DNA from: Nitrososphaeraceae archaeon
Lineage (GTDB): Archaea > Thermoproteota > Nitrososphaeria > Nitrososphaerales > Nitrososphaeraceae
Reading direction: 5' to 3'
DNA: 47,097 nt
NCBI GenBank assembly: GCA_035250975.1
Contig: DATFEP010000035.1
Location: 1 to 47,097, forward strand
Shown here: positions 1 to 47,097 of the stretch, one piece after another
Numbering within the stretch: position 1 is the stretch's first letter
Layout: the number at the start of each line of letters is the position of its first letter
Position numbers and translations under genes: made by a program
Notes under the pieces: generated by a model
The model's input: the letters and a program-made list of their open reading frames with translations, nothing else
Told to the model about the DNA's origin: nothing
Database searches by the model: none

Positions 1-212
1 TATTCTAATTTTATAACGTAAAAAGTTTATTATATTAAATCATCGGTGAAATCTCCTATTAAAAGGATTTTTTTTGTGTAAATGGTCATATCAAAATTTT
101 AGACTAATTTGGAGCTTACATTTTAAGAATAGAAAATAATAGACAGATGATATTAAATTATAGCATAACAGCCTAACGATCTCTTTTTCTGACAATTTGA
201 TAAAAATAATTA

Positions 213-578
213 TCAAGTCAAATTCCAGAGTGAGACGTTGTCTTGAGATGAATTATTATTTAAATAAAGTTTGTAGCCTTTTAACATATTATCTTTGACG
301 TATCTTTTTTCGACAAAAGCAAAATCTTTTTCACAGTTGGTTATAAGCTCAGGTTCCTCCTTAAAGAATGAATTTTTTATAAAGTCTAATGCATCCTTCC
401 ATCTGTAAGCTTTGATTCTTCCAACAAATTCACTATTATTGAAATTTTCTGTATATTTATAAACATCAAAGTAATCTGCTAATTTAATACAATTATCACA
501 AAAGTTATCCTTCTTTCCGGTTTTAGAACAGTCAGGACACTGAGTTATCATGTTATGAGATTTATATAATAAATTCAT
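213..578 (-). CDS. Hypothetical protein with N-terminal CxxC...CxxC zinc-binding motif
   Basis: 121-aa ORF with CPDC-x9-CDNC; ATG start (a second Met at residue 10 is also possible). Confidence 0.65.
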   Translation of the reverse strand: MNLLYKSHNMITQCPDCSKTGKKDNFCDNCIKLADYFDVYKYTENFNNSEFVGRIKAYRWKDALDFIKNSFFKEEPELITNCEKDFAFVEKRYVKDNMLKGYKLYLNNNSSQDNVSLWNLT

Positions 579-1348
579 ATTTTAATATGTTTACTTTGAT
601 CGTTAGACTAGGATGAATCTTTCCGTCGATAAATAATATTTGAATTTATCGAATAGACTAGACGATCTTCTTAACTACACCCTTGTGTATATTTCTGTTG
701 ATGTCACATTTTTTATTCTTGAATATATTTTGCTTGTAAAAAGGTTATCAAGTATTTGTTTTTCAATACTAATAAAATTAATTATGTCTAAAAAACGTTT
801 GATAAATAATTTCTTAATTTCTATACAATTGCTATAATATAAAATTGACCAAAATAATAAGATCAAACATAATTGGTTAGATAATTACTTATAATGTTAT
901 TTTTAACACTCATCATACACAACATTTTTTTTATGGAATATGTGTCGATAGAATGAAATACAGTAAAGGCAGACACTCTATAATATTTAGCAGATATTTT
1001 TGATCATACAAAATATAGGATAAAGTATAAGAAATATGCTTATCATTCTACAAACAATGTATCTATGAGATTGAATATAAGAAAAATGATTGCAGTAATA
1101 AAATTGTTTGATTATTGCGAAAATGCAAACACAATGTCAGTATATGAATGTCCTCAAGGCTATTAAATCGCTAGTTGTGAGATCCATTTTAATCATTCAA
1201 GCTAGACAAAAGATATAAGTTTATCAAAATTCTTCAATTCTTGCTAAATATTTTAATAATGTATCACCATTGATTTTGGCATTTTCAGGAAATGATTAAA
1301 TCCTAAATTTCCAAGATAGTTTTAGGTAAAGGATATCCATCAAATTGT

Positions 1349-1465
1349 TCATACCCACTTTGGAAAAGACGCCTTTTCTTTTGTGCAAAAGTTAGATTCT
1401 TGTAGGTAACCAAATGCTATCCTTTTCGATTCTTGAATTTCTATTGATGATACAAAATTTTTCAT
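1349..1465 (-). pseudogene. Possible decayed SRPBCC/START-like gene 5' remnant
   Basis: My translation MKNFVSSIEIQESKRIAFGYLQESNFCTKEKASFPKWV* resembles the SRPBCC N-terminal pattern (SIEI...F.YL...PKW); stop-riddled sequence follows. Confidence 0.2.
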
Positions 1466-1747
1466 GTATTTATTTTAAAATATATTACAACAGATACAAC
1501 CACAGACAATTTCCAGTTGTTCAGAATTAATCAATAATCAGATAATAGTATTAGTATGCCATTCCTGTGATGTTTATATCAAATTAGTCTAAATACCAAA
1601 AAATATATCCAAATCCATTTTTGAAATTGTTTATATGCACTACAAACAAGATATAATTTATCTTATTAAACATTATTACCTTTTTTTCTCAGTTATTATG
1701 TAAAAAAAAGTAGTATTTTTTTATACATGCAATAGTTGTATATTAGT

Positions 1748-1984
1748 ATGATAAAGGCGTATATTTTGATTATCTGTGAACCCGCTAATAAGTATAGGAT
1801 TGCCAATAGTCTTAAAAAAATAGACAATGTGATAAATGTTGACATTATTAACGGCGCATATGATCTAATCTTGGAAATAATGGTTAAAACAATGGACGAT
1901 TTGAGAGAAAAATTTCAAAACGATATTAAAAATATAGACGGATCAATCTCAACTTTGACTTTAGTTACGTCGGAAGATTTATGA
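1748..1984 (+). CDS. Lrp/AsnC ligand-binding (RAM) domain protein without HTH
   Basis: KAYILI.CEP...GAYDLILEI...I..I.G..STLTL pattern typical of stand-alone AsnC domains; ATG at 1748 preferred to TTG at 1736. Confidence 0.85.
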   Translation: MIKAYILIICEPANKYRIANSLKKIDNVINVDIINGAYDLILEIMVKTMDDLREKFQNDIKNIDGSISTLTLVTSEDL

Positions 1985-2215
1985 GAAGCCATACAAATGA
2001 TTGGCAATTTGAAATAATCTATCATATAAAAAATAAGGACCACTTTATTTCAAATTATAGTATATTTATTCTATTTCTAATCGTTCAAATTTAATATTTA
2101 TAATAAATAAATAATATTAAACCTAATTTTTTTTGTAAAATGTCTACTTTACCTACATTGTGTTTCTAAAAATTAATTTGATTTGAATCGTAAGCCATTC
2201 TTTTCAGGTAAAAAA

Positions 2216-2800
2216 TCAAAAATCGCCAAAACCTCCACCATCGAAGCCACCAAAATCTGCTTCGCCAACACTTGTATCCATATCACTCGCACCAGCATCG
2301 CCAGTATCTGTCGCTGCTCCTTCAGCCCCTGATTGGTCTATCTGTCCTTCTGTCATTGAACTTTCAGTTGGGTTCATTCCCATTCCCATAAAAGACATCA
2401 TAGAAGCAAAAAACATCATATTCATAATTCCTGAGAATAACATCATCGGTATCCACATTCTATTAGAATCCATAAAGCTTTGCATTTGAGTTTTGTCGCC
2501 AGTTTGGTATAACTGTTGAAGACGTTCTGATTTTTCATACAATTCTTGTTTTTTTGTATTAAGAATTTCTATTCCAGTTTTAGCGATATCAAGTTCCACC
2601 TTTTTATTACCAAAGAAACCTTTTTTTACACTTTTTACTATCAATCTCTGGCTAATCAGATCATTAACAATTAACTCCACTTCAGCCTTAGACAGTTTGG
2701 TAACCTTAGAGATGGAGTCTATCTTTTTCATTCCTCTCGATATAGCGTCCAAAACCATAAAGTGGTTTGGACTTTCATTAAATCCACTATTTGAAGACAT
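2216..2800 (-). CDS. Winged-helix domain protein with Met-rich segment and acidic Gly/Phe-rich tail
   Basis: N-terminus VLDAISRG..KIDSISKVTKLSKAEVELIVNDL...LI is wHTH-like; C-terminus GEADFGGFDGGGFGDF. Confidence 0.75.
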   Translation of the reverse strand: MSSNSGFNESPNHFMVLDAISRGMKKIDSISKVTKLSKAEVELIVNDLISQRLIVKSVKKGFFGNKKVELDIAKTGIEILNTKKQELYEKSERLQQLYQTGDKTQMQSFMDSNRMWIPMMLFSGIMNMMFFASMMSFMGMGMNPTESSMTEGQIDQSGAEGAATDTGDAGASDMDTSVGEADFGGFDGGGFGDF

Positions 2801-3091
2801 TATACTATTTTATACCTAAAAAGAATATTTAAATGAAATGGTGACAACATTGCAAATGACAAAATATGCTTTCATACGTAAAGTTTAAAATTAATAGTTC
2901 ATTTATATTTTACAAAGATTAAATCATCGAAATAATAAATCACAAATTGAAAAATTGATAATTTATCTTTATTTTGTCTTGAAGATGGTTAAAGAGTAAG
3001 TCATATTACTTGCAATTCCTTGACATATGTGAAAAAATAGTATGAAATCTAAACTATACTGATCCATTTATTTATCTCCAGCATAATCAAT

Positions 3092-3379
3092 ATGCACATG
3101 GGAAATGAAACTACATTTTTGGTATTTTATAGATTCAGACCATTAGATTCTGAAGAAAAGAGCATAGCAAAACACAAATGGGACGAAATAAAGAGTAGCT
3201 TACCTAAGGATATAGCACTTATTGGAGAGTATGATCACGCTTGGGGAACAGAATACAATGGATTTCTAATGTTCCAATCAAATACAAGTGATCAGTTTTT
3301 GGAATGGTGGTCAACTTTTAAAGATGAAATCAGATGGTATGTAGAGAAAACTCACACTATCGTAGCTCGTAAACGTTAA
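3092..3379 (+). CDS. Small hypothetical protein, probable ferredoxin-like (dimeric alpha/beta barrel) fold
   Basis: 95-aa ORF with alternating strand/helix pattern (LVFYRF, LIGEY.HAWG.EYNGFLMF); TATA-like TTTATTTA about 25 nt upstream. Confidence 0.75.
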   Translation: MHMGNETTFLVFYRFRPLDSEEKSIAKHKWDEIKSSLPKDIALIGEYDHAWGTEYNGFLMFQSNTSDQFLEWWSTFKDEIRWYVEKTHTIVARKR

Positions 3380-3407
3380 TTTCCTTTTTTAAGGAACATT
3401 TTATTTT

Positions 3408-3935
3408 TTGATCTATTTGATAATAATAGTCTGTGGATTACCGGGAACCGGGAAAACATTTCTAGCTAGGAAACTATCAAAAAAGATCAACGCAGTATTA
3501 TTGTCTACTGATAAGATAAGAAAGGAAATCATTCAAAAACCCAAATACAGTTTATGGGAACGGGCTCTAGTTTATAATGTACTGTTTCTAATATCCAAAT
3601 ACTTACTTTCTGCAGGGACTAATTGTATTTTGGATGGAACATTCAACCGGAAAATATCTAGGGATGAAGCTATTGAAAAACTAGATTCGGAAAGAAATGA
3701 TATATATATTATTGAATGTATCTGCCCCGAAGATATTATATTTTCAAGACTGCAATCTAGAAAAAGGGATTATTCAGATGCAGATATTTCTGTATATCTG
3801 AAGATGAAAAGATTTTATGAAAAGATGTCAGAAAAGCATTTGACTATAGATACATCTAAATCTTTAGAAAAAAATCTTGAAAAAATATTGAACTTTATTG
3901 GTCAAAAAGAAAATTGTCAAAGAATACTACATTGA
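3408..3935 (+). CDS. P-loop nucleotide/small-molecule kinase (AAA_33 family)
   Basis: Walker A GLPGTGKT, STDKIRK, ILDGTF, lid-like RLQSR..D.SDA; TTG start. Confidence 0.9.
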   Translation: MIYLIIIVCGLPGTGKTFLARKLSKKINAVLLSTDKIRKEIIQKPKYSLWERALVYNVLFLISKYLLSAGTNCILDGTFNRKISRDEAIEKLDSERNDIYIIECICPEDIIFSRLQSRKRDYSDADISVYLKMKRFYEKMSEKHLTIDTSKSLEKNLEKILNFIGQKENCQRILH

Positions 3936-4462
3936 GGTTAATTGTAAACTTAATTCGATTCTTGTTGTGTCGTCTTAATATCATTTTACAAACTTATTCA
4001 AGGCTAATTTATCACATCAACAAGATAAATAAGAGTAGATTAAATGGTATAGAATTATACAATAACCATATGATAGAATAATATATTACCTATTGTTAAT
4101 AAATATAATCAAATCTATTAACGATTTTTTATGTTCTTTATGAAAATGTTCAAAATGACACAAATAAGATTTGAAATCAATCAAATGAGAAAGTTTCTAA
4201 AATCTAATTCAACTGTTGTTGGTACTCGAAATATTCTCATATGTTAATAATTTGTATTAGATTAAAATACTAGTGATACAATAGTAAAGGAAAAATAGTG
4301 TATTTTTATTGATATTGAAATTTACTAATCATAATGAAAAATCTTAACTTGGACATACACGCAGGAAGTGACAACAGGGTGTTTACAGAACTTGACAGAA
4401 AACTAAAAATAAATAATTAATATAAAATCAGACTGTATTATATCTTGAATTCCTCATAACAA

Positions 4463-4470
4463 TTTATATA
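4463..4470 (+). promoter_or_regulatory. Archaeal TATA box of the aldehyde dehydrogenase gene, implying a leaderless or near-leaderless mRNA
   Basis: TTTATATA 24-31 nt upstream of ATG 4494. Confidence 0.55.
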
Positions 4471-4493
4471 AGCATATTTTGACAATTGAATAG

Positions 4494-5894
4494 ATGCTAT
4501 CATTAAAATTCAAGACAATTAATCCCACTACGGAAGAAATTGTTAATGAATACGAGAATATGTCATATGAAAATATTGATAAAACTGTGATTAAAGCTAA
4601 GAATGCGTTTAATACTTGGAAGGAAAATTTTAAAAAAAGAGATATTTATCTGCATTCTTTTGCTACTGAATTTAGGAAGAATAAGGAGAATCTAGCTAAG
4701 GTTGCGACAATGGAAATGGGAAAACCGATAAAAGAAGCAAGAACGGAGATAGAAAAATGTGCTTGGACCATGGAATATTATGCTGATAACGGCCAAGTGT
4801 TTATGACTGACGAGATTATTAATACTGATGCAAGAAAGAGTTTTATAACTTTTGAGCCATTAGGCGTTATCGCAAGTATAATGCCATGGAATTTTCCTTA
4901 TTGGCAAGCTTTGAGATTTGCTGCTCCTTCGTTAATAGCAGGAAATACCATCGTACTTAAACCCGCAAGCGCAACTGTCCAGTGTGGCTTAGAAATTGAG
5001 AAAATATTTAACAAAGTAGGATTACCAGAAGGAGTGTTTCAAACAGTAGTTGGAAATTCCAATATCGCTGAATATTTGATAGATTCTGACAATGTTAACG
5101 CGGTTACATTTACAGGAAGTGTTCCGGTTGGTTCCAAAGTAGCACAGAGAGCGACATCTCAGCTAAAGAAAACAGTATTAGAGCTTGGAGGCAGCGACCC
5201 GTTTATAGTATGTGACGATGCTGATATTGACAAGGCATCCGCAGGAGCTGTGAAGGGGCGTTTTATAAATTGTGGTCAAAGTTGTATTGCAAGCAAAAGA
5301 TTCTTTGTAGTAAAAAAAGTAGCAAATGAATTTATTGAAAAATTTACTCAAAATACAGAAAAACTCCGTGTTGGAGATCCACTTGACGAAAATACAGACA
5401 TAGGACCATTGATAACTCTCAACAGTTTGGAGTTTATCGATGAAGTAATTCATAGTTCTATAAAGGATGGAGCAGACCTTTTATTGGGTGGAGAAAGATT
5501 ATCTAGAAAGGGCTATTTCTATGAACCGACAATACTAAACAATGTCACTCCAAAAATGCGCGTTGCAAAGGAAGAGACTTTCGGTCCAGTAGCACCAATA
5601 ACAGTTGTAGAAAACGAAATGGAGGCGATTAAATTCGCCAACGAATCCGAATTTGGACTTGGAGCTAGTATATGGACACAAGATCTAGATAAGGCCGAAC
5701 GACTATCTAGACTGGTGCAATCCGGAATTGTGACTGTCAACAGTGTAGTAGTATCAGATCCGCGAGTCCCATTTGGAGGTATAAAGAATAGTGGGTTTGG
5801 TAGAGAATTATCAAAATATGGGTTATTTGAATTTGTAAATATAAAGTCTGTGAGATTCTATGATCAGTTGATACGTAATCACCATGTAGAATAA
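4494..5894 (+). CDS. gabD: NAD(P)-dependent aldehyde dehydrogenase, succinate-semialdehyde dehydrogenase-like
   Basis: IMPWNFPYWQ, LKPAS, FTGS, LELGGSDP (catalytic Glu), GQSCIASKR (catalytic Cys), EETFGP, PFGGIKNSGFGRE. Confidence 0.9.
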   Translation: MLSLKFKTINPTTEEIVNEYENMSYENIDKTVIKAKNAFNTWKENFKKRDIYLHSFATEFRKNKENLAKVATMEMGKPIKEARTEIEKCAWTMEYYADNGQVFMTDEIINTDARKSFITFEPLGVIASIMPWNFPYWQALRFAAPSLIAGNTIVLKPASATVQCGLEIEKIFNKVGLPEGVFQTVVGNSNIAEYLIDSDNVNAVTFTGSVPVGSKVAQRATSQLKKTVLELGGSDPFIVCDDADIDKASAGAVKGRFINCGQSCIASKRFFVVKKVANEFIEKFTQNTEKLRVGDPLDENTDIGPLITLNSLEFIDEVIHSSIKDGADLLLGGERLSRKGYFYEPTILNNVTPKMRVAKEETFGPVAPITVVENEMEAIKFANESEFGLGASIWTQDLDKAERLSRLVQSGIVTVNSVVVSDPRVPFGGIKNSGFGRELSKYGLFEFVNIKSVRFYDQLIRNHHVE

Positions 5895-5983
5895 GATTTG
5901 AAAAGGTAATATAAAATTCAGTAAGAAAGCAAGAAATAACTTTAGGAAAAAGATTAAAACAACAAAAAAAAGAACCAACTTTT

Positions 5984-6859
5984 TTAATTTGAATCTGCCT
6001 CATGATACGTTTCTATTTGAATGGTGCTATGAGAGATATTGAATTTCTTGTCTAATAATGACATTATTTCTCTTAATATTAAATCTGATTTACTCTTATC
6101 ACTTATAACTACATGAGCCGTTAACGCATCCAGATTTGAAGATATTGTCCAAATATGAAGATCAAAAACGCCTGTCACTCCCTTGATTTCCAAGATAGAT
6201 TTTTTAACCTTTTCATATGATATATTTGTAGGAACACCTTCCATCAATATATGAATCGACTTTTTAACAAGTGACCATATACGAGGAATTATAAATAATA
6301 CCAAAATAACACTGACAATCGGGTCTATTAAAGAAAAATTTGTAAAAAAGATTATAATTCCAGTTATTATTATACCGGCCGAACCTATCGCATCTTTAAT
6401 AACTTCAAGATAGGCTCCTTCTATATTCAAGTTAGTTTTGGCGTCTTTTTGTAATAACGATATTCCAATAAGATTTATTATCAAACCAAAAATTCCAATA
6501 GAAATTATAGATATTGAATCTAATGTCTTTTCAAAATAAAAAAAGTTACGATAAGCCTCGTAAATAATATATGATGATAAAAGTGATACTATTATTCCGT
6601 TTATTAGTGCCGCTAGTATTTCAAATCTATAGAATCCATAGGTTTTCTGCGGTGTAGGAGGTTTTTGTGAAAACTTTATGGCAAACCAAGCTAGAAACAA
6701 ACCACATATATCAATAAACATATGCCCTGCATCGGCTATCAAAACTAGACTATTTAATAAGAACCCGGCTAAGACCTCAACAGAAATAAAAGAGCTGGTT
6801 AATATGAGAACTAATTTTAAATTCTTTATCTGAGATCCATTAGAAAAATGAAAGTGCAC
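5984..6859 (-). CDS. czcD: Cation diffusion facilitator Zn/Co/Cd efflux transporter
   Basis: ADAGHMFID, TYGFYRFEILAA, DLHIW, HSTIQIE; GTG start. Confidence 0.9.
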   Translation of the reverse strand: MHFHFSNGSQIKNLKLVLILTSSFISVEVLAGFLLNSLVLIADAGHMFIDICGLFLAWFAIKFSQKPPTPQKTYGFYRFEILAALINGIIVSLLSSYIIYEAYRNFFYFEKTLDSISIISIGIFGLIINLIGISLLQKDAKTNLNIEGAYLEVIKDAIGSAGIIITGIIIFFTNFSLIDPIVSVILVLFIIPRIWSLVKKSIHILMEGVPTNISYEKVKKSILEIKGVTGVFDLHIWTISSNLDALTAHVVISDKSKSDLILREIMSLLDKKFNISHSTIQIETYHEADSN

Positions 6860-7153
6860 GACAATATACTAGTAATATGAAACAATATCTGGCTTTCTAA
6901 TTTCCTAATTAGTTTCATTCTAGGTTTATCCATTCCTTTTCAGTTATAATGGAACAAAAGAGTAATTGGTGAAATATATTTTAATGTTTTGAGAGAAAAT
7001 ACTAGGCATTTCATTCAGGATGGATGGTACAATCTACAACATAGAACGAGCAGTAACTAATCACAATTTGATTGCTCAAGTAACAAAGTAATAAAAAATA
7101 AACTTTATACTAACAAATATTACAAACGATTATTAATTTTATAAATCTCTAAA

Positions 7154-8056
7154 ATGAATGTAATTATGATTTTTATTAATCCAATTAATGCTTTACTATG
7201 GTCAATTAGACGAGATCAAAGAGATGTAATTAATTTGTATAATGTTCTTTCTCCACTAATGTACATTACCACAGGAAGTACTATGTTGAATTTTGGATAT
7301 TGGTCTGATGAAATTAGAAAGCCTGATGAAGCTCAAATTAACCTATGTAAAATAACTGGGGAAATGGCAGAACTTGATACAGCAAGAAATCTTGTAGACG
7401 TGGGAAGTGGTTTATCTTCCCCTGCCATATGGTGGAAAAATAGATATAATTCTTTAGATCTATATTGTATAAATATCAATTATAATCAACAAGTGATAGC
7501 CAATAAAATAAAAGATAATTTTTTTAATTCAAAAAAGTCAAGAAGATATTCCAAGGATATTTGTCTAATTAATAGTTCTTCTCTTAGTTTACCATTCAAG
7601 AAGGAATCGATTGATAGAATAATCTGCTTAGAGGCAGCACAACATTTCAAACCGTTAACTAATTTTATCACCCAAACAAGATACATCTTAAAACCGAAAG
7701 GAATAATGGTTATAGCTCTACCGGTTATTACGAAATTATTCAATTCGGTAAAGAATTTATTAAAACTAGGTATTTTATCTTTTAGTTGGGCATCTGAGCA
7801 TTATTTATTAGATTATGTTTCGTCGATTATAACAAATGAAAAATTTAAAGTAATTGATATTGTTAAAATAGGTTCTCATGTCTATTCTCCATTGGCTGAA
7901 TTCTATATTAAAAACAGAAAAAAATTAAAGTATAAAATTTGTTGCGAGTACCATCCTGTTCTAGAATATATTCTATACAGATCTATATTAAAGATGGATA
8001 AACTATCAAGAGATAAAATTATTGAATATGTTATAATCAAGTGTGTCAAAATATGA
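7154..8056 (+). CDS. Class I SAM-dependent methyltransferase (sterol/tocopherol/natural-product MT-like)
   Basis: LNFGYW, VDVGSG motif I, LPF..ESIDRIICLEAAQHF. Confidence 0.88.
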   Translation: MNVIMIFINPINALLWSIRRDQRDVINLYNVLSPLMYITTGSTMLNFGYWSDEIRKPDEAQINLCKITGEMAELDTARNLVDVGSGLSSPAIWWKNRYNSLDLYCININYNQQVIANKIKDNFFNSKKSRRYSKDICLINSSSLSLPFKKESIDRIICLEAAQHFKPLTNFITQTRYILKPKGIMVIALPVITKLFNSVKNLLKLGILSFSWASEHYLLDYVSSIITNEKFKVIDIVKIGSHVYSPLAEFYIKNRKKLKYKICCEYHPVLEYILYRSILKMDKLSRDKIIEYVIIKCVKI

Positions 8057-8498
8057 TTCCTTCATTATATGTGCCTAGTAACATATTTAACGTGTTTCGA
8101 AAAAAATATTTTATATCTTGTGGTAATCACAATAACAATCGTTACAGGATTAAATACACAAATATCCAGATTAAGGTAATATTACGTTAACAATAAACTT
8201 ACCAACTTTTCTTGATGTTGCGTAAAGCATTCTATTTTAACTAAATTAGTCATTTTAAAATGAGATAAAAATATAGAAATAGCCGTAATATTTTATCATA
8301 TATAGGTATTTATAACTAGGACATACAAGAATGTTTTCGGAATACTTGTTCAGAGCTTCCCATAAAAAGTGATATCTTCTTTTCAAACAGACTGTTAGGC
8401 TATATAAATTATAGGCATTTCACAGATTTGTCTTAACTATTTGCATAAGTTTATAAAAATGTTTTTTGAATAAAACTGAATGCTACATCCTAATGTAG

Positions 8499-8530
8499 GT
8501 ATAACTGGTCTTGTATAACTGACCTTGTAT
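8499..8530. repeat. 14-bp tandem direct repeat, about 2.3 copies
   Basis: GTATAACTGGTCTT GTATAACTGACCTT GTAT. Confidence 0.7.
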
Positions 8531-8665
8531 TAGACAAGTTCATATAGACATACCAACCACATAGATCAATGAATGAAAGTACGAAATTGATTGATGAAAT
8601 TGCTCAAGTCTTATCTCCTCAGGCCATTACATGTAACAGAAGATGCATAGGAGGGGAATAATAAA

Positions 8666-8836
8666 ATGGAAAAAACCTTTTCATTGATAAGACCGTCTAT
8701 TGAAACAAGTAAAAAGGCAAAATTTTGTGTAACATGTGGTAACTTAGCTACTCAAGAAGCATTTTTCAATGTAGGCGATGGGGCTATTCTTATAGAAAGA
8801 TATTGTGATATTTGTGCGGACAAAGAGATTCCGTAA
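8666..8836 (+). CDS. 56-aa zinc-finger microprotein (absent from the ORF track)
   Basis: MEKTFSLIRPSIETSKKAKFCVTCGNLATQEAFFNVGDGAILIERYCDICADKEIP; CxxC...CxxC; SD-like GGAGGGG about 10 nt upstream. Confidence 0.8.
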   Translation: MEKTFSLIRPSIETSKKAKFCVTCGNLATQEAFFNVGDGAILIERYCDICADKEIP

Positions 8837-9178
8837 TAGTCACAAGGTCATTTAAGATTGTTGCAGCATAACACAATCATGATAGTTTCTAAATTATGAT
8901 GAAATATAACAATTACTCAATAACCATAAATAGACATTTTGGTTGTTAATAATTTTTACCTTCTTTAAAGAAAAAATAATAATTGTAACTAAGAAAATTC
9001 ATCATAAGAAAGATAGATATTTACTATAAAATATTATCATGTATTAACCAATCTTCAGCAAAGAGTTTGATTGAGAGGAAAGTGTTGAACAATTAAGATA
9101 ATACACTTTGGAAGAAAAGGCGGAAACTATAATATAGTAAAATATACAATACACTCTCCAATTTAACAATATTATAAA

Positions 9179-9670
9179 TTAAAATCTCATCACAAATGTT
9201 TCATTTATATCACATATATTAATATAATTATGAAACAATTTATATTCCCTAAAAATATTTTGTTTACTAGAATTATATCCAATTTTTAGTATTTTCTTAA
9301 ATGTTTCTAATTGATATTTCATCATTATCATACCAATCCCACTTCTACCCAATCTTATTTCATTTATTATTTCTAAAGGAATTCTTTTGACATATATTCT
9401 AGAAATAGCTGATGATAATACTTTTTTTATTTTATCGTTAGATATGATATTAGATTCACGTCTCATAATAAATTTCGATTCGTTTTGTCTGATTACTTTG
9501 ATCTTAGTGGGAGTATTTAATAAAACCTGGAGTACTTGTTCTGTAGTGCCATTATTCACTAACAAGACTTTTTCATAAATATTTAATTTAGTGTTACATG
9601 CTTGTTCAAGTTTAGAAATATCATTCAATGTAACTTGATAAGGATCTGCTATGTGTAAAATTTTTTTCAT
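9179..9670 (-). CDS. Chorismate pyruvate-lyase-like (UbiC/DUF98, UTRA fold) protein
   Basis: EKVLLVNNGTTEQVLQVL, RES.I, A.SRI, I..G..GIG, FREY match the DUF98 pattern; residues are divergent. Confidence 0.7.
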   Translation of the reverse strand: MKKILHIADPYQVTLNDISKLEQACNTKLNIYEKVLLVNNGTTEQVLQVLLNTPTKIKVIRQNESKFIMRRESNIISNDKIKKVLSSAISRIYVKRIPLEIINEIRLGRSGIGMIMMKYQLETFKKILKIGYNSSKQNIFREYKLFHNYINICDINETFVMRF

Positions 9671-9702
9671 ATATTATCTACTATTTACTGAAATTTAAAA
9701 TC

Positions 9703-10407
9703 TTATAAAAAGAAAATTCTGTAAATAATTAGTATTATGCAAATTGAAATTGTGGAGGAACTGAGAAGTTTGAGGCGTGACTCTAATTTCCTTGATTTTT
9801 TATTATCACAATTTTTTCTTTTAATTTCTTTGTATTCTCTGGAATATCTTATTTCAAGAAAAGAAACTAAAAAGGTAAATAGAGCTAAAATTAATGGCAG
9901 CTCAGAAATAGTATTTGTCTGGATTATATAGCCTGCTAATAATGGTAGACTTCCCCAAGATAAGGCAAACCAAAAATTGTTATGAAAAACGCCTCTAAAA
10001 AGCTCGAAATTATAAGCAAATAAGAAAAATCCTTCTATGATTCCAATAAATAATAACAAATTTACCGAAGTTATTACATAGTAAATTCCAATAATATATG
10101 CAATAGAAAGACCAACTATAACCATTATTTTTAGCTCTATCTTTGAAAAGTAATTACCCCATGGTTTAATTTTTTTTGAACCGAGATTGTCTGCCGCATG
10201 AGCTGATATTCCTAGTGCCAAAAAGTATATTGTAAATATAGCTACTACTCTATCCCAGTATATCGTAGGTGAAAGCATAGATCCTATAATGGTAAATGAA
10301 ATACACATTCCAGTATACGGGAGAAACAACAATCCAATGAATGCTCTGAATTTTACTGGACCAAAATTTGGTACAAACCATTCGTTAATTCTGGTAGATT
10401 CGTTCAT
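9703..10407 (-). CDS. Multi-pass membrane protein, putative divergent UbiA-superfamily prenyltransferase
   Basis: About 7 hydrophobic segments; AHAADN followed by KPWG where UbiA has its first Asp-rich motif; YN motif; ATGA overlap with the methyltransferase gene. Confidence 0.55.
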   Translation of the reverse strand: MNESTRINEWFVPNFGPVKFRAFIGLLFLPYTGMCISFTIIGSMLSPTIYWDRVVAIFTIYFLALGISAHAADNLGSKKIKPWGNYFSKIELKIMVIVGLSIAYIIGIYYVITSVNLLLFIGIIEGFFLFAYNFELFRGVFHNNFWFALSWGSLPLLAGYIIQTNTISELPLILALFTFLVSFLEIRYSREYKEIKRKNCDNKKSRKLESRLKLLSSSTISICIILIIYRIFFL

Positions 10408-11078
10408 GACTTTATAGCCGATACAATAGCAGCTGTTCCGTAAGTATAATGCTTGTAATTAACAGATTTGAATCCCTTTTTTTCTAATGCCTCTACAAGA
10501 TCCTTAATCCATTGACTTTTTTCGATGACATAATCTAGGTCAGAAAAAACTAATTCCCACGATTTAACTATTTTTCCAATTACCTTTAGTATTACAAAAT
10601 ATGACTTCCACATATTTTGCATAAAGAAATTAGTAGGATATGTGAAGTCATGAACAATTATCGATCCATTTTTCTTGATAATGCGCCAGAGTTCGTCCAC
10701 CAAAAGAGGAATATTTGCATACTTAGCTAGGTATGAAGATATTATTACATCAAATGTGTCAGATTGAAATGGCAAAAACTCTGCCACGCAATTTGTCAGA
10801 AATGAGTACCTCATTCTATTTTTTGCCTTTGTAATGTAATCATATGTCATATCAGCTCCAAACATCTCTAAATTTGAGCTTGGAATAAATGTAGAACAAA
10901 TCCCTGTTCCACATGCAAGGTCTAGAATACGTATATGTTCTCCTTTAACATTTTTCATAATATGCCTTTTCCATGATGAATCCTTTCCAAAAGTCGTATA
11001 TTTTACAACCAGGTCATAACTTAATGCGTTATCAGAAGAAAAGAATTTTTTTGGGAGAGTATATCCGTTAAAATTCAT
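10404..11078 (-). CDS. ubiE: UbiE/MenG-family C-methyltransferase
   Basis: YD.....TFGKDSSWKR, ILDLACGTG, AEFLPF..DTFD, HDFT.P, YTYGTAAI. Confidence 0.8.
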   Translation of the reverse strand: MNFNGYTLPKKFFSSDNALSYDLVVKYTTFGKDSSWKRHIMKNVKGEHIRILDLACGTGICSTFIPSSNLEMFGADMTYDYITKAKNRMRYSFLTNCVAEFLPFQSDTFDVIISSYLAKYANIPLLVDELWRIIKKNGSIIVHDFTYPTNFFMQNMWKSYFVILKVIGKIVKSWELVFSDLDYVIEKSQWIKDLVEALEKKGFKSVNYKHYTYGTAAIVSAIKS

Positions 11079-11421
11079 TCTATCATAATTATTACTTATC
11101 TATAATATAATGTTAGATATCATCTAAATATCGCGATTTGCTTGAGGATTTTCAAGATAAATTAGATAAATCATCATTTCTCTTATATTATTGTAATAAT
11201 AAGAGGATCAAACTTTAAGCCGCACACAGGTAAATCAATACGAAACCATTTCACATATAAAATGTAAAAACTACCATGTTTTGAGACAGAATTAAAAATT
11301 CAAGGGATCAAATGAAAGCAAATACATTACGTGAATTTTATAATAATTAAATTGAGAAAATATGTTCTTTTGAGAATCACTTGATAGATTAATATATATA
11401 CAAGATTGGCGGTTATAAACT

Positions 11422-11751
11422 ATGACAGTATATAATAATTTTCCAATGAGAGACTGGCATATTAAACATATGGAGAAAACTATTGTAAAGTTTGTAACAG
11501 GATTATCGCCTAATCCATCACACTGGGAAAAGAGACAGCATAAAAGATTTAATAATATATATCGCACTTGTGGAAAAATAAATCACGATATTAAACATGG
11601 AGTAACAAGTGAAGAAGTTCAAGTTTTTTTGCAGAAAATTCACGATGATTCTTCTTTTATTGACCTTCGAAAAAAAGAAGGTGTAATAGAAAGGTTAGAG
11701 GAAGTAGAGAAACATTTTGGCCCTTCCAGAAATAATGGATTCAATATTTAA
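11422..11751 (+). CDS. Conserved hypothetical protein, paralog of 33203..33523
   Basis: Roughly half the residues identical to the 33203 protein by eye (PMR.WH.K.MEKT, DIKHGV, DLRK.EG). Confidence 0.85.
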   Translation: MTVYNNFPMRDWHIKHMEKTIVKFVTGLSPNPSHWEKRQHKRFNNIYRTCGKINHDIKHGVTSEEVQVFLQKIHDDSSFIDLRKKEGVIERLEEVEKHFGPSRNNGFNI

Positions 11752-12163
11752 ATAAAGAATATCCTATAATTCCTAGGAATTAATACATTAGATTTTGTAT
11801 TAATTCCATTGGTTCAAATGTAAAGTGTTTTATTTTATATTTTATTACAAATAATATTTAAAAAACAAATCTTATGGAAAAATACCACTGAGCATATCAT
11901 AAGCAAGCATTATTACCTATACAGGAGATATTATTTCTGATCCAAATCCTTCCTCCTTAACAATATAATCAGATATACTAATTTTTAAACTATAACATAT
12001 TGCGCTATCGGTACAGGGTATATTGATATAGCAGTCATAAAATTACAAATATCACATTACAAGAACAAGCAAAAGATTGTAAAATGCTTTTTTTTAAATC
12101 TTCGAATTCCTATTTTTGCAATTTACAAGAGAATTTATAACTAGTAGATGGAGTGTCATTTTG

Positions 12164-12799
12164 ATGATAATTGATCTAACTCAATCAATCTCTCCAACAC
12201 TCAAGCAATTTCCAGGTTCACCTGATGTCGCATTTATAAAATGGTCAAAATATGAAATTGAAGGTTATAATTTAGAAGCAATGTTTTTAAGTACCCATAC
12301 AGGGACGCATATGGATGCACCATCTCATTTTATCAAGGAAGGTTACTCTGTTGATAAGATAGACGTGAATAGGTTCATCATGTCAAGTACACATATAATT
12401 AGAATTCATAAGGATCCTAATGAATTGATCTCGTTAGAAGATATTGTCAATAGTGGTGTATCCATCAACACAGGAGATTCGATCGTGTTTTCAACTGGAT
12501 GGGAAAAACACTATTTTTCTGATAATTATATGTCTTCTAATCCAGGTCTATCGATAGAAGCTGCTACTTATTTGATAGATAATAAGATCAATACAGTGGC
12601 AATAGATACTCCAAGTATAGACGCAGGTAAAGATAGTTCCTTTATAGCACATCAGGCACTCTTAAAAAATAATATTATTATAATAGAGAATATTTGTAAC
12701 CTCGAAAAGATAAATAAAAATAATTTTACATTTATCGCCGTTCCACTGAAAATTATGGGTGCGACTGGTTCTCCTATTAGAGCTTTAGCAATTATCTAA
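12164..12799 (+). CDS. Cyclase-family metal-dependent hydrolase (kynurenine formamidase-like)
   Basis: HTGTHMDAPSH, IDTPSID, AH..LL, IIENI.NL, GSPIRA; start moved to MIIDL. Confidence 0.92.
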   Translation: MIIDLTQSISPTLKQFPGSPDVAFIKWSKYEIEGYNLEAMFLSTHTGTHMDAPSHFIKEGYSVDKIDVNRFIMSSTHIIRIHKDPNELISLEDIVNSGVSINTGDSIVFSTGWEKHYFSDNYMSSNPGLSIEAATYLIDNKINTVAIDTPSIDAGKDSSFIAHQALLKNNIIIIENICNLEKINKNNFTFIAVPLKIMGATGSPIRALAII

Positions 12800-13103
12800 A
12801 ATATAAAAAGGAACATTTAATTATTTTAAAAAATTAAAAAAAATTCTATTATGAACAATATATATAATATAATAAGTGACTTTTAGAATTAACATGAATG
12901 ACGAATTAAATTATATTGTTTTTTAGTTTATATGGTGATCTATTTTCGAGTAAGTCCTATTAAATCTTGAAATTTTTAATATAATTTTTTTAGTAAATCT
13001 TTTTTGTAAAGATAATTAAATACATAACAATCAATAATATTGCAGAAATTCATACAATCTAATAAACATTCAAATATTATAGTATACTTGTATCAAAAAT
13101 ACA

Positions 13104-14207
13104 ATGATAAAATTTACAAAATCATCAATATTTTTCTTTCTTCTAATCTTTGTCCCCATTGCCATTTCATTAGATTTACTCCATTCAAATCACATTATCT
13201 TATTTATTATTGCAGTAATAGCATTATTACCACTTGCAAAGTTAATAGGAGATTCTACCGAACATCTTTCCACTCATTATGGGACTACTTTAGGATCTCT
13301 ACTAAATGTGACATTTGGAAATGCTGCGGAAATAATAATTGCGGTAGTGGCTATTAATGCTGGTTTACTAGATCTAGTAAAGGCATCAATAACTGGTGCG
13401 ATCCTTGGAAATATAATGTTAATTTTCGGTTTGAGTATGATTGCTGGAGGTATTAGAAGAAAGGAACAACTTTTCAGTATACAAAATGCAGGACTTCAGT
13501 CAACAATGATCTTCTTGGCAATAATAGGATTAGCTATTCCCACTGTCCTATCCAGCACGGTACTGAAACCTGTCGATATAGAGAATCAAATTAAAATTGA
13601 ATTTTTGAGTGATGCTCTGGCATTTTTGCTATTAGGTGTCTATATTGCAGGAATAATATTTACATTTGTTACCCATAAATATTTATTTGTATCTCCTCAG
13701 TTGGAAGGGGAAAATGAAACTTATAGTGATCACAAGTATGCAAAACACTGGAGTAAGAAAAAGGCTTTTTTGATGTTAGCGGTAAGTATGATAGGGGTGG
13801 TTGCGATAAGTGAAATTCTAGTGGGATCGGTAGAAGAAACCAGCAAAGAATTTGGTTTTGGAGAATTATTTGTAGGGGCTATCATAGTTGGAATAGTTGG
13901 AAATGCAGCAGAACATAGTAGTGCTATTATTCTTGCAAGAAAAGGAAAGATTGATTTATCGATAGGAATAGCAGCTGGTTCTGGTACTCAAATAGCTTTA
14001 TTTGTAGTACCTATTTTGGTAATATTTGGAATAATGACAAATCAACCTTTTACGCTGGAATTTACGATTTATGAACTAGTCACTTTATTTCTTGCTGCCA
14101 TTATTCTTAATCTAATTGCACATGATGGAAAAAGTAATTGGTTTGAGGGTGTAATGCTAACTGCTGTGTATGTCATTATTGCAATTGGATTCTACTTCAT
14201 AGGATAA
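13104..14207 (+). CDS. chaA: Ca2+/H+ antiporter (CAX family)
   Basis: Alpha-repeats FGNAAE and VGNAAEH, G.ILGN, GSGTQIALF, SNWFEG. Confidence 0.93.
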   Translation: MIKFTKSSIFFFLLIFVPIAISLDLLHSNHIILFIIAVIALLPLAKLIGDSTEHLSTHYGTTLGSLLNVTFGNAAEIIIAVVAINAGLLDLVKASITGAILGNIMLIFGLSMIAGGIRRKEQLFSIQNAGLQSTMIFLAIIGLAIPTVLSSTVLKPVDIENQIKIEFLSDALAFLLLGVYIAGIIFTFVTHKYLFVSPQLEGENETYSDHKYAKHWSKKKAFLMLAVSMIGVVAISEILVGSVEETSKEFGFGELFVGAIIVGIVGNAAEHSSAIILARKGKIDLSIGIAAGSGTQIALFVVPILVIFGIMTNQPFTLEFTIYELVTLFLAAIILNLIAHDGKSNWFEGVMLTAVYVIIAIGFYFIG

Positions 14208-14938
14208 TTATTATTCAAAATTGTTGCAATATCTATTACTATTTGATGTGTATAAATTTCATTCATTGAAAATATTTATTTTTATTACTTGATTACCAAT
14301 ATGTTGACAATATAACAGAGAAATATATACTGTCTAACCTAAATTCGTCTAATAGTTTTTCTTATTCTATAAACCTTCTAAGGATTTGGAATAAAATCTT
14401 CATCATGAGGCTAATCTCGTACTCAAATTATTTTATATTATCATAAAGACGATCGAAAATTAACAGGTTCTGATTATAACATACATATGTATGGTGTGAA
14501 TTTATGTTAGATAGTATATTTAGGATGAATTTGATGAATGATAAGAACCAGTACTTTTTAAGTTTAAGATGTGTGTTATCGAATTAATATGTTATAAATT
14601 TACAATACTAGAAATAAATATTATTACACTTAATTCGTTGTATAAGTATGTCACTTTTCAAAAGGGTTGTTTCTGTTGTATATTTATAACGATTGTGGAA
14701 AAAGGAATTCCATTTAATGAAACTGTTTTTTTATTTTGAATATATGCCCTTTGTTCCACCTGTGAAAATCGATAATATGATATAAATTTTTTACGGGAAC
14801 AAATCGAGAAAATGGATTTCTTATATAAGTGTGATATCCGAGAAGGTATAGAATCAAATGATAATATAGCGAAACTAAATAATTTTTGAATTCGTACTAA
14901 CCAAAGCATTTTATTATGCTTTCTTGAAGTTGACGAAT

Positions 14939-15487
14939 ATGAGTAATACTTATTTAAGAATTGTCCAAATTATGCTTGGAATTATTGCTATAGGATTATC
15001 TCTATATGTGATTTTGAATCCTGCTCTTGCTTTGGCATACATGATAACAATCCTGTCTATCATTTTGATTATTACAGGTATCGAAAGGATTGTTCATGGG
15101 TTAAGCTCCTCAGAGTCAGCTTCGAAAACTTCAAAGATAGGAAATATTATTCTAGGAGTTATTGGAATTGGATTTGGAGTTTTTGTTGCTACGTATCCAG
15201 GATTTACCACTGGCTTCTTACTAACACTAATGGCATTAGGACTTTTATTCATAGGGGTGGCTAGAGTCATCACTGGATTATCTCAAAAGGATATAGCAAA
15301 ATGGTTGAGAATATTTCTCGTAATTTCGGGAAGCTTTGCAATCATAGCTTCTATAGTAGTATTTGCAGTCCCTCTGATAGGAGTTATATTATTAGCTTTG
15401 ATAATCTCAATCAGCTTACTGGTGATAGGAATAGATAGTATAACACAGGGGATTTCTGGAAGAAAAATAAGACTTACAAAACAATAG
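14939..15487 (+). CDS. HdeD/DUF308 family membrane protein
   Basis: Six TM helices in repeated G-I-x-R-I units; ATG at 14939. Confidence 0.85.
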   Translation: MSNTYLRIVQIMLGIIAIGLSLYVILNPALALAYMITILSIILIITGIERIVHGLSSSESASKTSKIGNIILGVIGIGFGVFVATYPGFTTGFLLTLMALGLLFIGVARVITGLSQKDIAKWLRIFLVISGSFAIIASIVVFAVPLIGVILLALIISISLLVIGIDSITQGISGRKIRLTKQ

Positions 15488-15988
15488 GATTATCTTTTCC
15501 ATTTTTTTAAAGATAGATAAAAAATCCAAAAATTCCTATTATCTTATATATTGTATGTAGACGATCGGAAAATCACACAAGTACTACAACCAGATATTCA
15601 CTAGATAATTATTCCACAACTATTTTTCTGACTAAACATATTTAGTTAGGTCACTCATAGCCTGTCAAACAATAGTAGTTTTGAAGTTTGTTTTAACATA
15701 ACCACTATAATGAAAATTTAGAATTCTTAGCGATGAATTCTAATACAATCATCAAATTGTATGAGGCTGGTCATAAATCATTGAACATATATTCTTAAAA
15801 ACATATTAAAATTTCAACAGAATATCTGAATCATAATTTCTTATAATAATAAAATAATCCATTCTAATCATAATTGGAAAGATAATAGTACACGTTGAAA
15901 AGATCATTTCAGTCTATTCATAGATATTTATCATAAATTATTGCTCAAGAAATAATAGACCCGCCAATCTTTAAAGAACTAGTATTGT

Positions 15989-16615
15989 TTGGACTTCCTA
16001 AATGAACTACTCTTCTCTTCCGAAAATTCATACCTCTTCGTTTTCGCAATTATATTTGTTATAAGTATCATACCCATTCTCACTCCCCCAACATGGGCCA
16101 TAGTGGTTATGTCTTATACTTTGAATCCTGCTTTGGACGCTGTTCTTCTTTCAGTGATTAGTGCATCTGCAGCTACATTAGGAAGATTTTTACTGATGAG
16201 ATTTTCTTCTATAGGAAGAAAAGTAATAAATGACGAGCGTAAATCTAGTCTGAACAAACTAAAAGATTATTTGGAAAAGAAAAAATATGGATATTTTCTA
16301 GGAACTATGCTTTTTGCTTTATTACCATTGCCAAGCAACATGCTCTTTGTTTCTTACGGGCTTATGAAAGTTCGATCATTACAGATAATAGCAGGTTTCT
16401 GGATTGGAAGATTCTCGGTATATCTGCTAATGATTTATTTATCAAAAAATATTTTACTTTCAATTACAGATATAATAGATCTGAGCTTTGCTTCTGTAAT
16501 ATGGATAGATGTTGCAGGTATAATTATGACTATCCTAATACTATTAATTGATTGGAATAAATTAATTTTCGAAAAAAAAATTGGATTTATTAAACCAAGA
16601 AGATTTATCCATTAG
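15989..16615 (+). CDS. DedA/VTT-like membrane protein
   Basis: IPILTPPTW, ATLGR, FALLPLPSN, GFWIGR; TTG start. Confidence 0.75.
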   Translation: MDFLNELLFSSENSYLFVFAIIFVISIIPILTPPTWAIVVMSYTLNPALDAVLLSVISASAATLGRFLLMRFSSIGRKVINDERKSSLNKLKDYLEKKKYGYFLGTMLFALLPLPSNMLFVSYGLMKVRSLQIIAGFWIGRFSVYLLMIYLSKNILLSITDIIDLSFASVIWIDVAGIIMTILILLIDWNKLIFEKKIGFIKPRRFIH

Positions 16616-16616
16616 A

Positions 16617-17729
16617 TTATAAAATTCTAATACCGGTATCGGCATTGAAGAGGAGTATATCTTCATACTTGGTTTCCAAAACGAGTTTGCTGCCATTTTT
16701 AAGAGAAGAATCTACAGATAAATTACTTACATGAATGATACTATTATTTTCAAGTTTAAATTCATATATTGTTTCATCTCCTAGCATTTCCACAAAGCAA
16801 AGTTCTCCTTTGAAATGCATAGAATTAGAATCACTATAATCAGCTAAAAATATATCTTTTGGTCTGATACCCAAAGATATATTTTTTATAGATTCTCCAA
16901 AAGACGAAAGTACATCATACCATATCTTAGGAATGTTTATAGACATATTCTCAGATTTCAAGGAAATTGGTCGACCATCTTCCTTTCTTATTATCTCAAA
17001 ATTCAAAATATTTATTTGAGGATTTCCTATAAAATTTGCAACAAAAATATTCTGTGGCTTTTTATAAACTTCTTCTGGAGTACCTACCTGTTGAATTATT
17101 CCCTCATTTAAAATAACTATTTTGTCAGCCATACCCATTGCTTCAGTCTGATCATGAGTAATGTATATTGTAGTAACGCCGACACGTTTTTGAAGTTTTT
17201 TTATTTCTGATCTCATTTGTATCCTCAGTTTTGAATCTAGATTGCTTAGAGGTTCATCTAACAAAAATAGTTTAGGTTCTCTGACTAACGCTCTTCCTAA
17301 TGCTACCCTCTGCATTTGGCCTCCACTTAATTCTCTAGGTTTTCTTTTTAGCAACTCTGAAATGCCCAGCATTTGAGAGATTTTTATTACTTTATCTTTA
17401 ACTTCTTCTTTAGATAATTTTCTCATTTTAAGAGGAAATGCGATGTTGTCGTAGACTGTCATATGAGGATATAATGCATAATTCTGGAAAACTACCGCAA
17501 CATCGCGATCTTTTGGAGGAATTCCATTCACCAAATTGTCGTCTATAAATATTTGTCCATCACTAGGGTCTATTAGTCCAGAGATGCATCTTATGATTGT
17601 TGTTTTCCCACATCCGGAAGGACCCAATAATACCAAGAATTCACCATCTGCTATTTGGATTGAAAAATTTTCAATTGCTGTAAAGTTTCCATATTTCTTG
17701 CTTAATCCAGTTACCCTGACCCTTGACAG
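16617..17729 (-). CDS. Carbohydrate (CUT1) ABC transporter ATP-binding subunit, MalK/MsmX-like; probable CTG start
   Basis: GPSGCGKTT, FQNYALYPHM, LSGGQMQR, LDEPLSNLD, ITHDQ. The frame stays open 31 codons upstream of the track start (LSRVRVTGLSKKYGNFTAIENFSIQIADGEF), matching the normal MalK N-terminus. Confidence 0.93.
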   Translation of the reverse strand: MSRVRVTGLSKKYGNFTAIENFSIQIADGEFLVLLGPSGCGKTTIIRCISGLIDPSDGQIFIDDNLVNGIPPKDRDVAVVFQNYALYPHMTVYDNIAFPLKMRKLSKEEVKDKVIKISQMLGISELLKRKPRELSGGQMQRVALGRALVREPKLFLLDEPLSNLDSKLRIQMRSEIKKLQKRVGVTTIYITHDQTEAMGMADKIVILNEGIIQQVGTPEEVYKKPQNIFVANFIGNPQINILNFEIIRKEDGRPISLKSENMSINIPKIWYDVLSSFGESIKNISLGIRPKDIFLADYSDSNSMHFKGELCFVEMLGDETIYEFKLENNSIIHVSNLSVDSSLKNGSKLVLETKYEDILLFNADTGIRIL

Positions 17730-17854
17730 ATAATATCATGTTATCTAGACTTTCTATATTATTTAATTTTAGCCATTTTGATTAGCTTTATCTAATCATT
17801 TATAGATCATAATAGCCTATAGATAACCTTAAAAAATATCGTCTTGTTTATTGT

Positions 17855-19219
17855 TTGATGTCTAGTAGTAATGAAGCTCATGTTATAAAATTTCTTGAAC
17901 CGAAAAATATAGCAATTTTGTTAATGATACCAATTTCACTATTTTGTAGTATTACTGTTTTCAATCCAGTAACGATAATTAATTCTTATAGCCAGGAAGA
18001 GACCATCAAACTAACTGCTATTTTTGCTGAACCGAAAGAAAGATGGGATATACTCATTGAAAAGGCTCTAGAGAAATTAAACGAAATACATCCTGACAAA
18101 AAAATCCAAATTGAATATAGTGTTCTACCATATTCAGATACAAGGACACAAATTCTTACGGCTATGGCTGGCAAGTCAGAATTGGATCTTGTTTCACTTG
18201 ATCAGATTTGGCTGGGTGAATTTGCCGAAGCAGGATTTCTAACGGATATAACTGAAAAGACAAAAGTATGGAATAAGTCTTCAGACTGGTACGAAAATAA
18301 CTGGCTTGGAGGCATATATAAAGACAAAGTATATGGAATATGGGCATGGACAGATGTCAGAGCATTATGGTATTGGAAAGACCTGTTGAATCAATCCGGC
18401 TTATCATATGAAAAACTAAAAACATGGGATGGATATCTACAAGGATTCAAAATATTATCAGAAAGACTACCTGATAAGAATATTCAACCAATCCATCTAA
18501 CGAGTGCAAATCATGTTCCTGATATGTGGTATCCGTATTTATGGATGTTGGGTGGTAACATATTAGAATTAAGAGACGGTCATCCATCAAAAGGGAATTA
18601 CTGGTTTCCAACGTACAATAGTAAACAGGGTGTAATGGCACTTGAATTTTTAAGGGATCAAATTAACACCGGTATTAAACCTCAAATAAACCATTTTTGG
18701 GGTCAAGAGTTTGCAGATAAAAAATTTGCTGTAATGTTAGAAGGATCCTGGATTCTAGGTCATTTCCCAAAAGAAGAATGGAAGAATCTGAAAGAGAAAA
18801 TAGGTTTGATAACAATGTTTCCTGTTCCTAATAATACCACTAAAACATCTACCATGATGGGAGGATGGCTATTTAGCATTCCTGAAACTTCCAAACATAA
18901 AGACCTTGCATGGGAATTAATCACTATTATGTTAGATCCTGATGTTCTTAGGCCTATGCTTTTGAAAGAAGGTTATCTGCCTACGCAGAAGAGCATTGCA
19001 GAAGGAATTTACTCGAAAGAATTGAAATCTACTATTCCATATTATGAAGAGCTGATTTCACTTATTCCTTACGCTAAAGGTAGACCCAACATTCCTGAAT
19101 ATCCACAAATTGCAGATCACATACGCACAGCAATTGAGGAAGTCTATCAAGGAGCTGACCCGAAACAGTCTCTTGATAAGGCAGTAGAAGATTCAATGAA
19201 AGTGCTTGGATGGAAGTAG
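17855..19219 (+). CDS. Carbohydrate ABC transporter substrate-binding protein
   Basis: N-terminal hydrophobic segment; DQIWLGEFAEAG, KFAVMLEGSW, GGW.FSIP, RP.IPEY; upstream of two permeases. Confidence 0.9.
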   Translation: MMSSSNEAHVIKFLEPKNIAILLMIPISLFCSITVFNPVTIINSYSQEETIKLTAIFAEPKERWDILIEKALEKLNEIHPDKKIQIEYSVLPYSDTRTQILTAMAGKSELDLVSLDQIWLGEFAEAGFLTDITEKTKVWNKSSDWYENNWLGGIYKDKVYGIWAWTDVRALWYWKDLLNQSGLSYEKLKTWDGYLQGFKILSERLPDKNIQPIHLTSANHVPDMWYPYLWMLGGNILELRDGHPSKGNYWFPTYNSKQGVMALEFLRDQINTGIKPQINHFWGQEFADKKFAVMLEGSWILGHFPKEEWKNLKEKIGLITMFPVPNNTTKTSTMMGGWLFSIPETSKHKDLAWELITIMLDPDVLRPMLLKEGYLPTQKSIAEGIYSKELKSTIPYYEELISLIPYAKGRPNIPEYPQIADHIRTAIEEVYQGADPKQSLDKAVEDSMKVLGWK

Positions 19220-19299
19220 TGAAAACGAAATTCGAATTAAAATAAAAAGTAATATTGACCTGACGTTCATAACTTTTTAAATATTTTTGAACTACGACA

Positions 19300-20184
19300 T
19301 TGGAAATGCCAAGTAACAGAGCAACCATTGAACCATATTTATATCTGCTTCCAAGCTTACTAATTCTAGTCGTATTCTTATTGTTTCCTCTAATATGGAA
19401 TATTTATGTATCAATTCATAATGTGTCGATTTTGACAATTTTAAAAGACTGGGAATTTGTTGGATTGAAAAATTTTATTGACCTTCTAACAGAACCTAAA
19501 TTTTATGAATCTTTAAAACTAACTTTATTTTTTGCTGGTGGGTCGGTTCTAGCTCAATTTACCATAGGACTTGTTCTAGCTATTTTACTCAATCAAAAGA
19601 TACAAGGAACTAATCTCTTCAGAATGTTGTTAATAATTCCATGGAGTATTTCAACCGTAATAACTGCTTTCTCTTTTAAATTCATGTATGATGATAATTT
19701 TGGAATTCTGAATTATCTATTAAAACAGCTTGGATTGGACTCTGTTGGATGGCTTTCGGATCCAAATATCGCAATTTGGTCTATAGTTTTAACAAATATT
19801 TGGTACGGTACTCCCTTCACGATTTTGTTTTTGACTGCAGGCCTTCAGTCAATTAATCCTCTTCTTTATGAAGCTGCACTAATAGATGGAGCAACAAAGA
19901 TAAAGAGATTTTTTTTCATAACGATCCCACTTTTAAGACAATTTATGGTTACAAATCTTATTCTTATAACAGTATGGAGTATAAATTTCTTTGATTTACA
20001 GCTTATCATGACTGGAGGCGGTCCGTTGTTTTCCACTACCACGATCTCGCTATACATGTACAGACAGGCTTTTGAATTTGGTTCGTTCTCGGGTGGAGCA
20101 ACTATCGGCATTTTTTTGATAATTATGAATCTGCTTCTAACTTTAACCTACATAAAAATTTTTAATAGGAGAAGCGAGTTATGA
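19300..20184 (+). CDS. Carbohydrate ABC transporter permease (MalF-like)
   Basis: FVGLKNF, GILNYLL, EAA loop LYEAALIDGA, MTGGGP. Confidence 0.93.
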   Translation: MEMPSNRATIEPYLYLLPSLLILVVFLLFPLIWNIYVSIHNVSILTILKDWEFVGLKNFIDLLTEPKFYESLKLTLFFAGGSVLAQFTIGLVLAILLNQKIQGTNLFRMLLIIPWSISTVITAFSFKFMYDDNFGILNYLLKQLGLDSVGWLSDPNIAIWSIVLTNIWYGTPFTILFLTAGLQSINPLLYEAALIDGATKIKRFFFITIPLLRQFMVTNLILITVWSINFFDLQLIMTGGGPLFSTTTISLYMYRQAFEFGSFSGGATIGIFLIIMNLLLTLTYIKIFNRRSEL

Positions 20185-21035
20185 AAATCAATTCTGGAAA
20201 TAAATCAAAATTAGTCTTGACTGATAAATGGCTAATTTATTCTATCATATTCATTTACATCTTTATAACTTTGGTTCCTCTCATATGGGTATTCTCTACC
20301 TCTTTAAAATCTAATGATGTGGCTGTCTCTCTTCCTCCAAAGATTTTCCCTTCTGATCCAACCATAGAAAACTATATTTTTGTAATTACGGAACCGCGTC
20401 TACTTCATAGTTTGATAAATAGCTTACTTGTTAGTTTAGGTAGTACTGGACTAAGCGTGCTCATAAGTGCCTTAGGAGGTTATGCTTTTGCCAGGTTCAA
20501 ATTTAGAGGAAAGAACATACTTTTAAGTATAGTGCTTGGTCTTTTTATGATCCCTGTCATCATAAATATAATTCCTTTGTATCTTATGTTATCACAAGTA
20601 GGATTACTAAACTCTATATTTACACTTATGATTACTTTTCAGATTTTGATTATCCCTCTTAACATCTTTCTTTTGAAAAACTATTTTGAAACTATACCAC
20701 AGGAGCTAGAAGAGGCTGCCCTGGTAGACGGATGTTCTAGGTTTGGAATACTGAGAAGAATAATCATACCATTATCTACACCAGGACTTGCTATTGCATC
20801 AGTTTTAGCTTTTAGATTTTCATGGAACGAATTTCTTCTTCCAATAGTTTTGTCAAATAGACCTGATTCACTAGTTTTTCAGGTAGCATTATATCAATTT
20901 ATTTCTATTTACAGAATAGAATGGGGTTATTTGACTGCTGGAATCAACATAGCGTTGATACCCATTGTGGTGTTGATGTTATTGTTTCAAAAACAACTCA
21001 TCCAAGGTCTTACAGTAGGTTCATTGAAAGGGTAG
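20181..21035 (+). CDS. Carbohydrate ABC transporter permease (MalG-like)
   Basis: GYAFARFKFRG, IPQELEEAALVDG, FSWNEF, G.LKG terminus; ATGA overlap with the previous gene. Confidence 0.93.
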   Translation: MKINSGNKSKLVLTDKWLIYSIIFIYIFITLVPLIWVFSTSLKSNDVAVSLPPKIFPSDPTIENYIFVITEPRLLHSLINSLLVSLGSTGLSVLISALGGYAFARFKFRGKNILLSIVLGLFMIPVIINIIPLYLMLSQVGLLNSIFTLMITFQILIIPLNIFLLKNYFETIPQELEEAALVDGCSRFGILRRIIIPLSTPGLAIASVLAFRFSWNEFLLPIVLSNRPDSLVFQVALYQFISIYRIEWGYLTAGINIALIPIVVLMLLFQKQLIQGLTVGSLKG

Positions 21036-21714
21036 ACCAAAATCTCATTGTTGTCTTATTTGAGAAAAGGAAATGGAAGTAACCAATATGTTAACACAAA
21101 TGTTGGGAATATACGAATTGACGATCGAATTAATAAAAAACATTCATTTAGAAAAATTATGATTTCAAATAAATAGCAAAGATAAAAATACTGGTCTTGA
21201 ATAATTGTAACCTAATTCATATAAGGATAGTGATTAGGTATTATCAGAATTTAAATTAGATTTAATCCATACTTGAGATTTTTTTCTTTTTATCAATTTT
21301 CAATCCTGTTTGTAGAATTTATTATTGAAAGAGATACGATAACAGCAATTTTATATCGAGTTTTTAAAAAAATAAAAAAATAAAATCTAATGCATTGAAA
21401 AGAAAAATGAAATAAAAAAAACGCTGTATAATTTTAAAGTTCATTATAATATTTACTTTATTGCACAAATACAAAAATATTTGTTCACAGATTTATTTTG
21501 TTAATATTTTTATTTAAATATTTTGAATAAAATAAGAAACAAAATTGATCGTTTCGTATTTAGCTTTATTGGAAATATGTATGATTACATCTTAAATTAG
21601 GGAAAACAGTTACTATAAACAGTGATATAAGATTCTTAAGATATTTTTTTTAGAATAATTTTAACATACCTATTTTAAATGGGAATGCAATTAATAAAAT
21701 GTCGATAAAAATAA

Positions 21715-22317
21715 TTGATATCTGTGAAGTTATACCTTTTCCTCATTTCATTAATAATATTGATAGGCATAGGTTATAACAATCTAGGAGCTCAAGAAGT
21801 AGTAGATAACGAATCCGAAAATACCAGTTTTCCTGGCATTGCTACACCAACAGCACATGTTATAATAGAAGGAACGGATCTAGATGACAAACTTAAAGGT
21901 GGTTCGGGAGATGATACAATTGATGGTGGTAAAGGAGATGATACGCTGAATGGAAATGATGGAGATGACGAAATAGACGGAGGTAAAGGAGATGATATTC
22001 TAGAAGGTGGATTGGGTGACGATGAAATTAATGGAGACGCTGGAGAAGACGAGATTTACGGTGCAGAAGGAGATGACGAAATAGACGGAGGTAAAGGAGA
22101 TGATATTCTAGAAGGTGGACCTGGAAAGGATCAGATGTCTGGCGGTGGAGGATCTGATAAATTTATATGTGATAAAAAAGACAAAATCAAAGATTTTAAT
22201 TCTTTGGAAAATGACCGCGTATCGGGTAATTGCAAATATGTAGATAAAGGAATAATAGTACCAAAAATACCCAAATTTCCGAAAAATTCGTTCCTTGGTA
22301 ACTCCTTATTTAGGTGA
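21715..22317 (+). CDS. Secreted/surface Ca2+-binding RTX (hemolysin-type) repeat protein
   Basis: Signal-like N-terminus; about 11 GGxGDDxL/I nonapeptides; cap D.FICD...I.DF...E.D. Confidence 0.9.
   Translation: MISVKLYLFLISLIILIGIGYNNLGAQEVVDNESENTSFPGIATPTAHVIIEGTDLDDKLKGGSGDDTIDGGKGDDTLNGNDGDDEIDGGKGDDILEGGLGDDEINGDAGEDEIYGAEGDDEIDGGKGDDILEGGPGKDQMSGGGGSDKFICDKKDKIKDFNSLENDRVSGNCKYVDKGIIVPKIPKFPKNSFLGNSLFR
21961..22119 (+). repeat. Exact 51-bp intragenic direct repeat (21961-22011 and 22069-22119)
   Basis: GGAGATGACGAAATAGACGGAGGTAAAGGAGATGATATTCTAGAAGGTGGA twice, 108 bp apart. Confidence 0.9.
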
Positions 22318-22614
22318 TAACCATTATTTGATTTTCAATGTATATAAATGATTTATTTATACATTATCTAGAATGGTCGACCTGAAGTTATTGATCAATT
22401 TTTTTAATTCTTTTTTATCATTTGATATTTGGATAAAATGCCTTCACTATCTCTCTTTTAAGTAGAATATGGCAATATGAAAAAGATATAAAATAACATT
22501 TATTAATTTAATGCCGTAACGGAAATAAGCAAGCTTGCTAGAATCAATATTAAAAGATAGATCAATTTTTTAGTAATTCAGTATAATAAGAATATAGTGT
22601 TTATATTAAATCAC

Positions 22615-23220
22615 ATGTATTTTATAAGAGTGTATTTTATAGCATCCGTTATTTTATTTATAGTAACAATTATCGTAGCTATCCCTTTAAGTGAGATAAA
22701 TAGTCAAGGTAATTCTACTACGATTATTGAAAATGAGGCTGTAAATTCAGTTGATACTTCTAATTCCAATTCTTACGGAACCATAAAGGTGGACGTCATA
22801 ATTGAGGGAACTGTTAATAATGACAAGATCAGAGGGGCCGAAGGTAATGATGAGATACTGGGTGGTGGAGGAGATGATCTACTAAGTGGTATGATGGGGA
22901 ATGATCGATTAAAAGGTGACCAAGGAGATGATACATTGATGGGAGATGAGGGGGATGATGAACTTGATGGTGGGCCAGGAGCTGATGAACTTGATGGTGG
23001 TGAAGGTGCTGATAAATATATTTGCGATAAGATGGATAAAATAATTGGTTTTAATTCTGATGAAGGAGATACCAAGATAGGAATATGCAAGCTTAAAGAC
23101 AAAGGAGCATTATCATCTTCATCTGATACTAAAAATGAAGATAAAGAGTCAGATAAGGGTAAGAGTAAGAGTAAGGACAAATCGAAAGATTCAAAGGGTA
23201 AAATATTCCCGACTAATTAG
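22615..23220 (+). CDS. Second RTX Ca2+-binding repeat protein, tandem paralog with Lys/Asp/Ser-rich tail
   Basis: Signal-like N-terminus, shared VIIEGT, GGxGxD repeats, D.YICD...I.GF cap. Confidence 0.9.
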   Translation: MYFIRVYFIASVILFIVTIIVAIPLSEINSQGNSTTIIENEAVNSVDTSNSNSYGTIKVDVIIEGTVNNDKIRGAEGNDEILGGGGDDLLSGMMGNDRLKGDQGDDTLMGDEGDDELDGGPGADELDGGEGADKYICDKMDKIIGFNSDEGDTKIGICKLKDKGALSSSSDTKNEDKESDKGKSKSKDKSKDSKGKIFPTN

Positions 23221-23711
23221 ATCTTGTGTAATAACACAATCTTTAAGATATCATGTTACAACTTCATATCATGTCGTTGTAGTGAAATGTTATTATTATT
23301 CATGATTCTGTAATTCAAGATATTATAAAATATTAGCAATGTCGCAATATCTTTTTGTTTGTTCCTAAATTTCATGCAATTTATGCCACATTGCTTTATA
23401 ATTTCTCAATATTCAAAATAAAATACAATGATTTTTCAATCCTACATGTATAATACTACAAATTTGTTAATAAATGATTATTGCAAGCAGTTTACCTCTA
23501 ACGGTACTAGTCAACTGGAATGGTTTTAAATTGAGTGCTTTTAGATAAATAATTGTGACCTGACATATTATAATGTCAAACCGCTAAAACTAACTATATT
23601 TTTAACTTTCTTAATTACATTGTGTCTTTATTTAAGAATTTTTTCAATTTTACTAGCCAAGTACTTAATGAAAAAGGAAAAATGAAAAATGAAAAAAAAG
23701 TTAATGACAAA

Positions 23712-24785
23712 TCATTTTTTGACCTCATATATGATATTAAATGGAGTCTGTGCCGATCTCCTGAATCTAGTAAACCCTGCCGATTTTATTATATCTCTTA
23801 TTTTAATTTCACCTGCTTGAGCCCCTAGTGCCGGACCATGATCCGCAACCGAATTCGGTACACATACGAGAGTTGAAGCAGCAAAGAAAGTCTTGCCAAT
23901 TAAATTTAGATTATCTTCTAATTTATCATTTGCCATTGGTTCAACTATCATGCAAGTTCCATCAGATTTTAGAGATTTCCAAGCCTGTTTCATAGCCCCT
24001 ACTGGGTCACCCATATCATGCAAACAATCAAAGAAAGTTATAAAATCAAAATCTTCTTCTAGGGATTCGTTCGCAGAATTAGTCATAAATTTTACCCGTC
24101 CTTCCAATCCCTCTAATAGGGCTTGCTGCTTAGCCTTTTCGATCGATGGTAAATGATTATCGAAACCAAAGAAGATGGAATTAGGAAATTCTTTTGCCAT
24201 AATGATAGTAGATATTCCGTATCCACAGCCAATATCTGCCACCTTAGCTCCTTTTTCTAATTTTTCTTTTACTCCATCAAGTGATGGAATCCAGGATTTT
24301 GTAAGATTTGAGATATAATTTGGTTTAAAAAAACTTGCAGTTCCTTCAAATAAGTCATTATGATGCTCACTCCATCTTAAGCCCTTGCCGGTTTTGAACA
24401 TATCAATGAATTTATCTTCATCTTTAAAGATAGAACGCATTACCTGATAGGCACCATGTAAATACACTGTGCTATTATCATCAGCCAAAGCCATTGCATG
24501 TTCAGGTGGAAGAAAATATTTGCCGTTTTTCGGGTCATAAATTACATATCCGCTTGCTGCCTGATTTGCTAACCATTCTCGGACATATCTCTCATACGTA
24601 TTTGTTCGTGATGCTAATTCTGAGGACGTTATGGGTCCAGATTTAGCCATAGCTTTGTATAAACCTAATTTCTCTCCAAGAATCACAAGCATCGCACTCA
24701 TACTACTAGATATGTCCGCAAACGCTTTTTGCATAAATTCTTCAAGTTTCTTTTCAGAAATAGAACTATAAGAATTGGAATCCAT
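23712..24785 (-). CDS. Class I SAM methyltransferase with N-terminal winged helix (Rv2258c-like)
   Basis: GEKLGLY, ERYVREWL..QAASGY, ADIGCGYG, FDCLHDMGDP, LGAQAGE, TPFN. Confidence 0.92.
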   Translation of the reverse strand: MDSNSYSSISEKKLEEFMQKAFADISSSMSAMLVILGEKLGLYKAMAKSGPITSSELASRTNTYERYVREWLANQAASGYVIYDPKNGKYFLPPEHAMALADDNSTVYLHGAYQVMRSIFKDEDKFIDMFKTGKGLRWSEHHNDLFEGTASFFKPNYISNLTKSWIPSLDGVKEKLEKGAKVADIGCGYGISTIIMAKEFPNSIFFGFDNHLPSIEKAKQQALLEGLEGRVKFMTNSANESLEEDFDFITFFDCLHDMGDPVGAMKQAWKSLKSDGTCMIVEPMANDKLEDNLNLIGKTFFAASTLVCVPNSVADHGPALGAQAGEIKIRDIIKSAGFTRFRRSAQTPFNIIYEVKK

Positions 24786-25219
24786 AAAAAAATATAACAA
24801 ATTACTTTTATAAAAATATTTTAATTATAGAATGTGAAAGTAATCTCCATTGAACATCAATGAGTGCCAATATTTGGTTTGTTGGACACCTATGGAAATC
24901 GAAAAAATGATATAAATTTTTGACGCTAACAATTGATAAAAAAGATTTCTTATCAAAGTATTGATTTATCTTTTTAATGAAAATTGACGATAATCATAGT
25001 TTCAAAACAAAGCAGCAATAAGTATTACATAATAATTATTATGCGAAGCATTAGATTCAAGTCATATAAATTTATTACCTATAATTTTAAACATAATTAT
25101 AAATGGTAAAATTTTAACTGACTTGAATTATCACATAGATTAAAAAGAAGGAAATAATATTTTTCTAGATTTTGAAGACATTTGATAATGTTTATAATAG
25201 AATAACGATCAAACAACAT

Positions 25220-26503
25220 ATGGATGTTTTTCCATCACGAGATGAACGCTTGAATCCATTCTCATTTTATGCTAAAATGCGAAGTCATCATCATATTGAA
25301 TACGATTCTAAAAATGAAATATGGGGAATTTTTCGTTATTCTGATTCGAAGGAAGTTCTTTCTAACTATAAGATTTTTTCGTCTGACATTCAAAGATTAA
25401 CTTTTCTACAAAACAAAAGAGAAAAGGATAAAAAGAGAAGCGAGGTTAAAAATAAAAACGATCAAGATAGATATAGCGAAATTGATCAAGTACAGACAGT
25501 AAGGCCTAGTATTCTAACACTAGATCCACCTCTTCAAAGACAGTTACGAAATGTCATATCTTCTGCTTTTACTCCGAACACAATATACAACTTAAAACCA
25601 AGAATAGAACAGACTACAAATAATCTGTTGGACCAAGTTATCGAAAGAGGTCAAATGGATGTCATAGAGGATTTAGCTTACCCTTTACCTGTAACCATTA
25701 TTGCAGAACTACTTGGTGTTCCTTATAGAGATCATGATTTATTTAGACAATGGGCAGATAGATTACTTGGTTCAAATACAAATACGACTAATTTTCTCGA
25801 TAGAAATTTGGAGCCACTTTTCAGAAAAGTTCAGAATGAAATGGATTCTTATTTCAATATCATCATAGAAAAAAGAAAGTTAAATCCTCAAAATGATCTT
25901 ATTTCAAATTTGATAAAAGCTACAGTAGATAATAGAAGATTATCCAAAGATGAAATCCTTGCATTCTGTTCGCTCCTGTTGCTAGCTGGCCACGTAACCA
26001 CTGTAAACCTTATAGGCAATACAATTAGATCATTACTTGAATATCCTAAACAATTTAAGAAATTGAAAGATGAACAAAACTTCTTGATACCGCTAACAAT
26101 AGAAGAAACGTTACGCTATAGGTCACCCGTTCAGGCGCTTTTTCGTTTTTTAATCAAAGATTCAGTTTTTCATGGACATAAAATGAATGAAGGAGAAAGG
26201 GTGGTAATATGGATAGGCTCTGCTAATCATGATGAAAGAGTCTTTCAAAATTCTGAAGAATTTGATATAAATAGAACCCCTAACGATCACATAGCTTTCG
26301 GATATGGAATCCACTTTTGTTTAGGTTCAACCTTAGCGAAGCTAGAAGCCCAGATAGTCTTGAGCAAAGTAATAGATAGATTGGAGGATTTAAGATTTGA
26401 TGATGATTATAGTGAGGACTCTTTGAAACCTCTCTATGATGTATTTTTACATGGAGTCAGTAATCTTCCAGTAAAGTTTCGATCACTGCGAATCACCGAT
26501 TAA
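25220..26503 (+). CDS. Cytochrome P450 (bacterial-type)
   Basis: DPP, I-helix LLAGHVTT, ExxR (EETLRY), SANHDE, heme motif FGYGIHFCLG; ATG at 25220 (TTG 25172 possible). Confidence 0.95.
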   Translation: MDVFPSRDERLNPFSFYAKMRSHHHIEYDSKNEIWGIFRYSDSKEVLSNYKIFSSDIQRLTFLQNKREKDKKRSEVKNKNDQDRYSEIDQVQTVRPSILTLDPPLQRQLRNVISSAFTPNTIYNLKPRIEQTTNNLLDQVIERGQMDVIEDLAYPLPVTIIAELLGVPYRDHDLFRQWADRLLGSNTNTTNFLDRNLEPLFRKVQNEMDSYFNIIIEKRKLNPQNDLISNLIKATVDNRRLSKDEILAFCSLLLLAGHVTTVNLIGNTIRSLLEYPKQFKKLKDEQNFLIPLTIEETLRYRSPVQALFRFLIKDSVFHGHKMNEGERVVIWIGSANHDERVFQNSEEFDINRTPNDHIAFGYGIHFCLGSTLAKLEAQIVLSKVIDRLEDLRFDDDYSEDSLKPLYDVFLHGVSNLPVKFRSLRITD

Positions 26504-27227
26504 AAAAAGCCTGTTTCATATATCTATTTTATTGAATTTTAGGAAAATATGATCTTTCATAAAACTATTTGATACTGGTATAATGAGGTATTACAAGATA
26601 TGTGGAAATAAAATTATAAAAAATCTTTGCATACTATTGAAAATTATCCCAAGAACTGTTACCTGATACCTACTACGCAGAACACTAAAGAGATTATCAT
26701 ATTTACTAATCAGTAACGTGTAATCGAATTATCTGTTGAAAATTATTTATTGACCTGTTAAGTAACCTCGAAATTTATTGGAGAATAAAATTTAACTTTA
26801 GCATCGAACTGCCGAAAAAAGAGGGTCTGCAACAAATCGGGATATTTATCGGTTGCACAATATGCAAAATGAAATGAAAGTTCTTTCGCCATATATTTCT
26901 GTAGGATAGACTCAATCCACATTGATTTATAATCTCTTTTCAAGAAAATTTAAAATTGGGATTATTTCCTATCTTGCTACCACGATATGAGGGAATTAGT
27001 GCCTTAACAATAAACCACATTTTTTGATCCTACTTTAAAACTAACATTATTATTGAGATATTGCAAATAATATATTCAAGTTGAATATCGATTAACTAGA
27101 TTTTTTGTAAACAGTGCACATTAATTTTATATAGTGTATAAAACTGATAACATAATCAAAAAAAAGCTCAACGTACTCTTTGCTTTCTATTTTAAAGCAT
27201 TTTATGATTATAAAAAAATGAGATTGG

Positions 27228-28034
27228 TTATCTATCTAAAAAATAGATAATACTCACACTCACGGAAACTTCGTGTTCACCTTCTAGAATTGGAGTTGAT
27301 GAATCTGCCTCAGAACCTATAGATTTCGCAGTAAATGAAGGCCCAGGAAATGGCATTATCGGAGGAGGTGATCCAATCCCTCCAACTGCTATTGATTTGA
27401 TTCCAACTATATTCATTCCTGCTGCAGAAGCAACTATATCTGCTTTCATTTTGGCTTTAGTTACAGATTCTTTAAATAAACTATCCTTGATCTCTTCAAG
27501 TTTCGAATCCGATAAGCTAAAATAAACATTATTGATATTGTTTGCACCAGCTTTTACTGCGGTATCTATCCATCTTGAAACTTGGTCGATATTTGAGCTA
27601 TCCACTTGAATCGAATTGGATACAGTAAAGCCAATAAGATCGCCACGGGTACCGTATTCAGAATAATTATAGTTGGGATTTATGGTAAATGAAGATGTAC
27701 TTGTTTCATTCTCCTGTACACCTGCTTCTTTTAAGTTAGTAAGAACTTTCTTCATAAGATTAGAATTGGAGGTTAAAGCTTCTTCCGCCGTGCTATTTGT
27801 AGTCTCGACTCCAAGAGAAACAATTACCTTATCTGATTTTGCATGACTAGTCGCAGACCCGGTAACAAACAAAGTACTATTCGGTAAATCTGAGGAAGGC
27901 GACTCTGCATACGTAAGAATGTTGTCTTGGATTACAGATACAAATAATGCAAATGCCAAAACAGAAATGGCGGTAAATAGTGTTGCTGATATTACTCTCT
28001 TTTGTGAATTATCACTCCTCTTTTTTTTATTCAT
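27228..28034 (-). CDS. SIMPL/DUF541 domain protein, membrane-anchored or secreted
   Basis: VTGSA....SD....LGVET, I.PNY, GF.VSNS, AV.AGAN.I..V.F, TPI..GE..VSVSV. Confidence 0.92.
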   Translation of the reverse strand: MNKKKRSDNSQKRVISATLFTAISVLAFALFVSVIQDNILTYAESPSSDLPNSTLFVTGSATSHAKSDKVIVSLGVETTNSTAEEALTSNSNLMKKVLTNLKEAGVQENETSTSSFTINPNYNYSEYGTRGDLIGFTVSNSIQVDSSNIDQVSRWIDTAVKAGANNINNVYFSLSDSKLEEIKDSLFKESVTKAKMKADIVASAAGMNIVGIKSIAVGGIGSPPPIMPFPGPSFTAKSIGSEADSSTPILEGEHEVSVSVSIIYFLDR

Positions 28035-28605
28035 TAATACATATTTAGATTGAGCTTATATGAAAGATTTGCCCAAAGAATTTAATCTAATAAAAAATCA
28101 TGTTGTAAATATATGCCAGAACCTATTTTACCCACTCATAAAATTAAATTTAGTTAATATTATAACATGAAAGTATCAATAATTAGAAGATATCGAAAGA
28201 ATTGGATTCCACTTTTTTCATTGCTATGCTAATGGATAAATACACTGACTGGTTTTTAATATATCAAAATATACAGTTTGATAATAAAAGATAACCCATA
28301 TCGTTTAATAAATATTCAAATTGATAAGTCAAGTAGAATTATTAAAATAAGTTAGCAGATGTTTTTTAAATACCTATCCAATTCGAAACTACGAAATGTT
28401 GTAGGTATTTGCTGAAAATTAAATACATTAATCCAAATAACTTATTATAATTCTATTCTTTTCATATGATAGTCAACCCAAGTCTTGGAGATAAATAATA
28501 AACATGAAATCTAATTCACAAATTTTTAGGAATTTTCAATTTTAAGGGAAATGTTTTACCTTAACATGTCTCTGATTGTTATTTCTACCAACTATTTTCT
28601 TCTAC

Positions 28606-28878
28606 CTACTTAAAATAACAGCTATCGCATTTATCAGAAGAATGTATTGTTCCAATTTTACCACAGATCCTGCAATGTTTTTCAGTGTTTATGGTAGTGT
28701 CATGAGATTTAACACGTTGTAAACAGTGTCCGCATATAGGAGCGTCCATCGAATAGCTTGATAAGAACCCCTCATTGCACTGATTGCATTTCAAACTATA
28801 TATTTTTCCTTTTGGCTTCCACATCTTTCTCCTAATCCAATTTATTACCATCTTCATAAGAGGAGAAATAGTCAGCAT
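28606..28878 (-). CDS. Small double zinc-finger protein
   Basis: Four CxxC pairs (CNQC, CGHC, CRIC, CDSC); the true start may be a later Met. Confidence 0.75.
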   Translation of the reverse strand: MLTISPLMKMVINWIRRKMWKPKGKIYSLKCNQCNEGFLSSYSMDAPICGHCLQRVKSHDTTINTEKHCRICGKIGTIHSSDKCDSCYFK

Positions 28879-29219
28879 TTTATATAATTAACTTTTATTG
28901 ATTACTAGTTATGAAATATACTTGATGATACTTTGAGTTATTTTTAAAAGAAATGTGAAAGTAATTTAACAATTGCGGGCAATTAAGATAATTGCCAAGA
29001 CTTTTTATTATCCTCTTTGATAGACTCTCGCGGATCTTCCAGTTATAGAACTCCTACATCGTTCTTATATCTACTCGTGTAGATATGATTCAGCGAAGAT
29101 TTGGCAAAGGTATAACTGTTTGCTACTTTCATTATTCCTCTATAAACCTTTTTTGTTACTAACATGAAATTAAAATATTTTAATATGAAATGTGACATGT
29201 TGTTTTGTATTTGGTTCTT

Positions 29220-30824
29220 TCAGTTACTTGAAAGCTGGCCTGTAAATTTGTCCAATTGTAACTTTCCGGAATCATGTCCAGTTGAAAAATTAAACATGTC
29301 ATTTATTGAACCTGCAATAGAATCAAACGATAAATCACCGATTTCTCCTAATTGCCAATTATCTTCAATGAATTTTATGATAGAAGATTGGTCAATAACA
29401 TGATGACTAACATAATTTTCCTTTGAGAATGGCGATATTACAAGCATTGGTAATCTCAATCCGTATCCACACCGTCCATCATAACTTTTTTCATCAGGGG
29501 AAGTATCACAGAGAAGATCGGCTCCAGAAAGAAGATCATATCCGGGGAGATCGGAATTCATAATGATTGGAGGCATCTCATGATCGTACCATCCACCTGA
29601 ATCATCATATGCAATTATTATTGCCATTTCGTTCCACTCAGGAGACTCTTGCAATCTATTAATTGTACTTGTAATAAATACTTGTTCATCAAATGGATCA
29701 GAGTATCCAGAATGCCCATTCTGATATGCCGGCGGTTTTAAGAAACTAATATATGGAATATTTTGCGTATCTAAAGCATTCCAAAAATCGGATATGTCGT
29801 ATTGATGATTAGCTTGATCTGTATGACCTATCATATGTACGGCACTTGGCGGGAGATGATGAGGATTAGATGTCGATCTGTAATATTGGAATGGTTCGTG
29901 ATGTACAACATAATCTGTAATATTCTTCCCAACTATATTTTGGTGTGAAGAATTACATTCTGCTTTTCTATTCTTAGTAGAATTATTATCTTCTGAAACC
30001 CAATTAGTTGGCTTAAACCCGCCTTGGAACCATCCCCAAGTAATATTTTTTTTATTTAATAGATCTCCTATATTCTTGCCATCTAAGGAAATAGTTTGAC
30101 CTTCTGAACAATCATCATAGAAAGAATCTAAATCATCTATCACTGAACCATTAATTACAAGGTCCTCAATATTTGAAGGGGAAGCACCATGTGTTTGCCC
30201 TGAAATAAGATTGAGGTGTCCTGGAAGAGATGGACCTAGGATAGAACTATGGAATGAGTCACTCATAGCGTAATGTTGTGCATAATTCCATAATGCTGTA
30301 ACGGTATTACCATCAAAGTAACCCATGACTTGCGCAGAATCACAATTACCATAATCTTGTCCGGAATATTGGACAAATTTGTTCATAAGGCCACTATTAA
30401 GTGACCTTTGTATTGCTGTATAAGTATGGTTATTTCCACATTCGGCAATCTTGGTTGCAAAAGAGGGCTCAAGACGATATGGTTTAACCAAATTGGTGTT
30501 ATTCATAATAAGTCCTTCTGTTAAACCATTTACAGAAGGAGTATCTTTTAATGGAATGAACGTTGACTCTCCTTCTTGGTTTTCAGAGTTTGGATATGTA
30601 GCAAAATAATGATCAAATGAATTATTTTCCTGAAATATCACTACAATATATTTTATAGGTGTTGTAGTAACAGGGATAGAATCTAATAATGTTGAAGAAT
30701 TAGTTACGTTTTCAGATTTTTGTGATGTATCAATTGTTTGGGCAAAACTGATTGAAAAATTTATGATAGAAATAATTGATAAGATAAGGACAAATATAAC
30801 ATATAAAGTAAAATATTTTTTCAT
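29220..30824 (-). CDS. Secreted phosphoesterase, phospholipase C / acid phosphatase AcpA family
   Basis: Signal peptide; VIFQENNSFDHYF, AQHYAMSD, GPSLPGH, YDDSGGWYDH, GYGLRLP. Confidence 0.92.
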   Translation of the reverse strand: MKKYFTLYVIFVLILSIISIINFSISFAQTIDTSQKSENVTNSSTLLDSIPVTTTPIKYIVVIFQENNSFDHYFATYPNSENQEGESTFIPLKDTPSVNGLTEGLIMNNTNLVKPYRLEPSFATKIAECGNNHTYTAIQRSLNSGLMNKFVQYSGQDYGNCDSAQVMGYFDGNTVTALWNYAQHYAMSDSFHSSILGPSLPGHLNLISGQTHGASPSNIEDLVINGSVIDDLDSFYDDCSEGQTISLDGKNIGDLLNKKNITWGWFQGGFKPTNWVSEDNNSTKNRKAECNSSHQNIVGKNITDYVVHHEPFQYYRSTSNPHHLPPSAVHMIGHTDQANHQYDISDFWNALDTQNIPYISFLKPPAYQNGHSGYSDPFDEQVFITSTINRLQESPEWNEMAIIIAYDDSGGWYDHEMPPIIMNSDLPGYDLLSGADLLCDTSPDEKSYDGRCGYGLRLPMLVISPFSKENYVSHHVIDQSSIIKFIEDNWQLGEIGDLSFDSIAGSINDMFNFSTGHDSGKLQLDKFTGQLSSN

Positions 30825-31053
30825 TTCAAACTTCTAACAATAGAGATATTAATAAAGTTTTATTTTTATGAAGTGTCTATTAAATTTATTGTGTAATATG
30901 TGGAACCGTCAATATTGAATGTTGATATCTAGGGCACGAGAGATAAATTAAATATTATATGTCTTTAATAAAGATGTTATCGATATTGAATTAGAATTAG
31001 ATTTACTCTTATGAAGTAGATTTTCTTCGTCAGATAAATATTGAATTGACCCT

Positions 31054-32244
31054 CTATTTTGAAAGATGCTGTTTCATGACATCTGTCATAGTTTGAGTTA
31101 CGATTGGTAGTATCCTTTGATCATTAATTTGTGGAATTATATAATTTTCTTTAAGATGTTGTTTATCAACTAATCCTGCAATTGATTGTGCCACAGTAAC
31201 AAGTAGATCTTCACTTAAAAACTTTACACGGAGATCTAGTAAAGCTCTAAGAACAGAAGGAAAGACAGTTGCATTATTAATTTGATTAGGAAAATCTGAT
31301 CTTCCAGTAGCAACGATTTTAGCCCCTGCTTTTATTGCATCATCTGGAAATATTTCTGGATCTGGATTACTCAAGGCAAATATGATCGGATTTGCGTTCA
31401 TAGATTTTATCATTTGGCTAGTTAAAACTTTAGCTTTTCCTGAAACTCCGATAAAAACGTCCGCTCCTTTTAACACATCATCTAAATTTCCACTAATTTT
31501 TCGACGATTAGTTTTGGTTGCTATTTCTTGTTTATATGGATTGCCCGTTATGTGATCACGTCCCTCATAAATAGATCCATGACTATCTACTACCACGATA
31601 TCTGTACATCCTGCTGCATGAAGGATCTTACATATACCATAACCAGCAGAGCCAGCACCTAATATTACCACATGGATATCTGTCAATTTTTTCTCCAATA
31701 AAGTGAGAGCATTAAGTAACGCAGATAAGGTAATAATTGCTGTCCCATGTTGATCATCGTGAAAAACAGGTAAAGAAATTTCATGTTTTAATCGTTCTAT
31801 AATATCCAAAACTTTGGGTGATTCGATATCTTCAATGTTAATCGCTCCAAACATTGGTTCAACAGATTTTACAAACTTTATTATCTCTTCCTTATCTTGT
31901 GTAGCGATACATAATGGGATTGCATTTATTCCTCCTAATAACTTAAAAAGAACAGATTTTCCTTCCATAACTGGAATTGCAGCCTCAGGTCCTATATTGC
32001 CTAAACCCAACACACGTGTACCGTCACATATTATTGCAACATTATTCCATTTCGAAGTATATTCATACGCTAATTCCTTATCTTTGCTTATTTCTTTCGC
32101 AACATATGCAACACCAGGAGTGTATATCAAATTGATAAGGCCATTTTCTTTTTCAAAGATATTTTCCACAGGCACACGATTATGAATCTCTATTTTACCT
32201 TTAAGCATTCTATGTAGGTTTAACGAGTCTTCTCTAATATTCAA
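31054..32244 (-). CDS. maeB: NAD(P)-dependent malic enzyme (small prokaryotic type, no PTA domain)
   Basis: YTPGVA, DGTRVLGLGNIG, VMEGK, NIEDI, FHDDQHGTA, GAGSAG, ATGRSDFPNQINN. Confidence 0.93.
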   Translation of the reverse strand: MNIREDSLNLHRMLKGKIEIHNRVPVENIFEKENGLINLIYTPGVAYVAKEISKDKELAYEYTSKWNNVAIICDGTRVLGLGNIGPEAAIPVMEGKSVLFKLLGGINAIPLCIATQDKEEIIKFVKSVEPMFGAINIEDIESPKVLDIIERLKHEISLPVFHDDQHGTAIITLSALLNALTLLEKKLTDIHVVILGAGSAGYGICKILHAAGCTDIVVVDSHGSIYEGRDHITGNPYKQEIATKTNRRKISGNLDDVLKGADVFIGVSGKAKVLTSQMIKSMNANPIIFALSNPDPEIFPDDAIKAGAKIVATGRSDFPNQINNATVFPSVLRALLDLRVKFLSEDLLVTVAQSIAGLVDKQHLKENYIIPQINDQRILPIVTQTMTDVMKQHLSK

Positions 32245-32873
32245 ACAAGAACAGGTTATCAGTATTACTATTATTATTTTGCTAAAAAATGAATGATTTT
32301 GTGATAGTAGTCTAGTCGAATGATAAGAATATTTGCAAGATTTATTGAAAATTCCTTGTTAACATTCAAAATCTTTATAAAACTTTTACTTTATCTTTCG
32401 ATGCCTCTAAAGATTGATCTTGAAACGATCCTAACTTTACTGAAATGAATTTATGATGTAGATTAATCGAATCCTTATATTATGCAGGAATTCCGGTTTA
32501 ACTTATTACAAGAATCAAAATTACTCAAAACATGAATTTCTTTTTAATAAGATCTAGATAGTCGATTTGACAAAAATAAGATATTACACTGTTTTGTTAT
32601 GCATTACTTAGATTTTTAGTTTATAGTTTAGTATACGTAACACTTTGAAGCTATGAAACTCCTTCAGAGATAAAGAAGTCGAGTTTTTAGGTACCATTTG
32701 AAGAAACTTTGAGGTTATCGAAGTCATAACAAACATTGAATATACACGTTATAATCACGTAGATATGAAACAATTATAGAGTTTTTTATAACATAATAAA
32801 ATTATATCAGAATCTCTTTTATAGATATAAATAAGAATAGATCTGGAAAGTAATAACAAAAGAGTGATCTATA

Positions 32874-33050
32874 CTATTGTTTGTGTATTTTGTCACATAC
32901 CTTGTTTGTATTATCCTTACATTTTGGACTATGTCGCCAGCTTCCATTCATAAAGTATTCAAGGTGTTTATCTTTGTTATTATCAAATACAACTCGTGTT
33001 TCACCATTTTTTGATGATTTGAATTTACTAAAAATTTCTATTTTTTTCAT
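32874..33050 (-). CDS. 58-aa microprotein with H-x3-C-x7-C-x3-H motif (absent from the ORF track)
   Basis: MKKIEIFSKFKSSKNGETRVVFDNNKDKHLEYFMNGSWRHSPKCKDNTNKVCDKIHKQ; ATG start; divergent from the 33203 gene. Confidence 0.6.
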   Translation of the reverse strand: MKKIEIFSKFKSSKNGETRVVFDNNKDKHLEYFMNGSWRHSPKCKDNTNKVCDKIHKQ

Positions 33051-33202
33051 AATATTTTATTATTTAATGATAATAAGAACGTTGACAGCCAATTTTATTC
33101 TCTTTTCCTCGTTGTATAAATAAAGATTAACAATAATTTCGAATTTTGTAGAAATTTACTCTAAAAAAGGTCATATTATATATCCCTTATTCATAAAGAA
33201 TA

Positions 33203-33523
33203 ATGGTTATTTTGATACCAAATAATTATCCCATGAGAGAATGGCATGTAAAAAATATGGAAAAAACAGTTGTTAAATATTTGACAGGTCTTCCAGAAAA
33301 TGCTTCTCCATATCAGAAACGACTTTTCAAAAAATATGGTGGTTTTAATAAAGTGTGTAATCGTATTAAATACGATATAAAACATGGTGTAAAAAATGAG
33401 GAAATTGTTTTATTTTTAGAAAAAATAAAAACTGATTCAGATTTTTCTGATTTAAGAAAATTAGAAGGTTATCCAGATAGAATAAACGAGATAGAGACAA
33501 AGTTTAATGATATACATTTTTAA
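33203..33523 (+). CDS. Conserved hypothetical protein, paralog of 11422..11751
   Basis: Shared motifs with the 11422 protein; TATA-like TTATATAT at about 33176. Confidence 0.85.
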   Translation: MVILIPNNYPMREWHVKNMEKTVVKYLTGLPENASPYQKRLFKKYGGFNKVCNRIKYDIKHGVKNEEIVLFLEKIKTDSDFSDLRKLEGYPDRINEIETKFNDIHF

Positions 33524-33576
33524 CATGGTGATCGAATTCAAAATTAAAAATTTGAATACTATAAACGGTTTTTAAA

Positions 33577-33795
33577 ATGACATGTAAGGGTATATGCTTG
33601 CGACACAAAGCATTAAAACCTAAAAATGGTCAGCGTTACATATTAGGTCAAAAACGTTGTCAGATATGCAATATTTTCATTATGTGGCCTATTGCAACAT
33701 GTCCTTGTTGTGGAGGACGGTTAAGAACTAGACCACGAAATGGAAAGTACAAATCTATGTTAAATGAAAGTATAATACACAGTAGGATATTGTAA
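33577..33795 (+). CDS. Small Cys-rich Zn-ribbon protein of a type common in Nitrososphaeria
   Basis: MTCKGIC.RHKA...RY..GQKRCQIC...W....CPCCG.RLRT.PR. Confidence 0.85.
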   Translation: MTCKGICLRHKALKPKNGQRYILGQKRCQICNIFIMWPIATCPCCGGRLRTRPRNGKYKSMLNESIIHSRIL

Positions 33796-34185
33796 GCAGT
33801 AGTCTCTATAAATAATACCTTATCTACAATTTAAATTAACCAGGAAAGAATAAATCTGTTTTATCCGAAGACCTTTCAAAATCAATGATTAATCTTTATA
33901 TAATATTCTTCTAAATATAGTGTAATACAGTATGATGTTATCCTTAAAAATTTATCGAATTGGACAAATATGCGACATATGCAGAAAGTGTTATTTTCCT
34001 CTGTCTCTATATAAAATGCGATCATTGGTAAATATATTTACACCAAAAAACGGCAGATAAATATTATATAATAAAAAATAAAATATTATTAATTTTACAG
34101 TCAAATACATTATCTTCACAATTAAATTAATCATCAATCTGCAAGTTAAGGGCAATTACATCTTTTATAGAAAAACAAAAAAAGT

Positions 34186-34578
34186 GTGATATATATAATA
34201 ATTTGTACGGCGATAGAAACTATAACAGCCAAACTATGGCAAGAAAAAGTAACAGACTCTGTTCTCCCGGTGGTAGTTAACTTTAGTGCAGTTCGTTGTG
34301 GTTTTTGTCAAGCTTTAGAGCCATTGTATAATCGATTATCTGGACAATATAATGATAAGTTGGTATTTCTGAAGCTTATGGTAGACGATCAAAATAATCA
34401 GGAATTATTAGATAGGATATCGATTGAAGGTACACCTACGCTAAAGTTTTATTGTAAAAATAGAGAGATTGGCGAACATATTGGCTATGCAATAGAACCA
34501 GTATTAAAACAAAAGATAGAAACCTTTTTATCAGAAATGGAATTCTGCATTCAGAATAGTACAAAATTGGCCAAGTAA
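34186..34578 (+). CDS. Thioredoxin-fold protein with CGFC active site
   Basis: PVVVNFSAVRCGFCQALEP, cis-Pro loop GTPTL; start codon uncertain. Confidence 0.88.
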   Translation: MIYIIICTAIETITAKLWQEKVTDSVLPVVVNFSAVRCGFCQALEPLYNRLSGQYNDKLVFLKLMVDDQNNQELLDRISIEGTPTLKFYCKNREIGEHIGYAIEPVLKQKIETFLSEMEFCIQNSTKLAK

Positions 34579-35223
34579 TTATATTGTTGGTAAATTTAAA
34601 AGATGCTGTTAAGTTAAGACTAACTCATCCTATTTTCTATGTTTTGTATTTGACCTTGAATTAAAAAGACGACGAATGAATAACTAAACCAACTGTACTG
34701 TACTTATTATAGGTCACAGTTGAACCTATTATTTTAGTTTATATTGTTTGGACACCAAGGTAAATATGGATCTGTTACTTTATCATTCATCTGGAAAAAC
34801 ATTTTCTAGTTTTCTTTCTAAATGACAATTGCGTTATCTGCTACAACATTTTGAAAATAGTTTTAATTTCATTATCAAACTCAATTCAAAATTATTTATA
34901 TATTTAGAATGGGCAAGATCAAATAAATATTGATTACAATATGAATGTACATAAAAAATTACCCCTGCTAGTGTCATAATATCGCTAGAGTATAAAATAG
35001 ATTTCATATAATAATTGAAATAAACAATATTGACAATCAAATTTCTTGGGAAATAATGTATTTTATTCCATGCATTATGTATTTCTATTGGAAAATAATA
35101 CTTCCCAGAATTATTTGCATATGTGAATTTCAATAGTGATGTCATTTGCTTGTAACAATGATAAGTTTACAATTTTCTTAGTTAATATTATAAATAATTT
35201 TTACATGCTAAATCTAATTTAAA

Positions 35224-35688
35224 TTGGATGTAAAAGTGAGGTTTGCTACTTATTCAGATATAGATACAATATTGAAACTCCTCTGTGAACTTGGTAGGCC
35301 TTCTCCAAAAAACAATATACAAGAACAAAAATTTTCAGAATTTATTAGGTCATTTTTATCTATGGATACAAACAAAATATTGTTGGCAATAATACCTGAT
35401 CGAGATTTGAGTATTGACAGAATAATAGGATTGTTATCTTACATTCTGATACAAAGATTAAACCTAGAAAAACTAGAATTATGGATTCCAGAACTTGTAG
35501 TGAGTCATGAATATAGAGATAAAGGAATTGGTACAATACTATTAAACGAATGTGAATCTGTTGCTAAAAATAATAATTGTTATAGAATAAGACTCGAATC
35601 AGGAAACGATAGAATAGAAGCACATAACTTTTATAAGAAATTAGGATTTAAACAAAGCGCGTTCATGTTTGAAAAACGACTGGTTTAA
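35224..35688 (+). CDS. GNAT-family N-acetyltransferase
   Basis: LVV..EYRDKGIG, LES...R.EAH.FY.KLGF. Confidence 0.92.
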   Translation: MDVKVRFATYSDIDTILKLLCELGRPSPKNNIQEQKFSEFIRSFLSMDTNKILLAIIPDRDLSIDRIIGLLSYILIQRLNLEKLELWIPELVVSHEYRDKGIGTILLNECESVAKNNNCYRIRLESGNDRIEAHNFYKKLGFKQSAFMFEKRLV

Positions 35689-35820
35689 TGACTCTTCCAT
35701 TCTTCTACATGAATTGGTTTTTAACTTGCTCTTATTAACTCAATTTTTAAACTTCAAAAACATAAAGAATGTATAGTAATCAATCTATATCAAAAATCCT
35801 GATAATTAGCATTTTTTCAA

Positions 35821-35880
35821 TATCATATGTGACTAAAACTAAGTTCTTTGGATTCAGTCATGTAACGGCCATTTTTGCCT
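35821..35880. repeat. Composite repeat site 1 (left arm, degenerate core, right arm type Z)
   Basis: TATCATATGTGACTAAAA (17/18 to 44944), TGGATTCAGTC, GTAACGGCCATTTTTGCCT (18/19 to 41903). Confidence 0.7.
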
Positions 35881-36137
35881 ATAGTGTAACTGTCTTATCG
35901 CAAAGGTGGGTTTCGATTTGACTAATGTCATATATGGAAGTTTAACAAATTTCTGCTTATGGAACTATTATCTGAACGTTATCAATATTTTATTATGAAT
36001 ATGCCCTTAATAAATAGACAAAAGTAACATAATAATTTATCCCATATTTCATACGCTTCACGACTTATTCATTGTAATTTAAATTTTCTGCTCAATATAT
36101 TGATGTAGAAAAAGTAACTATAATTCTGTTTTATTTA

Positions 36138-37367
36138 TTATCTTTCTTTAATAATCTGAAACTGGTCATATACACGCTCCTCGTCATTATTCTCTATAAA
36201 CGAACCTTTTAATGTAATTCCGTTATTCTCTACAGAGATATTTAGTATTCCAAATTTGCCGTCTAATCCAAAAGCAGAAAAGGGTTTAATTTCTGACATC
36301 TTCATATCATGTGCTCCTCCTGTGCCGGCAGTTATAAAAATTGTTCCTTTTGGGTTTATGTAATATGAGGGATCATAATCCTCAACTATAGGTTCATAGC
36401 CATCATCATAATTAAAGCTAATTGGATATAATCTTTCATAGGCATGAAAGTGCCCTTGCAGAGCTAGATCTACCCTATATTTATCAAACAATGGATGATA
36501 TGTATCCCTAAAATCATCATCGTCTTCAGGACCGCCTCCAGAACTGTATGCTTGTCTATGATAAAATGCAACAATCCAGTCAATTGATCGATCTTTAGAA
36601 GACTCTTCAAGATCCTGAACTACAAATTCATATTGCTGTGATCCTTCTTCATATGGAATTTCTGTAGATAATGCTATGAAGTGAACAGTTTTATAATTAA
36701 AAGAATAGTACTGTTTCTCCAATCCAAAATATTGTATATAATCTCTCAAAGTTTTGGATGAATCATGTTCATGATTTCCTATTGCAATTTCAGTTTTGTC
36801 TGCTATTGGTTCAATTATATCCAGCCAACATTCTGCGTTACCATTATACGAAAGATCTCCCAGTGCCAGCACCACTTCTGGATCCTGTTCCAAAATGTTT
36901 TCTACAGTATCCTTAGTTTCAGATTTACAGTCCCAATCTCCTACAGCTACAAAATTGAAATCTGATTTATGGTCAGATTCTTCTTCTTTCGTTGATTTTG
37001 ATGTAAATGTAGATTCATCGTTATCTTCTTCTTTATTATCATGGGAAAGTCCTGTTTCTTCATATTCTTTTATTGACTGGATATCTTCTTCTACATTGTT
37101 GTTAGTATTTGAATCTAATTGTTTTTCAGAATCAGCATCTTCTATATAATCAGACGGATCAAATATATACTCAAACGATTTCTCTTCGTCATCTTCAACA
37201 TCCATCCCAACTGCAAAGGCATTTCTATTCTGAGCAAAAATTGAGTTGATTAAATTGTCTTCATGGTTTATATTTCTTTGAAGTAGACTATTACTAAATA
37301 ATATTAATGAGAAGAAAGCTATCACTGTAAGTAAATTAAGGTTAACATAATCAATACGAATCTTCAA
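36138..37367 (-). CDS. Secreted calcineurin-like metallophosphoesterase (purple acid phosphatase-like) with acidic linker
   Basis: GDW, GDLSY, GNHE, H.QAY, GHFHAYER, GTGG; N-terminal hydrophobic segment. Confidence 0.92.
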   Translation of the reverse strand: MKIRIDYVNLNLLTVIAFFSLILFSNSLLQRNINHEDNLINSIFAQNRNAFAVGMDVEDDEEKSFEYIFDPSDYIEDADSEKQLDSNTNNNVEEDIQSIKEYEETGLSHDNKEEDNDESTFTSKSTKEEESDHKSDFNFVAVGDWDCKSETKDTVENILEQDPEVVLALGDLSYNGNAECWLDIIEPIADKTEIAIGNHEHDSSKTLRDYIQYFGLEKQYYSFNYKTVHFIALSTEIPYEEGSQQYEFVVQDLEESSKDRSIDWIVAFYHRQAYSSGGGPEDDDDFRDTYHPLFDKYRVDLALQGHFHAYERLYPISFNYDDGYEPIVEDYDPSYYINPKGTIFITAGTGGAHDMKMSEIKPFSAFGLDGKFGILNISVENNGITLKGSFIENNDEERVYDQFQIIKER

Positions 37368-37678
37368 ATGACTAGAAATTTATCAAATTTGTTACTTTTA
37401 ATATTTTGTCTATTATCGAACAGTAGAAAGTATTGCACTCACTTAATTATTAATGTTACCTATAAAAAGATATAAACGAATTTGATAGAAAAGTCTTATA
37501 ATATTCTATTATATCAGAATAATAATAAATTATACATTTTAAAATTTACTTATTCAATTTCATATCTTAATTTTGAAATGTTTTTTATTCCAAACATGTT
37601 TCCAATTTCAAGGTTAATAACACTTGAAGATTCTGAAACTTCGATAAACAAAATTACCTAGCATTAGACAAATATGCG

Positions 37679-37905
37679 TTATCTTTTAATTAAATAGCAC
37701 CCACTTAATATTACTCCCATTGCAATAATTTGATAAATAATAATATTTTCATTTAAATACACTGTGGCAAATCCCAAAAATTGAAGATGTAGAAAATAAT
37801 AATATTGTTTTTATCGTTCCGATCCTTTTAAGGATACGAAGAAAAAAGAATAAGAATCTGCAATTCCCAATGATCCTGCTAATACTAAATATGGTACATG
37901 AATCT
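37679..37905 (-). pseudogene. 3' remnant of an EamA/DMT-family transporter gene with frameshifts
   Basis: Stitched frames: YLVLAGSLGIA...FFVSLK / IGTIKTILLFSTSSIFG / FATVYLNENIIIYQIIAMGVILSGCYLIKR*, the usual EamA C-terminal pattern; no 5' part. Confidence 0.65.
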
Positions 37906-37995
37906 TTATAAAAATGTGAGGAAGTAAAGGGAAAGTGAAGGAAAAGGCAAAGGTCAATTTATCGAAAATCGCCGTATAAAAATATACATATTTGT

Positions 37996-38087
37996 AATGG
38001 GCCGGGTCATTTGAGTTACAAATTTGTTACTAATCCATATTACAGAATGTAAATTGATATAATTAAATTAACAGCAGCATTTATAAT
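37996..38087. repeat. Composite repeat site 2 (core, right arm type W)
   Basis: 37996-38035 is 39/40 identical to 44974-45013; looser similarity continues for about 50 bp. Confidence 0.9.
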
Positions 38088-38425
38088 AATAATTAATTCT
38101 CTTGTACATAAGGATTGGAATCTTCGCCAATCAAATGTGGGTTCTACTTTCGGTTACTAAAATATTGGATTATAATATAAATACATTCGAGTAATCCAAG
38201 TTTATAATATAGTCATTATTGTTTATAGAATCTTATTTATACGTTATTTAATGATATTACTTAAACCAATAATACTATTATTACAAACTCCATTTCTTGT
38301 GAAATGAGATTAATTATCCAAAATCAACAAAACTATTGAAACAAATAAAAGATATAAAAATTAAGAATAAATTTATTACAAATAAAAGACAATCTTATAA
38401 GGTAAAAAGTCGTTTAAATATAATA

Positions 38426-38746
38426 ATGTCTAAATTTAAACTTCCATTAAAGAGGACGGATTTGAAAGAAGGCGAATTAGTAAAAGCTGAAGTGGGAGAT
38501 AAATCTATTGTGTTTGGAATGGTTAAAGGGACAATATATGCAATGGATTCAGTTTGTTCGCACCAAGGAGGACCACTCGAGGAGGGATGGTTAGACGATT
38601 ATGATCTTACATGTCCTTGGCATCAAGGAATTTTTGATATACGCACCGCTAAAGGTTCTCCTAAAACAAATTGGGTTACTGATCTTAACTCCTATTCTGT
38701 CATTGTTGATGAGAAAAGTGAAGAAATTTTTGTAGAAATAGATTAG
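38426..38746 (+). CDS. Rieske [2Fe-2S] ferredoxin (dioxygenase/NirD-type small subunit)
   Basis: CSHQGGPL and CPWH..FD; ATG at 38426. Confidence 0.93.
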   Translation: MSKFKLPLKRTDLKEGELVKAEVGDKSIVFGMVKGTIYAMDSVCSHQGGPLEEGWLDDYDLTCPWHQGIFDIRTAKGSPKTNWVTDLNSYSVIVDEKSEEIFVEID

Positions 38747-38783
38747 ATATTAAATAGTGATAATATGTTATCTCTACATCTTG

Positions 38784-38820
38784 TATGTTACCAAAACATT
38801 TCATCCGAATGGGCCGGGTC
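38784..38820. repeat. Composite repeat site 3 (left arm, exact core)
   Basis: TATGTTACCAAAACATTT followed by AATGGGCCGGGTC at 38808-38820. Confidence 0.85.
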
Positions 38821-39117
38821 TGACTCATTGTTTACAATATGAACCTAAATAAAAAATATCTATAATATATATATAGCTGGAGTAATAAAATTATAAATTT
38901 ATAATTTTATTTCTTCAAATATTGAAAAATTATATTATAACAATAGATAGATAGAAACTCAAGACTCTTACTCTTACTCTACAGTAGGCTATTAAATAGC
39001 ACCTAAATACACATAACGATAGACACCGATAAATTTTAATCCACTTAATAAAAAATGATATTTTTAGTGCCAAGACCATGCTATAGCATGCTCTCACTAT
39101 ATATTATATATGTTACC

Positions 39118-41622
39118 TTATTTAGATACTATCTTATTCACTATAGATACGTAATAATAACCAGGATTAACGCTATAAATCTGACCATTATGTTCTCCTG
39201 CTATTCTGGTAATATGAGTTCCAAGTATGATATTATTTGCAATAACTTCATTAGTAATACCATCTATTACACTAACGGTATTTTTTATCACTACGTATAA
39301 TAAATTATTCATAGTATCATAATATAAATGACGTGCAGGTTCATCGACCTCAATTGTTTTCACAACAGAGTTGTCTGTACAGTTGATGACGGAAATAGTG
39401 TTGTTATCACGGTTCCCAAGATAGAGGAGGTTTTTTGTTGGGTTGAAAGATAACGAGGCTACATATTCGCTTACTTTGATAGTGTCTGCAATAGAGTTGT
39501 CAGTAGTATTAATCACAGAAACAGTTTTATTGTTTAAGTTAGCAACGTAGAGGAGATTATCATTTGGGTTAAGAGCTAATTTTCTTGGGTTTTCGCCTAC
39601 TTTGATAGTGTCTGCAATAGAGTTGTCTGTAGAGTTGATGACAGTAATAGTTTTTTCATCATTATTAGCAACATAAAGATAATTGTTATTAGGGTTAAGA
39701 GCTAATGCTACTGGGGCTTTGCCCACTATGATTGTGTCTATAATAGAATTATCTGTAGAGTTGATAACGAAGGTAATGTTATCTTCTGTACTAATAACAT
39801 AAAGCATTTTGTTCTTCTGGTTAAATAATGCATCATAAGGATTATTCAGTTTAATTTTTTCTAACGATGAACCATCAATTGAATTTCTGATAGAGATCGA
39901 TTCTCCTACCTTGTGTGAAGTTAGTGTATAAACATGGTTATTTAGTGGATTGGATAAAATATCTATTACTCTTGTATAGGTAACCCATGTTTTTATAAGT
40001 GAATTATTAGTAGTATTTATTACAGATATAGTGTTGTTACCAGAGTTGGTAACGTAGAGAAGGTTGTTATTAGGGTTAAGAGCTAATTCTTTTGGGTTTT
40101 CGCCCACTGCGATTGTATCAATAACAGAGTTGTTTGTGGAGTTTATGACAGATATAGTGTTGTTACCAGAGTTGGTAACGTATAGAAGATTATAATTTTT
40201 ATTAAAACTCAGATCTGAGACCTTGTCTACGTTGATTATAGCTATAATAGAATTGTCAGTAGAGTTGATGACAGAAATACCAGCACCAGTCATATTAATC
40301 GAACTAACTATATAGAGGAGGTTGTTATTAGGGTCAAGAGCTAATTCTTTTGGGTTTTCGCCCACTGCGATTGTATCAATAACAGAGTTGTTTGTGGAGT
40401 TTATGACAGATATAGTGTTGTTACCAGAGTTGGTAACGTAGAGGAGGCCATTATTATTGTTTATTTCAATATCAGTCTTAGATTTATTATCTAATAATAG
40501 GGAATTTATAAGAGCGCCTGTAGAACTACTCTCGTCAATCTTATATTCATTAGCTGATTCCCTAGGCCAATCAACTGTATACATCAAACCTGTAATATTG
40601 TTAAATGTAATATTCATGATTTTACTATCAAGTTTGATATAATGTATATTATTATTAATAGGATTAATTATTTCAATAAGTTCTGGATCAGCTGAAGGAA
40701 CATAAAACTTCTCGTTAATTATTGCTATACCAGGAACCCTATCCATTAAGATGTCATATGTTTTACTCGAATTTATTAAATCAATCAAAGAAAACATATG
40801 GTCATCATCACTGGTGACATATAGTACATTTTTTGTCGGATCAATCTCTAATTCCGCAGGTTCAATGTGTATTTTCAATGTGTCTATAATGGTATTATCT
40901 GTGCAGTTGATGATAAATACAATATTACTATCTCTATGAGCAACATAAAGGAGATTATTGTTAGGGTTAATAGCTAATGCTACTGGATCATTACCTACTT
41001 TGATTGTATCTATAACTGAGTTTTTTGTGGCGTTGATGACAGAAACAGTGTTAGTGTTGTTTCCAGAGTTAGCAACATAGAGGAGGTTATTGAGCGGATT
41101 AAGAGATGGATCCACAGGAGACTGACCTACCTGTATTGTCTCAACGAGAGAATTGTTTGTGGAATTAATGACAGAAACAGTATTACCGTCATTATTAACA
41201 ACATAAAGGAGATTATTATTCGGGTTAATAACTAATGCTACTGGAAAATTACCTATTTTGATTGTGTCTATAACTGAGTTGTTTGTGGAGTTGATGACAG
41301 AAACATCATCATCATCAGAATTAACAACGTAGAGTAGGTTATTATTGGGATTATGGACTAATGCTAGTGGAAAATTACCTACTTTGATTGTATCAATAAC
41401 AGAGTTGTTTGTGGAGTTGATCACAGCAACAATACCTGTTATTTCCTCTGTTTCTGTATAACTCGCATATATATATCCGTTATTAGCATTTATTATAGAA
41501 TAAATCTCTTTTGAATTAGGAATTTTAATGTAATTTTCTAATACTGCAGATTCTGAGTCAGATAGAAAATTACTAATAAATAAAATAAAAAAAACAAAAT
41601 AAAAAAAATAGATGATATTCAC
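39118..41622 (-). CDS. YVTN/YncE-type beta-propeller repeat surface protein
   Basis: Signal peptide; many LYV.N...NTVSVIN.T.N.VI.TI.VG..P repeats; dense N-x-S/T sequons. Confidence 0.93.
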   Translation of the reverse strand: MNIIYFFYFVFFILFISNFLSDSESAVLENYIKIPNSKEIYSIINANNGYIYASYTETEEITGIVAVINSTNNSVIDTIKVGNFPLALVHNPNNNLLYVVNSDDDDVSVINSTNNSVIDTIKIGNFPVALVINPNNNLLYVVNNDGNTVSVINSTNNSLVETIQVGQSPVDPSLNPLNNLLYVANSGNNTNTVSVINATKNSVIDTIKVGNDPVALAINPNNNLLYVAHRDSNIVFIINCTDNTIIDTLKIHIEPAELEIDPTKNVLYVTSDDDHMFSLIDLINSSKTYDILMDRVPGIAIINEKFYVPSADPELIEIINPINNNIHYIKLDSKIMNITFNNITGLMYTVDWPRESANEYKIDESSSTGALINSLLLDNKSKTDIEINNNNGLLYVTNSGNNTISVINSTNNSVIDTIAVGENPKELALDPNNNLLYIVSSINMTGAGISVINSTDNSIIAIINVDKVSDLSFNKNYNLLYVTNSGNNTISVINSTNNSVIDTIAVGENPKELALNPNNNLLYVTNSGNNTISVINTTNNSLIKTWVTYTRVIDILSNPLNNHVYTLTSHKVGESISIRNSIDGSSLEKIKLNNPYDALFNQKNKMLYVISTEDNITFVINSTDNSIIDTIIVGKAPVALALNPNNNYLYVANNDEKTITVINSTDNSIADTIKVGENPRKLALNPNDNLLYVANLNNKTVSVINTTDNSIADTIKVSEYVASLSFNPTKNLLYLGNRDNNTISVINCTDNSVVKTIEVDEPARHLYYDTMNNLLYVVIKNTVSVIDGITNEVIANNIILGTHITRIAGEHNGQIYSVNPGYYYVSIVNKIVSK
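40061..40440. repeat. 122-bp intragenic direct repeat (40061-40182 and 40319-40440) with one mismatch
   Basis: Direct comparison; spacing 258 bp; a third partial copy lies at 40022-40056. Confidence 0.9.
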
Positions 41623-41869
41623 TAATTCAGATCAAATTGACTTAGTAATAAATAAGATCTTTTTTGATATCCTCATGCCAATTCACGTCTATAATGCATT
41701 CTGAATATTTTTCAATATATTTATGCTTATAGTCATAATTTTGAATCAAGGCAGATCAATATCAAAATATTCCTCTAATGTTAGAAATTCATATTATGCC
41801 TCAAGCTATCGATATTATTCTATTTCTTATTACATTATCATGATAATAATTATTTATTACTCATTCTTA

Positions 41870-41921
41870 TTACCAGAGTATTTATAAAATGGCTCGGGTC
41901 GGGTAACGGCCATTTTAGCCT
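41870..41921. repeat. Composite repeat site 4 (left arm, variant core, right arm type Z)
   Basis: TTACCAGAGTATTT, AATGGCTCGGGTC (41888-41900), GTAACGGCCATTTTAGCCT; perfect inverted repeat TAAAATGGC/GCCATTTTA. Confidence 0.8.
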
Positions 41922-42144
41922 GTAATCCGAAAATTTGTATGAATCATCGAATCAATTAATTTTATTATAATTCCAATATTTAGTTTATTGTGTTCAACTG
42001 TCAATTAACAGATAAGTTTAACTGTACTGGGGTGATTTTGTTGTTAATGTTAAGATTTGAATCAAAGAAAACAAATTTTTACATATTTCTTAACAAGTAT
42101 AATGTCAATGAATCTGTTATAGTAGGAGGTTTCCAATTCTAGTT

Positions 42145-43053
42145 ATGCAACATATCTTTAAGGGAATGTGGGGATCACACGGTGCCGGCGACGGTGAATT
42201 TGACAGACCACATGACATTGCTGTTGATTCTGATGGAAATGTGTATGTAGCTGATTCGAATAATCATCGAATTCAAAAATTTACCAGTACAGGAACGTTT
42301 CTTGACAAGTGGGGAGAAAAAGGTAATGCTGAAGGTGAATTCTTATTCCCCATTCATATTGCTGTTGATTCCAACAATGATATTTACGTCACAGAGGAAC
42401 CTTCAGGTCTTACTCATGATCCTGAACCGATTCGCACACGTATACAAAAGTTTACACGTACAGGTGATTTCATTACACAGTGGGGAGAATTTGGTTTTGG
42501 TGACGGTCAATTTTTTCGACCTCATGGCATTGCTGTAGAGTCTGATGACGATATATTAATCGTAGATTCTCAAAATTTCAGAATTCAAAAATTTAACAAC
42601 GATAGACAATTCATTACAAAATGGGGAAGATATCAACCTGGTGATGATAGGCATTGGCATCTTGGATCTCCTATTGACGTTGCTGTTGACTCAAATGATC
42701 ACAAATATGTTACTGATGGTCTGCATCACCTTGTAAAAAAGTTTGGTCGTGTTCGTAATTTCATTAGACAATGGGGAACGCACGGTACTGGTGATGCTCA
42801 GTTCGATCATCCGGAGGGAATAGCAACATTTTCTGGAAATTCTCTACTGGTTGTAGATTCTTTGAATCATCGCATACAAGAGTTTTCCAGAAATGGTGTT
42901 TTCATTACTAAATGGGGTTCACGCGGAACTCAACCAAGTCAATTTATCACTCCAACTGGTGTAGCTATAAACCAAATCGATGATATGCATTACATATCTG
43001 ACACTGGCAACCATCGAATCCAGAGATTTCATCCTGACCAGGGGGTTCCCTAG
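42145..43053 (+). CDS. NHL-repeat six-bladed beta-propeller protein
   Basis: Repeats F..P.GIAVD.....YV.D..NHRIQKF...G.F...WG; AGGAGG upstream; no signal peptide. Confidence 0.93.
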   Translation: MQHIFKGMWGSHGAGDGEFDRPHDIAVDSDGNVYVADSNNHRIQKFTSTGTFLDKWGEKGNAEGEFLFPIHIAVDSNNDIYVTEEPSGLTHDPEPIRTRIQKFTRTGDFITQWGEFGFGDGQFFRPHGIAVESDDDILIVDSQNFRIQKFNNDRQFITKWGRYQPGDDRHWHLGSPIDVAVDSNDHKYVTDGLHHLVKKFGRVRNFIRQWGTHGTGDAQFDHPEGIATFSGNSLLVVDSLNHRIQEFSRNGVFITKWGSRGTQPSQFITPTGVAINQIDDMHYISDTGNHRIQRFHPDQGVP

Positions 43054-43294
43054 ATCTAACTTTTTGCAATCTACGAGATAGTAAAATTAAAAGAGAACGT
43101 AAAAAATGAAAAAAATAGCCACATATTTCCTAACTTTATTTTGAATTTATTAACTAACTAACTAATTATACCGCAACTCGTTTTGCTGAATGATATACCT
43201 AATTTTAGTTACATAAATAAATAATAAAAAAACATATCTTCTATTCACAATTTATCAAATATCTGAACAATACTCCTAAATATATTCAGTTCAA

Positions 43295-44645
43295 TTGATT
43301 ATGATGAGTTTAACAAATATCATAGAAGAAAGATGGGTCTACGGTAGTGCGCTACATGTGGAAAATCCTGCAGTCGGAAGATTTTCAGTTTTAGGCACGA
43401 TGACAACTATCGAGCTAGGAACGAATCAACATAACTGGTTAATATGTTCAGTACCTGCTCCAAATGTTCTCGATGGATGGAAAGTAAGAGCAGTAATGAT
43501 CCGATATAACATAAGGAGCCCTGATTCGCGTGGTTTAGGAATCATTGACAAAATTGGGATACGAAATGGGAATCTAGACGTCGGTAGATTCGAAAGTCTG
43601 ACGATAGGACCTAATTCCATAGAACCTCAAGAAAATTGGGAAGTTCGAAAATTAGTATTATCTCGTCCAGGCGATTTCAAATTTGGTTTAGGAGTTACTA
43701 TCCATGTACTATTTCCCCAAATTAGCCCTATACCACCACCAACAAAATTCTCTTTTACCAGTATAGGACTAGAATTCATTAAATTTATTCCTCGTCCCCC
43801 CGATCCAACGGGTATTGATATATATAGAATTGCCAATCCAGTATTCGGTAATAAACTATTAGTAGCAGATGAAAGAAATCACCGTATACTAAATCTTAAT
43901 AATCTTATTCCAGGACCAGTGGGGGCGTGGGGTTCTGAGGGGTCCGGCATCGGGCAGTTTAGGTTTCCAAAAGGTGTCGCAATTGATCCCTAATACTAGG
44001 AACATCTTTGTGGCTGATACTAATAATAATCGTATTCAAAAGTTTACACTCACTGGCGCTCCAATTACACAATGGGGATCTCTTGGGACAGGTGATGGTC
44101 AATTCAATCTTCCTTGGGCCATTGCTTTAGACTCTTCATCAGGTGATGTGTATGTGAGTGATAGTGACAATAATCGTATTCAAAAATTTACAAATGACGG
44201 TAATTTTATTACAAAATTGGACAACGTTACTTCACTAGGAATTGCTGTTGGTCCAGATGGGAATTTGTATGTATCATCACAGCTTAATAAAATCCAAAAA
44301 TTTGCATCCGATGGACAATTTATTAAAGAATGGGGTTCATCTGGTACTGATGATGGTGAATTCGATACTCCTGTTGGTATCACCGTTGATTCCAATAATG
44401 AAGTTTATGTTGTAGATAATGAAAATCATCGTGTACAAAAGTTCACAAGTAACGGTGATTTTATTACGAAATGGGGTACTTTCGGTTCAGGAAATGGGCA
44501 GTTCAGGGGACCATATGGTATTGCGTTTGATAGAGATACAAAGTGCGTGTACGTATCCGATCATGGAATCGGCAACATTCAAATATTCACACAAGACGGT
44601 CAGTTTCTTAAGTTTGTGAGTCTATCACCAATCGTTCAACCATAA
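43295..44645 (+). CDS. Unknown N-terminal domain (DUF6623-like, tentative) fused to an NHL propeller, split by a +1 frameshift at 43988-43993 (recoded gene, pseudogene or sequencing error)
   Basis: ORF 43295..43993 stops mid-blade (FPKGVAIDP*); the +1 frame continues PNTRNIFVADTNNNRIQKF. Confidence 0.85.
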
Positions 44646-44943
44646 CATTCAATACATCAATTGGTTTTATAATGATATTTGTTTTGAGAATAAGTTTAAA
44701 ATATTTACCAGTTGATATCTCAATAATTTTTTTAAAATCAACAATATATTTATTACAAAATTAAAAATTTAATTATTTAAATTAAATTACTTTCAAGAAA
44801 CTTGAAAGGTCAATTTGGTTGAAGGTAAAATTTAGCAATGGCAATTAGACACAAATAATATTAAATATAGTCACAAAACTTCTGTTAAAAGTAACTGAAT
44901 TTTAAATTATTTTTTAGGCGTCGAAAAATTACGTTCACCTAAT

Positions 44944-45063
44944 TATCATATGTGACCAAAATATTTAAATATCAATGGGCCGGGTCGTTTGAGTTACAAA
45001 TTTGTTACTAATCTAAACTACAGAACATTTATTGACATGATTAATTAACAACATGATTATAAT
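44944..45063. repeat. Composite repeat site 5 (left arm, exact core, right arm type W)
   Basis: TATCATATGTGACCAAAATATTT, AATGGGCCGGGTC (44974-44986), TTTGAGTTACAAATTTGTTACTAATC. Confidence 0.9.
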
Positions 45064-45143
45064 TAAATGTGCCGCAACCACTGGTTTATAAAACAAATTT
45101 AAATCATATATTTTATACATGGATACGAATCTTTAACACTACC

Positions 45144-45461
45144 ATGTATGAATTCAAGTATATAAAACATAATAAGGCTAAGTTTAAGGCTGGTAAAAGA
45201 GATGAAGGTACAAAGATACTTACAGATTTTTTCGATGAATACCGTCATGAAATTAAAGGATTCAGAGGATTTTTAATTATGGATAGTCTAAACGATTCCC
45301 AAGAAACTATAGCGCTAACTTTTTGGGAGACAAAAGAAGATATGGATGCATATCATAGGCCTGATAATAAATGGTTTCAAATAATAACGGAAAGAATTAA
45401 ACCATTATTCGAACGAATACCAGAGAGAAGTAACTATACCCTTTTTTATTTCAAAACATAA
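45144..45461 (+). CDS. Antibiotic biosynthesis monooxygenase (ABM)-like protein
   Basis: K.GKRDE, KGFRG, IALTFWETKEDM.AY; ATG at 45144. Confidence 0.85.
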   Translation: MYEFKYIKHNKAKFKAGKRDEGTKILTDFFDEYRHEIKGFRGFLIMDSLNDSQETIALTFWETKEDMDAYHRPDNKWFQIITERIKPLFERIPERSNYTLFYFKT

Positions 45462-46015
45462 TTTTCCAGTTAAGCAGTCATAACGTTTGATAAATGTATC
45501 TTTTGGGTAAAAAACAACGAATCTTTCTATAAATTTGTTGTTAGGTATCTGTATGTAGGTCAGCCGCAGAAAATTACTGGCCCGTCGGGAGTAGAATCCT
45601 CTATGTAGTAGGGTTCTATTGACTTGTACTTAGCTTTATAATTAATTCATTATATTTTCTGGAGAATTATAATCAACTTAGAATATTTAAAAATTACTTT
45701 TCAACAATTATAAAAGTTTGAATTCTCTAAAATTTAGAATAAGAAAAAACAAAAAAAATAACCATTAAAACATGAAGTTAAAATTTCATATATTTCTTCT
45801 TTCTCAGTCTTAACTAGTAGTTAATCCTAGGTGCCATATTTTTTCTTTTATTGTCTTTATATATTGCACAGTAACAGATTTATCTTGGAGAATTCAGACG
45901 GTTCAAATCATTTATAACATTTTTAAATTTTCAATATTTATTATAGTGCCCAAAATAGTCTAAATTATAAAATTTAAATTTGGTTTACCATAATATAAAA
46001 TCCATAACGATTATT

Positions 46016-46279
46016 ATGACTATCTTTGATGTATTTGCATTCATCAGTGGAATTATTCTAATAGGAGTAGGTAGCCTTTTAATTTATTCTTTCTTAGCTA
46101 AACCTTATAAGCAAAATGGTGTAACTGTCAGAGGAATTTTTTTTATTGGTCCAATTCCAATAGTACTTAATAATGACAATCAAGTCATTAATTTATTATC
46201 TATAATATTTTCGATATCTTTAATAGCAGTATTTTTTGTTTTATTCTTTTTTATCCTTTTAAATTATATTAATTTATAG
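46016..46279 (+). CDS. DUF131 (TIGR00304-like) archaeal membrane protein
   Basis: GIFFIGPIPIV signature between two TM helices. Confidence 0.85.
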   Translation: MTIFDVFAFISGIILIGVGSLLIYSFLAKPYKQNGVTVRGIFFIGPIPIVLNNDNQVINLLSIIFSISLIAVFFVLFFFILLNYINL

Positions 46280-46281
46280 AA

Positions 46282-46767
46282 ATGAAAAAATGCAAAAACT
46301 GTCAGGTTAATGATGCTAGATACATTTGTCTTGGATGTAGTAGAGAATTTTGTACTTATTGTATGAAAGAAGATGAGTTTCTTTGCTCTCAGTGTAGATA
46401 TAATAAACAACATGAAAATCAAAAACAACAACGACAACAAGAAAACAAATCCAAATTAAAAAAAAATAATCATAGGATAATCAATATTATTTATATAATA
46501 ATTGCATCATCAATATTGTTTCTAGGTATAATTTTAGTATTAACATCATATCCATCTCTTATTAATATGATTAGTAGTAACGGTACTATATCAGAAGAAG
46601 AGCAATACAATAATAATAGAGACGGATTTATCTACATTTTTCCATTTCCATTTGCTATACCACTTGAGTTTAATAGTTTATTTATTATACCTCTGATATT
46701 GACTTTTATCATCATTACACCAATAATTTTACTTTTAATTTTTCTGAAATTAATAAAAATATCCTGA
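46282..46767 (+). CDS. Membrane protein with N-terminal B-box-like Zn finger and DUF131-like C-terminus
   Basis: CxxC-x8-CxxC-x4-CxxC-x7-CxxC, then TM helix, GFIYIFPFPFAI, TM helix. Confidence 0.8.
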   Translation: MKKCKNCQVNDARYICLGCSREFCTYCMKEDEFLCSQCRYNKQHENQKQQRQQENKSKLKKNNHRIINIIYIIIASSILFLGIILVLTSYPSLINMISSNGTISEEEQYNNNRDGFIYIFPFPFAIPLEFNSLFIIPLILTFIIITPIILLLIFLKLIKIS

Positions 46768-47097
46768 AAATGAATATAAAGTCTCAAATAGAATAAAAAA
46801 ATAAACAAGGACCTTGTATATCAAGATTTGAATCCTACATGCATTATAATAAGGTTTTTGCTAATTTGTATTTAGCTTTTATTATAAGAAACTTAAAAAA
46901 AGTAAAATAATCATACAATAATAGACTAATCTTGATTTGTTTCGATGGAATTATCTAAAAATTCAATACAATTCTTTTTCTTTTCTATCAAATATGAAAT
47001 ACTGTTTTATACAACATGTGAAATAAAGCATTTTATTGAAACAGAGAAGAATAGGAATAATTTTTATGGTGTTAGGCGCTGTCATGTTGGTAATTCC

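Follow-up and report, generated by a model that had tools for sequence, protein, structure and literature searches.

Repeated sites in an accessory region

The right end of the window, by which we mean contig DATFEP010000035.1 of a soil archaeon of the Nitrososphaeraceae from position 1 to 47,097 (genome total 2.49 Mb), contains accessory genes separated by copies of a 13-mer, and raises the question of what these sites are and how the genes came to lie between them. A sequence-only reading had described five co-oriented sites forming an integrase-less, integron-like array. The 13-mer AATGGGCCGGGTC was confirmed as exact at 37996, 38808 and 44974, and the variant AATGGCTCGGGTC, with 2 mismatches to the core, at 41888; all four copies lie on the + strand, in the single orientation claimed for them. 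At ≤2 mismatches, 0.08 copies are expected by chance in the window, and four copies were reached in 0 of 100 shuffles. Genome-wide, the exact 13-mer has 4 copies, comprising the 3 in the window and 1 at position 663 of contig C2.

The proposed site at 35849 (TGGATTCAGTC) stands only in part, since its core is weak (6/11 positions) and it owes its status as a site solely to its two arms, each of which has matches at other sites. The statement that there were none in the first 35 kb overlooked a degenerate sixth site at 34908-34920 (AATGGGCAAGATC, 10/13). The core of this site 0, taken alone, is not above chance (3 mismatches; 6 matches compared with 2.05 expected, a number reached by 2 of 100 shuffles), and its right arm matches that of site 3 at 27/31 positions in the same register. 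The equivalent of site 0 in strain contig L083 reads TGGGCAAGGTC, and the equivalent of site 3 in L082 carries the same core variant. The features are collected in Table 1.

Table 1 Sites, arms and gene units at the right end of the window
Feature	Position	Strand	Content
Site 0	34908..34959	+	Degenerate core AATGGGCAAGATC 34908-34920; epsilon right arm 34929-34959
Unit 0	34921..35848	+	GNAT acetyltransferase gene 35224-35688 (PF00583, E 1.6e-15); beta left arm at end
Beta left arm motif, site 1	35827-35838
Site 1	35849..35885	+	Decayed core TGGATTCAGTC 35849-35859; gamma right arm from 35862
Unit 1	35862..37995	-	Metallophosphoesterase 36138-37367, minus (PF00149, E 4e-13)
Unit 1 remnant	37679-37810	-	EamA C-terminal, E 0.0087
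Delta left arm	37971-37995		At site 2, end of unit 1
Site 2	37996..38066	+	Exact core 37996-38008; alpha right arm
Unit 2	38009..38807	+	Rieske [2Fe-2S] ferredoxin gene 38336-38746 (PF00355, E 8e-15)
Beta left arm motif, site 3	38785-38796
Site 3	38808..38857	+	Exact core 38808-38820; epsilon right arm
Unit 3	38821..41887	-	834-aa beta-propeller (YVTN/WD40/NHL-like) gene 39118-41622, minus (Pfam)
Site 4	41888..41928	+	Core variant AATGGCTCGGGTC 41888-41900; gamma right arm
Unit 4	41901..44973	+	NHL gene 1 42145-43053; NHL gene 2 in two frames, 43295-43993 and 43974-44645 (Pfam NHL)
Beta left arm motif, site 5	44950-44961
Site 5	44974..45044	+	Exact core 44974-44986; alpha right arm
Unit 5	44987..47097	+	Cut by contig end; ABM monooxygenase-like gene 45069-45461 (Pfam)
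Unit 5, tRNA-Lys(TTT)-type att fragment and arm	45577-45644		Core 14/15 to tRNA-Lys 3' end
Unit 5, 1.25-kb insert			DUF131 gene 45980-46279; zinc-ribbon membrane ORF 46282-46767
Unit 5, degenerate Lys-type site	46822-46890		Direct repeat of the first
Unit 5, multi-copy end	46852-47097		Multi-copy in relatives

Identity of the core with the tRNA-Val(GAC) terminus

The copy at C2:663 overlaps the 3' end of a tRNA-Val(GAC) gene located at c[665,739] of C2, a contig other than the window. The 11-nt TGGGCCGGGTC is the reverse complement of this 3' end (C2:665-675), and the 13-mer consists of the last 11 nt of the tRNA gene plus 2 nt. The likeness continues at site 2, where window 37971-38008 and C2:638-675 are 97.4% identical across 38 nt (E 1.7e-12), site 2 additionally carrying 25 nt of the downstream flank of tRNA-Val as its delta arm; at site 4, the tRNA match is extended to 13/15 nt. 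The core was therefore rejected as a new kind of site. As a control, the tRNA genes of the genome were compared: the 3'-terminal 12-mers of 8 of 22 have extra exact copies elsewhere (11 copies, a count that omits two tRNA-Pro genes with a common end), while the same holds for the 5'-terminal 12-mer of 1 of 22.

A tyrosine integrase adjoins the tRNA gene

The window contains no recombinase, as had been noted: PF00589 is found at 4 places in the genome, 0 of them on the window contig, and a tblastn search of the window with 6 integrases of the C2 family gave a best E of 0.67. An integrase remnant was sought in every unit and none was detectable. The description "integrase-less" is thus true of the window and not of the system as a whole, because a tyrosine integrase adjoins tRNA-Val(GAC) on C2, next to the fourth copy of the core, the setting in which the earlier reading had suggested looking for one. 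ORF C2:615->1 comprises the first 205 aa (N-terminal half) of the protein and is truncated by the contig end; the C-terminal half was sought in the assembly and is absent. The tRNA-Val 3' end is 50 nt away from the ORF start.

Among 1864 longer candidates, 1421 relatives were found at E≤1e-3, many of them annotated as integrase or PF00589; full-length relatives have ~400 aa, and the best (398 aa) is 98% identical. In a 30-member alignment R158, H287, R290, H312 and Y320 are invariant and K184 is nearly so. An AlphaFold model (pLDDT 79.8) matches XerA, Cre, IntI, Tn1549 Int, XerH and lambda Int, with 52 matches at E≤0.001, in which IntI (2a3v) ranks 13th as one of many tyrosine recombinases. 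The family scores at or below the Pfam cut-off of 27.1 bits (P0002 none, P0003 24.9 bits, P0061 27.1 bits), and a sequence-profile search of the PDB gave no match. At 5 of 10 related loci the integrase directly follows a tRNA gene (Arg, Ile or Leu), and a 48%-identical copy on contig C88 of the same genome adjoins tRNA-Lys.

Probable linkage of the array to tRNA-Val(GAC)

In the near-complete relative G016 (10 contigs), a single contig holds both the conserved block of the window (27835-33834, 92%) and tRNA-Val(GAC), with ~41.6 kb between them and their orientation shared. Three further composite sites (with delta, alpha and gamma arms) and an integrase stub are located between the two or adjoin the tRNA. 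The window cores are oriented as expected for fragments downstream of tRNA-Val. Synteny with G016 stops at ~33.84 kb, 1 kb ahead of the first recognisable site. No end overlap was found between the window contig and C2; by synteny with G016, C2 would most likely lie beyond the right end of the window, across an assembly gap.

Arms and gene units

Each site has the architecture of a P' arm, core and P arm junction, with three types of right arm (alpha, gamma, epsilon) and two of left arm (beta, delta). The left arm reported before sites 1, 3 and 5 was borne out: ATGT[GT]AC[CT]AAAA lies 22-26 nt left of each, these being 3 of its 10 occurrences on both strands of the 2.49-Mb genome. The right arms had been under-described. 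GTAACGGCCATTTTNGCCT is common to those of sites 1 and 4, and the gamma arm is found genome-wide only at these two sites and at C44:28819. The site 1 arm matches both the site 4 arm and the G016 arm at R43675 at 22/30, and the site 4 arm matches the latter at 25/30. Across 42 nt, the alpha arm of site 5 and the L083/L084 junction show 100% identity. The 61-nt junction of site 2 is 91.8% identical to G016 R41022-41081, and its delta-core-alpha order resembles that of an attP, or of a junction where two elements of one family meet. Gamma-like arms also follow a tRNA-Lys-type core at C71:507 and a tRNA-Val core in another MAG, L020, and the arms are thus modular.

Pfam searches agreed with the metallophosphoesterase, Rieske, beta-propeller (YVTN/WD40/NHL matches) and two NHL genes that had been assigned to the units; of the pair proposed for unit 1, the EamA tail is weak and falls under the Pfam cut-off. 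The units measure 0.8-3.1 kb and hold one or two genes each, on both strands, each with 240-420 nt of its own upstream DNA. Units 0-4 have a site on either side and no integrase match. Unit 2, at only 799 nt, is a single gene between two arms; in three relatives, similarity to its Rieske gene is limited to the coding sequence and does not take in the arms. The beta-propeller gene of unit 3 contains internal 126-nt repeats. The homologue of NHL gene 2 on G003:C121 is a single 441-aa ORF with 89% DNA identity, indicating that the gene in the window is frameshifted or mis-assembled. In unit 5, ~1250 nt are skipped in contigs from 4 of 4 runs examined.

Breakpoints between strains fall at the core

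Comparison between strains revealed gene presence/absence breakpoints at the core, as the sequence-only reading had anticipated. Four metagenome contigs with the core and alpha arm were retrieved; three show a window unit beside a different neighbour at the core, and in the fourth, the junction differs from those of the window on both flanks. L083 and L084 match the window at 96% along unit 1 and as far as the delta-core, after which another alpha-type unit follows and units 2-4 are missing. In L082, units 2-3 (90.7%) are preceded by a different neighbour that ends in a beta arm. Alignment of these three with the window leaves twelve invariant columns, ATGGGCCGGGTC, separating shuffled flanks, and altogether the invariant 12-nt core is found between five different pairings of left and right flank. 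A search for a clean empty site gave none. The thioredoxin gene that lies left of site 0 in the window has a different setting, without a tRNA close by, in each of the 9 relatives examined (9 of 9).

Origin of the array

Taken together, the sites are very probably att junctions of a tyrosine integrase family recombining at tRNA-gene 3' ends, and the array a stack of integrase-less islets at tRNA-Val(GAC). With the 13-mer as a tRNA-Val tail copied at each integrase-driven insertion, this region of the window would be a pile-up of captured accessory genes. Of the earlier proposal, the tandem accretion of small units without integrase is thereby supported, and their mobilisation in trans is possible. 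In the proposed mechanism, each site would consist of the end of the left unit (P' arm), the core and the start of the right unit (P arm). Core-bearing circular DNAs would have entered one by one, with either the tRNA or a core copy already present as the target, and each event would have added one unit and one core copy. Units without integrase may have lost it, or may be sub-circles excised between two cores, and the outcome would be small non-autonomous islets in tandem, corresponding to what are called CIMEs (cis-mobilisable elements) in bacteria and "gene capture" in archaea. Against this, the delta arm of unit 1 (25 nt) stops exactly where the likeness to the C2 element stops, and no integrase remnant was detectable, so that the decay of integrase-bearing elements is inferred rather than seen; within the units, decay is visible in the frameshifted NHL gene 2 and the weak EamA tail. 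The 799-nt unit 2 is awkward for random deletion.

A refinement compatible with accretion is that the units are active cassettes, excised and inserted in trans by the tRNA-proximal integrase with the arm types as recognition modules, so that the tRNA would serve as an integron-like capture platform. We consider this unlikely. The small one- or two-gene units lacking any integrase trace, the recurrence of few arm types with different cargo, the modularity of the arms, the reassortment of units at the core, and the three cores still exact even though NHL gene 2 is frameshifted are all in its favour. However, contigs from 4 of 22 listed runs contained no circular form or core-to-core joint, although contigs drop rare variants and could easily miss them, and scanning of viral contigs for the core and alpha arm gave 0. 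The Rieske gene of the three relatives shares no arms with unit 2, the genes point both ways and have upstream regions of their own, and 5 of 6 sites fold no better than shuffles.

Two other readings are very improbable, and to the same degree. A promoter, terminator or protein-binding element of the accessory genes would suit intergenic, co-oriented sites and the 10-bp palindrome ACAAATTTGT in the alpha arm, but the core repeats the 3' terminus of tRNA-Val (with downstream flank at site 2), the flanks reassort at the core, distances to genes are irregular (the Rieske stop lies 62 nt before a site and the NHL2 stop 329 nt before another, while two divergent starts are 266 and 245 nt away), and Rfam at E≤1 over 33000-47097 gave no match. 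Segmental duplication of one old tRNA fragment and its neighbourhood, without site-specific recombination, could explain the 71 nt that sites 2 and 5 have in common at 86%, including their alpha arms, but not the mutually unrelated sequences of the units, the five flank combinations around an invariant core, or the same arrangement at tRNA-Val of G016.

Comparison with known systems

Accretion at tRNA-Val(GAC) can be set beside several known systems. She et al. (2001, 2004) reportedly described "gene capture" at archaeal tRNA genes, in which trapped elements decay and leave tRNA fragments and foreign genes; the model is said to rest on integrases of the SSV type, the gene of which becomes split on integration. 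In the window, too, fragments of a tRNA remain along with foreign genes, whereas the C2 integrase gene lies beside the att site and not across it, its start codon 23 nt from the delta arm.

The analogy to integrons drawn by the sequence-only reading is not supported, the pattern being that of classical tRNA-att accretion or gene capture. The array and integrons both have small gene units bounded by recombination sites and, with C2 probably beyond the right end of the window, a tyrosine recombinase at one end. Unlike integrons, the window has tRNA-derived sites without attC-type folding, and the remark that the sites do not resemble attC was correct: in ssDNA folds of the 6 sites, five gave z of 0.02 to 0.90, and site 4 alone showed some hairpin potential (z -1.88). 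Also unlike integrons, the genes occupy both strands with their own upstream DNA, there is no attI/Pc arrangement, and relatives of the C2 integrase adjoin tRNA genes.

In Thaumarchaeota, the available portion of a survey that went by integrases and hallmark genes reports mostly "cryptic integrated elements", with att sites as short as 8 bp and a median of 17 bp, tRNA genes as the target in 57% of integrations, and arrays arising by re-use of one att site (PMC6563490). The tyrosine-integrase elements in tRNA genes of ammonia-oxidising archaea and their short att sites are alike, whereas that portion describes no rows of single-gene, integrase-less units. Integrase loss after integration and tandem integration have both been described in archaea (PMC8371274).

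CIMEs, according to PMC5704250, are integrase-less att-flanked elements in tandem with ICEs/IMEs at tRNA 3' ends, for example those related to ICESt1/ICESt3 of Streptococcus thermophilus; for CIME accretion it cites Pavlovic 2004 and Bellanger 2011. The window array differs in belonging to an archaeon, with no conjugation genes seen, and in its very small units (0.8-3.1 kb, one or two genes) and short core (13 nt). By sequence, the two appear alike: the units retain attL/attR-type sites but no integrase, they are stacked in a single orientation downstream of the 3' end of a tRNA, neighbouring units meet at hybrid junctions, and the element nearest the tRNA bears an integrase. The array would represent a known route of genome growth, here with unusually small units.

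Repeated core sites in the window

A motif scan of the window recovered every exact 13-mer copy that the sequence-only reading had listed, together with the variant at 41888, all on the plus strand (see table). At up to 2 mismatches 0.08 copies are expected by chance and 4 were reached in 0 of 100 shuffles; the repeat pattern is real and well above chance. The site claimed at 35849 stood only in part: its core agrees at only 6 of 11 positions, but both flanks match those of other sites, and for this reason alone it is credible. A further candidate, site 0, appears when 3 mismatches are allowed. Its core by itself is not above chance at that threshold (6 matches against 2.05 expected; 6 reached in 2 of 100 shuffles), while the 31 nt to the right of it agree with the site-3 right flank at 27 of 31 positions in identical register.

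Genome-wide (2.49 Mb, both strands), the left-arm motif ATGT[GT]AC[CT]AAAA occurs 10 times, and three of these occurrences precede sites 1, 3 and 5 by 22-26 nt. The cores lie at no regular distance from gene ends, which speaks against a regulatory motif. Base composition does not distinguish the island from its surroundings, and an Rfam scan of 33000-47097 at E<=1 gave no match. Among the genes of the units, NHL gene 2 (43295-44645) is split into two overlapping frames of 232 and 223 codons; its homologue in a relative (G003:C121) is a single ORF of 441 aa, 89% identical, and the split gene is either a decaying frameshifted pseudogene or an assembly error. Flanks of the Rieske gene in three relatives (G003, G018 and G013) had only coding sequence in common with the window, all three contigs ending at or in the gene.

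Sites, arms and units of the array, with related features elsewhere (sites run left arm, core, right arm on the plus strand; C2 and C88 are other contigs of the same genome, G016 is a relative)
Feature	Position	Core	Left arm	Right arm	Unit to the right, or remarks
Site 0 (candidate)	34908	AATGGGCAAGATC		epsilon	GNAT acetyltransferase
Site 1	35849	TGGATTCAGTC	beta	gamma	metallophosphoesterase, weak EamA tail (E 0.0087)
Site 2	37996	AATGGGCCGGGTC	delta	alpha	Rieske ferredoxin; 799 nt in total
Site 3	38808	AATGGGCCGGGTC	beta	epsilon	834-aa beta-propeller protein
Site 4	41888	AATGGCTCGGGTC	beta (weak)	gamma	two NHL genes
Site 5	44974	AATGGGCCGGGTC	beta	alpha	ABM-like protein, DUF131 protein, zinc-ribbon membrane ORF
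tRNA-Lys-type composite	45577-45644	CTGGCCCGTCGGGAG (45577-45591)		own conserved arm	in unit 5
Degenerate copy of it	46822-46890
tRNA-Val(GAC) gene	C2 c[665,739]		delta
Integrase ORF	C2:615->1				205 codons
tRNA-Lys(TTT) gene	C88 c[3041,3128]
G016 site	in 41.6-kb variable stretch		delta	alpha	91.8% to site 2 over 61 nt; metallophosphoesterase (probable paralogue) on left
G016 site	in 41.6-kb variable stretch			gamma
G016 site	in 41.6-kb variable stretch			alpha

The core derives from tRNA-Val(GAC)

The assembly comprises 91 contigs at 30.6% G+C, of which the window is one entire contig, C19. Outside the window the exact 13-mer has one more copy in the genome, at C2:663, where ARAGORN places a tRNA-Val(GAC) gene. 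The 13-mer is the reverse complement of the last 11 nt of this gene plus two flanking bases. C2:638-675 aligns with window 37971-38008 at 97.4% over 38 nt (E 1.7e-12), site 2 including the downstream flank of the tRNA as well. ARAGORN found no tRNA gene in the window, so this origin was invisible from the window sequence. The site type is not a new one but that of an att site in tRNA-Val.

Within the genus, 4 of 25 genomes hold the exact 11-mer: the present genome with 4 copies, G003 and G016 with 2 each, and G014 with 1. Two G003 loci (L060 and L064) hold tRNA-Val(GAC) 3' fragments of 58 and 42 nt with no complete gene there; these presumably stem from another integrase type, and indicate that elements with far longer att cores also use tRNA-Val(GAC) in the genus. 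Displaced tRNA tails are a genome-wide feature and frequent here: for 8 of the 22 tRNA genes the 3'-terminal 12-mer is repeated exactly elsewhere (11 extra copies, a total leaving out two tRNA-Pro genes with a common end), against 1 of 22 for the 5'-terminal 12-mers used as a control.

A tyrosine integrase adjoins the intact tRNA gene

Directly downstream of tRNA-Val, an ORF runs off the start of C2, and the C-terminal half of the gene is absent from the assembly. The truncated ORF alone had no Pfam match, and its PDB matches, to beta-propeller designs over 40 residues, were taken as spurious. Of 1864 longer candidate proteins, 1421 are relatives at E<=1e-3; these are about 400 aa each, and many are named integrase by their source or carry PF00589; the closest, P0002 (398 aa), is 98% identical. 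A direct Pfam scan against the cut-off of 27.1 bits gave no match for P0002, 24.9 bits for P0003 and 27.1 bits for P0061, two further relatives. In an alignment of 30 members R158, H287, R290, H312 and Y320 are invariant and K184 is nearly so; together they form what we take to be the tyrosine-recombinase catalytic set. A PDB search with a sequence profile of the family gave 0 matches. A fold search with an AlphaFold model (mean pLDDT 79.8) gave 52 matches at E<=0.001, the listed top matches all being tyrosine recombinases, with XerA (E 1e-7), Cre, IntI, Tn1549 Int, XerH and lambda Int among the proteins matched. A tyrosine recombinase gene thus lies beside another core copy, where the sequence-only reading had proposed to look for one. 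Its observation that the window holds none agrees with the genome scan: PF00589 occurs at 4 places, none on C19, and tblastn with 6 family members gave a best E of 0.67.

The family is habitually found behind tRNA genes. A co-oriented tRNA immediately precedes the integrase in 5 of 10 related loci of other genomes (Arg-GCG twice, Ile-GAT twice, Leu-TAA once). Family members were detected in 18 of 25 genomes of the genus at E<=1e-30, with up to 22 in one genome, many of them truncated or with stops. Two other loci of the present genome carry integrases of other families at other tRNAs: a 520-aa ORF on C57 (964-2526; N-terminus MGSNPTPRA) has its start within the 3' end of tRNA-Ser(GCT), and on C9 an integrase lies ~450 nt downstream of tRNA-Val(TAC).

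Probable linkage of the array to the tRNA-Val locus

No overlap was found between the contig ends of C19 and C2. In relatives the final ~245 nt of the window exist in multiple copies, and this accounts for the break in the assembly. In the relative G016 (10 contigs), the window block 27835-33834 (92%), a 41.6-kb variable stretch and tRNA-Val(GAC) lie on one contig in the same orientation, and from this arrangement we infer that the right end of the window leads, across the gap, to the C2 integrase and tRNA-Val. The integrase adjoining the G016 tRNA-Val is a 128-aa stub. Three further sites built like those of the window lie in the variable stretch; the metallophosphoesterase next to the site-2-like junction is 67% identical to that of the window. 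The 92% identity of this junction was considered as a sign of constraint and dropped, the neighbouring conserved block also being 92% identical and the metallophosphoesterase probably a paralogue.

Synteny with G016 stops at window 33834-33900, where G016 has ~1.3 kb missing from the window. This extra stretch seems to be coding and window 33838-33900 matches its middle; the variable region appears to be bounded here by a deletion scar and not by an att site. A search for an empty site beside the thioredoxin gene found the gene in another context, with no tRNA, in 9 of 9 relatives examined. Just past tRNA-Val, C2 1316-1866 is a ~550-bp repeat with dozens of copies at 70-78% in G012, G016, G003 and G017, probably a MITE- or IS-like family.

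Arms are modular

Each right arm recurs at more than one core. The alpha arms of sites 2 and 5 are 86% identical over 71 nt, and gamma is also present at two sites of a locus in another MAG (L020). With the tRNA to the right, the left arm of a site is P', the tRNA-proximal end of the unit on its left, and the right arm is P, the distal end of the unit on its right. With its delta-core-alpha order, site 2 resembles the attP of an alpha/delta element; two elements of one family in tandem should meet in a junction of just this appearance. At C71:507 a tRNA-Lys-type core is followed by a gamma-like arm, indicating that arms are modular and independent of any one tRNA.

On C44, a gamma-like arm (TTAACGCTCATTTTTGCCTGTAATCC, 28819-28868) follows 24 nt downstream of tRNA-Arg(GCG); at sites 1 and 4 the arm is on the other side of the tRNA end. 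Epsilon-armed sites with a variant core were seen at metagenome contig positions L082 3557 and L083 737 (TGGGCAAGGTC) and at window 34908 (TGGGCAAGATC), while window site 3 has an epsilon arm with the canonical core; judging from these cores, epsilon-type units may derive from a host with a different tRNA-Val end.

Flanks reassort at the core between strains

Scanning metagenome contigs for the core plus the alpha arm yielded 4, L082-L085. In three of them (L082-L084) a unit of the window meets a different neighbour at the core, and in the fourth, L085, the junction differs from those of the window in both flanks; presence/absence breakpoints fall where the sequence-only reading had suggested looking for them. 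From 34177 (or 35992) as far as delta-core, unit 1 included, L083 and L084 are 96% identical to the window. An alpha arm follows that equals the one at site 5 over 42 nt (100%) and leads into different DNA; units 2-4 are missing. L082 has, at 90.7%, the stretch from alpha and unit 2 across a site with core TGGGCAAGGTC to epsilon and the first part of unit 3, with a different, beta-ended left neighbour. The same beta flank, core and alpha arm recur in L085 (166-1937), ~440 nt from an opposite-strand tRNA-Val(GAC) that is followed by a full-length integrase; such an inverted core pair could stem from integrase-mediated inversion, or the chromosome could simply be arranged differently. In the junction alignment ATGGGCCGGGTC is the sole fully conserved block, surrounded by five different flank combinations. 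As read from these alignments, such shuffling around an invariant core bears the signature of site-specific exchange.

Viral contigs scanned for the core plus alpha arm gave 0 matches. No core-to-core joints were seen in contigs of runs X2, X3, X4 and X7 (4 of 22 listed sequencing runs). Contigs of these runs span sites 2-3 and site 4 in the window arrangement, and several diverge just past the alpha arm at ~45010-45015; interpretation was confined to covered parts, and overall the contig-level data contributed little. Three weak long skips (36970->46786, 38904->43140 and 38973->46866; sides of 21-30 nt) are not at cores and were set aside. A loose end past 38008 that reads into tRNA-Val is no evidence of a deletion variant; it most likely reflects a C2-type junction, as the C2 junction shares 38 nt with site 2.

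A second att specificity nested in unit 5

Within unit 5, the core at 45577-45591 matches the 3' end of tRNA-Lys(TTT) at 14 of 15 positions. Contigs of all 4 runs examined skip the 1.25 kb between the two Lys-type copies, which holds the DUF131 gene and the zinc-ribbon ORF. The two copies are relics of a second att specificity nested within the tRNA-Val array. Further Lys-type cores with arms occur on C20 (2 copies), C26, C50, C68 and C71. The end of C68 overlaps the start of C88 by 141 nt at 100%; C68 carries a 96% copy of the ABM-gene segment (window 45049-45593), ~2.8 kb from tRNA-Lys and an integrase pseudogene, which on C88 is 48% identical to P0002 and has one TAA stop. The C68-C88 locus thus parallels the inferred C19-C2 locus.

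Proposed mechanism

Under serial accretion, the mechanism we strongly favour, circular DNAs would integrate one after another at the tRNA gene or at resident core copies. Units without integrases would have lost them, or would have formed as sub-circles between two cores, and a resident integrase might excise single units or blocks. This is a simple, testable account of a striking repeat pattern, and it marks the region from ~34.9 kb through the contig end as far as tRNA-Val as a gene-gain hot spot of a Nitrososphaeraceae genome. Archaeal mobile-element surveys relying on integrase or other hallmark genes would miss such integrase-less islets, while scans for tRNA 3'-end fragments would find them.

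That single units are actively cut and re-inserted by the integrase as cassettes appears unlikely to us; what speaks for it, and against simple decay, is that no unit contains an integrase trace and unit 2 is minimal. Also unlikely is its extension to these soil ammonia-oxidising archaea, where an abundant integrase family (up to 22 copies or fragments per genome) would run an open cassette exchange. Single-gene units with a tRNA-derived core and a few modular arms would then be excised and re-inserted in trans at any core, also between tRNA loci, as a functional integron analogue on tRNA att sites. Movement between tRNA loci is conceivable given the tRNA-Lys-type site nested inside the tRNA-Val array, and units mobile in trans, if real, would amount to a cassette-exchange system in archaea.

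Comparison with known systems

The sequence-only reading had likened the array to integrons. Two features tested set it apart from them. Integron attC sites fold into hairpins, whereas 5 of the 6 sites here fold as single strands no better than shuffles (z 0.02 to 0.90; site 4 alone, z -1.88); and the units are not the co-oriented, mostly promoterless cassettes of integrons. What endures of that reading is the accretion of small integrase-less units in the window. According to PMC6563490, the att sites of integrated elements of thaumarchaea are short (down to 8 bp, median 17 bp), 57% of integrations are in tRNA genes, and arrays arising by site re-use are known for tyrosine-recombinase elements; PMC8371274 reviews integrase loss following integration, and tandem integration, in archaea. 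In bacteria, cis-mobilisable elements (CIMEs) are described in PMC5704250 as having lost integration and transfer genes while keeping attL and attR, with other elements integrating alongside. By analogy, this CIME/accretion concept fits the window array best. The array is of an accretion type already known, at a tRNA att site; its very small units, its modular arms and an integrase family that is abundant in this genus make it notable.
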